A DNA stretch of 64,000 nucleotides, taken from the IMG/VR virus record IMGVR_UViG_3300029105_000372; one strand, given 5' to 3'. How positions within the stretch are numbered: position 1 is the first letter of the stretch; the number at the start of each line of letters is the position of its first letter. The translations under genes and the position numbers were made by a program. This DNA is from a virus. Shown piece by piece: positions 1 through 64,000 of the stretch. The notes under the pieces are model-generated. The model did no database searches. It saw only the letters and a list, made by a program, of their open reading frames with translations, and was not told where the DNA came from.

Positions 1-349
1 CTCTGTGAGCACCTTTCCCTTTTCTGCAAGCGTAGGAATGGTAGATGAACTGATGCTCAAATATCGGCTCTATGTAATTGACAATCATATGTTGGATAAC
101 CCTATCGTAAAATGGCAAAGCCATGATTATACGCTCTTTGGGTTCCCAAACTTTGAATACCTTGTACTTTCCAGGAGTATATGTCAAACTTTCCAATTCC
201 CGAATGGCTTTGCCGAGATATTCCTCTCTGTTTGCTTCAAACTCCAAAACCTCCGGTCTGTACCTTTTGCACCGCCTCGCTTTTTGGTATGCGTTTAATG
301 CGTTCTTCATGGTACAGATGTTTTTCATAAGACCTGTTATTCTCTTCAT
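1..349 (-). CDS. DGR reverse transcriptase, N-terminal ~116 aa (partial; continues past window start)
   Basis: Minus-strand ORF starting at ATG 349..347 and open to position 1. Translation reads MKRITGLMKNICTMKNALNAYQKARRCKRYRPEVLEFEANREEYLGKAIRELESLTYTPGKYKVFKVWEPKERIIMALPFYDRVIQHMIVNYIEPIFEHQFIYHSYACRKGKGAH, i.e. RT motifs 1-2 typical of DGR/group-II-like RTs. It lies immediately downstream of the TR. It is absent from the ORF track because the frame is open at the window edge. Confidence 0.8.
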   Translation of the reverse strand, partial: MKRITGLMKNICTMKNALNAYQKARRCKRYRPEVLEFEANREEYLGKAIRELESLTYTPGKYKVFKVWEPKERIIMALPFYDRVIQHMIVNYIEPIFEHQFIYHSYACRKGKGAHR

Positions 350-519
350 AAATAATGCTTACGCCACACTTCCTTCGCTTTCGCTACTATTTGGCTTCGC
401 TGTTTTAAGTTCGCCCGGTTTGCACGGGTCGGGATAGCCGTCTGACTATTCAATAAATGATTATCAAATAATCCTTGTTGGCAAGCCATAGCTCCACCAA
501 TCTGACAGTTTTCAAAATA

Positions 520-646
520 GTCACAGACGCACCACACGCCAATGTTCGTGTTCACGTTCCACGGATAATTGTTGCAATTCACAGTCCGCGAACCATCGTG
601 AACCCCGTTGTTCCAGTTGCCACCGCCAATGAGCGCGTGCAAGCCA
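520..646 (-). repeat. DGR template repeat (TR), 127 nt
   Basis: 127-nt near-identical copy of 1153-1279. All 11 mismatches are T on the plus strand of the TR, i.e. A on the coding minus strand. The TR translation (spurious ORF 346..642) is Asn(AAC)-rich: NWNNGVHDGSRTVNCNNYPWNVNTNIG. Confidence 0.85.
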
Positions 647-688
647 CGGAGCGACAGTGCGAATTAACAGCTACCCCAAGATAGTTGC

Positions 689-1099
689 TTATTTTGATTT
701 CTTTTCCTTTTGTGCTTTGTTTATTAACCCTCCGATATACGCACCAAGAATACCGATCTGTGTTGCACAATATTTGTATACTCTGTCGTTCATTGCAGAA
801 TATTTGAGATCATGTGCCAATCGGATTTTCCGTACCAATCTTCCTTTCAACCTGTCGGCTGTGTAAAGATGGCTGATTGTCTTTGACCTCTCGTATGCTT
901 CTATCTCATCCATGATTCCGTCTATACATTCTCGTATATCCTTTTGGAGAGTGAATTTCTCATAATGTGGCATTTCTCTCACTTTCTTGTGGAGATATAC
1001 CGATAGGTCGTAGGCCATCTGGTGTGCTTCTGTATGGATGTAGTCCATTTTCAGAGTGGAGGGATTTTCATATTTGCTTTCGTATGCCATTACACCCAA
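689..1099 (-). CDS. avd: Avd-like accessory variability determinant (136 aa, basic, helical)
   Basis: Small basic ORF positioned between the VR-bearing target gene and the TR, exactly where avd sits in BPP-1-type DGR cassettes. No specific motif was recognised beyond size, charge and position. Confidence 0.5.
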   Translation of the reverse strand: MGVMAYESKYENPSTLKMDYIHTEAHQMAYDLSVYLHKKVREMPHYEKFTLQKDIRECIDGIMDEIEAYERSKTISHLYTADRLKGRLVRKIRLAHDLKYSAMNDRVYKYCATQIGILGAYIGGLINKAQKEKKSK

Positions 1100-1119
1100 C
1101 CTTTCAACTGCAAGGGACT

Positions 1120-1131
1120 CGGCTTTCGCCG
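1120..1131 (-). promoter_or_regulatory. GNRA hairpin (CGGC-GAAA-GCCG on coding strand) immediately 3' of VR; candidate DGR homing hairpin next to IMH
   Basis: Plus strand cggctttcgccg; the reverse complement forms a 4-bp stem with a GAAA tetraloop about 20 nt past the VR end. This matches the position of the hairpin/cruciform required for homing in the Bordetella phage DGR. Confidence 0.4.
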
Positions 1132-1143
1132 GTCCCCATCAGC

Positions 1144-2247
1144 TTACAGCGAGTCACAGACGCACCACACGCCAACGTTCGCGTACACGCTCCACGGAGA
1201 AGTGTTGCAATACACAGTCCGCGAACCATCGTGAACCCCGTAGCCCCAGTTGCCACCGCCAAGGAGCGCGTGCAAGCCAGTGTTGTTGGCCATGTAAAGC
1301 TGGCCAACTTTCTGACCGCTCATAACGTCATACCAGTTCCATGCTGATCCGGTAGGGTCGTGAATGAACTCATCAAGCCACTTCCATACGTTTCCAACAA
1401 GGTCTCGAACGTTCGTTGCAGAAACTGCGTTCTTAACATTTCCGCAAGTGGTTCTTGCTGTATTGGAAGTTGCGGACCATGCGTAAGTGTTGTTGCCGTC
1501 CGCTCCCTGCGGAGATCCGTATGCGCCCTTACAGAACTCAGCGTAGGTAGGAAGTCTCTTGCCTACTCTCATAGCTCTCTCGTTGGCGATATACCAGTTT
1601 AATCCCTCTGTTCCAGTAATCGGCACAGCACCCTTTTTGCTCTGCAAACCACTGGCACCATTGTCGGATGAAAGATATATGTCTCCCCAGAACGGTCCGA
1701 TATAAACCATTCCGGTAGGATCGCAAGTAGGCCTGTGGAGAAGAGTCCATACAGAGTTAGGAACGATCCCCTCTGTTACGTTTGTTTCCCATCCACTTCC
1801 TAATGCCGCGCCTGATGCGCTGATTGGAATACCGGAACTATTTGTTTTTCTGACTACGCCGTAATGGAAACCGCCGATCTTTCTTGATGTAACTGCTGTA
1901 TAACCGTTTGGATATGTCGTATTAAGGGAAATACGATACTGTTCTGCGGCAAAGTTCGTGGCATCTCCGCCAGTAGGATCGCAGATATAAATGCAGTAAT
2001 CTTTTCCGACTTCAAATTTTGAAGCTGTTCCGTCCAAATTGCTTGCTGTGAGTGTGGTCTTTTCTGTCTTAAAAACAGAATTTCCTACTGCAATCAGAAC
2101 TCCGGCGATTACAGTAAGTGCTCCGTTCTCCATGCGGATGAATTTCTTGTCTGATGCCACCACATCAGACATGAGAGCAAGTTTTGGAGTGGTTATCTTT
2201 GCAATATCATTCTCCATTGCCTCATCATAACCGTAGAATTTACTCAT
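1144..2247 (-). CDS. DGR target protein: putative tail fibre / receptor-binding protein with C-terminal C-type-lectin (FGE-sulfatase-like) variable domain
   Basis: 367 aa. The VR occupies the last ~42 codons. GNVWKW and C-terminal WCVCD motifs are typical of CLec-fold DGR targets (Mtd-like). It is the last gene of the tail module. Confidence 0.8.
   Translation of the reverse strand: MSKFYGYDEAMENDIAKITTPKLALMSDVVASDKKFIRMENGALTVIAGVLIAVGNSVFKTEKTTLTASNLDGTASKFEVGKDYCIYICDPTGGDATNFAAEQYRISLNTTYPNGYTAVTSRKIGGFHYGVVRKTNSSGIPISASGAALGSGWETNVTEGIVPNSVWTLLHRPTCDPTGMVYIGPFWGDIYLSSDNGASGLQSKKGAVPITGTEGLNWYIANERAMRVGKRLPTYAEFCKGAYGSPQGADGNNTYAWSATSNTARTTCGNVKNAVSATNVRDLVGNVWKWLDEFIHDPTGSAWNWYDVMSGQKVGQLYMANNTGLHALLGGGNWGYGVHDGSRTVYCNTSPWSVYANVGVWCVCDSL
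1153..1279 (-). repeat. DGR variable repeat (VR) at 3' end of target gene
   Basis: Aligns to TR 520-646 with 11 substitutions, all at TR adenines on the coding strand. It encodes the C-terminal NWGYGVHDGSRTVYCNTSPWSVYANVGVWCVCDSL of ORF 1144..2247. Confidence 0.85.
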
Positions 2248-2683
2248 TAGCCAATTCCTCCTTGATCTGATTCAGTTCTTCGGCTGTCATGCCGAGACTG
2301 TCATAAATTGTGTAAGGTGCGGTAACTGCAATTTCCGTGGCTTCGGTAGAAACCATAGCGGAAGTGGAGATAATGGTTGTTTCCAACTGGGTATCTCCAG
2401 TGTGCTCATCCGGTTCTCCCTCTTCGTGGGTAACATTCGTAATATTCACAGTCTTGTTGCCAACGATTGCCTTTGTTCCGGCCTTTGCCTCTGCACAATA
2501 GTTGATAGTTACTGTTTTCTTATCCTCTCCTACCGCAAGGATAGGGCAGTGAAGATAATTCATGTTTTCAAGATCTTCGATGGCTTCCAACAGGTCTTTT
2601 GCTGCAAATGCGCCATCATCCACCAAGGATTTACAATTTCTAATGTCCTCGGCGGTTGCAAGTCTCTTAGGGAAATCTCTCAT
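2240..2683 (-). CDS. hypothetical phage tail-associated protein (147 aa)
   Basis: Intact ORF in the late operon between the tail genes and the DGR target. No motif recognised. Confidence 0.4.
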   Translation of the reverse strand: MRDFPKRLATAEDIRNCKSLVDDGAFAAKDLLEAIEDLENMNYLHCPILAVGEDKKTVTINYCAEAKAGTKAIVGNKTVNITNVTHEEGEPDEHTGDTQLETTIISTSAMVSTEATEIAVTAPYTIYDSLGMTAEELNQIKEELANE

Positions 2684-2697
2684 TTTGTCTACCTCCG

Positions 2698-3486
2698 TTA
2701 TTTATTTACATAGGCTCCTACAAAACCATCGACAAACGCCAATCCGTTGCCGTCCATGATTCTGAAAGTCTTATGTGTCATAAGATCCGCATTGCTGATA
2801 GAAAATGTTTTTGGGGCAACTATATAGTTGTCATTCGCAATGCTTATTGTGTACTCTCCTGCCTCTGTGAGATACAAAGGCTGAGTATAATCTGTAACAG
2901 TATATTTGTTACCGGATGTTACATTTTGTACAGTTATTGCAGCAGCAGTTCCAACGGTATCGTTGAAATGTATCTTCACTGCAAGGTTTCTGATGTGGGT
3001 TTCCACATCGTTGATTTCATCCTGTAATTTTCCGGCTGCATCCGCTGACAACTGATCTTTAATCATTGAAAACCATTGATTAAACAATATTTCCTGATTG
3101 TTCTCAAACGTTGTCATTTCAGATGTGTAGTCTTTCTTTAACTGCACAACATCCGCATTTGCCGTTGCCTGCAAATTGTCGAGAAAGATATTGAATGAGT
3201 CGAGATCCAGATTTGCTCTCTTGTCAAACTCAACTTTCTGGTTCTCAAAAAACTCTGTGAATACCTCATACAAATCTGTTCCGTTTTCCAATGCTGCCAT
3301 GATTGCGTTGACGGCTGTATTGATGCGGTTGGCATCATACGCACCGAAAAACGATTCGTCATACACCGTGTACTGGGTCACATCTTTTACGGAATAGCTG
3401 CCGTCCCCATTATCAATAGGTATGAACTTCCGCAGACCGGACCATACGGCATCCTTATAGTCTGTCTTTAATCGTTCCCACGCCAC
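2698..3486 (-). CDS. hypothetical phage structural protein (262 aa)
   Basis: ORF in the tail module. No motif recognised. Confidence 0.4.
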   Translation of the reverse strand: MAWERLKTDYKDAVWSGLRKFIPIDNGDGSYSVKDVTQYTVYDESFFGAYDANRINTAVNAIMAALENGTDLYEVFTEFFENQKVEFDKRANLDLDSFNIFLDNLQATANADVVQLKKDYTSEMTTFENNQEILFNQWFSMIKDQLSADAAGKLQDEINDVETHIRNLAVKIHFNDTVGTAAAITVQNVTSGNKYTVTDYTQPLYLTEAGEYTISIANDNYIVAPKTFSISNADLMTHKTFRIMDGNGLAFVDGFVGAYVNK

Positions 3487-4104
3487 TTAGAACGCCTCCC
3501 TCCTTATGCCAAAGTTAAAGGTAAGCATCTGCCGACCTCTGTATTGGTTTAATAACTGATTGAATAAATCCAAAATCAGGCTTTCAATGCGGTTGAGTTC
3601 GTTAAAATCAAAAATCTTTCCATTCGCCGTGTATAAGGGGTTCTCCCCTATGTCCGGCTTAAATGTGTTCTCAGCTATGAGCTTAATGTTTTCTTCCAAC
3701 TGATTTATCTCGTCCGCATAAAAATACTGGTCTTTGCTCCTATCGTCTCCCAGATCATTTATGGAAAACTCCTGGTACATTGCCACGGCTATCTCTCTGA
3801 GATATGCGAGGTTGTTCTTTATCCGGTTGAAATCTTCCGTATTGAACCTATCCCCGTGATAAATTCCATCATCGTCTGTGTAACCGTACCAATTTGTTTT
3901 TGGAGTGGTCCAGGAGCCGGAGATAGAAACAACCATTGTTTCCGTTGTACTATTTCCGGCGGAATCCGTTGCCGTCAATACGGCTACATGATCCTTTTCT
4001 GAACCGTCTATGCTTGCGGAGGCTTTGTATACTGTTCCGATAGAGTGCTGAAAATTCAGTTCTTTATCGTCAAGCGTTCCTGTGACATTTGCTATATCAG
4101 CCAT
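3487..4104 (-). CDS. hypothetical phage structural protein (205 aa)
   Basis: ORF abutting neighbouring genes in the tail module. Confidence 0.4.
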   Translation of the reverse strand: MADIANVTGTLDDKELNFQHSIGTVYKASASIDGSEKDHVAVLTATDSAGNSTTETMVVSISGSWTTPKTNWYGYTDDDGIYHGDRFNTEDFNRIKNNLAYLREIAVAMYQEFSINDLGDDRSKDQYFYADEINQLEENIKLIAENTFKPDIGENPLYTANGKIFDFNELNRIESLILDLFNQLLNQYRGRQMLTFNFGIRREAF

Positions 4105-4117
4105 TCTTCATCGCCTC

Positions 4118-4324
4118 CTATCCTTTGGTGTAATTGCCAACGTATGCCAGTGGCAATTTATCAGGAATTTCCTTGTCTGATATATTGACATAGGAGCCAA
4201 CATAATTGCCGACAAACGCAACGCCTTTCAGTTCCTCAATGGAAACTGAGATTGTGTATTTCCCCTTTGCCTGCACGGGGTTTGGACTTATCGTAACGTC
4301 TCTTACCAATATGTTAGCTGCCAT
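4118..4324 (-). CDS. small hypothetical protein (68 aa)
   Basis: Short ORF packed between tail genes. Confidence 0.25.
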   Translation of the reverse strand: MAANILVRDVTISPNPVQAKGKYTISVSIEELKGVAFVGNYVGSYVNISDKEIPDKLPLAYVGNYTKG

Positions 4325-4334
4325 GCCGCACCGC

Positions 4335-5222
4335 CTAATCTGTTACCGAAACAGAAATTACATAGGTTGCTCCGACATCTGCCGGGTTCGGTGCCAATGA
4401 AACATCTGAGATAACCGGTGCTTTTGTATCGAGTGTTACTGTTCTTGTGACGGTCGTGGTTCTTCCGGCTCCGTCCTTTGCTACAACGGTAATAGTGTTT
4501 GAACCATCTTTTAGGGTTATATCCTTTGAGAAAGTTCCATCGTCATATACGGTCACTGCACTGCCATTGATTGTCAGTGTAACCGGACTTGATGTTGCAT
4601 CGTTGGTAGTTCCGGCTACCGTTACTGTGGTTTTATTCGTGACGAGTTTGTTTACAGGACTTGTAACTGATAACTCAGGCGGCACGGTATCAATCTTAAA
4701 TGAAACACTCTTCTGGGTAGCTGCATTGCCGTCATAGTCGGATGCTTTTACAACAACGGTGTGTGAGCCGTCTGAAAGTGCCGTGGACGGTTTGTAACTG
4801 CATGAGTAACCGGATGTTGTCTTTGTCTTTGTGATTCCAGATATTTCAGAACCATCAATAAGCAGTTTGATTGTGTCTGGGTTGACACCGGAATCATCAT
4901 CTGTGACTGTGAATGAAATTGTCGGCTGATTGCTCGTAAGTAACTGTGATGCTGTCGGAGAAGAGATTGTGATAACCGGTGCGGTTTTCTCTTTTACCGT
5001 AAGCCTCAGCTTGCTTCCGAGTGTGGCATCCGACTGGTTTACGGTAGTCGTGTTTCCGGCCTCATCCTTGGCGATGATCTGTACTCCGTAATAATGTCCT
5101 GACTGATTGTATGAGGACTTTGCCGGAGCGGTAAGCGTAGCCTTGTAAGTCTTTGATGCGCTGTCGTATGTGAGTGTGGTAGTCACACCATTTACGATAG
5201 CCTGTACGGATTTAATAGCCAT
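4335..5222 (-). CDS. tail protein with repeated bacterial Ig-like (Big) domains
   Basis: 295 aa, Thr/Val-rich with repeated beta-strand-type segments (TVTVAGTTNDATSSPVTLTINGSAVTVYDDGTF..., DGSNTITVVAKDGAGRTTTVTRTVTLDTKAPVI). Confidence 0.5.
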   Translation of the reverse strand: MAIKSVQAIVNGVTTTLTYDSASKTYKATLTAPAKSSYNQSGHYYGVQIIAKDEAGNTTTVNQSDATLGSKLRLTVKEKTAPVITISSPTASQLLTSNQPTISFTVTDDDSGVNPDTIKLLIDGSEISGITKTKTTSGYSCSYKPSTALSDGSHTVVVKASDYDGNAATQKSVSFKIDTVPPELSVTSPVNKLVTNKTTVTVAGTTNDATSSPVTLTINGSAVTVYDDGTFSKDITLKDGSNTITVVAKDGAGRTTTVTRTVTLDTKAPVISDVSLAPNPADVGATYVISVSVTD

Positions 5223-5246
5223 TCATTTTCCTCTTCCTTTCTGTTC

Positions 5247-7472
5247 TTATTTTTCTGATACCCTACGGGCAATTACCTTTCCAGATAAACTCTGTGAAAA
5301 ATTAACAATGTGGCGATAGATATTGACCTTTAATCCAGGGCGATATGCGTTCTCCTGATAAACAATGTCGTTCGCATCAATCTCTGGATTTCCACGGGTA
5401 TTGTATTCGTACTCAATACCGGCGTTGTAATAATCCCCAAGCCAGTCTGCCAAGTGGTTTGCCGTTTCCATATCGCTTACCAGAGGATTTTTCCATGTTA
5501 TGGTCTTTCCTCTGCTATTGAGCGTTTTTACGGCATACTGCTCAACAATGTTGTATCTGTGTCCTATAATTTCAAACTGGTACTTGCCAGTAATCAGAAA
5601 CTTAACTGTCACATAATAATCTCCGCTTTCTATGATGTTGACGTTTGATGCCGAGGAATTGAACGTAGCTCTGCATCCATAAGTCGGATCTCCGAGATAA
5701 TACGTCTGAATATCTCCCTTTACTGCCTCCGTCTCTTCACTAATAAGAGTTTCTTCCGCAGTTCCTTTCTGGTAGGAATAGCATGGCACTCTGACTGCCT
5801 TGACAAGCTCCTGTTTGATTGATTTTGGAGAAGAGGTCATATCCTGCCTTTCCATTGTAAAATCCGTTATATCGCCAAATGAGAAGTAATCAACGACTAT
5901 GCGGTTGAATGGTTCTTTTGTCTTTGTGAACTCAATCTCCATCAAATCAAAATCATCAAAATCGTGCTGCACTATCAGCCTCTTTGTAATGTCCGAATTT
6001 ACCTCATACTCATCCACCTTTTTGCCATCATTGAAAGTCCTGAATATAATTTCGTCAGGCAGTGTAGAACCAAACATTAACTGCAAACCATAGTACATAC
6101 AGGCGGTTTCCTGAGTTATGTAGATAATCGGATTTTCTTCAAATAGGCAATCCTTATTGGACTGCTGTAATGAAATATATCCGGTATACTTATCTGCCTT
6201 ACTCTGATTCTCCGGGAGATAATACATTTCTGCATTTACAGTGGTGTAGTTGTGTGCAAATGAAGCGTACTCCTGTTTTGCAGTCTCGCTCTTTATATTC
6301 CGAACATGGGAATACTCTGTCTCTCCGTTGCACGTTATGTCGTACTCCGGTGCGAATGAGGATTTAATTTGTGGTCTGCCATACCGGTTCTGTGAAAGAA
6401 CACATCTGCAGGCATTAGCGATAATCTGCAAAGCCTCTTTGTGCTTAACCCTCGGTATGGGGTTTTTTGTGGTTGACTTTTTGAGGTACGGATCAATGTA
6501 GTATTCCTCAATTCCGGCATCCTGAAAGACCAATTCTGCTGCATGGTAATATGTGATTCCTGCCGGAGCATAGCAGCCTTTGTAATATTCCTCGTCCATG
6601 TTTCTGAAAAGATCCTGACACCTTATCGTTGCCGAGTAATCATCACTTTCCCATGCGCTACACTGTAGTTTTGCGCCTCTTATCCATTCGATGGTGTCTG
6701 AGTTCGGCAGTTGATAACCATACCAGACATACATCTCCTGCCCTGTCTCCAAGAAGTTGATTGCTGAGTTTGGGTTGTCTACATTGAAATACTGATCGTA
6801 ATTCTGTAACTTAACCATGAAATCTATCTGTGGAACATCCTCGCAAATTGGGGATATGTAGCTATCTAATTTAGAATCCATAATATCGTCATTGTAATAA
6901 ACAAGACCGTAGCCTAACTGAATTGAATAAATCCTCAGTCTGGAATATGGATTTTTCATCTTGTAGAAGATGAATTTTATATATGTGGTATTCTCTAACA
7001 CCTGTTCTGTACTGAACTCTGACTGATCGTTGTCAGCAATCTCTATTCTCTGTCCGCTACTCGTGAGTATGTCGAACCGGGTAGGATAAACCTCTCCAAA
7101 ATTGATAGTCAGTCCTTTAATGTCTGTTGCCACAACATTCAGTTCGATAAGTAGCTCATATCCACTTTTCGGAATCAGAGGCTTGCTTATCAAACCGGTG
7201 TCGTAGTAGTTACCGGATGTATTCTCTCTTGGAAGAAAATACATGGATCCGTCAACCTTTGTGAAATCATGTTCGAGCGTGGCATATACAGTGTCCTCTT
7301 TTCGCTGACCGAATAAGCCGGTCTGCTTCGAGTAATAGGCAAAATTATTTCCCATGACAGTTGCGTTGGCCTGTGCCTCCTGATTTACCAGACCGAATGA
7401 AATCATCATGTATGACCGCTCTCTCAGAGAGCTTTTCATGCTTGCCTTGTATTCATTTGATACTTTCTGCAT
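5247..7472 (-). CDS. phage tail protein (741 aa; minor tail / tail-tip structural protein)
   Basis: Large ORF directly downstream of the tape-measure gene, as is usual for siphovirus tail-tip proteins. No catalytic motif recognised. Confidence 0.5.
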   Translation of the reverse strand: MQKVSNEYKASMKSSLRERSYMMISFGLVNQEAQANATVMGNNFAYYSKQTGLFGQRKEDTVYATLEHDFTKVDGSMYFLPRENTSGNYYDTGLISKPLIPKSGYELLIELNVVATDIKGLTINFGEVYPTRFDILTSSGQRIEIADNDQSEFSTEQVLENTTYIKFIFYKMKNPYSRLRIYSIQLGYGLVYYNDDIMDSKLDSYISPICEDVPQIDFMVKLQNYDQYFNVDNPNSAINFLETGQEMYVWYGYQLPNSDTIEWIRGAKLQCSAWESDDYSATIRCQDLFRNMDEEYYKGCYAPAGITYYHAAELVFQDAGIEEYYIDPYLKKSTTKNPIPRVKHKEALQIIANACRCVLSQNRYGRPQIKSSFAPEYDITCNGETEYSHVRNIKSETAKQEYASFAHNYTTVNAEMYYLPENQSKADKYTGYISLQQSNKDCLFEENPIIYITQETACMYYGLQLMFGSTLPDEIIFRTFNDGKKVDEYEVNSDITKRLIVQHDFDDFDLMEIEFTKTKEPFNRIVVDYFSFGDITDFTMERQDMTSSPKSIKQELVKAVRVPCYSYQKGTAEETLISEETEAVKGDIQTYYLGDPTYGCRATFNSSASNVNIIESGDYYVTVKFLITGKYQFEIIGHRYNIVEQYAVKTLNSRGKTITWKNPLVSDMETANHLADWLGDYYNAGIEYEYNTRGNPEIDANDIVYQENAYRPGLKVNIYRHIVNFSQSLSGKVIARRVSEK

Positions 7473-7478
7473 ACACCA

Positions 7479-7850
7479 TCACTCTCCACAATCAATAAGG
7501 TTTACTTTGCAACTCTGATAGGTAATTGGATTTCCGTCTGTATCAATCCAATATGGTTCTGCCGTCCTATCTCCGGGGTACATCTTTATTGTTATTTTTT
7601 TCATAGTGACCGGATCTGGGAAAGTGACATATACGAAAAACGCACTCAGCACCGTAAGCATCCGGCTCCACTCAGCTGCCGTCAGCCACGGCCATTCCAG
7701 AGTGTCGAGTTTGTACTGATCTCGCCCAACTCTCTGTCCTACGACCGTACCGTTGGCATTTCTTCCGGCATCCACCATTGTAGATACAGTTGGCTTTGCC
7801 CCACGTTTAGGAGGGGGGAAGTCACAACCATTTACTGATATATAAGCCAT
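7479..7850 (-). CDS. hypothetical tail protein (123 aa)
   Basis: ORF between the tape-measure protein and the 741-aa tail protein. Confidence 0.35.
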   Translation of the reverse strand: MAYISVNGCDFPPPKRGAKPTVSTMVDAGRNANGTVVGQRVGRDQYKLDTLEWPWLTAAEWSRMLTVLSAFFVYVTFPDPVTMKKITIKMYPGDRTAEPYWIDTDGNPITYQSCKVNLIDCGE

Positions 7851-7864
7851 TCCATATCCCTCCT

Positions 7865-10800
7865 TTACGCTCCTTGGAAGCTGTAACCGTTGGCATTGCG
7901 CTGTGTGGTTACTGCGTCCGTAACTGTCTTTCCACCGATTTCAACAATCGTCTGTTCTTTCTTATCAGCCTGTGTCTTGGTATTCTTTGAAATCTCACTC
8001 ACAGCGGTTGTTATTCCTAGATCATCCAGAGCCTCTTTGATAGCTTCTTTCAGACCGCCGCCGGAATTAAGCGTTGCCTGCACGGTTCCGTTTGTAGATA
8101 CCTCCCTTGTCACACGCTGCACGATTGCTTCATTTGTGAAATCACTTCCATAATTGTTGCTGTATTCTTTCAATGCACTGTCATTGATTTTCAGACGTGT
8201 TCCGAGGTTCACGTCCATATCAGCGAATGAATCTACCCAGGAAGTGACAATTCCTTTTGTTTTCTCTCCCTCTTTCTCTACGCCGATGTTATATCCCTCT
8301 ACGGAATATGCACCTAATCGTTTGAATACTCTGGACGGAGAGTTAATATCCAGTTTGTCTTTGAACCATGAGATAATACTGCTGCCCCACGATTCAATGT
8401 TGTTCTTACAGGTAGAGTACAGATTTCCTATACCGTTCTTAAAACCATCTAACACATTTTTTGCAATGTCATACCACTTGTCATAAGAACAGGTATTTGT
8501 GAACCACGTTTTTACATTAGAAGCCCATGTTGTAATGTTGCTCTTACAAGTCGTATAACTGTTTCCGATTTTCGTTTTGAAGCCGGAAATAATATTCTCT
8601 GCATAGGTACTCCACTTAGAACTATTGATGCCTCCAAAACCACTATCAGAGAACCACGTTTTGAGGTTTGAAGCCCATGTTGTGATATTGCTTTTCGTAT
8701 CTGTGTACGACAGTCCTATTTTGTTCCTGAAACCAGTTATGATATTTCCTGCATAAGTGGTCCATGTGGCATTGTTGATATTTCCGAATGAAGATCCAGA
8801 AAACCAATCTTTCAGGCTATTCGCCCAAGTAGTAATGTTGTTCTTTGTGGTGGTATAGGTGCTTCCAACCTTTTCCCGGAAGCCGGAAATGATATTGTTT
8901 GCGTAGGTCTGCCAAGTATTGCTATTGATGTTTCCAAAGCCGCTGCTCGTATACCATTCCTTAACTTTGCTCGCCCAGGTTGTGATGTTATCTTTTGTGG
9001 TGGTGTATGTGTTACCCACCTTTGTTTTGAAACCAGTGATAATATCATTTGCGTAGGTGGTCCATGTACCGTTATTCACTCCGCCGAATGAAGAACTATT
9101 AAACCATTCCTTTGCCTTTGAGGCCCATGTGGTAATGTTGTCCTTGGTCTGTGTATAGGCATTTCCCACTTTTGTCTTGAAACCGGAGATAATGTCATTT
9201 GCATATCCGGTCCATGTTTCCATGTTGATCCCACCAAATGATGAATTGTTGAACCACTCTTTAGCCTTAGTAGCCCAAGTCGTGATGCTGTCTTTCGTGG
9301 TGGTATAAGCATTGCCTATCTTGTCCTTAAAGCCGGTTATGATGTTCTGACCGTGGGTTTCCCAAGTCTCTTTGCAAATCTTTCCAAAGCTCGTACCCGA
9401 GAACCAGTCATTGACCTTTCCGGCCCACTCCGTAACTTTTGCTTGGCAGTCTGAGAATTTCTTTCCGATGCCTCCATTGAAAGCAGTGACAAGATTACTT
9501 CCAAGTGTGCTGAATACGGTTGAATCGGATGAACCACCTATGCCGAATATTCCTTTGACAACATCTGTCACATTTCCGAAACAACTCAACGCTGTCTGCA
9601 ATGGTGCTGGCAAAAGGGATTTAGATATTCCACCCAGCAAGCCACTGACTATTTTCTCTCCGACAGTATTTATTTCTCCATCATCAGATCCAATTCCGAA
9701 CTTCTTTGATATTCCCTCAACAACGCTTGTTTTCAGTTCATTCCAAATGGCGGTCCATGATACCCATTTGAACAAATTCTTGAATGTCCACTTGGCTGCA
9801 AATACCTTAAAGACTGTTTTGAGGATTGTGTCCCAGTCAATCTCGGACATTGCCGTTCCTACGCCCTTTAGAAGTTCGTACCAATCTACCTCGTCTATTA
9901 AAGTGTTAATCAGTGTGCATACACCAGATATAAGGGAATTGATTGTGCCTCCGGCTTCTTTCCAGTCGATAGTCTTAACTGCCTTGTTTATCGCACTCGC
10001 AAAGTCACTTCCGATTTTCTTGAAATCTATCTTCGCAAGGAATTTTCCAAGACCGCTGAAAAGTGTCTTGATGCTGTTGCCAAGCGTTGTGCCTACAAGA
10101 TTCCAGTGGATCTCCGTAATTGCGGTATTTATATTTGTTCCAAGTCCCTCACAGAAAGTATCGAAACCATCTTTGATGGTATTCCAATCGAGTTTTTTCA
10201 GTGCTGTGTTGACACCGTTTGCAAAGTTCGTAGCAATATCTTTCCATGGGAAAGTCTTTGAGAAATTCAGTACGGCAGTAAATACACCATTTACAAAACC
10301 AGCGAATGTTTCTCCAATGCCAACATAATCAATTCCGACTATTGCATTGCCAAGCAAATTGCCGATTGCGGTTCCGAGTGAAGCCCAATCCAATCCGGTA
10401 ACGAATGTCTTTGCAAATAGAATCGCTGAGTTTATTGCATTGGAAATTGCTGTTCCAATTTTCTTCCAGAGATCTTCTGTCTGCAGGGCAGCGTTGATTG
10501 CATCTACGATACCCTGTGCAAGTCCCTTTGCGGTTTTATTTATCAGAGTCCAGTCAAGAGTATCTAATGCACCAATGATAAGATCTGCTATTGCCGTTCC
10601 GAGACTGCTCCAATGGAAGTTTTCTACAAATGAATCAACGAACTCAAATGCAGAGTTAATAGCTTGCGCTATTGTCACACCTATTGATGTGAACAATCCA
10701 GGAGTTTCAAGGAAACCATTCAGGAATGTCGCAATGCACTTCGCAATCTTTCTCAGAGATGCTTTGATGCCGTCCCACTGAATGTTATCGAGGGCTTCTT

Positions 10801-12550
10801 TCAGTTTCTCCCCGAACATTCTTCCTACATCGTAGAAATCAGCTTCATCCCAAGCATCCTTAATCATCTGTGCAAGATTTTTGTACTTATCCGCAATCTC
10901 GTCTGTTTCATAACCGCTTCCATCGGCTCCGCTGTTGCTTCCACTGCCGCTTTTATCATCACTTAGGATGTTAAGCTCATCTATGCCGGTGGTAAGGTTC
11001 TTTGCCGCCTTTGCAGCACCATTTAAGGAATCTGTATAATCTTTATTCTGTTTTATTGCCTTGGTATAGAACTTCTTACCTGTGAGTGCTGAGAAGAACT
11101 GTGCCAATGCGTTTGTTGCTGCAATGAGCTTCTGAATCAGATAATCCAGAATCGGAGTAACTACATTCAGTATTGGCTCAAATGCAGTTGTCAGTGATGC
11201 TCCAAGCTGTCGCAAATCGTTGTAGAGCAGATTTACGTTTTTGTGAAACTCTGTTCCGGCTCTTTTTGAATAAATAACAAGGTTATCGAATCCTGTTTTT
11301 ACGAGTTCAAATAGGTGTGTAAACATTGAACGTAATAACATGAACGTTCCAAGTCGGATGATTGAGTCGAGTTTCTTTGCAAATGCACCAGATTGTTTTT
11401 CTGAAAATCCAAGGCTTTCTCTCACTCTCTTTTTGAGTTCCTTGAATTTGTTTATAATTGCAGCAATCCCAGAACGGATTTTGTTCACTACCGTTTTCAC
11501 GGCAGAAATGATTTTTTGTGTCTCGTTCTTTACAGCATTTGCCACTTGCCTTACCGCATTGATGATTGCAGTAAGGATTGTCAGGATAATACCAATAATC
11601 GGTATCGCCGCCTGAACGGCTTCAAGACCTACTGCCATAGATTGGAACCCAGCGTTTGCCGCCATGCCCCCGGTTTCAATGGCCGGAAGAATTGATGCAA
11701 TTCCACTTAATATAGAAGAAAAGGTTCCAAGTCCACATTTCTGTGCTGCATCCCCTATGGACTTAATGGACTTTGCCACATCCTCCATATTCTTAGGAGA
11801 CTGTGAAACCGTTTCCTTGAACTGCTTAAACTGTTCCTGTGCCTGTCTGAGACCATTCACAGCTTCCTCATACTGACCGGTATCAAACCGTATCTTTCCA
11901 CTCTCCATACCGCTGACAGTGGCTTTGTACTTATTGATCTGGTCTATGAGTTCCTGAATACGTCTATTAGCCGGATTTGTGTTTGCCTGATTGAGACTTT
12001 CGTTTAAGTTTGTCTGTCCGGCTGCTGCACTTTGTCCGGCAGTTCCGAGGTTGCTTTCCTCTTGTGCCAACTGACTTGCCGCTGATGCGGCACCGTTCAT
12101 TGCTGCCTGTGCCTCTTCTGATGCAGTCGCAACGCTTTCTGTGGCTGCCGCTGCTTGCTGACCGTTCTCCAAAGGCTGTACACGTCTCTGTGCCCCCTCA
12201 GAATCAATTCTGATGCTGACGCGATTATTCGATCCGAGGTTTCCAAGTGCTGTGCTGACTTCCTTTACAGTAGCCGCAACCTCTTTTAATTTCGCCGTAT
12301 CAACTCCTGACAGAGACTTAATGGATGATGCAATGCTTCTCATACCACTTCCGGCATTTTTAAGATCATCTCCAACGCCGGAGAAACCACGCATTACATC
12401 AAGAATCTGTTTTAACTTTTCTGTATCTAATCCCTCAGTGATTTTCTTCATTGAGGTAAGAGCTTTTGTTACTTTATCAATACCACCGTCTGCCTTATCA
12501 GTGGTGGCTTCTATTTCCAATAAAATGCTATCTACTCTGTTATCAGGCAT
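7865..12550 (-). CDS. tail tape-measure protein (1561 aa)
   Basis: Very long ORF in the tail module. It has a coiled-coil/Ala-Gln-rich N-terminal region, hydrophobic segments and C-terminal tandem ~49-aa repeats. Confidence 0.85.
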   Translation of the reverse strand: MPDNRVDSILLEIEATTDKADGGIDKVTKALTSMKKITEGLDTEKLKQILDVMRGFSGVGDDLKNAGSGMRSIASSIKSLSGVDTAKLKEVAATVKEVSTALGNLGSNNRVSIRIDSEGAQRRVQPLENGQQAAAATESVATASEEAQAAMNGAASAASQLAQEESNLGTAGQSAAAGQTNLNESLNQANTNPANRRIQELIDQINKYKATVSGMESGKIRFDTGQYEEAVNGLRQAQEQFKQFKETVSQSPKNMEDVAKSIKSIGDAAQKCGLGTFSSILSGIASILPAIETGGMAANAGFQSMAVGLEAVQAAIPIIGIILTILTAIINAVRQVANAVKNETQKIISAVKTVVNKIRSGIAAIINKFKELKKRVRESLGFSEKQSGAFAKKLDSIIRLGTFMLLRSMFTHLFELVKTGFDNLVIYSKRAGTEFHKNVNLLYNDLRQLGASLTTAFEPILNVVTPILDYLIQKLIAATNALAQFFSALTGKKFYTKAIKQNKDYTDSLNGAAKAAKNLTTGIDELNILSDDKSGSGSNSGADGSGYETDEIADKYKNLAQMIKDAWDEADFYDVGRMFGEKLKEALDNIQWDGIKASLRKIAKCIATFLNGFLETPGLFTSIGVTIAQAINSAFEFVDSFVENFHWSSLGTAIADLIIGALDTLDWTLINKTAKGLAQGIVDAINAALQTEDLWKKIGTAISNAINSAILFAKTFVTGLDWASLGTAIGNLLGNAIVGIDYVGIGETFAGFVNGVFTAVLNFSKTFPWKDIATNFANGVNTALKKLDWNTIKDGFDTFCEGLGTNINTAITEIHWNLVGTTLGNSIKTLFSGLGKFLAKIDFKKIGSDFASAINKAVKTIDWKEAGGTINSLISGVCTLINTLIDEVDWYELLKGVGTAMSEIDWDTILKTVFKVFAAKWTFKNLFKWVSWTAIWNELKTSVVEGISKKFGIGSDDGEINTVGEKIVSGLLGGISKSLLPAPLQTALSCFGNVTDVVKGIFGIGGSSDSTVFSTLGSNLVTAFNGGIGKKFSDCQAKVTEWAGKVNDWFSGTSFGKICKETWETHGQNIITGFKDKIGNAYTTTKDSITTWATKAKEWFNNSSFGGINMETWTGYANDIISGFKTKVGNAYTQTKDNITTWASKAKEWFNSSSFGGVNNGTWTTYANDIITGFKTKVGNTYTTTKDNITTWASKVKEWYTSSGFGNINSNTWQTYANNIISGFREKVGSTYTTTKNNITTWANSLKDWFSGSSFGNINNATWTTYAGNIITGFRNKIGLSYTDTKSNITTWASNLKTWFSDSGFGGINSSKWSTYAENIISGFKTKIGNSYTTCKSNITTWASNVKTWFTNTCSYDKWYDIAKNVLDGFKNGIGNLYSTCKNNIESWGSSIISWFKDKLDINSPSRVFKRLGAYSVEGYNIGVEKEGEKTKGIVTSWVDSFADMDVNLGTRLKINDSALKEYSNNYGSDFTNEAIVQRVTREVSTNGTVQATLNSGGGLKEAIKEALDDLGITTAVSEISKNTKTQADKKEQTIVEIGGKTVTDAVTTQRNANGYSFQGA
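8350..9600 (-). repeat. about 8 tandem ~147-bp (49-aa) repeats inside the tape-measure gene
   Basis: Protein repeats of the form NITTWASKAKEWF.SSSFGG.N..TW..YANDIISGFKTKVGN.YT.TKD recur about eight times. Coordinates were estimated from residue positions. Confidence 0.55.
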
Positions 12551-12675
12551 TTTGCCACCTCACTTCGTAAAACCCTGTCCGTGGGTGGTATTGTTTGTCC
12601 GTAAAATAAGAAAACATGGGGAACTGCGCCGGACTTGCGCTGTTTCGGTTCGTCAACCTATCCCCATGTAATCAG

Positions 12676-12954
12676 CTACTTTTCTCTTCGCTGTCTCAAT
12701 CGCTTATTATGTTCTGCGGCAAAGGCAGCGAATCTGTCTGCATCCGTCATTTTTGCTCCCGGCGGTGCGTCCTCTGTGCTGTTCATGCTTCTTGGTTGGC
12801 TTGGGTATGCCGGAGCATTTCTGCCAAGGAAGATTGCCATGGCATCTACGACATACGAACCAACGGACCACGCCAACGTATCTAAGGCTGTGGCCTGTTC
12901 TTTCGCTTCCATTTCTCTCTTCTTTTGGAATGGTTCTAATTTCGTAGGGTTCAA
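12676..12954 (-). CDS. possible tail assembly chaperone, second part (92 aa)
   Basis: Small ORF between the chaperone-like ORF 13059..13412 and the tape-measure gene, the usual position of the G/GT pair. Frameshift geometry was not verified. Confidence 0.3.
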   Translation of the reverse strand: MNPTKLEPFQKKREMEAKEQATALDTLAWSVGSYVVDAMAIFLGRNAPAYPSQPRSMNSTEDAPPGAKMTDADRFAAFAAEHNKRLRQRREK

Positions 12955-13058
12955 TGTCCAAAAGGTCTCATAGGAAACTCCATAAAGGAGAGCGTTGGGA
13001 AGCCAAACTTTATTGATAATCTCTGTAAATGTTTTGTATTTACTGAGATCTATTTCCT

Positions 13059-13412
13059 CTACTCTGTTGCCGCCTTGGTTTTCTTTCCTCCGCTCTTCGG
13101 AGGTTCCTCGGCTTCCTCGCCAAAACCCGCGGTTTTCATTGCCTCCGTAAAGGCTTCCATGACTTCATCCATGGAGCCACCGTACTTCAAATGTTCGCTC
13201 AGTATCTTTCCGGCTTTTGTAAGATCCTTTGTGCCGGTAAGGACTGCGATGATCGCTCTGATTGTCTTAAAAATCTTCATGTTCTCTCTGGTATCATCAT
13301 CCAGAAGTCCCATTACATCTACATCGTGATCTTCCAGATCACACATAAGGTTTGTAAAATCGAGATCTGCTACTTTAATCTCTTTAGGTCCATTCGCTGT
13401 CTGTAAAATCAT
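13059..13412 (-). CDS. putative tail assembly chaperone (117 aa, acidic)
   Basis: Acidic small protein immediately upstream of the tape-measure region, as for the gpG family. Confidence 0.4.
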   Translation of the reverse strand: MILQTANGPKEIKVADLDFTNLMCDLEDHDVDVMGLLDDDTRENMKIFKTIRAIIAVLTGTKDLTKAGKILSEHLKYGGSMDEVMEAFTEAMKTAGFGEEAEEPPKSGGKKTKAATE

Positions 13413-13488
13413 ACTTATTAACCGTCCTTTCGTTAATCTGTCCTATTTGTACGGCAGAGGACTATTCCCCTGCCGCTGCTTCACTTTT

Positions 13489-13983
13489 TCACGCTGTTAC
13501 ATAATGAAGAGCCTCTTCGCCCTCATCAGTAATGGAGAATGACATTTCTCTCGCATTGTTGGAAGATCCGCTTGTCGGATATACTGCCATAACACCGGCC
13601 CACTCCCATTTGCCGTCAACACCCTCTTCTCCAAACCATAACTGGTATTTATCAACTTTTCCTGCTTCCTGCAGATCCAAGAGTTTCTTGTAATCAGCTT
13701 TCTCATACCATGCTTTGAAAGCAAGATCCCCTGTGTCCTCGATACCGTTAATGGTTCTTTTCTTCGTATCGGAAAGTGTTGTAACATCGAGTTTTTCCTT
13801 TTCTCCGCCGAGATCCGGGTACTCAGTAATGTCGATCAACTTCTCAAATGTTCCTGGAGCATCTGCTTTCTCGTGCATGAGATATGTCACATTTGTACAT
13901 TTTGCCATCTTCGTTCTACCTCCTTGTGTTTTCCTTTGCCTAAGAGGTAAAGCCTTGAATTTATTAAAACCACCGGCAGACAC
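13489..13983 (-). CDS. putative major tail protein (164 aa)
   Basis: Position between the head-tail joining genes and the chaperones. The size is typical of siphovirus major tail proteins. Confidence 0.45.
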   Translation of the reverse strand: MSAGGFNKFKALPLRQRKTQGGRTKMAKCTNVTYLMHEKADAPGTFEKLIDITEYPDLGGEKEKLDVTTLSDTKKRTINGIEDTGDLAFKAWYEKADYKKLLDLQEAGKVDKYQLWFGEEGVDGKWEWAGVMAVYPTSGSSNNAREMSFSITDEGEEALHYVTA

Positions 13984-14026
13984 CAGGCGAGTGCTTTTCG
14001 GGAGCGACCCTAGCCGATGGAGTTAA

Positions 14027-14395
14027 TCATGTTTCCAATTTTGAGAACCGAGTAAGGAATTGTGAAATGGAAGTATCGCTTATATTCTCCACAGGGGAGA
14101 AGTAGTCGCAATGAAATCCGATTCCTACCATGTATTCTCTTGCGGAGTTTGCAATCTTCCGCGCCTCTGAGGCGGTCTTATTGGAGTAGAATTTAATTTC
14201 TAACCCAAGATTGATGCCATCCTCAGTATTTGAAAGTGTAGGTAACGCACCGCTCCCTCCTATCTGCTTGAAATACATATAAGGGAAAGACGGCGGTGTT
14301 GCTTTGAACACCTGTCCTCCTTTCAAACCGCTATATTTGTTCTGCAAGTCTTTCAGGAGGTTGGTAAAATACAAATTCACATTGTCCTTAACCAT
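14027..14395 (-). CDS. head-tail joining / tail completion protein (122 aa)
   Basis: Position in a conserved gene order. Confidence 0.35.
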   Translation of the reverse strand: MVKDNVNLYFTNLLKDLQNKYSGLKGGQVFKATPPSFPYMYFKQIGGSGALPTLSNTEDGINLGLEIKFYSNKTASEARKIANSAREYMVGIGFHCDYFSPVENISDTSISQFLTRFSKLET

Positions 14396-14933
14396 CCTTG
14401 AATACCTCGCTTGCTATTTTGGTTGCTTCTTTTCTAAGATACTGTGCCGTCTCGTACATGAATGGTCTTGACGGCATACCCTCTGTAAAACGCCATGTTC
14501 CATCGTCAGCCGGATAATACCAGCCCTCTCTACCGTCTTTTGTGGTAAAGATTGTTGCGCCGGAATTGTACGCCCACTGCATGATTGCTTTGTACTCTTC
14601 GCTCGGATGGGAACTATCCCTACCCTTTACGCCGGTACCAAACTCAATATATTTGCAGTAGCCACCGGCACTGATGATACCAACACCCTCTGCTTCATCC
14701 AGATAGCCAATAATGGATGCTCTTGCCACTCCGGTATCTACCGGAACTAGCTCCTGTGCTTTTTCAACGCCAAGATTTGTGAGTTTTCGGATCAATGCCT
14801 CAGCACACTTGTGTATGCGCTCTTTTCGCTTTTCCAATTTCTTTATGGCTTCGTCTATGCTGTCCGGGTCAAATGGGTTTATGTGGATGGTGTCTTGCAC
14901 ATCTCCACCCCCTTTATCTTCCGTATTGCCCAT
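14388..14933 (-). CDS. head-tail joining protein (181 aa)
   Basis: Position in a conserved gene order. Confidence 0.35.
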   Translation of the reverse strand: MGNTEDKGGGDVQDTIHINPFDPDSIDEAIKKLEKRKERIHKCAEALIRKLTNLGVEKAQELVPVDTGVARASIIGYLDEAEGVGIISAGGYCKYIEFGTGVKGRDSSHPSEEYKAIMQWAYNSGATIFTTKDGREGWYYPADDGTWRFTEGMPSRPFMYETAQYLRKEATKIASEVFKDG

Positions 14934-15295
14934 AGATTCTGTTGCAAATCATGTTTAGGGCAAACACATATATAATCTGGTTCTGTGTCCGTAGAACCGT
15001 CCTCATTGAGAACGGGAACTACATCAATGAAGAGCTTCGAGTATTCATCAATAGGCAGCTTCTTGACAGTTGATATGGTCTTGTCATAGACAACATCCTT
15101 GCCAAACGGAGAGTCCTCGGCGTTGCCGGAGTTTGGGCTTACTCTCGCAAGCACACGCACCGGATTGGAATATTTCGGTACGCTTTCTCCGGTAAGGTTT
15201 CCGTCCTCATCCACTTCGTCTGCCGTCCCCTCGTAGGTCTGATAGAAGAATGGAACCTGATTTATTCTGAGGTCTCTAAGTCTCAGCATTGGCAT
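14879..15295 (-). CDS. head closure / head-tail adaptor (138 aa)
   Basis: Position in a conserved gene order. Confidence 0.35.
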   Translation of the reverse strand: MPMLRLRDLRINQVPFFYQTYEGTADEVDEDGNLTGESVPKYSNPVRVLARVSPNSGNAEDSPFGKDVVYDKTISTVKKLPIDEYSKLFIDVVPVLNEDGSTDTEPDYICVCPKHDLQQNLWAIRKIKGVEMCKTPST

Positions 15296-15635
15296 CCCTC
15301 CTTAACAAACCAACATAGGTTTTTGGCGGTATCTTTGATAAGGCAATCTCAATGTCTTTTTTTCCTGTTTGTCCCCAGTTACGGGTAACGCCCAATTCTG
15401 TATGAGACACCAAACCGCCCCTTGCATCATCGGAGTTGATTGCTTTTGCCAAATCGTAGATTTCAAACTCGTATCGTTTGTAAAATCTCTCCAATTCCTC
15501 ATCGGTAGGCTCATCATCATCCGCCCAAAAATGCTGATTTGCAGCCTGTTTCTGGGCTTTCATAAGGAGGACGGTAATCTGCTCATCAGTGAGAGTTTCA
15601 TCATCGAGGATGACTTTCAATAATTTTGCGTTCAT
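15276..15635 (-). CDS. head-tail connector protein (119 aa)
   Basis: Acidic small protein between the capsid gene and the adaptor. Confidence 0.35.
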   Translation of the reverse strand: MNAKLLKVILDDETLTDEQITVLLMKAQKQAANQHFWADDDEPTDEELERFYKRYEFEIYDLAKAINSDDARGGLVSHTELGVTRNWGQTGKKDIEIALSKIPPKTYVGLLRRDANAET

Positions 15636-15885
15636 GCTCCGTCCTCACTTTCTTATCCCTGCTGAGTTAAGAACTCTGCGATTATTTTTGCTTTCACGGT
15701 TTCTTTTGTGTCATACCCACGTTCCGCTGCGATAGCCTTAATCTGAGCCACTGTCAGAGCATTAAGTTCTTCCTCTGTATACTTCTTTGTGGCATCAGTA
15801 ACCGTCTCTTCTGTGCTCGCATCTGATGATGTGGAAACAGAAGAATCGGCTACGATACTGGAACCACCGTTAAGGGTATGACCTG

Positions 15886-16869
15886 TTATTCCCCCGATGC
15901 TTTGGTTGCTGTCAGTACGCTCGGCAGATCTGTGGAAATATTTGTGAACTTAGCACTCATCCACTCAGGCCCGTGATCCAAACCAATCTGTCCGAAGATC
16001 TGATATGTTTCTCCTGCACCAGTCTTTGCGAGCTGCTCCAGGAAGAAATTGCCCTTACCAGGAACCATCTGATGAACCGGAGCCATGATGGACGGATCGA
16101 ACAGAACAGCGGTGCCGGTAGGCATAGTATCAAACAGAGCAACTGCCACTTCTCCGAGAGGGGTAACTACCGTCTGTAATTTGATACCGTTCACTTCTCT
16201 TCCGAGGGGAACGATTGTAAGGTTGTTCTGCTGTGCATCAAGGTTGAGCTGCAACATTGTAGTTGCATCAACTCCGAGGACGATGTTATCTGTCTTTGCT
16301 CCCTGATCGTGGATAGACTTTAATCCCTCTGCTACAAGCCAGTATGTGAGAGGCTTTTTAGCAAGATCAAGTACGTTGGTTGTGATAGCTGTCAGAAGTC
16401 CTCTTGTTTTATTGGCTTCTGCATCGATAGTTGCCTTTGCGTACTTTCCGTTGATGAATGTGTACTCAATATCCTGTGCGATCTTTGCCATTCTACGAGA
16501 AACCTGAAATGCAAGCTCGTCCATAGGATTTGCCTGCTGACCGGCTACATTGATACCCTGCAGTGTACCCATGTTACTCTGCTTTCCGTAAGAAATCGCC
16601 ACGGATTTCTGGAAGATCTGAGTTACATTGGTAAGCTGGCTTCTAGTTACCATTTCCGGCTGTGGTGCAGTAAGGGATGCTGTTTCAGAAATCTCCGGCT
16701 GTTCGCCTGTTTCTGTGTTGTACTCCTGACCGCAAGTAAACTCTACATGATTGGTTACAAGAGGTCTTGCGCCAATCATCGTAGAGAACGGTGTTGCTGT
16801 CTGCCCTTTAGCGAATAACATTCCGCTAAAATTAGGAACAGCGAATGATGTTGCTGTGCCCTGTGCCAT
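15886..16869 (-). CDS. major capsid protein (327 aa)
   Basis: Follows the scaffold gene. Size and composition fit an HK97-fold major capsid protein. Confidence 0.6.
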   Translation of the reverse strand: MAQGTATSFAVPNFSGMLFAKGQTATPFSTMIGARPLVTNHVEFTCGQEYNTETGEQPEISETASLTAPQPEMVTRSQLTNVTQIFQKSVAISYGKQSNMGTLQGINVAGQQANPMDELAFQVSRRMAKIAQDIEYTFINGKYAKATIDAEANKTRGLLTAITTNVLDLAKKPLTYWLVAEGLKSIHDQGAKTDNIVLGVDATTMLQLNLDAQQNNLTIVPLGREVNGIKLQTVVTPLGEVAVALFDTMPTGTAVLFDPSIMAPVHQMVPGKGNFFLEQLAKTGAGETYQIFGQIGLDHGPEWMSAKFTNISTDLPSVLTATKASGE

Positions 16870-16890
16870 AATTCATTACCTCCTTTAGAT

Positions 16891-17637
16891 TTATGCCTGC
16901 TGATTGTTAGCGGCACTTTGATTTAATATTGCAAGAATCGCAGCCTGTGAATCGCCTGCGTCCATTGCCTGTTTAATCTGTGCTGAATAGTCAACCTGAC
17001 CTACGTTTCCAGACTGCGGTGTAGGCATCTGAGCCAAATACTGAGCGCGGATTTCCGACTCTTTCTGTTTGTCTCTTTCCGCCATAAACTTAGTGATGTT
17101 TCCGGTAACAACATCCATGCTTCCCTCATACTCTGCTGTTGCCGTAGCCTTTGCCATTTCAGCCGGCATACCCATTCCTAAGTAACGCTCCGATGATTCC
17201 GCTACCGCTTTGAATTTTTCCAGTTCCTTGACATAAGCATCTCTCTGAGCCTGCTGTTCCGCTTTTGCCTCTGCCTCCTGCTCTTCGGCTGTCTGCTTCG
17301 CTCTAAGCTGTTTGCGAAGATTTCCCTCGGATGTACAAAGTTTGTCGTTATCGGATTTCAGTTTCGCATTTGCCGCTTTCTCCTGTGCAAGCTGTGCCAT
17401 AAGGCTCTCAACGGTTACTTCTCCGCCGGAGTTGTTTTCCTCATGCTTATCTGTCTGAGGCTGCTGCTGTGTACCGGATGCCTGAGTGGGCTGATTCTGC
17501 GGTGCTGTCTGAGACTGCTGCTGTGTCTGGTTCTGAGTTGTTGTGCTGTTTACATCTGCCATAATTGACCTCCTGCGTTTGAACGGTTCTCTCCGTGTGA
17601 ATTTCTGCGTTTTTTTACTTGCGTCTCTGCAAGACAA
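16891..17637 (-). CDS. scaffolding protein (248 aa, Gln/Ala/Glu-rich coiled coil)
   Basis: Low-complexity Q-rich N-terminal region with heptad-like AEEQEAEAKAEQQAQRD segments. Located between the head-morphogenesis and capsid genes. Confidence 0.55.
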   Translation of the reverse strand: MSCRDASKKTQKFTRREPFKRRRSIMADVNSTTTQNQTQQQSQTAPQNQPTQASGTQQQPQTDKHEENNSGGEVTVESLMAQLAQEKAANAKLKSDNDKLCTSEGNLRKQLRAKQTAEEQEAEAKAEQQAQRDAYVKELEKFKAVAESSERYLGMGMPAEMAKATATAEYEGSMDVVTGNITKFMAERDKQKESEIRAQYLAQMPTPQSGNVGQVDYSAQIKQAMDAGDSQAAILAILNQSAANNQQA

Positions 17638-17767
17638 TAGTTGTATGCGTTTGATGAGGGTTTTCTCTAACCCGTTATCTGAAAGGAATTACTCCCTCTG
17701 TAACCGAAAAAATGAGCCGGACACGATTTTCCATCACATCCGGCTCATAGGCTCTAACTGTATTCAG

Positions 17768-17977
17768 TTAGTTTTTCTTTGCTGCCTTTTTGGCAGTTGT
17801 TTTCTTGGTAGCAGTTTTCTTGGTAGCAGTTTTCTTTGCTGTGGACTTCTTTGCTGCCGCTTTCTTATTGGCAGTTTTCTTGGCAGTATCTTTCTTTGAA
17901 ACGGATTTCTTTGAAGCTGCTTTCTTCTTATCGTCCATCTTTTTCTTGTCTGCTGCTGTCTTTTTTGCAGTTGCCAT
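17768..17977 (-). CDS. small Lys/Ala-rich basic protein (69 aa; histone-H1-like)
   Basis: MATAKKTAADKKKMDDKKKAASKKSVSKKDTAKKTANKKAAAKKSTAKKTATKKTATKKTTAKKAAKKN. DNA shows 9-12-nt periodic repeats. Confidence 0.45.
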   Translation of the reverse strand: MATAKKTAADKKKMDDKKKAASKKSVSKKDTAKKTANKKAAAKKSTAKKTATKKTATKKTTAKKAAKKN

Positions 17978-17996
17978 TGGTTTTCTACCTCCTGAT

Positions 17997-18659
17997 TTAT
18001 AATTCTACGCACCGGCAGTTGATGATCTCATCTATCGGTGCGCCCATACTATCATCGAGTGGGAACATCATTTTGTACCCATTGATGATAAAAGGCTCGT
18101 TAATAGGAACTGTTTGGCCGTCCGCCTCCCAGTGGCTAACCCGGACACGTTCATCCCTCATGCTTACCCATGTGTGGGTATTCTGTTTCTTATCCACGAG
18201 GTTCTGATGATTTATCCAGTTATATATCCAGTTTGTCTCATTTAGGGCAATCTCTGTAGCTCTGACATCAGAGAACATTCTTTTCACACTTTTGGGAACA
18301 TCCTCTTCATTCATCATGCCACCGGTCATACGAGATATTTTATATTTATCGTTGCCGTTGGCATTTGCAACTGCCCTCTCTGTGGCTTCCTGAATATACT
18401 TTGCAAATCTGTATGCCTTTTCCCTTACTTCTGTGTCGTACTGATATTCAGGCATCATGGCAAAATAGAGATCCATGAGTTCATTTTCATAATCAGCACT
18501 CGTCTTTTCGTAAAGGAAAATGCCGGAAATAAGATTGAGGAACTGTGCTTCAAAGAAGTCTACAAGTGCATTTATAAACTCCTTGGCGGTTTTCTTCCGG
18601 CGGAGCTTATCGTCTTTGAGAATGTTCATTTCGTCAAAGTATTCAACCGGATTATACAT
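17997..18659 (-). CDS. head morphogenesis protein (Mu-F / SPP1 gp7-like minor capsid protein)
   Basis: 220 aa immediately downstream of the portal. Contains RVSHWEADGQTVPINEPF, characteristic of the Phage_Mu_F family. Confidence 0.6.
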   Translation of the reverse strand: MYNPVEYFDEMNILKDDKLRRKKTAKEFINALVDFFEAQFLNLISGIFLYEKTSADYENELMDLYFAMMPEYQYDTEVREKAYRFAKYIQEATERAVANANGNDKYKISRMTGGMMNEEDVPKSVKRMFSDVRATEIALNETNWIYNWINHQNLVDKKQNTHTWVSMRDERVRVSHWEADGQTVPINEPFIINGYKMMFPLDDSMGAPIDEIINCRCVEL

Positions 18660-18671
18660 AGTTCACACCGC

Positions 18672-20288
18672 CTATTCTTCTACCATTGCAGTCTTACTTG
18701 GCTGCTTAGATTCCTCTGTCTTATCTTTTTCCGTGTTGTTCTCCCCACCGTTCCCCTCTTCATCCTTGTATGCGTTAGGGTTCGGTTGCTGTGTCTTTTC
18801 CTCCTTGGAGGCAAGTTTCTTCTGTATGCCATCAATAATAGGCTTACTATCAACCCATGCCTGTTGTGGATCTGTGAACAGTCCAACAGTGTTAAACGAT
18901 GTAAGACCGTCTACTCCGGCATTAAGCAATGCCACAAGGGAATTGGTCTTAGACACCAAATCATAGGTTTTTGTACGGCAGAAACGGATTTCAACATCTG
19001 CCGTCTCTATATCTTTCAGACCGTCATACGGTCTCTGATCTGTCTTAATGATTTCGATTGCCAAATCAATGAGCTGCATTTCCGGCTCAGTGAATAACTG
19101 TTCAACCGTCTTAGCGGAAATCTCCAAACACTGCCATCCATTGGATAACTGCATCGCACCGGTGGTTGAACCGCCACTTGCCTCCTGCCATGATGGTGTA
19201 GAGGTGATCTGCTCCAACTGAGAATTGAGATGATCCACAAGTTTCTGAACCTCACTCTCATTCAATGTCTGATTGAGGTAAGTGATCTTTGCTTCCTTGC
19301 CGTCCCCGGTACTCTTTGTCATAATGACTCCATCGCCGTCTACGAGGTTTTTCTTGCCCTCTTCGTTTACCTGGCAGTTGTGCATCCAGAGTAAACTCTG
19401 AACGTGTTGCAGAATATCATTGATACGGTCAGAATCCACAAGATTCATTGCATCCATCAGTGGGATAACCTTTTCAAAAATACCCATGCGGTCATTCAGA
19501 TAAAATTCAACGACCGGTATTCTTCGGAGTGGGTTTGGTGCGATATTCTCTTTCAGATGATAGTCTGTCGTGTTCAACTCATGCTCAATGGTATAGCAGA
19601 AATTCTTTGAGTATGCCGTAAGAGTAATTGTTCCATCATCATGTACGGAATAGGTGCATCCTAGCACCGGTTCTCTATATGCGTCATTTGAGTACACCAC
19701 AAAGGTTGTAAGTGGACTTGGAACCAATAGTTCAAATGGAGAATATCTGCTCTTATTTCTGTTCGGCAGCATCATCTGGTAGCCGACACCACAGATAAAT
19801 AAGTTTCTTCCAAGGGCAATATCTTTTGCCGCTTTGCTCTGCTCCTGCATCATTTTATTGAGCATGGCGATCTTCAAATCGTCAATATTCTCTCCATCGT
19901 CCTCATCCTTTTTTCTCAAAAATCCGAATAAGGCTTTCTTCTGTTTCTTTGTCGGTTCTATCTTTGCTCTCTGTACGAAAGTGATCGGGTTGGAAAAACA
20001 ATATCCCAGATGCACGTCCACAATCTTTGAAGCATTGTTTTCTACGACTGTGGCATTGAGATCCGGTCTGATTTTCTTTTCACGGTTAAGAATTGGCTGA
20101 TTGCCTTTCTCGTACTCAAAAAGAAAAACTTCCTGTGCCACATTCTCCTGGTGTTCCATAAACGCCTTAGATACAACCGATATGATATTGTCTTTCGTAA
20201 TTTTCCTCTCATCAGTCATTAACATTCGTCTACCGAGAGTTGGACGGTTGCTTGCGTACATGAAGTTTCCCCTTTCTGAATAAAACAA
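18672..20288 (-). CDS. portal protein (538 aa)
   Basis: Size, position upstream of the Mu-F-like gene, and acidic C-terminal tail. Confidence 0.7.
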   Translation of the reverse strand: MFYSERGNFMYASNRPTLGRRMLMTDERKITKDNIISVVSKAFMEHQENVAQEVFLFEYEKGNQPILNREKKIRPDLNATVVENNASKIVDVHLGYCFSNPITFVQRAKIEPTKKQKKALFGFLRKKDEDDGENIDDLKIAMLNKMMQEQSKAAKDIALGRNLFICGVGYQMMLPNRNKSRYSPFELLVPSPLTTFVVYSNDAYREPVLGCTYSVHDDGTITLTAYSKNFCYTIEHELNTTDYHLKENIAPNPLRRIPVVEFYLNDRMGIFEKVIPLMDAMNLVDSDRINDILQHVQSLLWMHNCQVNEEGKKNLVDGDGVIMTKSTGDGKEAKITYLNQTLNESEVQKLVDHLNSQLEQITSTPSWQEASGGSTTGAMQLSNGWQCLEISAKTVEQLFTEPEMQLIDLAIEIIKTDQRPYDGLKDIETADVEIRFCRTKTYDLVSKTNSLVALLNAGVDGLTSFNTVGLFTDPQQAWVDSKPIIDGIQKKLASKEEKTQQPNPNAYKDEEGNGGENNTEKDKTEESKQPSKTAMVEE

Positions 20289-20509
20289 AAGAACCGATCA
20301 AGTCTACTTATGACTTAACCGGCTCAAAGGCTCTTTGCTTAATTCTATTTTTATTACTTCCTTACATCCACGGCAGTTTATAAAAATCGTGCCGGATGCT
20401 CCGGGTGCTTTCTTGAAAAGAAGTTTTTCACGGTTTGCCCGCGCCTTACATACAGGGCAGTATACGTTTTCCGTTTCCAATATAGCTGCTCCTTTCTGTA
20501 TGTGGATAG

Positions 20510-20583
20510 TTGCGTGGATGGGATTTGAACCCACGACCGTCTGATTAAAAGTCAGATGCGCTACCGAACTGCGCCACCACACA
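20510..20583 (-). tRNA. tRNA-Lys (anticodon TTT)
   Basis: Manual fold: acceptor TGTGTGG/CCACGCA, D arm GCGC-AGTTCGGTA-GCGC, anticodon arm TCTGA-CTTTTAA-TCAGA, T arm GTGGG-TTCAAAT-CCCAT. Confidence 0.6.
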
Positions 20584-20653
20584 TTACTGGGCGGCTCGCC
20601 ACCGCCCTATCCTACAATAATGGAGGAATCCATGGCCTCTCGAAAGAGGCAAG

Positions 20654-20726
20654 AGCCAAGAGTGGGAATCGAACCCACAACCTTTTGATTACAAATCAAA
20701 TGCTCTGCCAGTTGAGCTATCCGGGC
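20654..20726 (-). tRNA. tRNA-Thr (anticodon TGT)
   Basis: Manual fold: D arm GCTC-AACTGGCA-GAGC, anticodon arm TTTGA-TTTGTAA-TCAAA, T arm GTGGG-TTCGATT-CCCAC. One C.T mismatch in the acceptor stem. Confidence 0.55.
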
Positions 20727-21061
20727 TTACCAATATGGAGTAGCGTTCACTACTCCATATCAAGAAAGGGATAATCCACCAACGTCTATACCAAGACACC
20801 ATCATTTTAACAAAAAAGGAATGATAACGCATTAAAATATCGGTGTAGCCGATATTCAACGTAGTCATTCCTTTTCAAATGATATAATTGAAAGTTAAAT
20901 GATGTAATTGAGTTCGTTATTCTCCGTGTTTTGGTTCGTAGTCTATGCAATAATCGTCCCAGGATGTAACTGCTCCGTAACAATCACTTTCCTCATTGGC
21001 GCATATCCAATCCGTTGTCCCATTGAAATTCTCATGCCATGTGCATGATCCGCAATTTTCA

Positions 21062-21421
21062 CTACATCCCATTCTGCATCTCCATCAATCTCTGTGCCTC
21101 TTCTGGGCTACATACAGTCACTCCTGTTTCTTCCTCACATTTTTTAACCATGCCAGCTCCGTCTCCGGCGTAGTCCTCCCAAATGTGCTGAGACTCCACG
21201 AATATATCATTGATACGTTTATACCCAAAACCGTATGTGCGGTGCAACGCAATGGCGATAGCCGCATATATCTGTGGAACCATCTGATCTGCTGCGGTAG
21301 CAACATTCTGTGAGCGGTTTCTTCTGGCAATTTCATTCAGAGAATTTATCAATTTATTATTCTTCCCCATTATCCATATCCTCCAAAATCTGCTCTGTAT
21401 CAAGCAGTTCTGCAATATCAT
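21062..21421 (-). CDS. hypothetical protein (119 aa)
   Basis: ORF at the edge of the accessory island. Confidence 0.3.
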   Translation of the reverse strand: MILQNCLIQSRFWRIWIMGKNNKLINSLNEIARRNRSQNVATAADQMVPQIYAAIAIALHRTYGFGYKRINDIFVESQHIWEDYAGDGAGMVKKCEEETGVTVCSPEEAQRLMEMQNGM

Positions 21422-21563
21422 AGGAGCAGCACGCAGGTTCTATTGGTTCTCCGCCGTAGCATACCATACCGTGGCTGCAATCTTCTGAAAGTGTGCAGTA
21501 ATGGCAGTAATCATCCCCATCGTGTTCGCTTATCCATTTATTGATTTTTTCCTCTTCTGTCAT
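21357..21563 (-). CDS. small Cys-rich protein (68 aa)
   Basis: CHYCTLSEDCSHGMVCYGGEPIEPACC, a possible metal-binding peptide. Confidence 0.3.
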   Translation of the reverse strand: MTEEEKINKWISEHDGDDYCHYCTLSEDCSHGMVCYGGEPIEPACCSYDIAELLDTEQILEDMDNGEE

Positions 21564-21910
21564 TTCTTTTTCATCCCTCTGATAGTATGCTTTTTACGGT
21601 TTCCTACAAATCTGCCGCCGCCCTTTTGGTTGCCATAGATAAATGCCGCCATATTCCCACCAGACAGTTTCTGCGTGACCGGTTTGAAATCTGTCTGTGT
21701 GTTTTCCTCCATAGGGCGTAATGATGGCGTTTCGGGTTTATACTGAGGTCTCCATACCATGGCAATTTTATTGTCTTTGGGATCCACAAATCCAATACCA
21801 TTTTCAAAGATAGTAAGATTAAGTCCATGCCGGATGCAGGCCTCTTCGATCTCTTTCTGTACCTCAACTGCTTTTTTCTGTGCTTCTGTCATACCATTTT
21901 CTCCTTTCAT
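21560..21910 (-). CDS. hypothetical protein with basic C-terminus (116 aa)
   Basis: ORF immediately downstream of the kinase gene. Confidence 0.3.
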   Translation of the reverse strand: MKGENGMTEAQKKAVEVQKEIEEACIRHGLNLTIFENGIGFVDPKDNKIAMVWRPQYKPETPSLRPMEENTQTDFKPVTQKLSGGNMAAFIYGNQKGGGRFVGNRKKHTIRGMKKK

Positions 21911-23637
21911 CGTACAGTTCTCCCAAGTCTATAAATATTTTCATCATTGATGATCGTAAATGCTGTGGAATCTTTGATTAAACAGCTATCTGGCGATACG
22001 GCTTCGCACTCAAAATCCTTAAATGCCTGTTTCTGGTACGAATATATTCTGATATTCCCATCAATCGGTATTGAAATATTGGAGTTATAAAAACATACAT
22101 TGCCAAGCCCACATTGATATTTAATGCGATCCTCGCTATACGCTACTCCATGTTCATTGCACACAAAGGTAAAGAACTGTCCGGCTCCGTTCTCCAACAC
22201 TATAAGCCATCCTCCGGTTATTTTATCTCTGTGTATTCCATAATTATTCACGGTATCGGTATATGGTATCTCAATATTTTTCCCATCCAGACTCACAATG
22301 AGGTTTTCTGCAAATCTACTTACAACGCACGAATGTCCCTCAGATACCGCAAAGTAACTCTCATACCCACATTTTGTAATCGTCCGTATTCCGTTGCCTG
22401 ATTTCGTGATCTGAATTGAGGTTAATGTATTGGCGGGACTTATGAAGTATACTGAATCTCCTGCTGCATAAATCGGGCTCTTGTATTTCTTATCAAACAC
22501 ATATTCTCTATCCGTGGTAAACCAGAACGCTCTATCATCCGCTTTTATTGCAATATTCTCTGTTCCAACCTCTGCAAAATGATATTTAATTCCGCTTTCG
22601 TATGCGAATTTATTCCCATTCTTAACTTCCACTACTTCTCCAGCATTATTGATATAACACTGCTCATTTAGAACAATTTTTACATCGTTTCCTTTGAGCA
22701 TCGTGATAAGTGTAAGTCCTCCTGTTACCCCTTGTGATACCGGCTTAGTAAGAACATTTGCGTTATTATCACATAGCGGACAACGAGCATATTTGCCATA
22801 ATAAAACTCCTGGTGTGCATCGCAGAATTTAAGGTGCTTTGCCATGTGTTTTAATTCATCCCCCATAGATCGGCTCTTATTCTCAAAAATCTTTTTCAGA
22901 GAATCAACCAGATAAGGAGATAAGTTTTTCCACGGTTTAATCGTTCTTGGTATTTTTACTTTTGGATTGTCTATTACGCATATTCCTCGTTTCATACGTT
23001 CTACAATATCCATATCTGGTGTCACAGTCCCGCCATGCGGATGAATCCTTGTAAGGGTTTTCCAAATCAAAATTGCCTCTGCGTATGTGTCTGTTTCCTC
23101 TGAAAAATCATTTCCTTTCATCAATGGATCTTTGAATAAGTCCATGCAAACTTCGCATTTTTCATCTTCCACGCTCCAACTATCACAATCTATAAAGTAC
23201 ACATTTCCAGTTTTGTCAAAGAGGATGTTCTGATCGTTCAGATCCCCAATATACACTCCGGCGGAATGTATATCTCTCACGGTGTCCTGTATCTTTACGA
23301 GTATTTCCAAAATATCTTTCGTGGTTATCCCATTCGCTTTCAGATATTTTTTACTTGTGAGAACTCTTACTTCCTCTCCTACGGCTTTTGGCATAATGTA
23401 ACCAATAAACTTATTGTTATTGTCATACACTGCCGTAATCGGTTTAATAGCCTCCTTTGGCAGCGGTTTGTCAATGAGCATGGCAACTTTCTTTTCCTTG
23501 GCTGCAATATCAACACAGGGTTTGTAAATTTTCAGAATATCGTTGCCAAACTCATAGATATATCCCTCGCCTCCCTCCGTTATGGGGGTAAGCTGTCTTA
23601 TCTTTTCTTTTCCTATCCTCGTTAGTGCCATTTTCAT
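21907..23637 (-). CDS. eukaryotic-like Ser/Thr protein kinase with C-terminal Zn-ribbon / beta-rich extension (576 aa)
   Basis: Gly-loop GGEGYIYEF, lysine in ILKIYKP, catalytic-loop-like IGDLNDQNILFD and DFG-like IDCDSW. C-terminal CPLC..C motifs. Confidence 0.65.
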   Translation of the reverse strand: MKMALTRIGKEKIRQLTPITEGGEGYIYEFGNDILKIYKPCVDIAAKEKKVAMLIDKPLPKEAIKPITAVYDNNNKFIGYIMPKAVGEEVRVLTSKKYLKANGITTKDILEILVKIQDTVRDIHSAGVYIGDLNDQNILFDKTGNVYFIDCDSWSVEDEKCEVCMDLFKDPLMKGNDFSEETDTYAEAILIWKTLTRIHPHGGTVTPDMDIVERMKRGICVIDNPKVKIPRTIKPWKNLSPYLVDSLKKIFENKSRSMGDELKHMAKHLKFCDAHQEFYYGKYARCPLCDNNANVLTKPVSQGVTGGLTLITMLKGNDVKIVLNEQCYINNAGEVVEVKNGNKFAYESGIKYHFAEVGTENIAIKADDRAFWFTTDREYVFDKKYKSPIYAAGDSVYFISPANTLTSIQITKSGNGIRTITKCGYESYFAVSEGHSCVVSRFAENLIVSLDGKNIEIPYTDTVNNYGIHRDKITGGWLIVLENGAGQFFTFVCNEHGVAYSEDRIKYQCGLGNVCFYNSNISIPIDGNIRIYSYQKQAFKDFECEAVSPDSCLIKDSTAFTIINDENIYRLGRTVR

Positions 23638-23646
23638 AATGCCCTC

Positions 23647-24333
23647 CTACAATACGATTGTTGTATCATCCTGGAATACTCTCTGATGTTTGTTTATAAA
23701 CCTCTTTACCCTTACTTCCTTACCGCTCTGCAGGGCTTCCGTAAATTCTTTCTTAAATTGTGCATCTTTCATGGCGAATCGTATTCCGTCAGACGCTACA
23801 CCAATATTCCTGTATTCGTCTTTTGGAAAAGCCTTTGTGGAAAAAATGACACCATCTTTGTACTGTTTGAGCATATCCTTATCCACATAATTATAGGCAA
23901 AGTATTTCGGGTATTCTCCGTCAGATAGTTCTTCAAACTCAATCGTTCCGTCCAGACGTTCTTTCACGATAAAACCATCTCCGCAGTAATCTACCATGAA
24001 ATGTGTCTCATTTTCAGTAACCATAAGGATCGTAAAACAAAGGAAATCTCTGATTGAGCCGGAAGTCTGCCCGAATAGACCAAGTATCTCTCCAAAAGCG
24101 GCTGCGGCAGTATATACACTACATTCATGTATAATTCTGCTGTCATTTTTCAAAAGATGGCAAAACGCTTTTGCTCCAACTTCCGAATGTTTCCCCTCCG
24201 AACAGCCATCGCAAACAACTTTCATCCCATCAAATTCAATTCCGTAGTCCTGGCAATTCGTACCGTAGTCGATATGTTGCTGACCGATTTTATTTATAAC
24301 CATTGTATTTCCTCCCACAAAAAAGAACGGCAA
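23647..24333 (-). CDS. PP2C-like Ser/Thr phosphatase (228 aa)
   Basis: N-terminal NCQDYGIE...VVCDGCSEGKHSEVGAKAF resembles the PP2C metal-binding motifs (xED..DGMGGH). Sits between the vWA and kinase genes. Confidence 0.5.
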   Translation of the reverse strand: MPFFFVGGNTMVINKIGQQHIDYGTNCQDYGIEFDGMKVVCDGCSEGKHSEVGAKAFCHLLKNDSRIIHECSVYTAAAAFGEILGLFGQTSGSIRDFLCFTILMVTENETHFMVDYCGDGFIVKERLDGTIEFEELSDGEYPKYFAYNYVDKDMLKQYKDGVIFSTKAFPKDEYRNIGVASDGIRFAMKDAQFKKEFTEALQSGKEVRVKRFINKHQRVFQDDTTIVL

Positions 24334-24366
24334 CCCCTTTTAGGATCGCCGTTCTACTCTCATTTT

Positions 24367-25041
24367 TTATACGTCAAAAAAATCATCCTGTTTCGATACG
24401 GCACTCTTGGAGTTTTCAATCACTGATTTTGATAAGCAGTTGAAAGCTCTTCTGAGTTCTGATGCAGAACTGCTTACATCGAGGATATTCTTGAATCCAA
24501 GGTCTTTCGCCTCCTGTGTTGCCTGTCCTCCGAAACTGATAAACGCAGTAACGATTTCTTCCACGTTCAGATACTCTACCGCTTTCTTTGCCTTTGCAAA
24601 CCCTCCCGGCTGAGAAGAGTTATCCATCCCATCTCCGAAAATTGCAAACACGGCCTTTACTCTCATTCCCTCATTTTTGAGGAAGTCTCTGTATTCTTTC
24701 AACTTCTCAGTTCCATCAATGATCGTATCGTACATAGCTGTGCATCCATCGGTGCTATACGAAGTGTCAAACTCTGTAATGCGCTTATAGCCTCCTACGG
24801 TTGCACTGTCGGAGAAGTCTGCTCTTGCAACCAGAATCTCATCACATTCCTTGGAATTGATAAGTGCATCTTTGAAATCCGAAAGAGCTTTTACCATATC
24901 TCTTTCATACATTCCCATAGAACCAGACTTGTCGATTCCGACAAAAATTAAATTGATGTTCTCACTGTCGATTTCATCAATGGAGGTATTTGCGATCTCA
25001 ACCTCATCTAATCCGTCAATTACCTGTTCTGTTTCATTCAT
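24367..25041 (-). CDS. vWA-domain protein (TerY-like; 224 aa)
   Basis: MIDAS motif IFVGIDKSGSMG with downstream Thr and Asp positions; a Rossmann-like alternating pattern. Confidence 0.7.
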   Translation of the reverse strand: MNETEQVIDGLDEVEIANTSIDEIDSENINLIFVGIDKSGSMGMYERDMVKALSDFKDALINSKECDEILVARADFSDSATVGGYKRITEFDTSYSTDGCTAMYDTIIDGTEKLKEYRDFLKNEGMRVKAVFAIFGDGMDNSSQPGGFAKAKKAVEYLNVEEIVTAFISFGGQATQEAKDLGFKNILDVSSSASELRRAFNCLSKSVIENSKSAVSKQDDFFDV

Positions 25042-25053
25042 ACCGGCTACCTC

Positions 25054-25962
25054 CTACAAAATATCATCTGTGCTTTTCACGATGTTTACATGGTACGTTT
25101 TCTTAAAATCATCAAAGGTCTGCTCAGTAACATCCTCAAACCCAGGAATGGAGGACATACAATCTTCCAGGATATAGATTTTCTGAGTGATCTCTGGGCG
25201 ATTAGCGTAATGTTCGAGAATCTGTTTAATGCTTTCCAATACGCAATGGCTCTTTGCCTCTCCTGCAATAATGATCTTGTCGTAATTTTCCAGTTTGTTC
25301 AGGAAGTCGATATTGATGTAGTTCTTTGTATCATACTCAGGTTTGATAATTCCGTACATTTCGCTGAGTGGATCCTGTCCTTTTACAAGACGCTGCGTAA
25401 CGGCTTTCTTTGCAACAGAGTGAAAATAAATCATGTTGGCAAACTGATTTTCAAATGCCGCACCAGATGTACCCTGTAAACAGTGGTAAGACCATACGCA
25501 TAAGGTTTTCTTTCCGTCTTTTTCCAGATGTTCTACATAGTCACGGCTCTGGCGAGGGTAGATAACAGCTCTGTACTTTCCAGAATCAAGGTCTGCCAGC
25601 GTAATCGGTGTGTAAGGAGCCGGATTGTTGCCATTTTCATCAATCCACCAGCACGGATGGAAAATCTGATGTGGTGTGTGGGTATCAATAGATACCGCAA
25701 TGTTTGTAATTTTATCCATATTGTTATAGATAAACTGTGTCATTCTCTCCACATCGCCGTGTGCTCCGGGAACTCCGAGTGCTCCATTATCCATGAAGTC
25801 CTGCTGCACATCAATTCCGAGAAACAATACTCTCTCTTTGTTTTGTGCTGCCGGTGTAAGCTGCTCATCGTTTGCCTTTCTCAAAATCTCATTTAGAGAA
25901 ATCGGATTTGTCTGTGAACCAATACTTGCGATGTTCACAATTTCATTGTAGGGTGTTTTCAT
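25054..25962 (-). CDS. isochorismatase-family cysteine hydrolase (nicotinamidase-like; 302 aa)
   Basis: LFLGIDVQQDF near the N-terminus and IIAGEAKSHCVLES catalytic-Cys region, both typical of the isochorismatase/PncA fold. Confidence 0.55.
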   Translation of the reverse strand: MKTPYNEIVNIASIGSQTNPISLNEILRKANDEQLTPAAQNKERVLFLGIDVQQDFMDNGALGVPGAHGDVERMTQFIYNNMDKITNIAVSIDTHTPHQIFHPCWWIDENGNNPAPYTPITLADLDSGKYRAVIYPRQSRDYVEHLEKDGKKTLCVWSYHCLQGTSGAAFENQFANMIYFHSVAKKAVTQRLVKGQDPLSEMYGIIKPEYDTKNYINIDFLNKLENYDKIIIAGEAKSHCVLESIKQILEHYANRPEITQKIYILEDCMSSIPGFEDVTEQTFDDFKKTYHVNIVKSTDDIL

Positions 25963-26024
25963 TGGTGGTTATCTCCTTTTATATTTTATTTGACCGGAGC
26001 TATTTGCCCCGGTCAGTATTTACT

Positions 26025-27476
26025 CTATTCGACTGTGATGCAATCATATCTCTCAGAATTGATTGTATTCTCCATAGCCTCAACCGGATTGTAGCCAAGG
26101 TTCTGCAGGATCTGTTTGAATACCGTCACGGACTGTCCGCTTGCAAGCTGCACACCCTTACGGTTGTGATCTGCATGGAATACATCGTGTCTGCTATTCA
26201 CATTCCAAAAGATGATGTTCGGGATTACATAACCGGCCTTGCAGAACTTATTTGCCATCTTGTCATAGAACGACCACTCACGGTTTCCGCAATAGTCAAT
26301 TTCCATATCAGAGATAACAACGATTGCTTTCGGCATTTCCTCCTGCGGAGTATTATGCTTTTTCGCAATTTCAAGAACCCTCTCAAAAGCAGCTTTAAGG
26401 TCTGTGTTGCCATCCCAATTTGCTCTGCTCACGTTGCAAATCTTCTGTTCAAGGGTTTCTCCCCTCAGAATAACCGTCTCCGGTCTGTCAGAGAACGTCA
26501 TAAACAGATTGTGGTATGCACCCACATTTCTCTCTGCAAAATAGATTGCAAGACCGATTGATGTTGCCATAGGTCTGCCTCTCATAGAACCGGACACATC
26601 CGCCATAACTAAAGCGTTTGTTCCTTTCTCCACATAATCTGGCAATGCTTTCCACTGTGCTTCGAGTACCTTACTGCTCTCTCTGCCATAAAGGATCTTC
26701 TCAACAATATCGTAAGGGAACAGTGTTGAAGCATTGATTTTTACCTCTCCCTTTTCTGCCTTGTTGATAAACTCTCCAAACCTCTCAGCATCATGTTTCA
26801 TAAATGCCTTGCGGTAAATCATCATCGCACGGCTCGGAACTTCCGGGTATTTGATTTCATCCCATCTTCCGGCTGACATAAGACTTTCAACGACACCGAT
26901 CTGTTTTCTCATGCTACGGACGATTCTCTTGAAATTGTAGACCGGATAGCCTAATTTCTGCGCCGTAAGGATTCCGAGTTTTCTTGTGGCAGAGCTGCTT
27001 GCATCTGCGGTCTTAATCCATTTTGCAAGTAAAGAAATTGCATTTCCGGCATTGAGGTTCTGTAAATCTTCCTCAAACTGTTTCTTCATTGCCGCCCACA
27101 TATCGTCCTCCAATGGAGTTCCGATAAGCTCATACAGATCATCATATCTTCCGAATACACCAACCAGATCAAGGTTTGGTCTGAGTGCTTCTGGGTGTTT
27201 CTCTGCCATATAACGAATAATGGTTCTGAAAGTCTTTCTCTCTCCAAGACCGCCACGAATGTCTCTTGCATAGAACGCAATCTTTGTAGCAAAGAGTTTA
27301 TCCTGTGCGTATGCCTCAGCAAACAGAGTGGTAATTCTGTTCTCATCAGCCTCTCTCAGCGATCCGATTGTACCAAACAGATCCAGTCGGGCATCGCCAG
27401 AGGTATTCAGTGCCACTGCACCGTTTTCAGTCCGGGTAAATCTACCCTCTTCTCTCATTGCATCTGCAAAACTCAT
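26025..27476 (-). CDS. large vWA-domain protein (483 aa; phage DUF2828-like, possibly Ro60-related vWA)
   Basis: MIDAS motif LVMADVSGSMRGRP followed by a long alpha/beta region. This architecture is common in phage genomes. Family assignment is from memory only. Confidence 0.5.
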   Translation of the reverse strand: MSFADAMREEGRFTRTENGAVALNTSGDARLDLFGTIGSLREADENRITTLFAEAYAQDKLFATKIAFYARDIRGGLGERKTFRTIIRYMAEKHPEALRPNLDLVGVFGRYDDLYELIGTPLEDDMWAAMKKQFEEDLQNLNAGNAISLLAKWIKTADASSSATRKLGILTAQKLGYPVYNFKRIVRSMRKQIGVVESLMSAGRWDEIKYPEVPSRAMMIYRKAFMKHDAERFGEFINKAEKGEVKINASTLFPYDIVEKILYGRESSKVLEAQWKALPDYVEKGTNALVMADVSGSMRGRPMATSIGLAIYFAERNVGAYHNLFMTFSDRPETVILRGETLEQKICNVSRANWDGNTDLKAAFERVLEIAKKHNTPQEEMPKAIVVISDMEIDYCGNREWSFYDKMANKFCKAGYVIPNIIFWNVNSRHDVFHADHNRKGVQLASGQSVTVFKQILQNLGYNPVEAMENTINSERYDCITVE

Positions 27477-27678
27477 GTTTTCCTACCTTTCCAGGACTCT
27501 CATTTACGGAATTGAACCGTTTCACATTGTTTTTTAGACATTTGCTTTAACCATTGTGATTGCTGTAGGAGTCCCTATAAAATTGTTTACCGTTTCATTG
27601 TCAGGACACTATTGGGGTTTATGATTAACAGTCATATCCAAAAGGGTTGCTGTAAGTGTCCCATGTAAAGTTTTATGC

Positions 27679-27969
27679 CTATCTGGCTAACTTTTTAAGT
27701 TCATACCGCCTGTTATGTATCGCTCCGACAGAACGACCAATCTTCTCAGACAGTTCAGAATCGGTAATCTCATGTTTGATTACCAGTGCATCTTCCTCCG
27801 TAGTCCACGGATGAGACGGATATAGAAATGACGTTTTGCTGTAATATCGCCTATGCTGCCTCTGACACGCTTTATGATACTTTTCCATATCCCTATAATC
27901 TTCTTTTCGGTTCATAGGCAACCTCTTTCTTTTTACATGACGCTGTTTCAAACGGGAAAATATTGTCAA
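27679..27969 (-). CDS. small basic HTH-like protein (96 aa)
   Basis: WTTEEDALV...IGRSVGAIHNRRYEL resembles a sigma-r4/Myb-like HTH. Confidence 0.3.
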   Translation of the reverse strand: MTIFSRLKQRHVKRKRLPMNRKEDYRDMEKYHKACQRQHRRYYSKTSFLYPSHPWTTEEDALVIKHEITDSELSEKIGRSVGAIHNRRYELKKLAR

Positions 27970-28012
27970 TGGAATTTTCTGTTTTGAAAGATTGCTGTAA
28001 GCGTCACTTAAT

Positions 28013-28108
28013 TGCCCCGACAGGACTTGAACCCGTATGCTCGATTGCTGTAAGGAACACTCCTGTCAACCATGTTCCATCCGGTTTACCATAACCGGCA
28101 ATCGGGGC
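28013..28108 (-). ncRNA. tRNA-like gene, atypical: canonical acceptor and T arm but 13-nt anticodon loop and 17-nt variable region
   Basis: Acceptor GCCCCGA/TCGGGGC, D arm CCGG-TTATGGTAAA-CCGG, 6-bp stem GGAACA/TGTTCC enclosing TGGTTGACAGGAG, T arm ACGGG-TTCAAGT-CCTGT. No 7-nt anticodon loop could be formed. Confidence 0.5.
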
Positions 28109-28110
28109 AG

Positions 28111-28237
28111 AGACGATGAGAGGAATCGAACCTCTATCCGCAGCTTGGGATTGTTATTGAAAGGAGTTTGCTGATTATGCCACTAACATGACATTCTTCT
28201 TAACAGAGCTGCTGTGCTCCCTTTGCACCACATCGCC
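28111..28237 (-). ncRNA. tRNA-like gene with ~56-nt insertion in the anticodon loop (127 nt)
   Basis: Acceptor GGCGATG/CATCGTC (one G.U pair), D arm GTGC-AAAGGGA-GCAC, anticodon stem GCAGC...GCTGC enclosing 63 nt, variable GGAT, T arm AGAGG-TTCGATT-CCTCT. Confidence 0.55.
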
Positions 28238-28242
28238 ATATA

Positions 28243-28360
28243 GAGTGAGGGACGGACTCGAACCGCCGACAACGTCCTTAGCATGGAATGAAAGATTGCT
28301 GTTCAGATCACAAACATGATCCATTTTTCTTTCGTGCTCTACCAACTGAGCTACCTCACT
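28243..28360 (-). ncRNA. tRNA-like gene with ~45-nt insertion between D and T arms (118 nt)
   Basis: Acceptor AGTGAGG/CCTCACT (7/7), U8-A9, D arm GCTC-AGTTGGTA-GAGC, then ~70 nt containing the stem GAAAGA/TCTTTC around a 34-nt loop, then T arm GGCGG-TTCGAGT-CCGTC. Confidence 0.55.
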
Positions 28361-28425
28361 CATGTAATTGGCGCATCTTCTTGATTTGTAAGGACATTTG
28401 CGCCATCGCCTTGATTGGAGAGGGT

Positions 28426-28532
28426 AGGATTTGAACCTACACTACATTTGCCTCTTTGGGTGTATTTGCAACATTATTAAAATGATACGTTTTCACAATA
28501 CAAATTGCGTCTGCCAGTTCCGCTACCTCTCC
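28426..28532 (-). ncRNA. tRNA-like gene (Leu-type D arm) with expanded anticodon region (107 nt)
   Basis: Acceptor GGAGAGG/CCTCTCC (7/7), D arm GCG-GAACTGGCAGA-CGC, anticodon stem ATTTG...CAAAT enclosing 32-50 nt, T arm GTAGG-TTCAAAT-CCTAC. Confidence 0.55.
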
Positions 28533-28565
28533 ATATTCAGTTTTCAATACGGAAATCCGTATGAG

Positions 28566-28684
28566 TTGCGTGGGAGGGAATCGAACCCTCATCTCTTCAT
28601 TTCCAGTGAAAAAAGAATAGTTGCTGTCCGTGCCACATGGAACATGACACCGCTTTAATGTTCTATCCATTGAACTACCACGCA
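28566..28684 (-). ncRNA. tRNA-like gene with ~43-nt insertion between D and T arms (119 nt)
   Basis: Acceptor TGCGTGG/CCACGCA (7/7), U8-A9, D arm GTTC-AATGGATA-GAAC, 65 nt with no canonical anticodon arm, T arm GAGGG-TTCGATT-CCCTC. Confidence 0.55.
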
Positions 28685-28687
28685 ATA

Positions 28688-28759
28688 TTGCGGAGATTGG
28701 ATTTGAACCAACGACCTCCGGGGCATGAACCCGGCAAGCTACCACTGCTCCACTCCGCC
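28688..28759 (-). tRNA. tRNA-Met (anticodon CAT), initiator-like 1:72 mismatch
   Basis: GGCGGAG-TG-GAGC-AGTGGTA-GCTT-G-CCGGG-TTCATGC-CCCGG-AGGTC-GTTGG-TTCAAAT-CCAAT-CTCCGCA-A. Anticodon loop has CAT at positions 34-36. G1xA72 mismatch. Confidence 0.6.
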
Positions 28760-29002
28760 ATAATGCAACCTCGCCCCTAGGTTGCTTTGTAAGTTCTGCT
28801 ATGTCGTTCCTTGCGTTCCTCACTTAACCGGTGCTAACTACGACAGTATGTGACCGGCGGACTTGATTAAACATTTCCGTACACCCGCTTAATGCCCCAC
28901 TATTGGCGGTTCTGCCGAGACCAATGGCAATGTCGATAGGAAATGTCTTTCGGGGAATCTCTCTAACCCAACTGGTTTATCGTCCGAAGTCAGGACGGCT
29001 TT

Positions 29003-29365
29003 TTATAACACTCTGGATATTGTCTTTCCAGAATTATTCAGAATGAATACCATAGTATCAGGAATACCAATGCGGCTATACACATAAGTAACTGTATCTA
29101 AAGTAACCACCGTGAGTGAAACATTCTTCTCTAATGGAGGATCGCCAAGATACCAAATAATGTTATCTCTGCACAATCCGGCAGCACCGATAAGTTCCTT
29201 TGCCTTGTTGAAATTCTTCTGTCTGATTTCCAATTCTTCATCTGAGGATTCAGCGTTGGATATTTGAAGCATATCCTTTTCGATAATAACATCGAAGCAC
29301 TGAATAACCTGGGATTCCTCAAAGGTATCATTTCTGACACCCTTTTTGATTGTTTGTAATATCAT
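29003..29365 (-). CDS. hypothetical protein (120 aa) embedded in the tRNA array
   Basis: Intact ORF with no recognised motif. Confidence 0.35.
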   Translation of the reverse strand: MILQTIKKGVRNDTFEESQVIQCFDVIIEKDMLQISNAESSDEELEIRQKNFNKAKELIGAAGLCRDNIIWYLGDPPLEKNVSLTVVTLDTVTYVYSRIGIPDTMVFILNNSGKTISRVL

Positions 29366-29682
29366 ACCTTTCTTCCTCTCTGTCTACGCCTTTCGGCTTA
29401 TTGCCCCGTTCCGGACCGGGATTGGATAGGTAAGGAATCGGACCTTACACTGGAATATTACGATAGTCGCAGATTACCTCATGTGTTTGGTGCATACGGA
29501 TTTTTGAACCTATCGTATCAAAGGTGGGTGGCTGCCATTCCTGCTTATTCCAATCACTGCACTTTGCGTTGTTGCCACACCGGGACGCACCTTTTCCTCA
29601 ACCGTACTAATATTGCAGTTACCCTTTACTGCCTACTATCCAATTCTGAAACCTCCTCCACCGGTGGAATACGGTTTCATAA

Positions 29683-29765
29683 CGGTGCATACAGGAATCG
29701 AACCTGTACTGCATTTCTGCAGGACGACTTAGCAAGACGCTCCGCTACCATTACGGCAATGCACC
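29683..29765 (-). tRNA. tRNA-Ser (anticodon GCT), type II
   Basis: Acceptor GGTGCAT/ATGCACC, 3-bp D stem, anticodon arm GCGTC-TTGCTAA-GTCGT, variable arm CTGCA-GAAA-TGCAG hairpin, T arm ACAGG-TTCGATT-CCTGT. Confidence 0.6.
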
Positions 29766-29768
29766 ATA

Positions 29769-29852
29769 CGCCGTGTTAGGGATTTGAACCCCAGAGACTT
29801 TTACATCCAGACAGTTTTCAAGACTGCACCCTCGACCAACCGGACACACGGC
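29769..29852 (-). tRNA. tRNA-Ser (anticodon TGA), type II (approximate fold)
   Basis: Acceptor GCCGTGT/ACACGGC, anticodon arm GCAGT-CTTGAAA-ACTGT, long variable arm, T arm TGGGG-TTCAAAT-CCCTA. D arm parse uncertain. Confidence 0.5.
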
Positions 29853-29967
29853 AGAGTAGTTTTCCCTTGGTAACGTACAAGTCGGAGTTCCTCTACCCGC
29901 CGGTCGTAAACGCCCTTTCGTAACCTTTTTGTGGAGTGCTTTGAAAGAGTAAGTCAAGTGTCTCCAA

Positions 29968-30039
29968 CTGGCAAGGTGGGGATCGAACCCACGACATTCT
30001 GATTAACAGTCAGACGCTCTACCACTGAGCTACAAGCCA
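29968..30039 (-). tRNA. tRNA-Asn (anticodon GTT); two U.U mismatches in the acceptor stem
   Basis: D arm GCTC-AGTGGTA-GAGC, anticodon arm TCTGA-CTGTTAA-TCAGA, T arm GTGGG-TTCGATC-CCCAC. Acceptor TGGCTTG/CTTGCCA is imperfect, so this may be a pseudogene. Confidence 0.5.
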
Positions 30040-30042
30040 TTA

Positions 30043-30117
30043 TTGGAGTAACAGGACTCGAACCTGCGCTAACCAACATCCGTAGTGTTGTGCTCTATCC
30101 ATCTGAGCTATACTCCA
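30043..30117 (-). tRNA. tRNA-Arg (anticodon ACG)
   Basis: Acceptor TGGAGTA/TACTCCA, D arm GCTC-AGATGGATA-GAGC, anticodon arm CAACA-CTACGGA-TGTTG, T arm GCAGG-TTCGAGT-CCTGT. Confidence 0.6.
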
Positions 30118-30526
30118 ATGCAGTCCGGCGGCAGCTTGGATGGTTGCCACTACCGAACCGATGCAACGTGTAAGACAGTTGCCAACAAAGGTATTTCATT
30201 TTTTAATGTGGTTCTCGGACCTTGCACCCCTCCACATGGTTCTCATAATCCACCGACTACATACTCAAAGAACCTTTGACGAGTCCAACTCTTTATCGCC
30301 TTACCTCGGATGTACGTTGTTATCGCAGTTCTCCGCCTCTACTACATTCCTCTGCGTTTTGATAGATTTTTTTGTGTAGTTACGGCTCTATCTGCCTTTC
30401 TACTCATGGTTTTCATCTTGAAAATACTCATGCCAAAAGTCACTTAGTGATCACCGGAACCTCGCCACCGCCAATTTTCTTTCCTGTTAAAGCCGGACTA
30501 AGAAAATCAGTTAAGAAATCCGCTCG

Positions 30527-30599
30527 TCCTACGGTGGGGAGTCGAACCCCACTTTCCCCGGCATGGTGTCCGTGGCATTTCCAGTTATGCTATCGTAGG
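30527..30599 (-). ncRNA. tRNA-like gene of canonical length (73 nt) with unpairable anticodon stem (pseudo-tRNA?)
   Basis: Acceptor CCTACGA/CCGTAGG, D arm GCAT-AACTGGAA-ATGC, T arm TGGGG-TTCGACT-CCCCA. The 17-nt anticodon region ACGGACACCATGCCGGG does not form a 5-bp stem. Confidence 0.4.
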
Positions 30600-30803
30600 C
30601 ATCGTTGCAACAATGGTCTTTAGCGTGACTTACGCAAGCTCTCCAAGTTTAAGTCCTGTCGGCTTTCCCGGACTACTCACATAAGCCTCTCAGTGAGCAT
30701 TGCAATCTCCCTATTTAATGATTGCTTACCACGGCTTTCGCCAATACTTTTCAGCCGGAACACTAAACCAACTATAAACAGTCAGCGTTATTCTCAGTTG
30801 AAA

Positions 30804-30875
30804 TGTTCGATGGGAGAATCGAACTCCCGTCCCCACCGTGAAAAGGTGGTATCTTGACCGCTTGACTAATCGAAC
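30804..30875 (-). tRNA. tRNA-Glu (anticodon TTC)
   Basis: Acceptor GTTCGAT/ATCGAAC, anticodon arm CCACC-TTTTCAC-GGTGG, T arm GGGAG-TTCGATT-CTCCC. Confidence 0.6.
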
Positions 30876-31013
30876 AGGTGTGGTTTTTACTTTTTGACTG
30901 GAAGCAAGGTACCCTTTAACCACAAAAAATCGTAACCAGGTTCTTGCAATTCTCCGCAGAGAAGCCGTTCGCGTCCGGTAAATTCTCTGTGAATAGGCTG
31001 CAATCTACCTAAA

Positions 31014-31103
31014 TGGGCGAAAGAGGAATTGAACCTCCAATGTTTACCACGAGGGAACGGATTTACAGTCCGCCGCAACACCACCAATCGTTGCCGTTCG
31101 CCC
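31014..31103 (-). tRNA. tRNA-Tyr (anticodon GTA), long variable arm (90 nt)
   Basis: Acceptor GGGCGAA/TTCGCCC, anticodon arm GCGGA-CTGTAAA-TCCGT, 18-nt variable arm, T arm GGAGG-TTCAATT-CCTCT. Confidence 0.55.
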
Positions 31104-31168
31104 GGAATTTTCTTTGTATCGCCAAGAACATTAGGAAAGAAGCGGTGGGAATCTTGATCGCTAGAGCT

Positions 31169-31202
31169 GCACCCACAGGTGGAATCGAACCACCACACTA
31201 CA
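31169..31202 (-). other. tRNA 3' fragment (T arm plus 3' acceptor strand only)
   Basis: GGTGG-TTCGATT-CCACC followed by TGTGGGT. No matching 5' acceptor strand or D arm lies upstream. Abuts the HU gene stop. Confidence 0.35.
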
Positions 31203-31221
31203 CCAAGTTCGCTCCGATCAT

Positions 31222-31533
31222 TTAGCGATTCACTTCATCTTTCAGTACTTTACCGGCTTTGAACTTAGGTGCTTTGCAAGCCGGAATGGAAATCTCTTTT
31301 CCGTTCTGAGGGTTCTTACCAACTCTGGCAGCACGCTCAGTCACTTCAAATGTTCCAAAACCGACCAACTGCACTTTTCCGCCTTTTCCAAGTTCTCCGC
31401 CTACAATCTCAACAAATGCGTTGAGTGCTTTTTCAGCATCACTTTTGGAAAGTCCGGCATCGTCAGCCATTGCCTGTACTAATTCAGCTTTATTCATTGC
31501 TCTGTACCTCCGTTGTTGGTGAAAGATCTCCAA
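31222..31533 (-). CDS. hup: HU-family DNA-binding protein (103 aa)
   Basis: MNKAELVQAMA...GFGTFEVTERAARVGKNPQNGKEISIPA, a near-consensus HU/IHF signature. Confidence 0.85.
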   Translation of the reverse strand: MEIFHQQRRYRAMNKAELVQAMADDAGLSKSDAEKALNAFVEIVGGELGKGGKVQLVGFGTFEVTERAARVGKNPQNGKEISIPACKAPKFKAGKVLKDEVNR

Positions 31534-32467
31534 TGTCTACGATTGTGTCTGTGCCATCAGACAGTGACACTTTCGGCAGTGCGCCGTCCCACTTCTCCAA
31601 ATACATCTGCTGCAAGATCTTATTCGTCAGTGAATCATTCAACAGTTTGTTGGCATCTGCCTCTCCCTGCGCTTTAATAACGGCAGCGTCAGCTTCGCCC
31701 TGCGCCTGAGTGGTTTTTACCTTAGCATCCGCCTCGGCAGCTTCGATCTTTTTCTGATTTTCAATCTGCTGCTGTTCATAAGCCAACTGTGCGGTCTGTT
31801 TTTCAGCGATTGCCTGATTGTAACTGTCCTCAAAATCAGTATTGGCAATTACTACCTTGTTGATGATTACTACGTCCTCTCCATATTTCTCATCGAGGGC
31901 TTTCTGAATGTTCTGCATGGAAAGAGGCTCTACAATTCCTCTGTTCGTTGCATCTGTTGAGGTCAAGGACTTACTGCTTGTCTTGATTGCGGAAGCCACA
32001 AGTGTCTGCGTTACAAGGTTTTCCTTATAGTTGCTGACGTTGGCATAAATCCATGCGGACATTTCCGGGTTGATCTGGTATGTAACTGTGATGTCATCAT
32101 AATACAGTGCTGTTCTCTCTGATGTTTCAGACCAAATCTGTCCGTCAAACACAATGTCCTGCTGCTTGTTGTTGACTTTCTCAATCTTCTGGACGAATGG
32201 GATCTTCCAATTTGCGCCGTTCTGTATTGTTGTCTCATCAATCTGTCCGAATGTGCTTTTAACTCCGGTATATCCGGTCGGTATAATCACGAGTGAATTA
32301 CCTACTCCGAATACAATCAGACCAACAAGCATCACAACAACAAAACCTTTTGGGAATTTTGCTTTCTCATTTCCCTTTTCCTCGATTTCATACTGTTTTA
32401 ACGAACATCCTGCAATGATGCCGCCGAGGAAAAGTATGATTCCGATGATCGTCAAAATGATACTCAT
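31490..32467 (-). CDS. SPFH / band-7 (stomatin-prohibitin-like) membrane protein (325 aa)
   Basis: N-terminal TM helix, then a band-7 core (IPTGYTGVKSTFGQI...NWKIPFVQKIEKVNNKQQDIVF) and a C-terminal coiled coil (AEKQTAQLAYEQQQIENQKKIEAAEADAK). Confidence 0.7.
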   Translation of the reverse strand: MSIILTIIGIILFLGGIIAGCSLKQYEIEEKGNEKAKFPKGFVVVMLVGLIVFGVGNSLVIIPTGYTGVKSTFGQIDETTIQNGANWKIPFVQKIEKVNNKQQDIVFDGQIWSETSERTALYYDDITVTYQINPEMSAWIYANVSNYKENLVTQTLVASAIKTSSKSLTSTDATNRGIVEPLSMQNIQKALDEKYGEDVVIINKVVIANTDFEDSYNQAIAEKQTAQLAYEQQQIENQKKIEAAEADAKVKTTQAQGEADAAVIKAQGEADANKLLNDSLTNKILQQMYLEKWDGALPKVSLSDGTDTIVDIGDLSPTTEVQSNE

Positions 32468-32629
32468 TCCGTTCTCCTTTTCCGTTTGTATTGCTACCTC
32501 TGGTAGCCGTCACGGTCATGCGCTGGACATTCCGTTTCTGTTCTGCATCGGCGCACTCAACCACCTTACTTCGTCTGGTCTATCTTGGTGTAGCTTCCAT
32601 TTACCCGGGAAATGCCAGATCGCCATGCG

Positions 32630-32703
32630 TGGACCATCAGGGACTTGAACCCCGGACCATCCGGTTATGAGCCGGACGCTCTAACCAACTGAGCTAATGG
32701 TCC
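32630..32703 (-). tRNA. tRNA-Met or tRNA-Ile2 (anticodon CAT)
   Basis: Acceptor GGACCAT/ATGGTCC, D arm GCTC-AGTTGGTTA-GAGC, anticodon arm TCCGG-CTCATAA-CCGGA, T arm CGGGG-TTCAAGT-CCCTG. Confidence 0.6.
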
Positions 32704-32803
32704 ATACCTCACACTTGGGGAGATTTCATGTGAGGTCTCGGAGGATCATTATAAGTGGGAACCCTCCGATGTAGGATTTCTGTCGGGGAACAGTAATCCT
32801 AAG

Positions 32804-32876
32804 TGGGAAGTGTTGGTGTCGAACCAACTCCTATGGATTTTCAGTCCATCGCTTCTACCGAGTTAGCTTACTTCCC
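32804..32876 (-). tRNA. tRNA-Phe (anticodon GAA)
   Basis: Acceptor GGGAAGT/ACTTCCC, anticodon arm ATGGA-CTGAAAA-TCCAT, T arm GTTGG-TTCGACA-CCAAC. D arm parse approximate. Confidence 0.55.
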
Positions 32877-33029
32877 ATATTACGGCACTGTTACTGTGCC
32901 GTAATGGTTAGGAGAAACTTTAATGCCAAATACCTTGTGTTCACTCCGCTTAACTTATGTCCGTGTCACTTGGTATGGTCGTAGTATAGCGCACTAAACA
33001 TTCTTTGTCAAGTGGAATAAACAATATTT

Positions 33030-33284
33030 TCAAAAAAATTTGTTTTTCTGTGTGCAGTCGGCTTTACAACCGTTTTTCTGAACATCAGAAATCAACTTGC
33101 TTACAGGGATTTTGAGAAAATTTGCTATATCGTATATCTTGTCGATTGACGGATAACTTTTGCATTGTTCCCAATCGCTCACGGTATTCTGTGCCACATG
33201 AACGCCCGTTGCAAGTTCGTGTTGTGTAATTCCCCTATTCGTTCTTTCTTTTTTCAAGTTGGTGGCGAAACTATATTGTCCCAT
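33030..33284 (-). CDS. XRE-family HTH transcriptional regulator (84 aa)
   Basis: RTNRGITQHELATGVHVAQNTVSDWEQCKSYPSIDKIYDIANFLKIPVSKL is a classic Cro/CI-type HTH. Confidence 0.6.
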   Translation of the reverse strand: MGQYSFATNLKKERTNRGITQHELATGVHVAQNTVSDWEQCKSYPSIDKIYDIANFLKIPVSKLISDVQKNGCKADCTQKNKFF

Positions 33285-33295
33285 GCTATCCCTTT

Positions 33296-34948
33296 CTATA
33301 TTCCTAAGTCACTTCTCTTTACTACCTGTCCCTCTCCTCCAAGAAGAGCATCTACAAACTGGGCGAACATTGCCAGAGTGTCCGGCGCATCATCATGTTT
33401 ATTTTTTCCGAGCTGTGTATAACTGCAAAGGAATGACATCATCACACCGTAATCACTCTTAGGCTCATATTCTGTAATATCCTTGAATATGACGTGTTCC
33501 TTAACCCATGAAGAATTGACGATGATCTTGGTCTCTTTGTTCTGAGTAGTGTATTTCTTCGTGATATGGCATCTGCCGCCTTTTGCTTTGACAAGTCTCT
33601 CAACTTCATTTGCGGTTCTGCTACCCTCTTTGTTGCTCTCGAACTGTGCCTGCTGTACATGATGCTTAACAAGCATATCTGAGTTGAGTTCGTCCAAGGT
33701 CCCAGGGTCGATGTTCTTGAATACCAGATCTTCCAGATAGTATCTGTCTCCGTACTGGTAGAAAACTCCGAGGAAGTTGTAGTCTGTACCGGTGTCCTTG
33801 GTATCGCAGATTGCCAATATAGAATCCGGTTCTCTGTCCGGCAGTCCTCCGATATATCTCTGTAATTCTGTTGGATGATACAGAATACCCTCTCTCTCAA
33901 TCGGATCGCTCTTATACAGGCAGCGATATGAAACATCATCCATCGACATTTCCATATCGTGGAAGTATTTCTCATCAAATCCAACATCGTAATCGTAATC
34001 AAAGTTGCTTTTTCCGGTCTGAGGATCAATGTCTGGAACAGCAATGAACTCTGCCCTCGGATTGCCCTCATACATTCTTTCAAGCCGGCCAATAACATCA
34101 TGCACGCTCCATCGGGTTGCAATGTGGATCTCTTTTGCTTTCTTCTTTTTACGAGATTTAAGGTCTGTGGTGTACTCTCCGTACAACTTATCCAGACGAT
34201 CAATAGACAGAGCCTCTTCGATACCGGAAACCAAATCATCCACATACAGAAATCCCTCACAACGGGTAACACCGGTAAGGGAACCTCTGATTGGTCTGCA
34301 GGTCAGTGTCTTAAACGGTTGCCATCTTCCAAGGTTTATTGTCTCTTCTTTTGCATTGTTTCCCTCAAATACAATGTCCGGGAACACATCGCTCCAACAA
34401 TATTCATTACTGGTAATTATGTTGAGAACGGCATCATAGAACATTCTCGTCATAAATCCAGAATGTGAGGACATAAGGTTTGGTGTGTTTGGGTAATGCC
34501 CCATTACAAACGATATAAAAAACTCTCCCAGTGTGGTCTTGCCGGTGCCAGGAGGCATTGATATTGATAGAATATCCAACTCATCATCAATAAGCCTCTG
34601 CATCTTCTGTACAAGCCAATAAATCTTATTTCTTCGTGGCTGATAGTATCTGTCCTCGGGATCTCTGTTCTTTTCCACATAAAGCAGATAAGAGTCAAAA
34701 TCCTTATGTTCCTGTGCCAAGAACAAAAGAGCCTTATTGTACAAATCGTAATATTTAATATCTCCTGTTGCACATAGTCTCAGTGCAAGGAATCTGACCT
34801 TATTCGCTAATTTCCGTGAAAGTTCTTTATCTTCCCGGATAACCTCATTTGCCATTCCGAGTAAGGACAGAAGATTGTCATAGTCACTCAGATCGCTTTT
34901 CAGAAGCCTTACGATAATCTCTTTATTCGATAGTTCGTGTTGAGCCAT
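33296..34948 (-). CDS. terL: terminase large subunit (550 aa)
   Basis: Walker-A-like SMPPGTGKTT, acidic catalytic segments, and the C-terminal nuclease-domain motif GKNKHDDAPDTLAMF. Confidence 0.8.
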   Translation of the reverse strand: MAQHELSNKEIIVRLLKSDLSDYDNLLSLLGMANEVIREDKELSRKLANKVRFLALRLCATGDIKYYDLYNKALLFLAQEHKDFDSYLLYVEKNRDPEDRYYQPRRNKIYWLVQKMQRLIDDELDILSISMPPGTGKTTLGEFFISFVMGHYPNTPNLMSSHSGFMTRMFYDAVLNIITSNEYCWSDVFPDIVFEGNNAKEETINLGRWQPFKTLTCRPIRGSLTGVTRCEGFLYVDDLVSGIEEALSIDRLDKLYGEYTTDLKSRKKKKAKEIHIATRWSVHDVIGRLERMYEGNPRAEFIAVPDIDPQTGKSNFDYDYDVGFDEKYFHDMEMSMDDVSYRCLYKSDPIEREGILYHPTELQRYIGGLPDREPDSILAICDTKDTGTDYNFLGVFYQYGDRYYLEDLVFKNIDPGTLDELNSDMLVKHHVQQAQFESNKEGSRTANEVERLVKAKGGRCHITKKYTTQNKETKIIVNSSWVKEHVIFKDITEYEPKSDYGVMMSFLCSYTQLGKNKHDDAPDTLAMFAQFVDALLGGEGQVVKRSDLGI

Positions 34949-34991
34949 GAAAATTCATCCTTTCTCACGGCTCTACACGGCTCTGTAATAT

Positions 34992-35330
34992 TTAAGGTTT
35001 TACCACATTTACTGACGCACGGATTATAATGCCACGGCGCGCCGGATTTTCGTTTGTTTCAAATTTGATAAAACCCTCGTCGGCAAGTTTTAACCCTATT
35101 CTGCTTGCCAATTTTCCATGAACATATTCTGTTGCACCATCACGTCCTGCATTGAATATATCCATCTCCATGCACTCGGCATATCTTTCTATCGGTCTTT
35201 CATCATACCTCACTCGAAACAGAGGTTTCTCTATCTGCGGCTGCGGTCTCATTCTCCGTTCCGGTCTCTTTCTCCAATGTGGTCTGTTTACCGCCCGTCT
35301 CTGTCTGCGCATCTTTTCCTCCCTCCGCAT
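34992..35330 (-). CDS. basic hypothetical protein immediately upstream of terL (112 aa)
   Basis: Arg-rich N-terminus. Overlaps ORF 35203..35598 in another frame, so one of the two may be spurious. Confidence 0.3.
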   Translation of the reverse strand: MRREEKMRRQRRAVNRPHWRKRPERRMRPQPQIEKPLFRVRYDERPIERYAECMEMDIFNAGRDGATEYVHGKLASRIGLKLADEGFIKFETNENPARRGIIIRASVNVVKP

Positions 35331-35598
35331 TTTTACGATCTCTCACGCTCTTACTGCAAACACTCAGAATAACCATATTGAGATGCTTATTCTGTTCTTT
35401 GAGCTGAGAGTTCTGTTCCAACAGCAGCTCATTCATCTGTGTAATTTCTTTCTTTACTTCATTGTTGGACTTTGCATCTTTCCAACCCACAACAATGTAA
35501 AGTACCAATATCGCAATCCAAATGATTGCTAAAATAACATCTACCATTCTTTTATTCCTCCGGCATATAATAAACTCCGCAGCTATACGCTGTAACAT
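35203..35598 (-). CDS. membrane-anchored coiled-coil protein (131 aa)
   Basis: TM helix VDVILAIIWIAILVLYIVVGW followed by a coiled coil. Confidence 0.3.
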   Translation of the reverse strand: MLQRIAAEFIICRRNKRMVDVILAIIWIAILVLYIVVGWKDAKSNNEVKKEITQMNELLLEQNSQLKEQNKHLNMVILSVCSKSVRDRKNAEGGKDAQTETGGKQTTLEKETGTENETAAADRETSVSSEV

Positions 35599-35887
35599 CC
35601 GCCTGTCCGTTGCCGCGAACCATAATAATGCTATGGTCCATTGCTAGGTCATTTACGGCATCCTCGGATATGTTGCAATTCTTGGCTACTATCATATCAG
35701 GAGGAAAAGCATTCCCAAGTAACTGTTCAAATACTTCTTTCCCTCTCTGTTCTGTATCGTAAGCCGCAAGTGTGTAATCATCGGCGGTAATTCTTTTTCC
35801 GCTGAGTGCAATGCTTTTAACGTTGCCGATGTTCACTACGTTGCTACGGTCCTGATCTACAATATACATCTCTAATCCTCCAACCAC
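35552..35887 (-). CDS. hypothetical protein (111 aa)
   Basis: Intact ORF. Confidence 0.3.
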   Translation of the reverse strand: MVGGLEMYIVDQDRSNVVNIGNVKSIALSGKRITADDYTLAAYDTEQRGKEVFEQLLGNAFPPDMIVAKNCNISEDAVNDLAMDHSIIMVRGNGQADVTAYSCGVYYMPEE

Positions 35888-36666
35888 TTATTATCAAAAT
35901 AGCAGAACCCGAACACGGCTGCTCCGATCAGAATTACCCATACAACCCAGAAAATTACCAGCCCGGCAGTTCCGTTTGAAACCATATAGTCCACCGCTTC
36001 ATCTATCGTATCTGCCTGAATGAACGGTGTTCCGTCCTCTATGGTATTATCTTTGAGATTGGCATAGATAACTCCGCTGTATTCCGTGTTGATAACATAG
36101 TACAAATACCTCACATGGGACGATTGCTTAATTGTGTCATACAGGTAAGACCCCGGCATCTGGATTTTTCCATACGGAAACTCCACGCCAAGGAATGACA
36201 CCGTTTGACTATGGCTTTCCCAACTATCGTAGTAATCCCACGAATAATATACCTCCGTAGTGTAATAAGTCTGCGTTTTCCCATTTACCGTCCGTGTATG
36301 TGCCACCTGTCTCGTATGTCGGTTGTAGTGTTGTTCCTCAACCTTTATGTAGGCAGCTGGTACTCCACCTATTCCCGGATCTGTAACAGGATCTACTGCC
36401 ACCAGATTTCCTTTCACAAACGCATTTCCTACATCAGTTCGCATACCGTACTGAAACAGTTCTGCATTTCCATCAATCTGCATGGCTTGATAGTATTCCT
36501 GATTCTGTTCGTCATTGTGTGAAGCTATCTTTTCACTAATGAAAAATCCACCCATAAGCATGATAAGGATAATGACGATGCTAAACATCAGTTCACGCAC
36601 CGTCATATCCCAACCGTTGCCGGAGTAGATTATCTTACTCCATTTCCTCATAGGCTTATTCTCCAA
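35872..36666 (-). CDS. membrane protein with N- and C-terminal TM helices (264 aa)
   Basis: TM segments near residues 30-50 and 235-258. The adjacent LemA gene suggests an operon. Confidence 0.4.
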   Translation of the reverse strand: MENKPMRKWSKIIYSGNGWDMTVRELMFSIVIILIMLMGGFFISEKIASHNDEQNQEYYQAMQIDGNAELFQYGMRTDVGNAFVKGNLVAVDPVTDPGIGGVPAAYIKVEEQHYNRHTRQVAHTRTVNGKTQTYYTTEVYYSWDYYDSWESHSQTVSFLGVEFPYGKIQMPGSYLYDTIKQSSHVRYLYYVINTEYSGVIYANLKDNTIEDGTPFIQADTIDEAVDYMVSNGTAGLVIFWVVWVILIGAAVFGFCYFDNKWLED

Positions 36667-37207
36667 ACAGATTGCTTACCGGCTGTCTGTCCTCTTCGCT
36701 GTATTCCAGATAGTCATAATTGATAACCTCATATCCCATAACTCCCAAGATCTGCTTATGTGGGAATTTACGCACATATTTCTTATACGCCCTTACCTCG
36801 TTATTGTAGGCAGTGCGGTACTGCAGGATCATATTCTCTGTGGTTGAAAGTTCATTCATCAGTTCCTTGTAATTCTCGTTGGATTTTAATTCCGGGTATG
36901 CTTCGGCAACCGCAGCTATGGAAGTTGTCACATTCTCAATATCTGTGGTGCTGCCATTGTTTCCTCTTGCTTCTACGACATTAAGAAGAGTCTCTGCCTC
37001 ATGCTTATCGTACTCCTTGACGCAATCTGCCAGATTGTAGATAAGATCCGTTCTGCGTTTCTCCTGTGCCTGAATATCAGAGTCAGCCGTAAAGACCTGT
37101 TCCTCCAACGAAACCGCTCTGTTGTTGGTACTTACAAAAATTCCTGCTATCAGTAATACAAATGCGGCTACAATGCCGACAATAATCCATGTTCCTTTAT
37201 TTTTCAT
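36656..37207 (-). CDS. lemA: LemA-family protein (183 aa)
   Basis: N-terminal TM helix followed by LEEQVFTADSDIQAQEKRRTDLIYNLADCVKEYDKHEAETL, typical of LemA (PF04011). Confidence 0.6.
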   Translation of the reverse strand: MKNKGTWIIVGIVAAFVLLIAGIFVSTNNRAVSLEEQVFTADSDIQAQEKRRTDLIYNLADCVKEYDKHEAETLLNVVEARGNNGSTTDIENVTTSIAAVAEAYPELKSNENYKELMNELSTTENMILQYRTAYNNEVRAYKKYVRKFPHKQILGVMGYEVINYDYLEYSEEDRQPVSNLFGE

Positions 37208-37411
37208 TGTTGTTGCCCTCCATCTTTATCATAAATTTGTTTTCTGCCAATACGATTCCTCCGGGAGTTTCCGTGAATATTGGCTCTGTTCCGTTGTAAA
37301 TCTGAAATTCCACATCATTCCGGCAGACGGCATCTCCGCCGTCCATCGGAATAGCTGCCAGAACTTCTTTTGTATCGGTCTTATAGACCACCACCGTTGT
37401 CATATTGCACC

Positions 37412-38278
37412 TCACATGAAGTAATCATAACCGACACCATATTTTGCCATGATAAGACTCTTTGCCATCTCCTCTAGCTTCTGGTGTTCGGTCGCATCCA
37501 GATACACGCCCTCATAGGTTCCACCCTGGCATCCCATCCAATCGTACTTGCAATGTAAAAGTTCATGCACAAGATCCTTTTCCATGCAGTGTTTGAACAA
37601 TGTATTGTTCTCTTTGTAAGATTCATCGCTGAGTAACTGGATGTTCGCCTGACTGGATTCAAATACGAATGTGTTATACCCGGCAGCGTCAATTACCTCT
37701 TCTCCATTAGGATTCATAATTTTATCCTCAACGTGTGCCAATATCAGCCACCCATCAAGGAATAACCTGTGCTGCCACTCTCTCAGGCACTCTTCTAACT
37801 GCTCCTGGTCTTTGAATATGTCTATCGGTTTTCGTTTCCCATCTCTCTTTTTGAGAGTTCCACAAGTATTGTTCTCAAAAGCCGCACCGTCCGCAACGGA
37901 AAAGCACCATTTATCTCCATATCTGCGGCCGCACACATAATCCCCTATCTTTACCGGTATTTCGCATCCGCACTGATTTCCTACGTTGGTAATGAGTACC
38001 AGCCCACCTTTTACGGCGTTATGGTCTATGAAAAAGTTCTCTCCACTGGCAGTCATATAATCATCAATTTTCTTACCGCAAGTAAGCAGATCGAACATTT
38101 CACGCTGATTTTCCCCAGTCCACATCATGGTTTTTACTTCATCTGGGGACTGCGGTTTCAAGTTCAAATTATCCATCATTCGCTCTCCTTTACTTTCTTG
38201 GCAGATTTTACCTTGATTTTCTTTCTGCCGAACTGTTGATATACCAGAGCAGAAGCATGAACACTGTCCGTACTGCAT
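37412..38278 (-). CDS. HExxH zinc-metallopeptidase-like protein (288 aa)
   Basis: LVHELLHCKYDW motif near the C-terminus. The true start is probably at the internal MMDNLN. Confidence 0.4.
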   Translation of the reverse strand: MQYGQCSCFCSGISTVRQKENQGKICQESKGERMMDNLNLKPQSPDEVKTMMWTGENQREMFDLLTCGKKIDDYMTASGENFFIDHNAVKGGLVLITNVGNQCGCEIPVKIGDYVCGRRYGDKWCFSVADGAAFENNTCGTLKKRDGKRKPIDIFKDQEQLEECLREWQHRLFLDGWLILAHVEDKIMNPNGEEVIDAAGYNTFVFESSQANIQLLSDESYKENNTLFKHCMEKDLVHELLHCKYDWMGCQGGTYEGVYLDATEHQKLEEMAKSLIMAKYGVGYDYFM

Positions 38279-38528
38279 ACGGTAACGGTTCTGCGGATTG
38301 GTTTTCTCTCAATGGTTTCAAACACTACTTTGTACCACCGTTGTTTCATTGGTTCTGCCCTCCTGTATTCTTCCGTATATTCTTTCGCACTTTTCGGCGT
38401 GTTCACATCTGATTGTGGTTAATACCTTTTGGGTCTGATCCGCTAATACAGTAATATCAGCCTTATCAACGTCAGCTTCAAAATCAGGGCAGAAAGCACA
38501 ATAATCTTTCACTCTGAGTTCCATTCCA

Positions 38529-39146
38529 TTATCCATGACAGCCCACCGCCTTTAACATACTGATTTTCTCTACCAGAACATCAACCGTTGCGTTGAGCTT
38601 GCTGTTCTTAATGCAAACTTCCTGATAATCCTCATATAATTTTCCACCATTCAGCATTTCAGTCTGTTCCTTGACTGTGGCATCCAGCTCTGCATTGAAA
38701 CTTTCAAGCTGTTCAATCTGTTTCCTCAGATTATCATTCTCTTTTTCTACTTTCGCATTTCTTTCTTCCAGAGATTTCTTGTTTGCTTTCAGTTTTTCAA
38801 CCTCGCTCGTAAGTTCTCCGAGTTTCTTTATCATTTCCTGCTCAGACATGGTTCCCTTTTCCTCCGTCTCTTCTACTCCGAGAAGTACCTTAATCTGTTT
38901 CTTTGAAACGTGATATGTCATTGCAAGGGCGGCTATGGATTCCCCGGAAGAATACTTTTGCTCAATCTCTGTTTTCTTCACGGAAATATCCACACCATTC
39001 GTATTGAACATACGCTTGTAACCGCCCTCTTCCAGAATTTCTACTATTGTCTGCGTGTCGCACACATTCAAGTCCGCAAGAATGGGTATCTGTCTCTTAT
39101 GGTTCTTCGCCAAGCGGTAATCCATTAAGATTTGTCCCTTATCCAT
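38529..39146 (-). CDS. HTH plus coiled-coil protein (205 aa)
   Basis: N-terminal DNA-binding-like region and a C-terminal heptad-rich segment (EKLKANKKSLEERNAKVEKENDNLRKQIEQLE). Confidence 0.35.
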   Translation of the reverse strand: MDKGQILMDYRLAKNHKRQIPILADLNVCDTQTIVEILEEGGYKRMFNTNGVDISVKKTEIEQKYSSGESIAALAMTYHVSKKQIKVLLGVEETEEKGTMSEQEMIKKLGELTSEVEKLKANKKSLEERNAKVEKENDNLRKQIEQLESFNAELDATVKEQTEMLNGGKLYEDYQEVCIKNSKLNATVDVLVEKISMLKAVGCHG

Positions 39147-39759
39147 TCTTACCTCCCTGTTTTACCCCCCCCACGGAGAAAAAGTCCTCATATATCGCTT
39201 TGATAACTTCCGCATCGTAGAGTGCATTGTGTTTTTGACCTTTCGGCAAATCAATTCCTCTGTTTGTAAGGAGCTGTTCTCTCGAAATGTCAAAAGCTGC
39301 CTTTTCTGAAATATCAAGCATCGTTGCAATGTCCTGATTGATGTCGTGACAAGCCGGTGTAATAAACTCAGGCAACTTCATAGCGTTTCCTGCCAATAAG
39401 TCAATCAGTAACACCATATCGTAATGCGAGACATCTGAAACGAATACCGCAGCATAATCACTGTCAAAATTAGCGTCCATTTCAAGCCATTCCATAAGTT
39501 CGCAACAAACATCTGCCTTACTGCCGATTACAGTCGTTGTTTTATTGTCGGCTGCCAGGCTTTCTTCTAACTCCGCATTGCCACTCAAAACCAAATGATC
39601 GAGAACATTCTTCTCAATCCATTCATCACACATACCCTCATCATAGTCCGTCAACTCTGCATAGAACCTATCTCCTGTGTCTGAGACAATTCCTATGCTG
39701 ATAAGAGTTGTGTCCTTACGCAGACCAGTAAACTCTGTGTCAAAAAAATAGGTTCTCAT
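39139..39759 (-). CDS. DEDD-family 3'-5' exonuclease (DnaQ-like; 206 aa)
   Basis: Exo I motif FFDTEFTGL and Exo III-like HNALYDAEVIKAIYEDF. A G8 tract (39175-39182) lies in its last codons. Confidence 0.6.
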   Translation of the reverse strand: MRTYFFDTEFTGLRKDTTLISIGIVSDTGDRFYAELTDYDEGMCDEWIEKNVLDHLVLSGNAELEESLAADNKTTTVIGSKADVCCELMEWLEMDANFDSDYAAVFVSDVSHYDMVLLIDLLAGNAMKLPEFITPACHDINQDIATMLDISEKAAFDISREQLLTNRGIDLPKGQKHNALYDAEVIKAIYEDFFSVGGVKQGGKNG

Positions 39760-40001
39760 GTGGTTTCCTCCGTTTCGTTTGGGATCTCCGGCACAGATTC
39801 AAAATTCACTCTCAGATACCGTTCAAACAGTGAAGTGCAAACCATTGTGTAGCTATATACTTCTTTGTCAAGAACCTCATCCTTGATAGAATCCGTAATC
39901 TGAGTCATCATAATTGCTGCCGGAGCTGTTGATTTCTCATTCTCAAATGCTTTCAGCATAATGTTTCCGTCATATCCTTTGGCAAATTCCCTCAGAGTCA
40001 T
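39756..40001 (-). CDS. hypothetical protein (81 aa)
   Basis: Intact ORF. Confidence 0.3.
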   Translation of the reverse strand: MTLREFAKGYDGNIMLKAFENEKSTAPAAIMMTQITDSIKDEVLDKEVYSYTMVCTSLFERYLRVNFESVPEIPNETEETT

Positions 40002-40004
40002 TGG

Positions 40005-40928
40005 TTATTCCTCCGATTTCTGTGCCTTTTTAGCTTTCTTGGCAGCTTTCTTTGCCTCTTTCTCAGACTGTGCCATCTCAGGAATGAACTCACGGAAAAT
40101 GTTGTTGTAATTTCCGTTGTTGCCGGCCCATTTCTTCACGATAGCCATAGCCAGACCGGCTTCCTCAGAATAGGTATCAGCCTTTTTAGGCTTACGAATG
40201 GTTACTTCCTTGCCATCAACAACCTTTTTCTTGATTTCCACATTATCCATGCAGTTTACAACCGTCTTTGTGCCGTCAGACCAAAATACGATTGTTGCCG
40301 GATTCTGGAACAGGACTTTCTCGATACCGTATGCTCCAATAGGCTTGTCCTCAACCATTGCTTCTACACACAGTTTGTCGCAACGATACGGGCTGCCGCA
40401 TACATGATTGATCTTTCCAGCGTAAGTCGTGCCGTCCTCGCACTCAATAGTTACTCTCTTAAATTTCTTGTCCGCTAAACTTCTATCCATATTGTCCTCC
40501 TTAATACCTAACTGGTTATAAATGTCTCTAAACGATGTTTCTCCCGGAATAGCGCATGACGCTATAACCTGATCTCTTAACAATCCGATTGTGGCATTTT
40601 GACATTTCTGTGAAAAATCCTCTGTGATACTCGCAACCGGTATATCATCAAAATCCGGCCATGGTTCTCCGAGACAGCGTGCTCTTTCGATGCTCACTCT
40701 CCGCCACTGTTCTGCCGATGATGTTGCCGTTACCTGTCTTGCATTTTCCCACCATCGGTTTTCGGTAAATGCCGAGTGTTGCATCACTCTGTCAAATGTT
40801 TGTAATGGTGGTATCAGCCGTTCTTTCGGTAATCCAAAGCGTTCAAAACCCTGCATGGCAAACGCTATCGGATCGGGTAAATGTGCCGCTTCTGGCGGTC
40901 TCCACGGCTTCTTTTCTTTCTCTTCCAT
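40005..40928 (-). CDS. hypothetical protein with Lys-rich C-terminus (307 aa)
   Basis: Intact ORF with a C-terminal EKEAKKAAKKAKKAQKSEE tail. Confidence 0.35.
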   Translation of the reverse strand: MEEKEKKPWRPPEAAHLPDPIAFAMQGFERFGLPKERLIPPLQTFDRVMQHSAFTENRWWENARQVTATSSAEQWRRVSIERARCLGEPWPDFDDIPVASITEDFSQKCQNATIGLLRDQVIASCAIPGETSFRDIYNQLGIKEDNMDRSLADKKFKRVTIECEDGTTYAGKINHVCGSPYRCDKLCVEAMVEDKPIGAYGIEKVLFQNPATIVFWSDGTKTVVNCMDNVEIKKKVVDGKEVTIRKPKKADTYSEEAGLAMAIVKKWAGNNGNYNNIFREFIPEMAQSEKEAKKAAKKAKKAQKSEE

Positions 40929-40952
40929 TGGTGTCCTCCTTGTGATTTATTA

Positions 40953-41279
40953 TCAAGGGTGGTATGCCCTTAATCTCATGTTGAAATTGTTCTCGATTTT
41001 CGCCACAACGCAGTCCTTTTTCAGTATGCACTTGGCACATTTTTCGAGATTCCTGTAAGGTTCTCTGCCAAAACACGGTTGAAACAGTTTGTTTATGGCA
41101 GATTTCTTCATTTTCACTTCAAAAGGTATTTCAAATCCCTCTTTCAGATGAGAAATATCCGGCATATCATACTCTTCATCCAGTGTAGGCTCGGATATTT
41201 CCTTAATTTCCGCAAGCGGTATGGGATCTCCGAGCCGTTCATCCATGATAAAGAGCTGTGGTTTGGTCTCATTTTCCAT
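40953..41279 (-). CDS. hypothetical protein (108 aa)
   Basis: Intact ORF. Confidence 0.3.
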   Translation of the reverse strand: MENETKPQLFIMDERLGDPIPLAEIKEISEPTLDEEYDMPDISHLKEGFEIPFEVKMKKSAINKLFQPCFGREPYRNLEKCAKCILKKDCVVAKIENNFNMRLRAYHP

Positions 41280-41288
41280 ACATACCCC

Positions 41289-41552
41289 CTACGCCTCTAT
41301 CAGTGTGAATACACGCCTATATACATCCTTGTCCGGCAGAAGCGACAGCCTATTCAGTGTTGTACCTCCAAGATACACGTTAAATGTGCAATCCCCTATG
41401 GTTAATGTTCCTATGCTGCCCGGATCGTTCAGATCCACTTGTACGCTATTGTGCTTGTTTAATATCGCCCGTATGGTCCTGCATACTTCCTCATTTTCTT
41501 TTTCTGATGCAAGGCAATCAAAACACGGATTTTTATTCTTTGATGATCTCAT
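41289..41552 (-). CDS. hypothetical protein (87 aa)
   Basis: Intact ORF. Confidence 0.3.
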   Translation of the reverse strand: MRSSKNKNPCFDCLASEKENEEVCRTIRAILNKHNSVQVDLNDPGSIGTLTIGDCTFNVYLGGTTLNRLSLLPDKDVYRRVFTLIEA

Positions 41553-41720
41553 AATATTCTCCCTCGCACTCTTTCGGAGCCATAGTTCCCCATCCGTCAG
41601 CCTTTCTCAGCTCATAATGGGTCCCTCTGTCGATGGCAAAAAGTTCTTCGCCCTTATCAATATTCATTTCCATATTCTTCTCGATGTCATTTACGACAAT
41701 ATTCTGTAAGAAACGTGCTA

Positions 41721-42017
41721 TCATGTCTCTTTCTCCTTTATCACTTCGGCAAACGCCGGATTCTCATGCAGCTTTTCAGTAGACCATCCCATGTGATGAT
41801 ACAGTTTTTCCATAAATTCAAGGCACTCTGCCTTATCATACGCAAGTAGGAAACACAGTAATTGTTCTCTGTTATACATCACTGACGGTCCGGCTCCCAT
41901 TTTGATGTAATCGTAATCTGGGTAACGTACCTGAAACTCATTCGGTGCTGCTGCCAGTATCTCAAATTTCACTTCTGGTCTATGCGGTTCTCTTATGCAA
42001 TGCCTGAATGGTATCAT
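41721..42017 (-). CDS. hypothetical protein (98 aa)
   Basis: Intact ORF. Confidence 0.3.
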   Translation of the reverse strand: MIPFRHCIREPHRPEVKFEILAAAPNEFQVRYPDYDYIKMGAGPSVMYNREQLLCFLLAYDKAECLEFMEKLYHHMGWSTEKLHENPAFAEVIKEKET

Positions 42018-42040
42018 GTTCTATCCCTCACTCTCTTCTC

Positions 42041-42283
42041 TCATCTCTCATGTTTTCGTGCCATTTGTTCCTCATCAACCGTAAGTGAAAGTTCTCCGGC
42101 ACACTGCACAACATCCGTGTATTCCTCCTGGATATTGTCAATGGCTTCTTTCTCAGTAACCGGTGTCGGATTCTCTTTTCGGATGATCCTTGCCATTTTG
42201 AGTGCTGCCTTTGCAAGTTCGGTACATTCCTCTGCAAGCTGTTCCAACATTGCAGCTTCGCCAATTTCTTCAATAATTTTCAT
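42041..42283 (-). CDS. MazG-like nucleotide pyrophosphohydrolase (80 aa)
   Basis: EIGEAAMLEQLAEECTELAKA ... EEYTDVV shows the EExxE/EExxD spacing of MazG-type all-alpha NTP pyrophosphatases. Confidence 0.45.
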   Translation of the reverse strand: MKIIEEIGEAAMLEQLAEECTELAKAALKMARIIRKENPTPVTEKEAIDNIQEEYTDVVQCAGELSLTVDEEQMARKHER

Positions 42284-42540
42284 TATCTCTCCCTCTTTTT
42301 GATAACTTTAAGTCTATCCAGTGGATATGTCTCCACTTTGCCATCTTCCAGAACGACAACCGCTTTTGTGCCAAGCAGGCTCGTGATTGTATCTATCCAT
42401 GTTCCTTTTCTATTCTCACAGTGAGTACAATCTGGTATCTCATTGCACATATCAGCAATATCGTTACAGAATTTGCACTCTGCATAGCTTCTTGTGATTT
42501 CTACCGGTCTATCCATTTCGCACATCCTCCGATACGTCAA
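42283..42540 (-). CDS. Cys-rich small protein (85 aa)
   Basis: CKFCN...CTHCEN Zn-ribbon-like motifs. Confidence 0.3.
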   Translation of the reverse strand: MTYRRMCEMDRPVEITRSYAECKFCNDIADMCNEIPDCTHCENRKGTWIDTITSLLGTKAVVVLEDGKVETYPLDRLKVIKKRER

Positions 42541-42546
42541 AATTCT

Positions 42547-42843
42547 CTAAATGCTCATATTCGACAGTTTCTTGTCTGATTTCAATTTGATTTTCGCTAT
42601 GCGTTTCTGTTCCCTATCCATCTTTTTGATGCACTTATCCAACTGCCTTGCGTATGGACTGCTATTCGGGTCTGAGCACTCCATGATAAAAGCCTCTCTG
42701 TGTGGAGACTGATAAGGGCTTTTGTATCTGTATTTTTCGTATTCTCTTCTCTCTGCCACTATCAGAATCACAATTTTCAATACAAACCACGCTGTATTGA
42801 GCAAAACTAACCCTACGATAACCGCAACAACCGTCTTTACCAT
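42547..42843 (-). CDS. small membrane protein (98 aa)
   Basis: N-terminal hydrophobic helix. Confidence 0.3.
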   Translation of the reverse strand: MVKTVVAVIVGLVLLNTAWFVLKIVILIVAERREYEKYRYKSPYQSPHREAFIMECSDPNSSPYARQLDKCIKKMDREQKRIAKIKLKSDKKLSNMSI

Positions 42844-43146
42844 CTCTCTTCCTCCGTCTTTTACACTAAAAATTTCTCAATTCTTATCTCTCCGCATTTC
42901 TTACACCCGCATCTGCATACATCGTACTTAAAACCGCTGTAATCATGTGCCGTCCAGAGGACTTCCAACACTTCCCACTCATGCCTGCACGAAAGAAAAC
43001 ACGATACCAAAATCTTGTCAAATAACCTTTTGTACCACGGTTCCTTGTGCCAAGACCTCTTTTTATTTTCCGGGGAATTTTTGGAATTGCTGTTTTCATT
43101 GCTCATCCGGTTTTACCTCCTATGAGGCGTAAGCCTCCGCCGATTT

Positions 43147-43449
43147 TTAATTTTTGCCTGTTATTGTTTCTACGAGCAGACGTGATGGCACCCTCGTTAT
43201 GAGGTCATTACACATTTGATTCAGACGATGGTTTTCATCCGCAAGCGTATTTACCATGAGGTACAATCCCTCTTCTCTTGTAAGTTCTCCGCGCTCTATC
43301 ATCTGCCATACTCGGAATACCGTTGCATTGTTTCTGATATGCGTTTCAGAGATCCCTACGGTGTATGCCTCTGTCATGCAGTCCGGTTGAACTTCCGCAG
43401 TGTGTCCTCTTTCCATTTGTCCCATGCGGTCTGTTTCTTCTCTCTGCAT
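43147..43449 (-). CDS. hypothetical protein (100 aa)
   Basis: Intact ORF preceding a T-rich intergenic region. Confidence 0.3.
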   Translation of the reverse strand: MQREETDRMGQMERGHTAEVQPDCMTEAYTVGISETHIRNNATVFRVWQMIERGELTREEGLYLMVNTLADENHRLNQMCNDLITRVPSRLLVETITGKN

Positions 43450-43847
43450 ACTTCCGCCTCTCTCTGCTTATTCTGTGTTGCTGTTTCTTTGTTCTGTTCC
43501 ATATTTCTCTCTTTCTATGCCGGTAGGCATCCGCCGATTTTGGATTTTGTGGTTTTGTAAAGTCCTCACTTTCCTTTTGTTATTCGGATGCCGTGTTTAT
43601 ACTTACATTGTAAATTGGGTGGTTTACGGTAATAGGGTTCTTTGCCATTTTACGATTGGGGTGGTTTTGGGCTTTTTAATTTTTCGGGAACTCAGAGGGG
43701 TGAGTTGCCCCTGATCCGCTCCGCTCTACACCCCCGCCCCAGGGTATAAGCTGCCGGACCTGTCCCCGGATCGTCACACCAGAACCGCCGGAAACGTGCC
43801 GGAGTTCGTAAAAGTAAAAGAAAACGAACCGCAAAACCGCATAAACT

Positions 43848-44486
43848 CTATATATTTATATCTCCGTCCGTGTCTGCCGGATCTTTTCCGCTCATTTCCA
43901 CCGGTAAACGCTGCGCGATCTCTGCCGCCGTTGGCAGTTCTGCCGCCTGCTTGCCTACGTTTAAATCTATCTTTTGTGCCGCCTGCGTGTAGCCGTGGTT
44001 GTTGTTCATGTCCGTAGCAAATACGATCGGCGGGATCTTGCCAGCAAAAGCGAGTTGTTTCTTAAATGCTGCAATACTGGTTTTCAGTCTTTTTATTGTG
44101 TCAGAATACGCACCAGGGCGGGCAGTTTCCCAATTATTAAGGGTTTCCCTAGAAATACCGGCAAAACTACAAAACCCCTCTACATCAGGCACCAAACGCA
44201 CACCCTCCGCCGCTCTATCCTTAATATATAAAATGTATTTTTCCGCTACCTCTGTAAATTCTTCTACAGTTTCTAACTTCCTAGGCCGTCCCCCTTTGTT
44301 CTGTACCTCTCCGCCCTCCGGCGTTTCCTCTGTCTGTAAGAATCCAGTTAAAAAGGCATCACATAAAGCCGCCGTTGTTTCTGCGTCCGTTGGTTCATAG
44401 TCGCGCCCCTCCTTAAAACGTTTATAGCTCTGCTTCCTTACTCCGTTTTCGTCTCTCTGTGCCGTTTCTTTCTTCTCTGTTGCCAT
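43848..44486 (-). CDS. terminase small subunit-like protein (212 aa)
   Basis: GGRPRK (AT-hook-like), then TVEEFTEVAEKY ... PDVEGFCSFAGISRETLNNWE. Pattern recalled from Firmicutes phage TerS proteins. Confidence 0.4.
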   Translation of the reverse strand: MATEKKETAQRDENGVRKQSYKRFKEGRDYEPTDAETTAALCDAFLTGFLQTEETPEGGEVQNKGGRPRKLETVEEFTEVAEKYILYIKDRAAEGVRLVPDVEGFCSFAGISRETLNNWETARPGAYSDTIKRLKTSIAAFKKQLAFAGKIPPIVFATDMNNNHGYTQAAQKIDLNVGKQAAELPTAAEIAQRLPVEMSGKDPADTDGDINI

Positions 44487-44622
44487 CTCTGCGCCCTCCT
44501 TTCCTCTGTGCCCTCTGTGGCGGTCTTACACTGTCACACGGGCAAAATAAAAAGGACACCGGGAAAAGCTGCTTTTTCGCTTCTCTCTGTGCCCTACGTT
44601 CTACTTTTTCGGCTATCCTTAT

Positions 44623-44988
44623 TTATTTTATATGTGGATCTGCTCCGCCCTCCGGCGGCTCTGTTATTTCTATCTCTATACCGCAACCAATGGCGGCGGC
44701 GTATTTCTCCATATCGTCAAGCGTGAACTTGTCGGCGTTTAGTCTCTGGTTTACGTTCTGCCGGGACACGCCCAGACGATCCGCCACCTCTTGCACCGAT
44801 ACCCCGCGCCGTTTCATCATAACGCGCATTTTTTCGCCAAAACTCAACCGCACCGGCTCCGCCCTCCTTTCTCTCTGTACCCCTTTAATATATAGGAATC
44901 TGCGCCGCCTGTCAAGTCTGCCGTTTACATGGTAAACACTGCGCCGGGGTTTTCTTGCACTTTGTAAAGTGTACAATTTACACAACAA
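44623..44988 (-). CDS. XRE-family HTH repressor (CI-like; 121 aa)
   Basis: RRGVSVQEVADRLGVSRQNVNQRLNADKFTLDDM HTH motif. Divergent from a strong rightward promoter. Confidence 0.65.
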   Translation of the reverse strand: MLCKLYTLQSARKPRRSVYHVNGRLDRRRRFLYIKGVQRERRAEPVRLSFGEKMRVMMKRRGVSVQEVADRLGVSRQNVNQRLNADKFTLDDMEKYAAAIGCGIEIEITEPPEGGADPHIK

Positions 44989-45055
44989 ACCGCCCTTATT
45001 TTGTTTAGTCGGCTATACATATTTCACAAACCGCAATAATTTGTAAATTTTCCGC

Positions 45056-45084
45056 TTGACTTTGTAAAGAATACGCTTTACAAT
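45056..45084 (+). promoter_or_regulatory. sigma-70-type promoter (TTGACT-17-TACAAT) with embedded TTTGTAAAG operator-like repeat
   Basis: -35 TTGACT at 45056-45061, 17-nt spacer, -10 TACAAT at 45079-45084. The motif TTTGTAAAG recurs at 44961-44969, 45061-45069 and 43554-43562. Confidence 0.45.
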
Positions 45085-45776
45085 ACAAGCATAAAGAACG
45101 AACCGCAACGGACAACAACGAACCGCCGGACGTTCAACAAAACAAACAAGCGCAGGCAAGGGCGCACGGTGTACCCCAAAAGAACAACGCACCGCAGACC
45201 GGACCAAGGGAACCAACCCGGACCAAGGCAACGGCGGCGCGGCACTTATTAAGACGAGACCGAAACACACGCCCCACCGCCTCCGGCTTGTATCTCCTGT
45301 GAGGGCTGCCCCTGTGGTAATGAGTGCATATATCAGGCAAAAGGAAAATTGTAAACCTGTGCTAGGGTGTACCAATTCACACCGCACATATAAAAAAGAT
45401 AATTAAGTTATTGGAAGTATGAAAGCACTTTGAAACTTTCAGAACCGCACGAGATCGGGAAAGCGGTATAAAACCGGCCCGGCATCGAGTGAAAGCAGTT
45501 AGCACTCTAACAATGATTAACGCCCCCGACGCTCCCAGGGGAAAGCGGGAACCGCTCCGGAACTATTGAGCCGGGGCGATGGCTGGAACGAGTTGCCTAT
45601 ATACACGCAGCATAAAAGGGAATAGGACAGGCGAACCCCTGCAAGCCGCCGTCTGCAAGTCTGACGCAAACGACTTTGAAACAAAATAAAAAAGGGCGAT
45701 CCGCTACACCTACCAAGCGACACGGACCGCCGCCACCCCTCCGGGGCTTGTCTCCTATTATAACAGGCTTTCCCGG

Positions 45777-46208
45777 ATGGAACAACAGAAAAGAGAGGGA
45801 AAGACCATGACAGCAGAAAAAATTATTGATTCTTTGAGATTCACAGCAACAGAGGCAGACGAACAAAAGGACCTTTTTACACCGTCCCACGTTCTCTATA
45901 AATGCCGCGTTATCAACCCGGCAAATAATCGCCGCTACACTTTTGATTATCAATGCAACCCAAGCGCAACGCATGAGCCAACAAAAGAAGATTGTTTATA
46001 TTGTCTCTTGTCTGATGCTTCTTGTGCTGATAGCTGCACAGATGAGGCGGACTTTTTAACAGAGTTTGGATATATTGACGGCGGAGCGGATCAGGTTCGC
46101 AAAGGCTTAAAGGCTTATAAGGCTTGCAAGCGTACCGCGGCAGCTATTGACCGTATTTTTACAGAGGACGAAAAAACCGCCCTTAATAAATATTACGAAA
46201 ATTACTAA
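45777..46208 (+). CDS. Cys-rich hypothetical protein (143 aa)
   Basis: First gene after the long leader. CxxC-type motifs (CLYCLLSDASCADSC). Confidence 0.4.
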   Translation: MEQQKREGKTMTAEKIIDSLRFTATEADEQKDLFTPSHVLYKCRVINPANNRRYTFDYQCNPSATHEPTKEDCLYCLLSDASCADSCTDEADFLTEFGYIDGGADQVRKGLKAYKACKRTAAAIDRIFTEDEKTALNKYYENY

Positions 46209-46273
46209 TTGACAGAAACGAGGCGCGCGCCCTCCGGGGCGCTCCCTCTCAAAATATAGGAGGCTTATATATT

Positions 46274-46543
46274 ATGATGACATTATCAGAGGCGAAAGCC
46301 ATTTATAAAACGGGCGGCGGTCATTTCTTCGACCGTGAAACGCTCAAATATTGGGGATCTCGTATAGAATCCGCTTTGTATAAAAACCGCTGTTTTGTTA
46401 CCAGTGAAAACAATTTTGACGGCAGCCGCAGAGCTTACACCGTGCGCCGGTTCTCTCCTGACTTTCTGCATATTGAAACCGTGGGAGAGTTTCAACAGTA
46501 CGCACTTAAAGAAACCGCCAGAGAGGCAGCAAAGGAGGCCTAA
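46274..46543 (+). CDS. hypothetical protein (89 aa)
   Basis: RBS AGGAGG upstream. Confidence 0.4.
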   Translation: MMTLSEAKAIYKTGGGHFFDRETLKYWGSRIESALYKNRCFVTSENNFDGSRRAYTVRRFSPDFLHIETVGEFQQYALKETAREAAKEA

Positions 46544-46546
46544 ACC

Positions 46547-47518
46547 ATGAACAACGCATATATTAAAAATCTTTTATCTATCAACAAAAAAGCTTTTCAG
46601 TTTTTGCATGATGTCGAGGGCTTCGACTTTGAAAATCCGTATTTTATCACACAGCAGCCCGGGAAATTTACCGCAAACACAGTTAAAAAGGCAGTAGCCG
46701 AGGCAATGAACCCGGCAGCGTGTAAAATCTCCGTTTTTATTGTTCCTACCGCTTCGCGATGTCTGCAAGATTTATATTTCGCTGTGCTTAAACTCAACAA
46801 TTTTTCAGCTTGTCGCCGTGATGGTGTTAGTTATTGGAATTATAGAGTCGCTGCCCCTGGTCTTGATATAGATTATTGTTTTAATATTAGAGACTTTGAG
46901 GAACTGCGCAAGAAACAGACTGAAAGCGTTTTTATAATCGCCCAGGATAAAAGTTATATAAAAGAACCGGAAACAAAAATATTTGATGTTTCCCGGCGGT
47001 ATGCCCTGAACGATGCCAGAAAGAGCACAGACGGACGCGGAAACAATTATATAAAATCTTTAGTATTGACCGCCACGGATGGCAGCGGCACACGTTTCAC
47101 ATATGAACCATATAACACATTTTATGGAAACGAAAAACGATCCGCGGATATTGCGGACCATATCGACAAAAGCGGCTACTTGTTACGCCCTCACCGCTTC
47201 GCATTGATGGAAAGAGCGGAAACATTGAGACGGACCAGGAAACAGGCAGAGGCAAACAACGCCGACTATACAAACGAGATAGCCGAACTGCAGAAACGCA
47301 TTGACGCAACTAGAATTTTATTATCTAACGCCGTTTTGAATTGTCAGGACGCAACCGCGGCGCGTGGCGTGTCTAACAAGATGAATTATTTTTCTTATGC
47401 TCTTTCTTACTTTGAGACATTCAAAGAAAAAATAAATAATAAGCGTTATGCAAGTATAGAGCGTATCAATTCAGATATTGAGGATATAAAAGGCAAGTTG
47501 GACCATTGTGCAGAGTAA
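46547..47518 (+). CDS. hypothetical protein (323 aa)
   Basis: Intact ORF. Confidence 0.4.
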   Translation: MNNAYIKNLLSINKKAFQFLHDVEGFDFENPYFITQQPGKFTANTVKKAVAEAMNPAACKISVFIVPTASRCLQDLYFAVLKLNNFSACRRDGVSYWNYRVAAPGLDIDYCFNIRDFEELRKKQTESVFIIAQDKSYIKEPETKIFDVSRRYALNDARKSTDGRGNNYIKSLVLTATDGSGTRFTYEPYNTFYGNEKRSADIADHIDKSGYLLRPHRFALMERAETLRRTRKQAEANNADYTNEIAELQKRIDATRILLSNAVLNCQDATAARGVSNKMNYFSYALSYFETFKEKINNKRYASIERINSDIEDIKGKLDHCAE

Positions 47519-47583
47519 GACGGGCGGCGGCGGATCATCCGCTCCGGCTCCGCTGGATATATTGAGAGATCGGAGGCTTTAGG

Positions 47584-47880
47584 ATGGCTTATAAATATTT
47601 GAACCGCTCCGCAGTATTGGAACATCTGCAAGAGAGGCAAACCGTAAATATTGATGAGTATATAGAGAAAATGCAGTTTTTCAAGAAATACGGAAACAAC
47701 CAGGGAATCTATATAACAGACAGCCGCTATATTGAGTATGCAGAAATCGGCTTGCACTATTTCAAATATGATACATTGATAAAATTCTTTGAGGATTTCA
47801 AACAGAGAAACCACACAAAACGTATATTGATAACATTCAACAAAAACCACCGCTTACAATGTGAACCGGTGCAGGATTAA
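47584..47880 (+). CDS. hypothetical protein (98 aa)
   Basis: RBS present. Confidence 0.4.
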   Translation: MAYKYLNRSAVLEHLQERQTVNIDEYIEKMQFFKKYGNNQGIYITDSRYIEYAEIGLHYFKYDTLIKFFEDFKQRNHTKRILITFNKNHRLQCEPVQD

Positions 47881-47895
47881 GGAGGCCTTTATATT

Positions 47896-48471
47896 ATGGG
47901 ATGGGATTACACACACGCTACACACTACACCAGAACCGGAGCTATTGACCGGAAAACAGAGATTGACGAGCTTTACACCTGGCAGAACGACACCAGGAAA
48001 GCCGAAGTTGTACGGTCCGCAATGGTAGGAAGTACATACTATGCAGCTATTAAAATAACAGAATTGAGTACCGGAGAGACAGAGACAGCCGCCGCCGTTG
48101 CATTGACGCACACCAACAGCCGGGATTATTTCAACTTTGGAGTTAAGACGATGGGGGAAAGCTCCGGACCATGCGAAGATCATTGCCCGGCTTCTATTCT
48201 CTCTCTTCTCTCCCCTACTGATTCAGAATATGCCAATAACTGGCGTGAGAGATGCAGAAAGAACATTGAAGCAAAGAAAGATCCGCACGCATTGAAAAAT
48301 TTACCTGTCGGCGCAGTGATCCGCTTTACTCTCCACACTGGGGAAAGTATCGAACTATTGAAACACGCCGCGGCGTATCAGTTCAAACGCCCTTTCTGGT
48401 TCTGCCAATCATCCGGCCGTTATATGCCAGCAACCAGGATCCCGGCAAATTATGAAGTAGTCACAGCATAA
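47896..48471 (+). CDS. hypothetical protein (191 aa)
   Basis: RBS AAGGAGG present. Confidence 0.4.
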   Translation: MGWDYTHATHYTRTGAIDRKTEIDELYTWQNDTRKAEVVRSAMVGSTYYAAIKITELSTGETETAAAVALTHTNSRDYFNFGVKTMGESSGPCEDHCPASILSLLSPTDSEYANNWRERCRKNIEAKKDPHALKNLPVGAVIRFTLHTGESIELLKHAAAYQFKRPFWFCQSSGRYMPATRIPANYEVVTA

Positions 48472-48499
48472 CATATTGAGTTTAGGAGGATAAGAAACC

Positions 48500-48865
48500 A
48501 TGAATAATACAGCATTGAGAATTGAGAACGGTATGAGCAGTTTTGAGTTACTGCAGGCCAAGGTGTCAAGCCTTGAAGCAACAGAAAAGCGCATGAGCAT
48601 TGAAGAGGATCGCCGCATGGCTGCCATTGATGCAATGGATCGCACCTATAACAACCCATCCACACCGCGCCGCACACGCTTTGAGCTTTCTATTGAGCTT
48701 CCTATTCAGCGTGAGGCGTTGAAAAATTACCACAATGAGCGCAGCCGGGTATCTGCCGAGCTTCGAGGATTGAGAACGGCTATTGACCTGATTCTAACCG
48801 TTTCCAACTACGGCGGAGAGGTTACACCCGGAAACCGCCGATTGATTGAGAGTATTTTAATCTAA
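48500..48865 (+). CDS. hypothetical protein (121 aa)
   Basis: RBS present. Confidence 0.4.
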   Translation: MNNTALRIENGMSSFELLQAKVSSLEATEKRMSIEEDRRMAAIDAMDRTYNNPSTPRRTRFELSIELPIQREALKNYHNERSRVSAELRGLRTAIDLILTVSNYGGEVTPGNRRLIESILI

Positions 48866-48901
48866 TCCGTTACATTGTAACGATATGTAACACGTTGTAA
48901 T

Positions 48902-49156
48902 ATGGAGGTAACACAAATGTTAGAAATGTCATTCTATAAAGGTACCTTGGACAGAGCCAAGGCAAGGGAAGTTGTTGAGGCATCCGAAAAGCCTTTGATG
49001 TTCCGATATGGCTTCGCTTTTAGGGGCGCAGAGAAAAGACCTATAACCAAAGAAAAAGCATTGAGTATTATTGATGATTCCGGCAACTATCTGGATATAA
49101 CAGAAACCGACAATGAGATCCTTTTGAATACTTTTTCAAGTAATGATATGTTGTAG
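48902..49156 (+). CDS. hypothetical protein (84 aa)
   Basis: RBS present. Confidence 0.35.
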   Translation: MEVTQMLEMSFYKGTLDRAKAREVVEASEKPLMFRYGFAFRGAEKRPITKEKALSIIDDSGNYLDITETDNEILLNTFSSNDML

Positions 49157-49290
49157 GAGGTATGAACGTGGTAGTTATTTCATTGACAGATAGAGAACGC
49201 AGGGCAGGCGCAACGCCTTGTATGTGACACTGAATCGCAGAAAGCTATTGACATACACATCAAAGAATTACAGGCATTAAACAGAAAGTT

Positions 49291-50577
49291 GTGTACTACC
49301 GGCATCCGGTAAAGAAAGGATTGAGAACCATGAGAAAGAAAAGCGTATTTATTAACTGTATGGAGGCATTGACCGCAAACAGAAAACACAGCGAGGCCCG
49401 CACACTTCTCAATGCAGGACTGAAAGAGTCCGCAGAGAGGCAGACCGCTGCCACCGCTCCGGCGTATGAACTTACAAAGCCGTATATCTTCCCTGCCGTT
49501 GATGGCAATATGACTTATCACACCTCATGGGGATCTCATGGAGTAAAGAACGAAGCCGAAACCATATTGAGTGTATTGAACTCTTTCCGCCTCCGCTCCA
49601 CCCTTGCAAAAATCAATCAAGGACCACGCCTTACACAGTATGTTATTGAACCGGCTCCCGGAACTCAGGTGCAAGCCATTTTGAGACGTGAAAAGGAATT
49701 TCAGGCAGCCTTGCACTGCAACGCCTCTTTGAGATTTGATAATGGTTATGTATATATTGAGGTTCCTACCGGTACAGAAACCGTGTTCCTGGGGGATATG
49801 CTTATTGATAATGAGTTTCAGTCCTCCGATGGGTTCACAATGGCGATCGGTATGGCGGTTGACGGTTCCAAACATTACATTGATATTGCCAAGGCTTGCC
49901 ATATCCTCATTTCTGGTATGACCGGATCTGGTAAATCAATCGTTCTGCATAACCTCATCTTGTCTCTATTGATGAAAAAGAATCCGGCACAGATGCACTT
50001 ATATATCATTGACCCAAAAGCAACAGAGTTTGAGTATTACAAGAACCTTGCAGCGTGTACGGTTGTATCTGAGGTAAATGGTGCGGTTGAACTATTGAAG
50101 AACCTTTGTATTGAGATGGATCGCCGCTACTCCATTCTTGCCTCTACCGGCTGCCGTGACATTGACAGCTACAATACAAAGTTCGCAGATGCTCCTATGA
50201 GGCGTGACATAGTTTTCATTGATGAGTTATCCGACCTTATGAGCATGGGTGGAAAATCCGTTGAGGGACATATTGTAAGAATTGCACAGAAAGCCCGTGC
50301 CTGTGGCATCCACCTTGTAATCGCTACACAGTACCCGGTTGCAAAGGTTGTTACTGGATTGATTAAGGCAAATATGCCTACAAAGATCTGTCTCCGTGTT
50401 GGTACAGTCACAAACTCTATGGTTGCATTGGATATGGCCGGCGGCGAAAAGCTCATGGGACATGGCGATATGCTCTTTCTCCCTAACGGTTCTCTTTCCC
50501 CGGTAAGGTTGCAAGGTGGGTTTGTATCTGAGACGGCAATCAACAATGTCGTTGCCGGTTTGATGAAAAATCAGTAA
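49291..50577 (+). CDS. FtsK/SpoIIIE-family DNA translocase ATPase (428 aa)
   Basis: Walker A ILISGMTGSGKS, Walker B IVFIDELSDLM, and HLVIATQYP. Confidence 0.75.
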   Translation: MYYRHPVKKGLRTMRKKSVFINCMEALTANRKHSEARTLLNAGLKESAERQTAATAPAYELTKPYIFPAVDGNMTYHTSWGSHGVKNEAETILSVLNSFRLRSTLAKINQGPRLTQYVIEPAPGTQVQAILRREKEFQAALHCNASLRFDNGYVYIEVPTGTETVFLGDMLIDNEFQSSDGFTMAIGMAVDGSKHYIDIAKACHILISGMTGSGKSIVLHNLILSLLMKKNPAQMHLYIIDPKATEFEYYKNLAACTVVSEVNGAVELLKNLCIEMDRRYSILASTGCRDIDSYNTKFADAPMRRDIVFIDELSDLMSMGGKSVEGHIVRIAQKARACGIHLVIATQYPVAKVVTGLIKANMPTKICLRVGTVTNSMVALDMAGGEKLMGHGDMLFLPNGSLSPVRLQGGFVSETAINNVVAGLMKNQ

Positions 50578-50585
50578 GTAGGAGG

Positions 50586-51182
50586 ATGGTTAGAATGGCA
50601 GGAAAGACAACAACAGCTTGTACGCATGAACAGTACGAGACTATCATAAAAACTTTATATGAGGGCATTGGAGACTGCATACAGCCTAATCCCAGGATTG
50701 CTACGATCCTCGTTATTGAGGCGAATGTAGGATTGCGTATTGGAGATACACTCTCCCTCCGGCGTTCCTCTTTTATCAAGACGCCATCCGGTCACGCTTT
50801 CAATATTGTTGAGCATAAGACCGGAAAGGTTCGCCGTTTCAAGGTCCAGGAACAGGTCTACAACTTCCTCCTTGAATATGCGGACTCTGAGGGCATTGAG
50901 GGCGATGATCTGATATTCCCTATCGGTGTCCGGGCAGTGCAAAAGCATCTGAAAAAGGTTTGCGACTGGCTCGGTCCTGAATATGAGGATATATCCACCC
51001 ATTCGTTCCGTAAATACTTCGGAACAGAGATTTACTACAAGAATGGAAAGGACATTGAACTGGTCCGCCGCCTGTATCAGCACAGTTCCGCCGCCGTTAC
51101 GGCTCGTTACTTGGGTGTTACGGACGAAAAGATTGAACAGGCATTAGATTCCCACGTTGATATTATTTACCGCCCCAAATGA
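50586..51182 (+). CDS. small tyrosine recombinase, catalytic domain only (FimB/FimE/RecV-like invertase; 198 aa)
   Basis: Catalytic R (GLRIGD), K (HKTGK), HxxR (HSFRKY), H (YQHSS) and Y (TARYL). No N-terminal core-binding domain. Confidence 0.7.
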   Translation: MVRMAGKTTTACTHEQYETIIKTLYEGIGDCIQPNPRIATILVIEANVGLRIGDTLSLRRSSFIKTPSGHAFNIVEHKTGKVRRFKVQEQVYNFLLEYADSEGIEGDDLIFPIGVRAVQKHLKKVCDWLGPEYEDISTHSFRKYFGTEIYYKNGKDIELVRRLYQHSSAAVTARYLGVTDEKIEQALDSHVDIIYRPK

Positions 51183-51195
51183 GGCGCATATATAG

Positions 51196-51225
51196 TAATG
51201 GTTCCTTATAAGATTTGTCTATTTG
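51196..51225. repeat. left 30-bp inverted repeat of putative invertible element
   Basis: TAATGGTTCCTTATAAGATTTGTCTATTTG. Its reverse complement matches 51423-51452 at 27 of 30 positions. Confidence 0.7.
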
Positions 51226-51422
51226 AGTGTCGTGTAACAGGTTTCTGGCAGTTTTTAATGTGAAAACTGCTGCCGGTATGAGGGTTGATAACGGCATACA
51301 CCATCCCTTTGTTGGTTGACAGGTTTTCCGGCTTTAATGCGAAACCGGATAAGGATAGTGGGATCTCCTGACATTCGCGTATCTCCGGCGGAGCGCACGA
51401 TGCCGCTTGATAAGAACGTGTC
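51226..51422. promoter_or_regulatory. putative invertible DNA segment (~197 bp) with internal hairpin repeats and TTGACA -35-like element
   Basis: Flanked by the 30-bp inverted repeats. Contains two related hairpins (GGCAGTTTTTAATGTGAAAACTGCC and CCGGCTTTAATGCGAAACCGG) and TTGACA at about 51316. Confidence 0.55.
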
Positions 51423-51452
51423 CAAATAGACAAATGCTATAAGGAACCATTG
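51423..51452. repeat. right 30-bp inverted repeat of putative invertible element
   Basis: CAAATAGACAAATGCTATAAGGAACCATTG. Confidence 0.7.
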
Positions 51453-51457
51453 AAGAA

Positions 51458-52147
51458 ATGGAGGTCTTAGGCATGATTGATATTACAAACTGCAATAAAA
51501 TCATAGTCGATACCATTGGGAAAACAGAGAAGATCATTGAATGGTATCAGCAAAATAAAGATTGGTTGGATGCCGAAGAGTTCCGCATCCCCATCCCCTC
51601 CGCATTGGTTGAGCTGCCGGAAGAAGATATTAAATTCTATTATGAGCAGGAGGGTGTATTCGTCAGGCTGCATCTGTATATGGGTGGCGTGTATGTCTGC
51701 AATTATCGGTATGATCCGAAAACTCAGGAAATCGAAAACATTGTCTTTCCTGCCGGATTAAGCAAAGAGAAACGAAAGGTTGCCCGGATGGTTCTTGCCG
51801 CTGACAGAACGCCATACAAGGAGGCATTGAAGTTCCATTCTCTCATGTGTTTTGCAACTCATTACCGCAACTGCATTGAGACTACGGAGCAGAAAGAGAA
51901 ACGCATTTCTCATAAGCATCGAAAAATCCTGCGCCGTTCCGGCGGTGCTACACCACTGATAACCACATACCGCATTGATAGCAGACCTGTTCCTGCAGAC
52001 GGTACAAAAAGGCACTACACAAAGCCTACCGAACAGGTAAGTGTGAGGGGATTTTACCGAACTACCAAAACCGGTAAACGTGTATGGGTTCGCCCTTTCA
52101 CAAAATACAATGGAAATTCTGGAAATAACAAAACATACAAAGTATAG
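51458..52147 (+). CDS. hypothetical protein with basic C-terminal region (229 aa)
   Basis: RBS GGAGGT upstream. First gene downstream of the invertible segment. Confidence 0.4.
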   Translation: MEVLGMIDITNCNKIIVDTIGKTEKIIEWYQQNKDWLDAEEFRIPIPSALVELPEEDIKFYYEQEGVFVRLHLYMGGVYVCNYRYDPKTQEIENIVFPAGLSKEKRKVARMVLAADRTPYKEALKFHSLMCFATHYRNCIETTEQKEKRISHKHRKILRRSGGATPLITTYRIDSRPVPADGTKRHYTKPTEQVSVRGFYRTTKTGKRVWVRPFTKYNGNSGNNKTYKV

Positions 52148-52157
52148 GAGGATCACT

Positions 52158-53363
52158 ATGAGTAATTTGAAAGTTTATGCAAAAACCATCGAAGATGAGG
52201 CTTTGGAACAGATTAACACTCTTCTGTCTCAGGATGCCTTTAAGGACTGTAAGGTTCGTATCATGCCGGATGTTCACGCCGGAAAGGGATGTGTCATTGG
52301 CTTTACTGCGGATCTCGGAAACAAAGTAATTCCGAACATCGTTGGCGTGGATATTGGATGCGGTATGCTCTGCGTAAGCATCGGACACGGAGAAATCGAC
52401 TTTGATAGATTGGATAAAGTCATTCGCACTTATGTTCCAAGCGGAAGAAATGTGCATGACGGCCGGCAGATCCGTTTTGATGAATTGCAGGATCTTTACT
52501 GCTACCGAGAATTGCGAGATACCAAACGCATTGAGCGTTCTATCGGCACTCTCGGCGGTGGCAATCATTTCATTGAGGTTGATGTTGCGGAGGACGGTTA
52601 TAAGTATCTGGTTATTCATACTGGCAGCCGCAATCTTGGAAAACAGGTGGCGGACTACTATCAGAACCTTGCCTATGAATTGATGTGTGGCAAGGACGAT
52701 TTGTACGAGCGTCAGAATAAGCTCATTGAGGAATACAAGGCTGCCGGAAGGAAATCCGAGATTGAGGGTGCAATAAAAGAACTGCACAAAAACTTCCGTG
52801 CCACTACTCCGAAGTTACCAAAGGATCTGTGCTACTTAGAGGGAAAGTATCGTGAACAGTATTTACATGATATGCGTATCTGCCAGAAGTTTGCATATTT
52901 CAACCGTGTGATGATCGCACAGATTATATGCAATCATATGGGATGGGGAGTCGGTGCGGAAATACCGGATTATTTTGAGTGCATCCACAATTATATCGAC
53001 CACGACTCCAACATCGTCCGTAAAGGTGCTATCTCTGCCAAGTACGGAGAAAAGGTTCTTATCCCTATCAATATGCGTGATGGGTGTATTCTCGGAACTG
53101 GCAAGGGAAATGAGGATTGGAACTGTTCTGCGCCGCATGGAGCTGGACGGCTTATGTCACGGATGAAAGCAAAGGAAACTCTAAACATGAGTGATTATTC
53201 AAACTCTATGGATGGCATCTACACTACTTCCGTATCAGAGGAAACCATAGATGAGGCACCGATGGCATACAAGCCTATTGATGAGATTGTGGAATGTATT
53301 GGAGAAACCGTTGATATTCTTGCCATTCTGAAACCTATATATAATTTCAAGGCAAGCGAATAA
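52158..53363 (+). CDS. rtcB: RtcB-family RNA 3'-phosphate/5'-OH ligase
   Basis: MPDVHAGKG, GVDIGCGM, GGGNHFIEV and CSAPHGAGR motifs. The track ORF starts at 52080, but the likely start is ATG 52158 after the RBS TAGGAGGA. Confidence 0.8.
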   Translation: MSNLKVYAKTIEDEALEQINTLLSQDAFKDCKVRIMPDVHAGKGCVIGFTADLGNKVIPNIVGVDIGCGMLCVSIGHGEIDFDRLDKVIRTYVPSGRNVHDGRQIRFDELQDLYCYRELRDTKRIERSIGTLGGGNHFIEVDVAEDGYKYLVIHTGSRNLGKQVADYYQNLAYELMCGKDDLYERQNKLIEEYKAAGRKSEIEGAIKELHKNFRATTPKLPKDLCYLEGKYREQYLHDMRICQKFAYFNRVMIAQIICNHMGWGVGAEIPDYFECIHNYIDHDSNIVRKGAISAKYGEKVLIPINMRDGCILGTGKGNEDWNCSAPHGAGRLMSRMKAKETLNMSDYSNSMDGIYTTSVSEETIDEAPMAYKPIDEIVECIGETVDILAILKPIYNFKASE

Positions 53364-53420
53364 TGTGGCATTGATAGACACATTGATGTATAATGAACTA
53401 AACATTTATATAGGGAGGAT

Positions 53421-54101
53421 ATGTCTATGAAGATGAGATATTTTGCCATACTGTTACTGTCGGCCGTTCTTTTGACTGGTTGTGGCGGCGGTACATCTAC
53501 CAAAAATGGCACTACTGCGGTCACGACTACGTCAGAAAGTAAAGACAAAACAGACCTTGCAGATTTGATGAGTACGCAGGATTATTCCTGCACTGTGGAT
53601 GATTCTTTTATGTATTACGTTATGTATGTAACAAACAATTCAGATAAGGTTGTGAGTATTGATCTGAATGTGACCGCATTGGATTCTTCCGGCAGTATGG
53701 TTGGTTCTTCCAGCGATGGAACAAAAGCGGTTGCTCCAGGGCAAACAGCCGGTATATGGACCACATTTGATGAATGGGATAAGATTGATAGTTTCGATTA
53801 CACACTGTCGGTATCAGAGGAAAAGGAATACTCTCCTGTCTATTCTGACTTATCCGTTGACTACAATACTACCGACAGCGGCATTGTTGCATCCGTGACA
53901 AACAACGGAACTTCCGCCGCAGATTATGTATGTATGGATGTGGTGTACCTTAAAGATGGGAAGATGGTTAATTTTAGCGAATTATCTTTTATGGATGATA
54001 ACCAGGAATTGCAGCCCGGTACAACTCTTTCTCAGGAGGGCACTTGCTACTCTGATTCCGGTTTTGATGATGTAGTGATTGCCATAAATGGCAGGAAATG
54101 A
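53421..54101 (+). CDS. lipoprotein (226 aa)
   Basis: Signal peptide with lipobox MKMRYFAILLLSAVLLTGC. Thr/Ser-rich beta domain. Confidence 0.55.
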   Translation: MSMKMRYFAILLLSAVLLTGCGGGTSTKNGTTAVTTTSESKDKTDLADLMSTQDYSCTVDDSFMYYVMYVTNNSDKVVSIDLNVTALDSSGSMVGSSSDGTKAVAPGQTAGIWTTFDEWDKIDSFDYTLSVSEEKEYSPVYSDLSVDYNTTDSGIVASVTNNGTSAADYVCMDVVYLKDGKMVNFSELSFMDDNQELQPGTTLSQEGTCYSDSGFDDVVIAINGRK

Positions 54102-54116
54102 TTTAAGGCAGAGGTT

Positions 54117-54740
54117 TTATTCCTCTGCCTTTTCTATGAGTTCCCATGCCTTTTCATCGCCAAATTCTTTCCTTACGGCTTTCCACAATCTGAGGTACTT
54201 CTTGGATTCTCTGTCCCTTTCAGTCCTTGCCTTATCAATCTGACTTCTGATACGGCTTATATACTGCTCATCCTCCGTCTGTATCAGCTTATCAGAATCC
54301 CGATACAACGAACGGATCATACTCTCTTTGAGCATATCTACCCACGGAGTAGATACCTCTGTACTGCGTCCATTGACTGAACGGCGCATTTTATACTCTC
54401 TGCCGGATAAATCCTGTTTCTTTGCTTTCTTAGCGCAGTAATCTCCGATATAGACACCAATCCAGTCCGGTATCTCTTCCTTGACCTGATTGTATAATTC
54501 CCTTGTGAGAACATAATAGTTGTAATGGCCTACAAAGGATTTTGCAGCAGCACTATGGAAGTCCGCTTTCGACACCTTAATTTCATAGCACCGGAAAATG
54601 CCCTTTGTGTCATAGGTCATGTAATCAACTCTTTCTCTTCCGCAAAATCCGATTGTTACCTCATAGCAGCCAAATACACCTGTCTTTCTTGTGGCCTGTC
54701 TGATTGCTTTTTCCAGTGCTACGGTTTCCGCTGTTTTCAT
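54117..54740 (-). CDS. PD-(D/E)xK-like nuclease-fold protein (207 aa)
   Basis: RVDYMTYD ... RCYEIKVSKAD (D...ExK spacing). Confidence 0.35.
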   Translation of the reverse strand: MKTAETVALEKAIRQATRKTGVFGCYEVTIGFCGRERVDYMTYDTKGIFRCYEIKVSKADFHSAAAKSFVGHYNYYVLTRELYNQVKEEIPDWIGVYIGDYCAKKAKKQDLSGREYKMRRSVNGRSTEVSTPWVDMLKESMIRSLYRDSDKLIQTEDEQYISRIRSQIDKARTERDRESKKYLRLWKAVRKEFGDEKAWELIEKAEE

Positions 54741-55126
54741 TTCAGATCCTCGATTGAGAATACAAGACCTACACAGTAAATCTCTCCATCTTCCCAGATG
54801 TCAAATTGTTCGCAAGGAATGTCTGTTTTGTAAGTCCATGTTGCCGGAAGTCCGTCCCTGTTCATGCCATCACACCAGACAGCATCTATCCAGTTTGCAC
54901 GTTCTTCTCCCTCCTGATCCACACCGTTTCTGTCAAAGTATACTCTTCCTCCATCAAAGCAACCGCCCTCATCATAGATTGCCCCATCAAACTCCATGAG
55001 ATCATCAGATGCACCGTAAACAATAACCAGACCGCTTTCCTTTGCTTCCTGCTTCACATCGTCAAAACTATCTCCGTATGCTCTTCCATTGAGCTTGTCT
55101 GCTAATTCTTTTGCTGTAATCATCAC
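54737..55126 (-). CDS. hypothetical protein (129 aa)
   Basis: Intact ORF. Confidence 0.3.
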   Translation of the reverse strand: MMITAKELADKLNGRAYGDSFDDVKQEAKESGLVIVYGASDDLMEFDGAIYDEGGCFDGGRVYFDRNGVDQEGEERANWIDAVWCDGMNRDGLPATWTYKTDIPCEQFDIWEDGEIYCVGLVFSIEDLK

Positions 55127-55135
55127 ATATCCTCC

Positions 55136-55498
55136 TTAATCCGTGTATACCACTATTTTCTGCCCCTCCATTCTGTAACCAAAACAGAGGTTTCCGCCGT
55201 CTGCTATGATCGCACAGTCATGGTTGGACAGATTATTTACGTTTCCGATAATCTCATAATATTTACAGGCATATCCGCTTTCTCCACTCATAATAACGGT
55301 TTTCTTGGAAAGAATCTTATTCCGCTGTTTCTCTGACATATAATCCCACTCATGCGGATATACCACAACTGCCTTGTCCTTGATCTTTTCATACTCCTTG
55401 AACCATGTTTTTATCATTGTCCGACTCCTTTCTTGCATATTTGCATCCTGAGAAGTTTGTTCCGGTATCAAGAAACATATCCAGAATGATTTTCTCAC
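55136..55498 (-). CDS. hypothetical protein (120 aa)
   Basis: Intact ORF. Confidence 0.3.
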   Translation of the reverse strand: MRKSFWICFLIPEQTSQDANMQERSRTMIKTWFKEYEKIKDKAVVVYPHEWDYMSEKQRNKILSKKTVIMSGESGYACKYYEIIGNVNNLSNHDCAIIADGGNLCFGYRMEGQKIVVYTD

Positions 55499-55608
55499 TC
55501 TCTCCGCAGAAATTTATGTGTCCTGTCTTTGTGTGCTTGACTATCAGTTTTTCACAGTTGAGGCAGCACGCCTTTTCGTTCCGTTCCTCAAACATCTGTA
55601 AAGCCGTC

Positions 55609-55887
55609 TTATTCATTCTTGTTTCCTGCCCTTTTGAAATGATCCGCAATTTTGCAGATTGTAACGTCTCCAATTCCTTTGATTGATGAAATCTCTTTGA
55701 GAAACTTGTTAATATCCGCTCCGTCGGAGGATTTTTTACCTTGATTAAACCCCTCACTTCTGGCTTTCTCCACTCTGTTCTCAACATAATGTACCAACTG
55801 CTCATCTGTCATTTTGCGGATTTTAACCGCTTTTTCATGTACCTTATCTTCATTTACTGTTCTGCGGCAGCTTCTCTTCTTTGCCAT
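55609..55887 (-). CDS. hypothetical basic protein (92 aa)
   Basis: Intact ORF. Confidence 0.3.
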   Translation of the reverse strand: MAKKRSCRRTVNEDKVHEKAVKIRKMTDEQLVHYVENRVEKARSEGFNQGKKSSDGADINKFLKEISSIKGIGDVTICKIADHFKRAGNKNE

Positions 55888-55897
55888 TGCAATCCTC

Positions 55898-56209
55898 CTA
55901 TCTCATGTATGTTTCAACAATGCACGCATCGTCCTCCGGTGTCCTCGGGAACTTAAAAATAAATCCGGCTGACATTACATCATCTTCGCATCTTTTAAGG
56001 TTTTCATATTCGCAGTAAACATTCGTTGGCCGATTCTTCTCTCCGTCCCATACTCTTGCCACCACTTTTCCCGGAAAGTCTTTCGGGCTGTCATATATCA
56101 CTACTAGCGGCACTTTTATATCTGAATAGTCCACCAGATTAAGTGTCGGTACTCTCTTATACAACGGCGTGTTCTGCTTTACTAATTTCTTCTGTTTGTT
56201 CACTCCCAT
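55898..56209 (-). CDS. hypothetical protein (103 aa)
   Basis: Intact ORF. Confidence 0.3.
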   Translation of the reverse strand: MGVNKQKKLVKQNTPLYKRVPTLNLVDYSDIKVPLVVIYDSPKDFPGKVVARVWDGEKNRPTNVYCEYENLKRCEDDVMSAGFIFKFPRTPEDDACIVETYMR

Positions 56210-56811
56210 ACCTCCTGTAATTCCACATGGAATGATTTCAATAGTTCATCGTCCATATTTGACATAAATGTTCTGTACGATATGTCTGGCTTATTTTCCA
56301 TAAACCACTCTACCGCCTTTTGATTTCTGGCTGTTCTGGTAGATAGATTTCTCCAATTATCCTGATACCGAACCCGTTTCAATTCTCCGTACCATACAAG
56401 AAATCGTTCTCTCGTGCCATTCCTATCAATTCTCATAGGCACATACGGATCAACAATCTCGTAATCTATCCGCCGGACTGCTGCCGGAACTGCCATAACC
56501 CACATTTCTCCTGTGGCAACGGCATCCGGCACTTTATCCGCTATCTGCTCCGGCATGAGGATAGCATCACTCTCTATGTAATACGCATGGATAACAACCG
56601 GCACACCGATTCTTGCCATGTTGTACGCCACTGTTCCGCCTTGCGGCATCGCCTGGATTGCACTCAATATGTTAGGTGCTACGCATATCCTCGGAGTGGT
56701 GTTATCCTCATCCGGGCAAATCTGTTTCGGAACTCTCGGAACAAATCTCTCTACTTCATCAAATGAAACGTGAACCAATTTACTGTTGCTTCTTTTTCCT
56801 CTTTGCTTCAT
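56200..56811 (-). CDS. hypothetical protein (203 aa)
   Basis: Intact ORF. Confidence 0.3.
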   Translation of the reverse strand: MKQRGKRSNSKLVHVSFDEVERFVPRVPKQICPDEDNTTPRICVAPNILSAIQAMPQGGTVAYNMARIGVPVVIHAYYIESDAILMPEQIADKVPDAVATGEMWVMAVPAAVRRIDYEIVDPYVPMRIDRNGTRERFLVWYGELKRVRYQDNWRNLSTRTARNQKAVEWFMENKPDISYRTFMSNMDDELLKSFHVELQEVWE

Positions 56812-56984
56812 CCTTTTTCCGTTGGCGTTCCTCCCAGTAGGGATGTTCCAACCTTTCCAGTCCAGTGCATCCTATCTGCAGGCACTTATGGACTTTCATT
56901 TGCTTCGTTGATAGATACCCTTTATGTGTTTTGCAGTACGCTACCGGCGATTTAAGCATATTCTTATCAATGCTCTGGAATAAA

Positions 56985-57797
56985 TCAGGCATGAATAAGA
57001 GCTTTCGGAAACTCTTGAATGAGTTCTTCGCCCCAAATGTCCGTGAGGCTCGGTTTCATAAATACCGGTATGTTGTACTTTCTGCACTGCTCCACAATAT
57101 TTTCAATCCATTCTCGTCTTGGTATGACTTTATCTTTTCTGCTGCCAGTCTCCGCTCCTACGATGATCCACTCCGGGATGTATGATTTCTCACTCAGTTC
57201 TCCGAAGTCTGCCAGTATAGGCTCTACTGACAAAAACGTATGGAACTCATAGTGTCCGTCCTGCCCCATATACTCTGTATCTGGATCTGTGACTGTCGTT
57301 CCGTACCACATATTATCTCTGAGTGGTAATTCTCCGTAATGATGCAGCTCCATATATCTTCCAGGATTCTTCGTTAGGAAGAGGTAATTATGCTGCGGAG
57401 CTTTCTCACAAGCATTAAACACTTCCCTGATCCATCTATCAGGAACCCACTCTCCAAACACATCCGACATTGATCCGACAAAGATATTTCTCTGCCTCTT
57501 TTTGTCTCTGTATTCTCCCATGCGGTATCTGTGGATTGTCGGCGCAAATCCATGCGGATAGGCGCATCTGAATTGTTTTCCGGTCTCATCATCAACATAA
57601 TACGGTTGCTCATTTATCTCATAAGTTTCAGAACCATCGTCTCCGAGTTTGTACGTCTCCGGTTCTACCAGATGGCATCCTTTCCGTGATACAAAACGGT
57701 TTGCAATGCCTCTGGCATAACAATAAGGGCATTTATGACGGCAGCCGGTAATCGGATTCCATGTGCTGTCAGCCCACTCTATTTTCGTTTTATCCAA
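56985..57797 (-). CDS. phage Gp37/Gp68-family protein (DUF5131; 270 aa)
   Basis: N-terminal KIEWADSTWNPITGCRHKCPYCYARG, the signature of PF07505. Confidence 0.6.
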   Translation of the reverse strand: MDKTKIEWADSTWNPITGCRHKCPYCYARGIANRFVSRKGCHLVEPETYKLGDDGSETYEINEQPYYVDDETGKQFRCAYPHGFAPTIHRYRMGEYRDKKRQRNIFVGSMSDVFGEWVPDRWIREVFNACEKAPQHNYLFLTKNPGRYMELHHYGELPLRDNMWYGTTVTDPDTEYMGQDGHYEFHTFLSVEPILADFGELSEKSYIPEWIIVGAETGSRKDKVIPRREWIENIVEQCRKYNIPVFMKPSLTDIWGEELIQEFPKALIHA

Positions 57798-57996
57798 GTC
57801 TCTTCCTCCTACCTGTGTATTTCCCTACATGGTTGATATAACCGCAATAACAGCATTTTACCTCGTCTCTAAGGCGGCTCTTATAAATCTGATTTCCACA
57901 ACATCCGCAGTCAAATTCCTGTGGATTGATTTTCTTTTTCTTCATAAACGCATCACTCCTTTGGAAATAATTTGTCATAAAACCATTCAATATCAC
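57790..57996 (-). CDS. Zn-ribbon small protein (68 aa)
   Basis: CGCCGNQIY...CCYCGYINH. Confidence 0.35.
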   Translation of the reverse strand: MILNGFMTNYFQRSDAFMKKKKINPQEFDCGCCGNQIYKSRLRDEVKCCYCGYINHVGKYTGRRKRLG

Positions 57997-58516
57997 GGCG
58001 AACCTTAAAATATCTAAATTTATCCTCTTCGCTCGTGCTTCTTACACTGATATACCCGTGAAAAGCATTTACCTCTTCTACTACCACCGGAAGCTCTGCA
58101 TATTCCGTCTTTAACATCCACTCACTTCCGAGAGGGTATTTATCGAATTTTGAATAGTCGATCTTTTCGTCCACATGAAACGGAAGATCGTATTTTCTTT
58201 TATCCACAGCCAAATCGTCAATATAGCAAGTGGCATACACTTTTCTTGGATTGTTACCATATTTTTCAACGTTTTCCGGCAGATTATCATTGACCGCATC
58301 GAACTCTAATCCGAATTTACTGCACCAGTCCACCGCTTCTTTCAGATGTTCTTCCACTCTGCAAGTCCAAAGGATCACTTTTGCTCCCTCTGTTCTGCGT
58401 TGAATAAGATGCTGTATCAGTTTTTTGTTCGGCGCGCCAATTCCGGGCCACTTACTTTCGCAGAGTGTTCCGTCAAAATCAACCGCATAAATCGGTACAA
58501 AACTACTCATCTCCAT
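57953..58516 (-). CDS. HAD-superfamily phosphatase (187 aa)
   Basis: DxDGT motif AVDFDGTL, plus ILWTCR and DD motifs. Confidence 0.5.
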   Translation of the reverse strand: MEMSSFVPIYAVDFDGTLCESKWPGIGAPNKKLIQHLIQRRTEGAKVILWTCRVEEHLKEAVDWCSKFGLEFDAVNDNLPENVEKYGNNPRKVYATCYIDDLAVDKRKYDLPFHVDEKIDYSKFDKYPLGSEWMLKTEYAELPVVVEEVNAFHGYISVRSTSEEDKFRYFKVRRDIEWFYDKLFPKE

Positions 58517-59204
58517 TCCTTTCCATCCCTAAATCGAATAGGGATAATTGTGCTTTTTCTCTTTCCAGTCTCGCATTTGAAACCTCGTACATCTCGGTGT
58601 CTATCTCAAACCCTACAAACCTCACGCCGTTTCTGTGATATGCAATGAGGCTTGACGCAGATCCTACATGGGTGTCAAGTACCACCCCCCCCGATAGCTT
58701 AAAAGCACCTACTAGATATTCGTACAATGCTATCGGTTTCTGGGTTGGATGGATGCGCTTCTCTGAATTTGTTCCGCCAGTGTTTGAGTATCTGAACAGT
58801 TTTGCCGGGAGATTGTAAGAAGTCCACGCAATCTCCGCTTGCGAAAAGGCATCCCACGGCTGCACCTTATCCCATACAACAAAGCACTTTGTTGGTGGCA
58901 GATTGAAATAATTTCCGCCCCATATAATCTGATTTTTCGATACGCGAAACAATTCTTTGAAGTATTCCTCCGTTGGCGGTTTGCTATCCCATTCCTTTAC
59001 CTGTCCACTCCGTTTCAATCTGCTTGCGGTGCTTTCGGCTGGATAACCGTTCTTCGTCCGGCTCTTATTGGTTCCCATCGCCATGTTCGGCGCATTGATT
59101 CCGTATGGTGGGTCTACGATTGCCACATCAAAGTATTTATCAGGGAAAAGTTTCATGCCGGCCATACAGTCCATGTTGTAGTAACCAAAATCTAATTTAT
59201 CCAC
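58503..59204 (-). CDS. DNA N6-adenine/N4-cytosine methyltransferase (DPPY; 233 aa); contains in-frame G8 tract
   Basis: Motif IV AIVDPPYG and C-terminal motif I HVGSASS. The G8 tract at 58685-58692 encodes S-G-G-V about 62 codons from the stop. Confidence 0.7.
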   Translation of the reverse strand: MDKLDFGYYNMDCMAGMKLFPDKYFDVAIVDPPYGINAPNMAMGTNKSRTKNGYPAESTASRLKRSGQVKEWDSKPPTEEYFKELFRVSKNQIIWGGNYFNLPPTKCFVVWDKVQPWDAFSQAEIAWTSYNLPAKLFRYSNTGGTNSEKRIHPTQKPIALYEYLVGAFKLSGGVVLDTHVGSASSLIAYHRNGVRFVGFEIDTEMYEVSNARLEREKAQLSLFDLGMERNGDE

Positions 59205-59861
59205 TTAATAATGCTCACTCCCTTATAACCTTTTTGAAACTCATACCACGCATACGCAACTGCACTTCCGCCTCCGGCTTTCATTTCCTCAAACATTCCA
59301 TTTTTGGCGCACAGAATACGGCTGCGTGACACATATACATATCTCGGAGGGTATTTCTTAAACAGCTCGCCTCTTGCCTTTCCCTCCAAGAACTGTAATT
59401 TAAGGAACATGAACACCTTTCTCCCGTCCGGTATGATCGTCATTGCGTGTTCAATGAACTCTTTTGCGTACTTGTACGGAGGATTGGTAAGAATATCGCC
59501 ATCCCACATTTCTGTTGTCTGCAAGAAGTCTATTCCGCCCTCTCCATACCCTCTGTCGATAAGGTCCGTACTGCGTACCTCGTACCCAAGTTCTATGAGA
59601 CGTTCTGATAAGTGTCCTTGTCCTGCAGAGCACTCCCAAATCTTATGATTCAGCTCTGCCCCCCCCCTGTAACAATGCGTCTACTGCGATAGGGTCTGTC
59701 GCATAGTAGTCGTTAATCTCTCTTTCTTTCTCTGTGTGGTTGGATGCACCAAGAGTTGTAAAAATGCTCTTGCCATTTCCGGTCCAATCTTTTCCCATTT
59801 CTGATCTCCTTATAAATATCCAAATCTGTAACCATATATGGATTCTAGTTCTCCGCGGCAT
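59192..59861 (-). pseudogene. Dam-family (PF05869-like) N6-adenine MTase split by a G9 homopolymer frameshift (apparently phase-OFF)
   Basis: The upstream frame (59643..59861) encodes ...YYATDPIAVDALLQGGG then stops. The frame one G shorter is open from the tract through IWECSAGQGHLSERL...DGDILTNPPY (ORF 59192..59524). G8 would restore a ~220-aa MTase. Confidence 0.65.
59659..59667 (-). repeat. G9 homopolymer (C9 on plus strand) in MTase gene
   Basis: Plus strand gcc ccccccc tgt. Coding-strand context is TACAGGGGGGGGGCAG. Confidence 0.9.
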
Positions 59862-60382
59862 ACCTTACCGACCGAGTTCGGCGGTAGATTGTACAGTCGT
59901 TCCGCCTCACGACATGAGAAAAAGATTTCTTCCTCATCGCCTATGCAGATAACCATGCGATGTTTCCCCGGCTTGTCCCTGCGGTTTCCGCACTGTACTC
60001 TTTTATCAGCCCATCTCAGGTTGTATATGCTGTTGTCGAACCTCTCTCTGTTGTTTATATGGTCTACTGTGTCATACCGCCGTCTGTTACCCATGTAGAA
60101 CGTCTGCATAACTATCTGGTGTCTCTTAAATCGCACTTGGTTTCCGTCTGTATCTGTGAACATACTGGAAATATCGTATTTATCTCCGTATGCCATATTG
60201 CATAGGATCCCATTCCGTATGAGTCTGCCAAATGATGATATGTAGCACTCCATGTTGAAGTCATGTACACTCTTTACTTCCAAATTCTCATCAAACTTAA
60301 CAAGCCGTGTGACTTTTCTCCATGTTTCTTCCTTGTCCGGGTACTTCCGGCGGATATACTCAAAAGTTTCTGTTTCTCTCAT
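59810..60382 (-). CDS. HNH endonuclease (190 aa)
   Basis: HNH motif DTVDHINNRERFDNSIYNLRW. Confidence 0.6.
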   Translation of the reverse strand: MRETETFEYIRRKYPDKEETWRKVTRLVKFDENLEVKSVHDFNMECYISSFGRLIRNGILCNMAYGDKYDISSMFTDTDGNQVRFKRHQIVMQTFYMGNRRRYDTVDHINNRERFDNSIYNLRWADKRVQCGNRRDKPGKHRMVICIGDEEEIFFSCREAERLYNLPPNSVGKVCRGELESIYGYRFGYL

Positions 60383-60648
60383 ACTCTCTCAAATGTGTAG
60401 ATTGAATTTCTGGTTGTTACCTCAATGTATTTTCCTCTATCCTCGGTCTTGAATCCGATAACTGTACTCGTAACAATCATGCCGACATACGGTGTTCCAT
60501 CCGGCTGAGCCAACCATTCAATCATCATGGCATCTCCGTTTCTTGGAGTGGGTTTCTTGCACATTCTCCCTACTCTGAGAGGGTATCTGCCCTCAATTCT
60601 CGGATTGCCTTTTCTGTCTGTAATTGATGCAACTCTATAAGTTTCCAT
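60379..60648 (-). CDS. hypothetical protein (89 aa)
   Basis: Intact ORF. Confidence 0.3.
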   Translation of the reverse strand: METYRVASITDRKGNPRIEGRYPLRVGRMCKKPTPRNGDAMMIEWLAQPDGTPYVGMIVTSTVIGFKTEDRGKYIEVTTRNSIYTFERV

Positions 60649-60658
60649 GGCAACCTCC

Positions 60659-61189
60659 TTAATAAAGATTCCACAAAAACAGTTCTTCGTTTTCTGCCGG
60701 ATCGCACTTTTCTTTCCATTCCAGTTTTCTCACTACATCCCATGTTTTCATGCAGATATTAGATAAGTCGTACCTGTCGTACACCCTCTTGTCGATAAAC
60801 AGGCGCATATCCAAGTCCTCATCGTAGAGATTGGAACTCATGTATTTCAGATTACGAATATCCTCATCTGTGGCTTCTGCATGGACTGTTACTGTGATAC
60901 CATCCAAGTGTTTTAAAATTACCGGATGATCGTCCATTGTCAGACAAGCCGTATAAAGATAGATTTTCTGTCTCTTATTCTGCTTTCTGAGCATTTTAAT
61001 GACTGTGTAGAGTTGTGCCGAATTTATCATAGGCTCTCCGCCGGTAATCACAACTTCCTCATAGTCCTTTAATGCCGTGATACCGCCAATCACTTTCGCC
61101 AATGATGTGTAGTCCAATTTGCTGTTGCAGCACCCCGGGCACTTCCGGTCGCACTTTGATGTGATAATTACTCTCGCTGTCTTTTTCAT
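60659..61189 (-). CDS. small radical-SAM activase (NrdG/QueE-like; 176 aa)
   Basis: CDRKCPGCCN (Cx3Cx2C) plus ITGGEP. Confidence 0.5.
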   Translation of the reverse strand: MKKTARVIITSKCDRKCPGCCNSKLDYTSLAKVIGGITALKDYEEVVITGGEPMINSAQLYTVIKMLRKQNKRQKIYLYTACLTMDDHPVILKHLDGITVTVHAEATDEDIRNLKYMSSNLYDEDLDMRLFIDKRVYDRYDLSNICMKTWDVVRKLEWKEKCDPAENEELFLWNLY

Positions 61190-61198
61190 CTTTCCTCC

Positions 61199-61924
61199 TT
61201 AATCCATGCCGTCATAAAGGCTTTCAGATAATTCAACCTGTTCGTCTGTCAAATCCCTAAGTGCATTGATTATCTTCATCTTTGTTTCTTTGCATGGGAA
61301 ATATCCGTACTTTGCATATCTCAGCATCCGTTCAAAAGTGCTCATTGGAAATGGAATATCTTTATCAATTACAATCCGTTTAAGATGTAGATGTTCAAAA
61401 AACGCATCATCCATCAGGATTTTGTACTCAATGTGTGTTTCCGGTATTCCAATTTCCTCTAAGAAATGCTCATCTTCCAGAGTTTCAAACGGAAGTTCTT
61501 GTCTTTTCGCTACCGCACCAGTTTCATCCTCTACTTCCTCTTTGTAATATGCGAACTTCGTGATTGTGAAATCGAACTTATTCAGAATTTCTTCCGGTTT
61601 TCCAAATATTTTGCAACAAAGTTCAATCACAACACCTGTTTCAATGTGTTTGTATGCCTTTACATTGTCGTTTTCGTAGTGGAAATGATATTTCTCATCT
61701 CTTACATCGTCTCCGTCATATCCTGGTGTCTGACTGTCAAAATACTGTACCGCATCATCAAAATCGCTTTCATTCTCAAAGAAAATATCAAGGTCCTTTA
61801 CCTTTTCTTTATTGAATATGTTTTTGAAACATCCTCCACATATAAATCCTTTGTGACCGGTCATGTATTCATCAAGCCAATTTAACATCCAGAAGTTTTC
61901 TCTATCTCTCTTTATTAGAGCCAT
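61199..61924 (-). CDS. Pol-beta-superfamily nucleotidyltransferase (CCA-adding-enzyme-like head motif; 241 aa)
   Basis: GFICGGCFKNIFNKEKVKDLDIFFE matches the GG..x(9-13)..D.D NTase signature of class-II tRNA nucleotidyltransferases and poly(A) polymerases. Confidence 0.4.
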   Translation of the reverse strand: MALIKRDRENFWMLNWLDEYMTGHKGFICGGCFKNIFNKEKVKDLDIFFENESDFDDAVQYFDSQTPGYDGDDVRDEKYHFHYENDNVKAYKHIETGVVIELCCKIFGKPEEILNKFDFTITKFAYYKEEVEDETGAVAKRQELPFETLEDEHFLEEIGIPETHIEYKILMDDAFFEHLHLKRIVIDKDIPFPMSTFERMLRYAKYGYFPCKETKMKIINALRDLTDEQVELSESLYDGMD

Positions 61925-61932
61925 GCTTCCTC

Positions 61933-62469
61933 CTATCTCCGTGTCATTGCATCCTCGTATAACCGCTTATACACGTCCCTCTCAGCAGTTATCTTTGCAA
62001 TTTCCAACTGTGTCTCAATGTCCGGCATCTCCACCTTTTCTGCGATAGGTTCGGGTTCTTTCTCGTCTGGCTTCACTGCTTCATTTGCAGCTTCCGCCCA
62101 CTTCTTTACCAGATCATTCGATTTGATGTTAATTCCAATGCCGATACTTACTGCCAACGCTGCATCAATCTTTTTCATTTCCGCCATAGAACACTGCCCT
62201 ATGTAATCTCCAACCTTATCCTTGTTTACCGTATCAATCTGCTCACAAAGCACGGTGGACGGATATTTTGAACTGTTGATTTTAACGTGTGTCGGCAACG
62301 GTTTCTTTTCCTGGGTGGTAAGGTAAACCACTTCCAATATGGGAGCCGCATTGTTTCCAATGTCATTGCTTATAATTACCGCCGGTCTACCCCCCCCCTG
62401 TACATTTCCGCTATATTCGCTCTCATTGCGGATATAGAAGATTTCCCCTCTATAAAATTCTTTGTTCAT
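61933..62469 (-). CDS. PemK/MazF-like endoribonuclease-fold protein with C-terminal extension (178 aa); contains in-frame G9 tract
   Basis: N-terminal GEIFYIRNE...GGGRPAVIISND is the PemK/MazF/CcdB fold signature. The G9 tract at 62390-62398 encodes Q-G-G-G. Confidence 0.45.
   Translation of the reverse strand: MNKEFYRGEIFYIRNESEYSGNVQGGGRPAVIISNDIGNNAAPILEVVYLTTQEKKPLPTHVKINSSKYPSTVLCEQIDTVNKDKVGDYIGQCSMAEMKKIDAALAVSIGIGINIKSNDLVKKWAEAANEAVKPDEKEPEPIAEKVEMPDIETQLEIAKITAERDVYKRLYEDAMTRR
62390..62398 (-). repeat. G9 homopolymer in MazF-like gene
   Basis: Plus strand ctacccccccccctgt. Coding-strand context is TACAGGGGGGGGGTAG, the same TACAG9 context as 59659-59667. Confidence 0.9.
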
Positions 62470-62478
62470 AGTGTCCTC

Positions 62479-63480
62479 CTATCCCATTCGTGGATCGTAG
62501 TCCTCGAACCGTTTTATGGTTTTGAAAATTTTTCTGTTATTCACATACCTTTGAAGCAATCTCACGGTGTCTCCGCCCTTTGTGTGTTGTTTGTCGTACA
62601 CCATTACATACGGGTCGTAATCCATATCTCTTAGGGTATATATCCGTTCCAAATCCTGCTCGATTGTTGTGTCGAAATTCGTCAGAACGAACACGCTTGT
62701 TTTTCTGGCTTTCCATCCAGTTATGTCCTTGAACATTTTGAACTTTGGTACAATAAGTTCTTTATCTTCGTACCGATCCCATGCAAAATGAACACTGTCA
62801 ACTCTTAACTGTCTTATCATTTCCGCTTTTTCATCTGTCATAATGCGAATGTCTATTCCCTGGTTGATGTTTACCTTTGCTTTGCTATCAATGAGCTGAT
62901 GCAATAAATCTTTCCAGTCCTTGCAAGCTATGAGGTTCGGATCGCACAGCACTATATTTTTCTGTCCTCTCCAAAATTCCGACAAATCTGCAACTTTGCG
63001 GGAACATCTTCCCTCTTTTGCTTCAACATGACAGAAATTACAGCCTCTTGGACAACCTCTTGTAAGAAATCCGTATGCCGTATCTTTGCATAATTCAGGG
63101 TAAAGATCGTAGTCTGGGTAAATGTGTTCCACCTCTTCCGGTAGTGTATGGTCTCTTTCTTTGTGGTAAATCTCTCTCCCATCTACTGTTTCTATGCAAT
63201 ACCCAGAACCGCCGCGTATAACCTCATCTGCATCTACAAAATGTTCGTAATCCGGTGTGAAACTGAATACCTTTGACATATACACACGATCCATGTGTCC
63301 CGAAAATAATGGGCTGTACCACTCAACGGAATCGCCTATGCTTTTATGCCATGCCGATAGTTTCATAAGAGGTATGTTTGGAAAATTGTGTCCGTCTACG
63401 TCAATCAGTCCTATCCTCATAGACCTCATCCTCCTGCGGCATCTCGAACACTCCAAGCGGTTGATCTGCCACATATTCAC
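62479..63480 (-). CDS. B12-binding-domain radical SAM protein (333 aa)
   Basis: N-terminal Rossmann-like region, then the radical SAM core GCPRGCNFC (Cx3Cx2C). Confidence 0.6.
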   Translation of the reverse strand: MNMWQINRLECSRCRRRMRSMRIGLIDVDGHNFPNIPLMKLSAWHKSIGDSVEWYSPLFSGHMDRVYMSKVFSFTPDYEHFVDADEVIRGGSGYCIETVDGREIYHKERDHTLPEEVEHIYPDYDLYPELCKDTAYGFLTRGCPRGCNFCHVEAKEGRCSRKVADLSEFWRGQKNIVLCDPNLIACKDWKDLLHQLIDSKAKVNINQGIDIRIMTDEKAEMIRQLRVDSVHFAWDRYEDKELIVPKFKMFKDITGWKARKTSVFVLTNFDTTIEQDLERIYTLRDMDYDPYVMVYDKQHTKGGDTVRLLQRYVNNRKIFKTIKRFEDYDPRMG

Positions 63481-63713
63481 ATACTAAGTCTCTGGGGTTT
63501 TCATCCTGTCCTCTTTCAAACAGCAAATTCATGGTGTAGCAGTCCATAAGCATTGAAATCGCCATTCTGCATTTTTCTTTCGTAGAGTATCTGCCAATCA
63601 CTACTCTATTTTCTCCTACGAGGGCAGCAACCTTGTACCGCCCATCATATTTGCTGTCCGTGCTGTATTCTGTTACCTTGTCGTTGTTCAGAACTACCGC
63701 TCCATCCTGAGAC

Positions 63714-63986
63714 TTAACAAACATCACGTTTTGCCTCTCTTTCCTTAATTCGACCCATCTGGCGGTCGATCTTGAAATCAATACGCTCATTGACCTCTTC
63801 CACGCAGTTGAAAATAATTCCAAGCTGTGTGAGCATGATCTGTACGTCTGCGATTTCATCAATAACCGCGTCTCTCAAATCGGAATCCTTTGCGTTGCTC
63901 CGGCGGAATTTCAGAATGGCTTTGATGAGTTCCGAACACTCTTCGATTGCCATATCTTCCTGTTTATCCGAACCGTAGGTTTCCAC
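63714..63986 (-). CDS. MazG-like nucleotide pyrophosphohydrolase (90 aa)
   Basis: EECSELIKA ... IDEIADVQIML EExxE/D motifs. Overlaps ORF 63401..63862, whose real start is probably internal. Confidence 0.4.
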   Translation of the reverse strand: METYGSDKQEDMAIEECSELIKAILKFRRSNAKDSDLRDAVIDEIADVQIMLTQLGIIFNCVEEVNERIDFKIDRQMGRIKEREAKRDVC

Positions 63987-64000
63987 GATTGTATTGAGGT

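What the first reader, a model, noticed from the sequence alone, without database searches (positions are those of the whole stretch)
28013..28684. Five consecutive tRNA-like genes with intact acceptor, D and T arms but anticodon regions expanded by 6 to ~56 nt
For each element I can pair a perfect or near-perfect 7-bp acceptor stem, a canonical D arm and a canonical T arm, yet the anticodon arm is aberrant. In 28013-28108 there is a 13-nt loop closed by GGAACA/TGTTCC. In 28111-28237 the stem GCAGC/GCTGC encloses 63 nt. In 28243-28360 the stem GAAAGA/TCTTTC surrounds 34 nt. In 28426-28532 the stem ATTTG/CAAAT encloses at least 32 nt. In 28566-28684 there are 65 nt between the D and T arms. The next gene, tRNA-Met(CAT), and ten further tRNAs in the array are canonical. 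The inserts are far too short for group I introns. The same genome encodes RtcB (52158-53363), a MazF-like endoribonuclease (61933-62469), a Pol-beta NTase (61199-61924) and a HAD phosphatase (57953-58516). One option is a phage tRNA processing or splicing system, with an endonuclease cutting and RtcB joining the exons. The other is a family of tRNA-shaped decoy or Y-RNA-like RNAs, for example against host anticodon nucleases. I am not aware of a described bacterial or phage system with short intervening sequences in tRNA anticodon loops.
Basis: seen in the sequence. Interest (0 to 1): 0.85.

Follow-up and report, generated by a model that had tools for sequence, protein, structure and literature searches.

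The report
Phage tRNAs carrying Y-RNA-like inserts
Five neighbouring phage tRNA genes each carry the same small structured RNA module in or instead of the anticodon arm, and that module is also the stand-alone RNA found next to the adjacent Ro60-like gene, so they are most likely tRNA/Y-RNA hybrids of a kind not described before rather than ordinary genes or plain introns.

Summary
On the minus strand, 28012-28684 holds five tRNA-shaped genes; Rfam's tRNA model hits four, each with a 50-62 nt gap in the anticodon arm. The inserts are one conserved module: a covarying 7-bp hairpin (H1) followed by single-stranded YU-ACAGCAAY. In A, C and B, deleting it restores a perfect anticodon arm. D's module is degenerate. 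E has the module in place of the anticodon arm. The same module occurs circularly permuted and stand-alone three times (F1-F3, 27491-28007). The next gene (26025-27476, DUF2828+vWA) folds like Ro60. Across about 230 related and distant phage or prophage loci, module-bearing tRNAs and stand-alone modules sit beside this gene, the only conserved protein neighbour. No insert-free allele was found. Of 97 families, 57 regain a canonical anticodon arm (2.6 expected). F2 and F3 also resemble Dictyostelium Class I RNAs, below Rfam threshold. Best reading: tRNA/Y-RNA chimeras that bind the Ro60-like protein, a permuted analogue of YrlA. Excision as a new kind of intron remains a serious rival. No splicing endonuclease or conserved splice signal was seen. 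Host family: Lachnospiraceae.

The parts
28566..28684 (-). tRNA-like A. Insert about 28612-28658, between position 26 and 27-29. H1 28630-28650, motif ACAGCAACT 28619-28627. Intact anticodon arm UUUCA-CUGGAAA-UGAAG at 28595-28611 (anticodon GGA).
   Evidence: RF00005 46.6 bits. Exon finder score 7/7. Coordinates. Relatives carry GGU or GAU in the same body, with a compensatory 31-39 change.
28416..28532 (-). tRNA-like D. Stem AUUUG/CAAAU (28501-28505 / 28446-28450) encloses 50 nt. The module is degenerate here (28462-28488). No U33 is possible.
   Evidence: RF00005 43.7 bits.. Relatives have an intact module (L032/L126), a deletion (L142), or a Pro-UGG version at the same array position.
28243..28360 (-). 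tRNA-like C. Insert 28288-28332 sits between positions 28 and 29. H1 28305-28322, motif ACAGCAAUC 28294-28302. Restored arm CG|UCC-AUGCUAA-GGACG (anticodon GCU). G-1:C73 extra pair.
   Evidence: RF00005 41.8 bits..
28111..28237 (-). tRNA-like B. Insert 28151-28206 (56 nt) in the anticodon loop at 31/32-32/33. H1 28177-28194, motif UCAGCAAAC 28166-28174. Restored arm GCAGC-UUCCCAA-GCUGC (Gly CCC, U73).
   Evidence: RF00005 45.7 bits. ARAGORN -i gives tRNA-Gly(ccc) with a 56-nt intron..
28012..28109 (-). tRNA-like E. Acceptor, D-like and T arms, but H1 (28054-28078) + CCUUACAGCAAUC (motif 28043-28051) replace the whole anticodon arm. It starts 1 nt after B.
   Evidence: Structural scan. No anticodon-arm solution. 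H1 covaries in relatives: GGAACAU/GUGUUCC, GAAACAU/GUGUUUC, AGAACAU/GUGUUCU.
27935..28007 (-). F1, stand-alone permuted module: 5'-GUGACGC-UU-ACAGCAAUC-(hairpin)-GCGUCAU-GU. It lies upstream of the 78-aa ORF.
   Evidence: Fold z = -2.65. H1 covariation GTGACGC/GCGTCAT versus GTGATGC/GCATCAT in relatives. Coordinates.
27601..27662 (-). F2, stand-alone module: GGGACAC-UU-ACAGCAACC ... GUGUCCU-GA.
   Evidence: RF01414 Dicty_Class_I_RNA 23.6 bits over the full model.
27491..27575 (-). F3, stand-alone module: GGGACUC-CU-ACAGCAAUC ... T-arm-like ACGG-UUCAAUU-CCGU (27506-27520) ... GAGUCCU-GG. It lies about 15-100 nt upstream of the Ro60-like start codon.
   Evidence: RF01414 23.7 bits. An equivalent element lies 70-150 nt upstream of the Ro60-like start codon in most distant phages.
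27679..27915 (-). 78-aa ORF between F1 and F2. Present only in the closest lineage.
   Evidence: No Pfam family. Weak PHROG hit to a transcription regulator. Present in 74 loci.
26025..27476 (-). Ro60-like protein: helical repeats followed by a vWA domain with MIDAS residues D293, S295, S297, T358, D390.
   Evidence: Pfam DUF2828 145 bits, DUF7788 134 bits, VWA_2. phrog_850 'RNA-binding protein'. AF2 model pLDDT 66. The Foldseek top 7 PDB hits are all Ro60: phage phiLo 9l5y at E 3.5e-7, plus Xenopus, Deinococcus and human. Invariant residues.
52080..53363 (+). RtcB RNA ligase, 24 kb away. It is a possible functional partner, not shown to be linked.
   Evidence: Pfam RtcB 212 bits. In some relatives RtcB lies 3-4 kb downstream of the Ro60-like gene. 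It is not a conserved neighbour overall.

Best explanation
The five genes encode tRNA/Y-RNA chimeras. Each is a complete L-shaped tRNA body carrying a 40-56 nt module. The module is an A-rich linker, a 7-bp hairpin H1, 2-3 nt, single-stranded ACAGCAAY, and a U-rich linker. In A, C and B it is grafted into the anticodon stem or loop. In D the module is degenerate. In E it replaces the anticodon arm. The module is the cognate RNA element of the Ro60-like ring protein encoded immediately downstream. The same element occurs as three stand-alone RNAs (F1-F3) built like classical Y RNAs: a terminal stem with the conserved motif at the 5' side of the internal loop. Inferred mechanism: the array is transcribed with the Ro60-like gene region. 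RNase P and 3' processing release the tRNA-shaped RNAs, since they have 7-bp acceptor stems and B and E are only 1 nt apart. The Ro60-like protein binds H1 + ACAGCAAY. The tRNA half then serves as the second, tRNA-mimicking domain of the RNP, as in bacterial YrlA but circularly permuted: the ends sit at the acceptor stem and the Ro-binding helix is capped. The RNP would act in tRNA or RNA damage handling or quality control during infection, possibly together with RtcB. F1-F3 are either free Y RNAs or feedback sites in the leaders of the 78-aa and Ro60-like ORFs. What is shown: the shared module, its covariation, its two topologies, the Ro60 fold, and the genomic linkage across distant phages. 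What is inferred: binding, lack of splicing, and biological role.
For: 1) All five inserts share H1 + ACAGCAAY. ACAGCAAYY occurs 10 times in the window against 2.5 expected, always on the minus strand. 2) H1 in 33 sequences is 97.8% paired, 5 of 7 pairs show compensatory changes, and 0 of 500 shuffles reach this. 3) The stand-alone permuted copies F1-F3 have covarying terminal stems. 4) The adjacent ORF has a Ro60 fold. 5) In 80 close relatives, the module-bearing tRNAs always form one block at the Ro60-proximal end of the array. 6) In 80 distant phages (Ro60-like 37-45% identical to the query protein P0160) and 68 bacterial contigs, tRNAs with a hairpin+ACAGCAA insert and stand-alone modules lie within 4 kb of the gene. 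There are 198+208 modules on the gene strand against 55+36 on the other strand. The Ro60-like protein is the only conserved protein neighbour. 7) E-type members have no anticodon arm, so the module has a role of its own. 8) No insert-free allele or close paralogue exists. None was found in 80 relatives. Exact junction patterns gave 0 hits in the metagenome and viral collections. The best canonical match is 77% identical. 9) tRNA identity does not fit the anticodon. Class-I bodies carry Ser anticodons. One body carries GGU, GGA or GAU in near-identical phages. An extra G-1:C73 pair occurs in 8 of the 9 families that have C73, with Thr, Ser, Ile or UUA anticodons; among 126 canonical families C73 is seen only in tRNA-His. 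10) Precedent: Y RNAs with tRNA-like domains lie next to Ro60 in bacteria and phages (PMC4201824). Two Y-like RNAs lie upstream of phage phiLo Ro60 (PMC12135203). Ro/TROVE with a tRNA-like partner serves as an RNA-repair platform in phages (PMC7824862).
Against: The anticodon arm is kept far better than a mere scaffold would need. 57 of 97 families regain a 5-bp stem plus a 7-nt loop with U33 and R37, against 2.6 expected. The stem pairs that bridge the insert covary, for example GUA..CC/GGUAC versus AUG..CC/GGCAU. Position 37 follows the anticodon as in real decoders: G37 in 11 of 12 cases when nt 36 is G, and A37 in 29 of 29 otherwise. Most anticodons supplied are absent from the canonical part of the array. 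The insertion point varies: 26/27 to 32/33, and 39/40 in some families. Linker lengths also vary, which is odd for a fixed RNP geometry. Known YrlA RNAs have no anticodon arm. Binding to the Ro60-like protein is untested. The AF2 model is only moderately confident (pLDDT 66).
Confidence: 0.55

Rival explanations
1. True introns of a new kind. The module is cut out of the pre-tRNA by an unidentified endonuclease, perhaps recruited by the Ro60-like protein. The halves are joined, for example by RtcB, giving functional decoding tRNAs. The excised piece, linear or circular, would be a Y/Class-I-like RNA.
For: Removing one stretch gives sequences that ARAGORN calls as normal tRNAs in every family tested. 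57 of 97 families give a perfect anticodon arm against 2.6 expected. Stem pairs covary across the insert. G37 goes with Pro and Leu(CUN) anticodons, and U73 with both Gly anticodons. The anticodons mostly complement the canonical set. An insert inside the anticodon stem should be incompatible with ribosome binding unless it is removed (established knowledge of tRNA-ribosome contacts). RtcB is in the genome and lies 3-4 kb from the Ro60-like gene in some relatives.
Against: There is no conserved sequence at either junction, and the motif-to-3'-junction distance varies from 3 to 15 nt even within one family. The flank-flank helix is no better than composition predicts: 3.68 versus 3.57. No EndA-like or other candidate endonuclease was found in 41 window proteins. 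RtcB is not a conserved neighbour. E-type members and F1-F3 cannot be introns. Identity mismatches and the G-1:C73 pair would cause mischarging or no charging. Anticodons duplicate canonical ones in several genomes: GCU in the window, and GUU and UGG elsewhere. There are no intron-less alleles anywhere.
Confidence: 0.3
2. The module is a small self-cleaving ribozyme. Its circular permutation between the two contexts would be typical of such RNAs. It would cut the tRNA or the leader, producing 2',3'-cyclic phosphate ends for RtcB.
For: There are two topologies of one helix-junction motif with invariant nucleotides: C-G, U.G and ACAGCAA. RtcB is present.
Against: No Rfam ribozyme model matches, even at E up to 10. 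The conserved core is only about 12 nt plus one helix. One site of self-cleavage cannot excise an insert. The consistent linkage is to an RNA-binding protein gene.
Confidence: 0.05
3. Decaying tRNA pseudogenes hit by a selfish miniature DNA element, or a DNA-level signal (promoter or recombination site) that happens to lie in tRNA genes.
For: D in the window has a degenerate module and no U33. One relative has a deletion (L142). The Gly-UCC family shows A33, G33 and a 6-nt loop. Block composition varies between near-identical phages.
Against: Compensatory changes occur in H1 and in anticodon stems. The arrangement is conserved across phages whose Ro60-like proteins are only 37-45% identical to the query protein P0160. 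All copies are strand-specific, as expected for RNA. The extended motif is confined to 27.5-28.7 kb and is not found at other gene starts. There are no insert-free alleles.
Confidence: 0.05

Closest known systems
Bacterial and phage Y RNAs of the YrlA type with Ro60/Rsr (Chen et al. 2014, PMC4201824; phage phiLo Yrl1/2, PMC12135203)
   Same: They are encoded in multiple copies right beside a Ro60-fold gene. They have a stem plus a conserved single-stranded motif as the presumed protein site. They have a second domain that mimics tRNA (T arm, D arm, 7-bp acceptor stem). They are associated with RtcB in the same genome or operon.
   Different: The protein is DUF2828, not Pfam TROVE. The motif is ACAGCAAY, not the bulged GGUCCGA/CGAA helix. 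The RNA ends are at the acceptor stem and the Ro-type helix is capped, so the topology is circularly permuted. Most members keep a complete canonical anticodon arm, which YrlA lacks. The Rfam YrlA model scores only 31 bits at best against a cut-off of 69.
Dictyostelium Class I RNAs (RF01414; Kjellin et al. 2021, PMC7919456)
   Same: They have a terminal 6-7 bp stem starting with an invariant 5' G. The motif (C)CUUACAGCAA(U) lies directly 3' of the 5' strand. A variable loop follows, then a 3' ...C-UG tail. Length is about 60-85 nt. F2 and F3 match the whole Rfam model.
   Different: Scores of 23.6-23.7 bits are below the 41.5-bit cut-off. A distant phage copy scores 15.7. Class I RNAs are reported only in dictyostelids, are not known to be linked to a Ro60-like protein, and are not embedded in tRNAs.
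Archaeal/eukaryal protein-spliced tRNA introns (bulge-helix-bulge, EndA + RtcB)
   Same: They are short inserts in or near the anticodon arm, also at non-canonical positions such as 29/30. Exons re-form a normal tRNA. RtcB is the natural ligase.
   Different: The host and phage are bacterial. No EndA homologue was seen. No bulge-helix-bulge was evident, though this was not formally modelled. The inserts carry a conserved protein-type motif shared with non-intron RNAs.
Bacterial group I introns in tRNA anticodon loops
   Same: They interrupt bacterial-type tRNA genes at the anticodon loop.
   Different: Group I introns are 200 nt or longer and self-splicing, and they match Rfam models. These inserts are 40-56 nt with no such match.

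Membership tests
tRNA (RF00005) | Score at or above the Rfam gathering cut-off of 29 bits over the full cloverleaf model | tested here: met
   A 46.6, D 43.7, C 41.8 and B 45.7 bits over model 1-71, with a 50-62 nt local gap in the anticodon arm. E gave no hit.
tRNA (RF00005) | Contiguous 5-bp anticodon stem with a 7-nt loop in the gene as encoded | tested here: not met
   ARAGORN without intron mode calls none of the five. The arm is only restored after deleting the insert. E has none.
Y RNA / YrlA (Ro60 partner RNAs) | Encoded next to a Ro60 orthologue | tested here: met
   The Ro60-fold ORF 26025-27476 lies directly downstream. The linkage holds in about 230 loci.
Y RNA / YrlA (Ro60 partner RNAs) | Terminal stem formed by the 5' and 3' ends, flanking an internal loop with a conserved motif | tested here: met
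   Met for F1-F3. In A-E the same helix is capped, so the topology is permuted.
Y RNA / YrlA (Ro60 partner RNAs) | Match to Rfam YrlA RF02553 at 69 bits or more, or the canonical bulged Ro60-binding helix | tested here: not met
   The best YrlA score is 31.1 bits, on two canonical tRNAs. None falls on the module. The motif differs.
Y RNA / YrlA (Ro60 partner RNAs) | Physical binding to the Ro60 protein | not testable with these tools
   This needs a pull-down or gel shift.
Ro60 / TROVE proteins | Ring of helical repeats followed by a vWA domain with a MIDAS site | tested here: met
   The AF2 secondary structure shows helices over 29-276 and vWA over 288-472. The top 7 Foldseek PDB hits are all Ro60, E 3.5e-7 to 1.6e-5. 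MIDAS residues are invariant. Ring closure itself cannot be judged at pLDDT 66.
Ro60 / TROVE proteins | Pfam TROVE domain match | tested here: not met
   Pfam gives DUF2828 + DUF7788 + VWA_2 and no TROVE.
Dictyostelium Class I RNA (RF01414) | Rfam gathering score of 41.5 bits | tested here: not met
   F3 23.7 and F2 23.6 bits. L240 copy 15.7 bits.
Dictyostelium Class I RNA (RF01414) | 5' G, 6-bp terminal stem, adjacent 11-nt motif CCUUACAGCAA, 3' C-UG(U) | tested here: met
   See the alignments. E contains CCUUACAGCAA exactly. The features are as described in PMC7919456.
Protein-spliced tRNA intron (archaeal/eukaryal type) | EndA-family splicing endonuclease available | tested here: not met
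   None was found among 41 window proteins scanned. The host genome was not scanned.
Protein-spliced tRNA intron (archaeal/eukaryal type) | Bulge-helix-bulge at the exon-intron junctions | not tested
   The junctions were only inspected by eye. There is no conserved junction sequence, and the flank helix is not above composition.
Protein-spliced tRNA intron (archaeal/eukaryal type) | Mature spliced tRNA present in RNA | not testable with these tools
   No RNA data were available. Exact spliced-junction patterns were absent from the DNA collections.
Group I intron in tRNA | Group I core (P3-P9), 200 nt or longer, with an Rfam match | tested here: not met
   The inserts are 40-56 nt with no Rfam hit.

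The most novel reading that the evidence does not exclude
These are 'two-for-one' genes. A Ro60-like RNP recognises the H1-ACAGCAA module inside a dedicated set of phage pre-tRNAs and directs its excision. This would yield a working tRNA and a free, possibly RtcB-circularised, Y/Class-I-type RNA. It would be a third, protein-guided kind of tRNA intron, and the first in the bacterial world. As a corollary, Dictyostelium Class I RNAs would be the Y RNAs of a DUF2828-type Ro protein family shared by phages, bacteria and eukaryotes.
Probability: 0.2. Interest if true: 0.92.

Novelty: new variant of a known kind. Interest (0 to 1): 0.8.

Why it matters
Ro60 and its Y RNAs are conserved from bacteria to humans, yet the purpose of the tRNA-like half of bacterial Y RNAs is still unknown. 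This locus shows a large, previously unnoticed branch of that system. The protein family has 6,584 cluster representatives at 50% identity and is common in human-gut Lachnospiraceae prophages and in jumbo phages. In this branch the protein-binding module is built into otherwise complete tRNAs that carry many different, fast-changing anticodons. That gives a direct experimental handle on what Ro-type RNPs do with tRNAs, whether repair, shielding, decoy or maturation. If the module is excised, it would overturn the view that bacteria and phages have only self-splicing tRNA introns. The resemblance to Dictyostelium Class I RNAs offers a testable protein partner for an abundant eukaryotic RNA class whose function is open. 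A cultured lysogen, Diplocloster hominis CSJ-3, makes the tests feasible.

Tried and rejected
- ARAGORN intron mode gave a clean model only for B (Gly-CCC). For A, C and D it forced arbitrary introns and fake long variable arms, so I replaced it with my own exon finder.
It is not a conserved element.
- Promoter idea for CTTACAGCAAYC: the extended motif occurs only at 27.5-28.7 kb, has covarying RNA stems, and is strand-specific. The sigma-70 scan was uninformative.
- MazF recognition site (U^ACA): nothing links the distant MazF gene to the elements, and one motif per insert cannot give two cuts. I dropped this.
- Known ribozymes or other Rfam families: none matched, apart from weak Class I hits and spurious snoRNA-type hits.
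- A pseudoknot between the GUUN loop and AAY/ACA is possible on paper, but the residues are invariant, so it cannot be tested.
- Insert-free alleles: none in 80 close relatives. There were zero exact spliced-junction matches for C and Val in metagenome contigs and for B in viral contigs. No canonical tRNA is more than 77% identical to any 'spliced' sequence.
- Distant single-protein locus searches (P0122, P0130) found nothing.
- A PDB sequence search did not reveal Ro60. Only the fold search did.
- Literature searches found no description of short phage tRNA inserts, of DUF2828 function, or of Class I RNAs outside Dictyostelia. Avesson 2011, on Class I RNA-binding proteins, is not held.
Full report
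**1. The observation**

All relevant features are on the minus strand.
- Rfam's tRNA model hits four elements over the full model, with 50-62 nt skipped inside the anticodon arm: A 28566-28684, D 28416-28532, C 28243-28360 and B 28111-28237, at 41.8-46.6 bits.
- ARAGORN in normal mode calls none of them. It does call the flanking tRNA-Met and nine more tRNAs in the array.
- A structural scan of my own finds perfect 7-bp acceptor stems, D stems and 5-bp T stems for all five, including E at 28012-28109.
The NTase and HAD calls are weak.

**2. The inserts are one conserved module**

Reading the minus strand shows that every insert contains a hairpin ending ...CAU / GUG..., followed after 2-3 nt by ACAGCAAY.
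- ACAGCAAYY occurs 10 times in the window against 2.5 expected, always on this strand.
- A pattern scan and synteny searches retrieved about 120 related loci.
- In 33 non-identical module sequences, the 7-bp helix H1 is 97.8% paired. Five of 7 pairs show compensatory changes. The C-G pair and the terminal U.G pair are invariant. None of 500 shuffles reaches this. This set had been pre-filtered for at least 6 of 7 pairs.
- The flanks are A-rich on the 5' side and U-rich on the 3' side, about 9 nt each. Their pairing is not better than composition predicts.

**3. The tRNA parts**

Deleting one stretch restores a perfect anticodon arm (5 bp, 7-nt loop, U33, purine 37) in three elements. Only 1-3% of shuffles do so per element.
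- A: anticodon GGA, insert after position 26-28.
- C: anticodon GCU, insert at 28/29.
- B: anticodon CCC, insert at 31/32-32/33.

D keeps a 5-bp stem, but its module is degenerate and it has no U33. E has no anticodon arm at all; H1 + CCUUACAGCAAUC sits between the D and T arms.

Relatives show covariation across the insert. Val-UAC reads GUA|..|CC-AUUACAA-GGUAC in one lineage and AUG|..|CC-AUUACAA-GGCAU in another. All 'spliced' sequences are called as ordinary tRNAs by ARAGORN.

Over all loci, 57 of 97 families (acceptor x H1) give a perfect arm against 2.6 expected. The junction is mostly at 26/27-31/32, and in some Lachnospiraceae prophages at 39/40.

**4.

Between E and the next long ORF lie three further copies of the motif, F1-F3. 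In these the helix is formed by the two ends of a 60-85 nt element, and ACAGCAAY opens the enclosed loop. This is a circular permutation of the insert.
- F3 also contains a T-arm-like hairpin.
- Their terminal stems covary, for example GUGACGC/GCGUCAU versus GUGAUGC/GCAUCAU, and GGGACAC/GUGUCCU versus GGGACGC/GCGUCCU.

The next ORF (26025-27476) is DUF2828 + vWA by Pfam and 'RNA-binding protein' in PHROGs. Its AlphaFold model (pLDDT 66) has helical repeats followed by a vWA domain. Its seven best PDB matches are all Ro60, led by the Ro60 of Thermus phage phiLo. The MIDAS residues are invariant.

**5. Linkage**

- In 80 close relatives, the module-bearing tRNAs always form one contiguous block at the Ro60-proximal end of the array. 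The block's composition differs between near-identical phages (GGU/GGA/GAU; UGG or the D type; GCU/UCC/ACU; CCC present or absent; E).
- The protein family is large: 6,584 representatives at 50% identity.
- In 80 distant phage contigs (37-45% identity to the query protein P0160, including jumbo phages), tRNAs with hairpin+ACAGCAA inserts lie within 4 kb on either side of the gene in many. Rfam confirms several.
- A stand-alone module lies 70-150 nt upstream of the start codon in most.
- Modules are 4-6 times more frequent on the gene's strand.
- No other protein is conserved in these neighbourhoods. RtcB lies 3-4 kb away only in some.
- Bacterial contigs place the lineage in Lachnospiraceae. 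There is a 96% identical copy, with the tRNA block, in the cultured Diplocloster hominis CSJ-3.

**6. Chimera or intron?**

For excision:
- The anticodon arms are well preserved, and pairs bridging the insert covary.
- G37 goes with Pro and Leu(CUN) anticodons and A37 with all others. U73 goes with both Gly anticodons.
- The anticodons supplied are mostly missing from the canonical set.
- An insert in the anticodon stem should be incompatible with decoding.

Against excision:
- There are no conserved junction sequences.
- The motif-to-junction distance varies from 3 to 15 nt within one family.
- No EndA-like nuclease was found in 41 scanned proteins.
- RtcB is not consistently linked.
- E-type and stand-alone copies cannot be introns.
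- No insert-free allele or close paralogue exists anywhere.
- tRNA identity often contradicts the anticodon. Class-I bodies carry Ser anticodons. One body carries three different anticodons. An extra G-1:C73 pair occurs in 8 of the 9 families that have C73, with Thr, Ser, Ile or UUA anticodons; among 126 canonical families C73 occurs only in tRNA-His.
- Some anticodons duplicate canonical ones in the same genome.

I rate the non-spliced tRNA/Y-RNA chimera at 0.55 and the intron at 0.30. That the module is the cognate RNA element of the Ro60-like protein I hold at about 0.8.

**7. Comparison with known systems**

- **YrlA-type Y RNAs.** Bacterial and phage Y RNAs lie next to Ro60, come in several copies, and contain a tRNA-like domain. 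In Mycobacterium smegmatis YrlA this domain is cut by RNase P and receives CCA (PMC4201824). Phage phiLo has two Y-like RNAs upstream of its Ro60 (PMC12135203). Ro/TROVE with a tRNA-like partner is regarded as an RNA-repair platform in phages (PMC7824862). The present RNAs work like this family but fail its sequence tests: the YrlA model, the canonical Ro-binding helix, and the Pfam TROVE domain. They also differ in topology and in keeping an anticodon arm.
- **Dictyostelium Class I RNAs.** Unexpectedly, F2 and F3 match the whole Rfam model of these RNAs at 23.6-23.7 bits, below the 41.5-bit cut-off. They share its hallmarks: a 5' G, a 6-bp terminal stem, CUUACAGCAAU, and a 3' C-UG. Those RNAs are reported as unique to dictyostelids and have no known Ro-type partner (PMC7919456). 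A distant phage copy scores only 15.7 bits. I therefore treat this as a lead, not as membership.
- **Known tRNA introns.** Group I and archaeal-type introns do not fit (membership table).

**8. Verdict**

The finding is real, non-random and widespread. As far as the held literature shows, it is undescribed. It is best filed as a new variant of the Ro60/Y-RNA system in which the protein-binding module is embedded in complete tRNAs. A still more novel reading, protein-guided tRNA introns, remains open. RNA-level data from the cultured lysogen would settle it.

Noticed in passing
window 27492-27574 and 27602-27661 (minus strand): F3 and F2 match the entire Rfam model of Dictyostelium Class I RNA at 23.7 and 23.6 bits (cut-off 41.5). 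They share the 5' G, the terminal stem, CUUACAGCAAU and the 3' C-UG. Class I RNAs are reported as unique to dictyostelids and have no known Ro-type partner.
   Followed up: partly
loci L232, L233, L242, L243, L264, L239, L240; window C 28243-28360: Module-bearing tRNAs often have C73 with a G at position -1, which gives an extra acceptor pair as in tRNA-His. Their anticodons are Thr, Ser, Ile or UUA. Canonical tRNAs of the same loci have C73 only in tRNA-His.
   Followed up: partly
window 21907-25962 (minus strand); L231 6366-8797: Directly downstream of the Ro60-like gene lie a PP2C phosphatase (23647-24333) and a kinase-like protein with a TCAD9 hit (21907-23637). This resembles a vWA/PP2C/kinase triad. 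A similar trio sits next to the Ro60-like gene in about 10 distant loci.
   Followed up: no
window 39139-39759 (minus strand): This ORF matches a DEDD 3'-5' exoribonuclease (Rv2179c-like / RNase T). It is a possible nuclease partner for a Ro-type RNP.
   Followed up: no
window 30526-30599 (minus strand): ARAGORN calls a tRNA with an 8-nt anticodon loop and the four-base 'anticodon' acca. It is conserved in most close relatives.
   Followed up: no
window about 31165-31200 and about 29420-29450 (minus strand): There are orphan T-arm-plus-3'-acceptor-like pieces, GGTGG-TTCGATT-CCACC-TGTGGGT and TAAGG-TCCGATT-CCTTA, with no matching 5' half.
   Followed up: no
window 28761-29002, 29366-29681, 30119-30525, 30600-30802: There are long ORF-free gaps inside the tRNA array with no Rfam match. 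They may hold further non-coding RNAs.
   Followed up: no
window 13953-14020 (minus strand): int-alpA RNA (RF02996) scores 43.8 bits, above its gathering score.
   Followed up: no
L282 (Diplocloster hominis CSJ-3, NZ_JAWDIY010000002.1 127324-134772): A cultured Lachnospiraceae isolate carries a 96% identical Ro60-like gene with the block *gat *tgg *E upstream, on a 355-kb contig. It is presumably a prophage and would be a usable experimental system.
   Followed up: partly
L302, L294, L315 (Lachnospiraceae contigs): In one family the module sits in the 3' strand of the anticodon stem (39/40), for example UUACG-CUGAAAA-C|module|GUAA. The '5' of the anticodon' rule seen in the window is therefore not universal.
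   Followed up: partly
L243 6985-7149: A HEARO RNA (RF02033) hit of 51.7 bits, below its cut-off of 83, lies in a distant Ro60-like locus.
   Followed up: no
window, 5' flanks of tRNAs (e.g. 28685-28687, 28533-28535, 28238-28240): Most tRNAs of the array, canonical and module-bearing alike, are preceded by TAT. This may be a shared leader or processing signal.
   Followed up: no

Follow-up and report, generated by a model that had tools for sequence, protein, structure and literature searches.

Two adjacent, overlapping methylase genes of a gut phage raise the question of why one of them is broken by a run of nine Gs, when the loss of a single G would restore it. The stretch of DNA that we analyzed, here called the window, is 64,000 nucleotides long (IMG/VR virus record IMGVR_UViG_3300029105_000372). 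An initial annotation, made from the letters of the sequence, had read the run as a slipped-strand ON/OFF switch and had taken the G9 copy to be OFF. All of its sequence statements on the poly-G tracts in the two genes were confirmed on the minus strand, and the switch reading is backed by length variation in relatives and by the stability of control runs.

The Phage and Its Host

The window belongs to a tailed phage; a tape measure protein, a portal protein, a terminase, and 12 tRNAs are annotated in it. A predicted four-base-anticodon tRNA (ARAGORN) was considered as a frameshift suppressor and set aside: it falls below the Rfam tRNA threshold, and its anticodon ACCA reads UGGU, not GGGG. 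The window shares 98% identity with part of an isolate contig of Diplocloster hominis (Lachnospiraceae). Because this phage region is embedded within the 355-kb contig, the phage is probably temperate; its host is probably a gut Lachnospiraceae bacterium. A DNA search against GenBank phages returned no relative for the locus and none for the 24-kb right arm. The best identity of the terminase to GenBank phages was at most 47%, and no named phage was usable for comparison.

The neighborhood of the methylases contains radical-SAM genes, a DUF5131 gene, and, as flanking genes, a homing-endonuclease-like HNH gene and a HAD-like gene. By its gene content, this block looks like an accessory or counter-defence region. 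One neighboring gene carries a precomputed Pfam annotation as Gad2, which we kept as a lead only; a local Pfam scan did not confirm the label, the sole match being a weak one to a nucleotidyltransferase (E 0.096). In the Pfam, PHROG, and PADLOC annotations, no Res, HsdR, or HsdS partner adjoins either methylase, and the two are orphan enzymes.

Both methylase genes carry a tract, as initially described, but the phenomenon is wider than these two genes: the window contains four poly-G tracts of G8-9, each on the coding strand. In the tail genes at 1-12.5 kb there is none.

Two Methylase Genes with Poly-G Tracts

The first of the two genes, MTase B (59192..59798, minus strand), encodes a small NPPY amino-methyltransferase of 201 aa if in frame, and is frameshifted (OFF) in the window. 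There is an overlap of 13 nt between its stop and the start of the second gene, MTase A. The span given in the initial annotation reaches to 59861; the ATG at that position is not the start. The true start is the ATG at 59798, which has AAGGAG 7 nt upstream, and the homologues, 201 aa in length, share the N-terminus MGKDW. The tract is a G9 at 59659..59667 on the minus strand (C9 on the plus strand), covering codons 44-47. It frameshifts the gene as had been claimed: the upstream frame closes at ...DALLQGGGRAES followed by a stop. With one G fewer (G8) or two more (G11), an uninterrupted protein of 201 or 202 aa is obtained that contains both WECSAGQGHLS and DGDILTNPPY; our re-translation of the G8 version, which the initial annotation had proposed, gives 201 aa. 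With G7 and G10, the frame stops after ...QGG(G)QS. MTase B is thus ON at G8 and G11 and OFF at G7, G9, and G10, the stops falling 2-4 codons past the tract.

The G8-repaired MTase B had an end-to-end match to phrog_799, "DNA methyltransferase" (E 1.6e-60). Searches of Pfam-A (E ≤ 0.01), NCBIfam, PADLOC, and PDB sequences returned no match, and a fold search was used in their place to place the family. The AF2 model (pLDDT 82.9) had 574 PDB matches at E ≤ 0.001, the best being M.TaqI (E 2e-8, TM 0.54). The fold neighbors include the DNA enzymes M.TaqI and M.BseCI and also the tRNA m6A enzymes TrmM/TrmN6; the nearest viral structures are uncharacterised proteins. Across 39 homologues, N105, P107, and Y108 of the NPPY motif do not vary, and P106 is conserved in at least 90%. 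The AdoMet motif precedes NPPY, which is a gamma-like order. On its modeled fold and its NPPY motif, MTase B is predicted to be a class I Rossmann SAM-dependent N6-adenine methyltransferase, and the model is closest to the catalytic domain of gamma-class M.TaqI and to tRNA m6A methyltransferases; the substrate may be DNA. The motif order, the proximity to M.TaqI, and the empty Pfam, NCBIfam, and PDB sequence searches speak against the "Dam-family" label that the gene had been given. In a protein census, full-length MTase B formed clusters of 88 and 874 members, and a 153-aa C-terminal fragment formed a cluster of 620.

MTase A (58503..59204, minus strand) encodes a beta-class DPPY N6/N4 DNA methyltransferase of 233 aa and is in frame (ON) in the window. 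It matches PF01555 (N6_N4_Mtase) with an E-value of 1.9e-14 and 54.6 bits, against a gathering cut-off of 26.7. Further matches were to phrog_23224, to phrog_67 (DNA methyltransferase), and to the PADLOC model MTase_II (E 8.7e-34; Type II-like). The order of its motifs, with DPPY at residues 31-34 ahead of VLDTHVGSASS at about 174-184, agrees with membership in PF01555. Its tract, a G8 at 58685..58692 on the minus strand (codons 171-173 of 233), is in frame (ON), lies 62 codons ahead of the stop, and is upstream of the AdoMet-binding motif VLDTHVGSASS, all as originally stated. With G7, G9, or G10 the protein is truncated at 176-180 aa. One relative (L023) has AACGGACCGGTT at this position and no tract.

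Tracts in a MazF-like Toxin Gene and an Exonuclease-like Gene

The third tract is located in a gene for a MazF/PemK-like toxin of 178 aa (61933..62469, minus strand; PF02452, E 4.4e-23; phrog_1936, MazF-like growth inhibitor, E 2.6e-40). This gene is in frame in the window. The tract, a G9 at 62390..62398 on the minus strand, covers codons 24-27 and is the ON length; with G7, G8, G10, or G11, peptides of only 26-31 aa result. The repeat is thus inside the open reading frame in three genes, each of which is full length at 3n-compatible lengths only, and the wrong frames run for just 0-5 codons beyond the tract before they stop. Read from its tract lengths, the window is of the type MazF ON, MTase B OFF, and MTase A ON.

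The fourth tract is a G8 at 39165..39172 on the minus strand, in a DEDDh exonuclease-like gene (39139-39759). It lies 11 codons ahead of the stop, and the ribosome-binding site of the following gene comes immediately after it. Every frame ends within 11 codons, so that tract length alters the C-terminal tail only, and we used this tract as a nearly frame-neutral comparator. Inspection by eye for a role as promoter spacer revealed no -35/-10 pair that would be plausible. Three relatives (L142, L152, and L153) at 65-72% protein identity retain the tract; it has no ON/OFF effect, and its conservation is left unexplained by the switch model.

Tract Length Varies Faster Than the Surrounding Sequence

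Tract lengths were compared in related viral contigs. At MTase B, 51 contigs comprised 12 with G7, 24 with G8 (ON), and 15 with G9. At MTase A, the counts were G5 in one, G7 in three, G8 in 38, and G9 in eight. The MazF-like tract was G7 in one contig, G8 in 10, G9 in 25, and G10 in three, with one further G13 allele and one interrupted in-frame variant. At all three of these loci, the modal length among the related viral contigs is the ON length. The exonuclease tract ranged from G6 (one contig) through G7 (six), G8 (18), G9 (12), and G10 (two) to G11 (three), and the spread at MTase B is about equal to that of this nearly frame-neutral tract. Contigs from ENA/Logan also varied: nine could be scored at MTase B (six G8, two G9, and one G10), while the MazF-like tract was G9 in five, G8 in four, and G11 in one. 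The genome of the cultured D. hominis isolate has tracts of G8/G8/G10, the G10 being in MTase A. These contig counts are not fully independent, since some contigs may stem from the same HMP subjects through re-assembly or repeat visits. The variation was found in each dataset series (HMP 7000000xxx, 33000064xx-85xx, 3300029xxx, and 3300045988) and is common to SPAdes, MEGAHIT, and Logan assemblies and to the cultured-isolate genome.

Other homopolymers at the same loci were stable. An A6 run was unchanged in 48 of 48 observations, a T6 run in 43 of 44, and a T7 run (39742-39748) in 48 of 48, or 139 of 140 together; at 6-7 nt, these control runs are shorter than the G8-9 tracts with which they are compared, and none is length-matched. 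The sole change was one T6 to T7, and every G4/C4 run was invariant.

Seven pairs of contigs had no mismatch across approximately 2,475 flanking nt; three of these pairs differ at the MTase B tract and four at the MTase A tract. Among the 22 pairs with at most five mismatches, 10 differ at MTase B and nine at MTase A (about 45%). Changes in both directions from the ON length occur in near-identical backgrounds (L009 with G8 versus L035 with G7; L018 with G8 versus L074 with G9). Tract length thus varies far faster than the surrounding sequence among close relatives, and the frame of the genes changes with it; heterogeneity within a population and reversibility within a clone are read here from differences between assemblies. 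All eight combinations of ON and OFF states are present among 38 loci, and the states of MTase B and MTase A are independent of one another (Fisher p = 0.51). The three switches behave independently.

The Tracts Are Rare and Derived

The plus strand of the window contains exactly four runs of at least eight Cs, where a first-order Markov model expects 0.57; none of 300 simulations reached four. In contrast, C6 and C7 runs are absent against 10.1 expected, a result of zero that occurred in none of the 300 simulations, and C5 runs number nine against 32.7 expected. The codon GGG is the rarest glycine codon, at 9.5%. In MTase B relatives without a tract, the two glycines are encoded by GGT GGT, by GGT GGC, or by an interrupted GGGTGGGG. 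The tracts are a derived feature that more distant homologues lack. All of the interrupted, and in this sense stabilised, variants seen are in the ON frame, which argues that the genes are functional. A test for conserved synonymous positions within the tracts (P ~0.1) covered just four sites, which made it underpowered, and was partly circular; we did not count it as evidence.

Alternative Explanations

The tracts might be non-adaptive hotspots, that is, slippery sequences in dispensable accessory genes whose OFF alleles represent neutral or mildly deleterious decay. Several of the patterns described above fit this explanation: 27 of the 51 MTase B alleles are out of frame, the state of MTase B does not correlate with that of MTase A, and the MTase B tract spreads in length like the nearly frame-neutral exonuclease tract. 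The advantage of the OFF state is putative, and at MTase B this state could be tolerated rather than selected. However, a single synonymous change would abolish a tract, yet the tracts persist across phages with 2-9% flank divergence and, in the exonuclease-like gene, down to the protein identities given above. They do so in a sequence from which G/C runs of 5-7 are otherwise purged, and they use the rarest glycine codon in tandem. The genes carry no disabling mutation besides tract length, the stabilised variants are all in frame, and the ON length is modal at each of the three switch loci. We consider the hotspot explanation unlikely.

A sequencing or assembly artefact, in which the window is truly G8 with one miscalled G and the length differences are technical noise, is clearly less probable still. 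Homopolymers are classic sites of indel errors, and the controls lack a stable G8-9 run of matching length. Against this stand the discrete G7 and G9 classes, through which MTase B is out of frame in 27 of the 51 viral contigs, far above consensus error; the recurrence of the same variation with three assemblers' output and in an isolate genome; the near-complete stability of the T7, T6, and A6 runs; and the 620 members of the C-terminal-fragment cluster. Pipelines that disagree on one sample would themselves imply mixed reads. The homopolymer error that the initial annotation had allowed for is unlikely as a one-off, given G9 in 15 of 51 viral and two of nine ENA/Logan contigs, but it is possible for the single window. 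The three lengths found at MTase B also bear on recoding, through which the G9 allele would still be expressed by a +1 slip of tRNA-Gly on GGG_G or by slippage of RNA polymerase, the tract tuning the level of expression and not switching it: these lengths would require opposite frame corrections. The length of a recoding site is normally conserved; here, the tract is the most variable position of the locus, and the distant homologues require no recoding. A non-systematic look noticed no stall codon, upstream SD-like element, or downstream structure. A G run does permit perfect +1 re-pairing of the glycine tRNA, transcriptional slippage is established for long A/T homopolymers, and low-level leakiness is compatible with the sequence; we nevertheless regard recoding as very improbable, the least probable of the three alternatives.

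Poly-G Tracts as Probable Contingency Loci

We favor, with a probability of roughly 70%, a reading in which the poly-G runs of this Lachnospiraceae phage serve as contingency loci of the hypermutable simple-sequence-repeat kind. Under a contingency-locus model, the nascent and template strands would mispair within the G run during replication, and one G would be gained or lost at a rate far above that of point mutation. Because each tract lies early in the open reading frame or ahead of an essential motif, and because both wrong frames stop within 0-5 codons, a change in length would flip the gene fully and reversibly between ON and OFF. Three genes (MTase B, MTase A, and the MazF-like toxin) would be flipped independently, and a phage or lysogen population would therefore contain as many as eight expression types side by side. 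The benefit may be bet-hedging of accessory counter-defence functions: methylated progeny would evade classical restriction in some hosts, and unmethylated progeny would evade methylation-dependent restriction or spare the cost of methylating the lysogen's chromosome. Slippage at replication as the cause, reversibility within a clone, DNA as the target of MTase B, and adaptive value are what we infer.

Comparison with Known Systems

To our knowledge, simple-repeat phase variation is seen as the preserve of a few host-adapted pathogens. Among phages, such variation is known to have been demonstrated only for receptor-binding proteins of Campylobacter Fletchervirus (Sorensen et al. 2021, as related in PMC11868660, PMC11959909, and PMC12823448), and a 2025 review calls phage polyG phase variation "an exceptional case" (PMC11959909). 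As described in these accounts, the Fletchervirus tracts are intragenic G runs of approximately 7-11 nt, several per genome, that turn genes ON and OFF by frameshift and give mixed phage populations. The window likewise has several tracts in this size range in coding genes. However, the Fletchervirus switches act on receptor-binding protein genes in virulent phages of a Gram-negative host that itself varies by polyG, and switching was shown experimentally. The phage described here is probably temperate, with a Gram-positive gut anaerobe as host; its tracts are in two methylase genes, a MazF-like toxin gene, and the tail of an exonuclease-like gene, and the evidence is comparative only. The CJIE1 prophage (PMC4004267) was considered as a precedent for homopolymer switching in a prophage and was rejected, as its tracts lie in host genes.

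Phasevarions, which involve Type III Mod and Type I methyltransferases in Haemophilus, Neisseria, Helicobacter, and Moraxella (PMC3230613, PMC5149525), share with the window a repeat within a methylase gene; in phasevarions, this repeat leads to random ON/OFF methylation of the whole genome. Their enzymes belong to chromosomal restriction-modification systems with measured regulons, whereas those of the window are orphan, phage-borne, and known from sequence. The likeness to mod genes drawn in the initial annotation holds as an analogy only: no restriction partner is present, and the methylases do not belong to a restriction-modification system of Type III or Type I. In Campylobacter jejuni, an intragenic poly-G tract in cj0031, a Type IIG restriction-modification enzyme (PMC4889913), toggles site-specific adenine methylation, but that enzyme is a chromosomal, fused endonuclease-methyltransferase, neither phage-borne nor orphan. 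Orphan methylases of phages and prophages, which serve to counter restriction or to change the phenotype of the host (e.g., PamA of an S. aureus prophage, PMC12435837; overview in PMC13076061), are similarly small, have no cognate nuclease, and lie in accessory blocks; those of the window differ in that their expression appears to be gated by hypermutable repeats. None of the phage-encoded enzymes in this 2026 review (PMC13076061) is described as phase-variable. Bacteria and Campylobacter phages are known to use poly-G switching; we know of no documented case for phage methylases.

Implications

A broader view, which we offer tentatively and hold to be doubtful as a whole, is that a temperate phage whose host is a Gram-positive gut commensal may run a multi-locus "phasome," in which independent poly-G switches toggle, at random, counter-defence and host-manipulation genes (two methylases and a MazF-like RNase). 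Each burst or lysogen population would then comprise up to eight epigenetic or toxin types, and the prophage would behave as a mobile phasevarion and render the methylome of its Lachnospiraceae host phase-variable. If the prophage enzymes methylate the host chromosome, the methylome of the lysogen would phase-vary as it does in phasevarions, and prophages could force unstable methylomes on gut commensals.

Annotation pipelines will label such genes as pseudogenes or split open reading frames, and a 620-member cluster of C-terminal fragments is already present among the collected proteins. Methylation-based linking of hosts and phages in metagenomes would be inconsistent for such phages. If the switch reading is true, phase variation reaches abundant phages of human-gut Firmicutes and a new class of functions, self-methylation and a toxin, and phages may hedge their epigenetic identity against hosts with classical or methylation-dependent restriction.

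Poly-G tracts in the two methyltransferase genes

Between 56 and 63.5 kb every gene lies on the minus strand. The C9 run of the plus strand at 59659-59667 is G9 on the coding strand of MTase B, the NPPY methyltransferase gene at 59192-59798 (-), which there reads CAG GGG GGG GGC AGA GCT GAA TCA TAA (...DALLQGGGRAES*). The initial annotation held that G9 breaks this frame and that G8 restores a complete methyltransferase, and translation of the length variants confirmed both points. G8 opens a frame of 201 aa and G11 one of 202 aa; with G7 or G10 a stop follows QGG(G)QS. In the repaired protein WECSAGQGHLS is the AdoMet-type motif and DILTNPPY the catalytic one. We place the start at the ATG at 59798, which has AAGGAG 7 nt upstream; the homologues are 201 aa long and begin with MGKDW.

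The sole family match of MTase B was phrog_799 ("DNA methyltransferase"); searches of Pfam, NCBIfam and PDB sequences returned no match. An AlphaFold model built with 39 homologues reached a pLDDT of 82.9, with disorder confined to residues 1-26. In a fold search the best match of this model was the M.TaqI catalytic domain (E 2e-8, TM 0.54), followed by small tRNA m6A methyltransferases and M.BseCI; the closest viral models were uncharacterised proteins. Because of this M.TaqI-like fold and the missing Pfam, NCBIfam and PDB sequence matches, the Dam-family label first attached to MTase B has to be withdrawn, and the model points to a gamma-type NPPY amino-methyltransferase outside the Dam family. 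Given the phage context, its substrate is presumably DNA.

MTase A (58503-59204, minus strand, GTG start) matches PF01555 (N6_N4_Mtase, E 1.9e-14), has DPPY near its N-terminus, and belongs to the standard beta-class orphan DNA amino-methyltransferases. Its in-frame G8 tract (58685-58692) was found where it had been described, upstream of the SAM motif: at codon 171 of 233, immediately ahead of VLDTHVGSASS. G7, G9 or G10 would truncate the protein to 176-180 aa. No restriction nuclease adjoins the methyltransferase genes; an HNH protein upstream of them looks like a homing endonuclease. The MTase B stop overlaps the MTase A GTG start by 13 nt (59192-59204). Because of this overlap, the early stop of an OFF MTase B allele could have a polar effect, lowering MTase A translation through lost translational coupling.

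Tract lengths among related phages

The search for related loci yielded 80 viral contigs drawn from numerous metagenomes of the human gut; about 50 of these contigs are members of the window's own phage lineage, with 84-99% nucleotide identity across 6 kb. Tract lengths were read by anchoring on the flanking 18-mers. The MTase B tract was G7 in 12 contigs, G8 (ON) in 24 and G9 in 15; the MTase A tract was G5 in one, G7 in three, G8 in 38 and G9 in eight, with G8 and G5 ON. A third tract, in a MazF-like gene, was G7 in one, G8 in 10, G9 (ON) in 25 and G10 in three. Control runs in these loci kept their length: A6 in 48/48 and T6 in 43/44, and all G4/C4 runs were invariant.

Seven contig pairs had no mismatch over about 2,475 aligned bases with the tracts masked; three of these differ at MTase B and four at MTase A. 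Examples are L019 (MTase B G8, MTase A G7) against L071, L072 and L078 (G7 and G8, respectively), and L003 against L004 (MTase A G5 versus G8). With up to five mismatches allowed, the MTase B tract differs in length in 10 of 22 pairs and the MTase A tract in nine. Since near-identical contigs differ in this way, tract changes are at least hundreds of times commoner per site than substitutions, and already near saturation. Differences from G8 to G7 and from G8 to G9 were both found on near-identical backgrounds. Among 38 loci scored for the three genes, all eight ON/OFF combinations were present; the commonest (13/38) is that of the window itself, with MazF ON, MTase B OFF and MTase A ON. Whether MTase B is ON or OFF is statistically independent of the state of MTase A (Fisher p = 0.51).

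The MazF-like gene and the exonuclease tract

The third switched gene (61933-62469, minus strand) encodes a MazF/PemK-like toxin that is extended by 70 aa at its C-terminus. Its G9 tract (62390-62398), in frame here at codons 24-27, is hypervariable, and because relatives carry G7 to G13 the toxin gene is probably switched just as the methyltransferase genes are. The adjoining gene (61199-61924, minus strand, 241 aa) carries a precomputed Pfam label in the contig index, PF26128 (Gad2, anti-Gabija). Our local Pfam copy did not reproduce this label, returning a weak nucleotidyltransferase match alone (E 0.096); should the label hold, the block would be a counter-defence island. In contig L168 (ENA ERZ27295102, positions 773-2008) the Gad2-labelled and PemK-like genes are in the reverse order relative to the window, which indicates rearrangement inside the accessory block.

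The fourth tract (G8, 39165-39172, minus strand) is in a DEDDh exonuclease-like gene (39139-39759), 11 codons short of its stop, and directly precedes the ribosome-binding site of the following gene. Its length does not turn the gene ON or OFF; every frame alters the C-terminal tail at most. In a second set of 80 loci around this gene it was G6 in one, G7 in six, G8 in 18, G9 in 12, G10 in two and G11 in three. It is the most length-variable of the four, and it is still kept in relatives at 65-72% protein identity; a T7 control in this set was constant in 48/48. Between two small minus-strand genes, the ribosome-binding region contains a G5 run (41285-41289); of seven matching relatives, two carry G6 and G7 there, and it may be an additional, weaker variable run.

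Run statistics and origin of the tracts

Expected run counts were obtained from a first-order Markov model with 300 simulations. The plus strand of the window contains four C runs of at least 8 nt (39165-39172, 58685-58692, 59659-59667 and 62390-62398), each being a G run on the coding strand, against 0.57 expected; none of the simulations reached four. C6 and C7 runs are absent (10.1 expected; no simulation gave zero), there is a single G6, and C5 runs number nine against 32.7 expected. C4 runs number 79 against 134 expected. Runs of A or T are near expectation up to 7 nt, and those of G or C are strongly depleted at 4-7 nt. Of the glycine codons GGG is used least (9.5%), and GGG-GGG accounts for 3/92 Gly-Gly dicodons in intact genes. 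Because the 4-7 nt G/C runs are depleted while four C8-9 runs exist, run lengths are bimodal: G/C runs are generally avoided, and four long ones are retained.

In contig L023 the MTase B gene (96% identical) reads CAGGGTGGGGCA, which encodes the same protein with an interrupted tract and is locked ON. The corresponding site is TGT GGT GGT GCT in the L026 homologue (80% identical) and GAT GGT GG(C/T) in a clade at 77-78%; at the MTase A site L023 has AAC GGA CCG GTT. Judged by these sequences, the homopolymers are a derived feature of this lineage. Interrupted variants at any of the four sites were in the ON frame in every case seen, which argues that the genes are functional and not decaying.

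Phage and host

The window is from a tailed phage, with genes for a tape-measure protein, a tail protein, a portal, and large and small terminase subunits, and 12 tRNA genes. It also encodes an RtcB tRNA-splicing ligase (52080-53363, plus strand), a Ro-like RNA-binding protein (26025-27476), and an FtsK/SpoIIIE-like gene followed, in the opposite strand block, by a short tyrosine-recombinase/integrase-like gene of 198 aa (49291-51182, plus strand). We found no DNA-level relative among GenBank phages. A stretch of 8.6 kb is 98.1% identical to part of a 355-kb contig from the isolate Diplocloster hominis CSJ-3 (Lachnospiraceae); because of this match, which together with the integrase-like gene points to a temperate lifestyle, the phage is most likely temperate with Diplocloster as host genus.

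Three Rfam tRNA matches on the minus strand (28111-28237, 28416-28532 and 28566-28684) were not reported by ARAGORN. Because they span 117-127 nt yet cover the whole 71-position model, they are tRNA-like genes interrupted by some 50 nt of inserted sequence, perhaps introns. ARAGORN called a tRNA with the four-base anticodon ACCA at 30526-30599 (-); it falls under the Rfam tRNA threshold, and its folding is just marginally better than that of shuffled sequences (z = -1.6). Probably the call is false or the tRNA degenerate.

Explanations for the length variation

Classical slipped-strand phase variation, as proposed in the initial annotation, is the best-supported reading of the poly-G tracts: lengths vary in relatives, even on near-identical backgrounds, and the controls are stable. 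A sequencing or assembly artefact is unlikely. The variation was found in every IMG/VR dataset series and in contigs from ENA and Logan (built by SPAdes, MEGAHIT or the Logan pipeline) that were selected solely for an identical encoded MTase A protein; their MTase B tracts were G8 (six), G9 (two) and G10 (one), and their MazF tracts G9 (five), G8 (four) and G11 (one). The cultured-isolate genome has MazF G8, MTase B G8 and MTase A G10. Consensus error cannot put half of the assemblies out of frame yet spare T7 runs, and we infer length heterogeneity within one sample. A collection of 5.8 billion proteins holds full-length MTase B clusters of 88 and 874 members, a cluster of 153-aa C-terminal fragments (620 members), and MTase B proteins with alternative-frame N-termini. 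Recoding that restores the frame of OFF alleles is also unlikely in view of the several tract lengths in relatives (G7, G8 and G9 at MTase B).

Under the main rival explanation the tracts would be hotspots that are tolerated and whose switching is not selected, and the length spread at MTase B does resemble that of the nearly frame-neutral exonuclease tract. However, the tracts are retained while shorter G/C runs are purged genome-wide, and the stabilised variants are in frame.

Experiments have established poly-G phase variation for receptor-binding proteins of Campylobacter Fletchervirus (Sorensen et al. 2021). A Bayliss-group review regards this work as the demonstration of phase variation in phages (PMC11868660), and a 2025 gut-phage review as an exceptional case (PMC11959909). 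Phase-variable methyltransferases are well known from bacterial restriction-modification systems, such as phasevarions (PMC3230613, PMC5149525) and cj0031 (PMC4889913); a 2026 review of prokaryotic epigenetic regulation treats phage-encoded methyltransferases such as PamA, none phase-varying (PMC13076061). Whereas Fletchervirus switches receptor-binding proteins, the phage studied here would switch orphan methyltransferases and a toxin. Because our literature searches gave no report of repeat-switched phage methyltransferases, we rate the mechanism as familiar, and both its carrier, a gut phage of Lachnospiraceae, and its targets as new. Under slipped-strand phase variation, three accessory genes of the phage, which is probably temperate, would each switch independently and yield mixed ON/OFF populations. 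Such populations may serve as bet-hedging, in which protection from classical restriction would be weighed against escape from methylation-dependent restriction or from the costs of host methylation.
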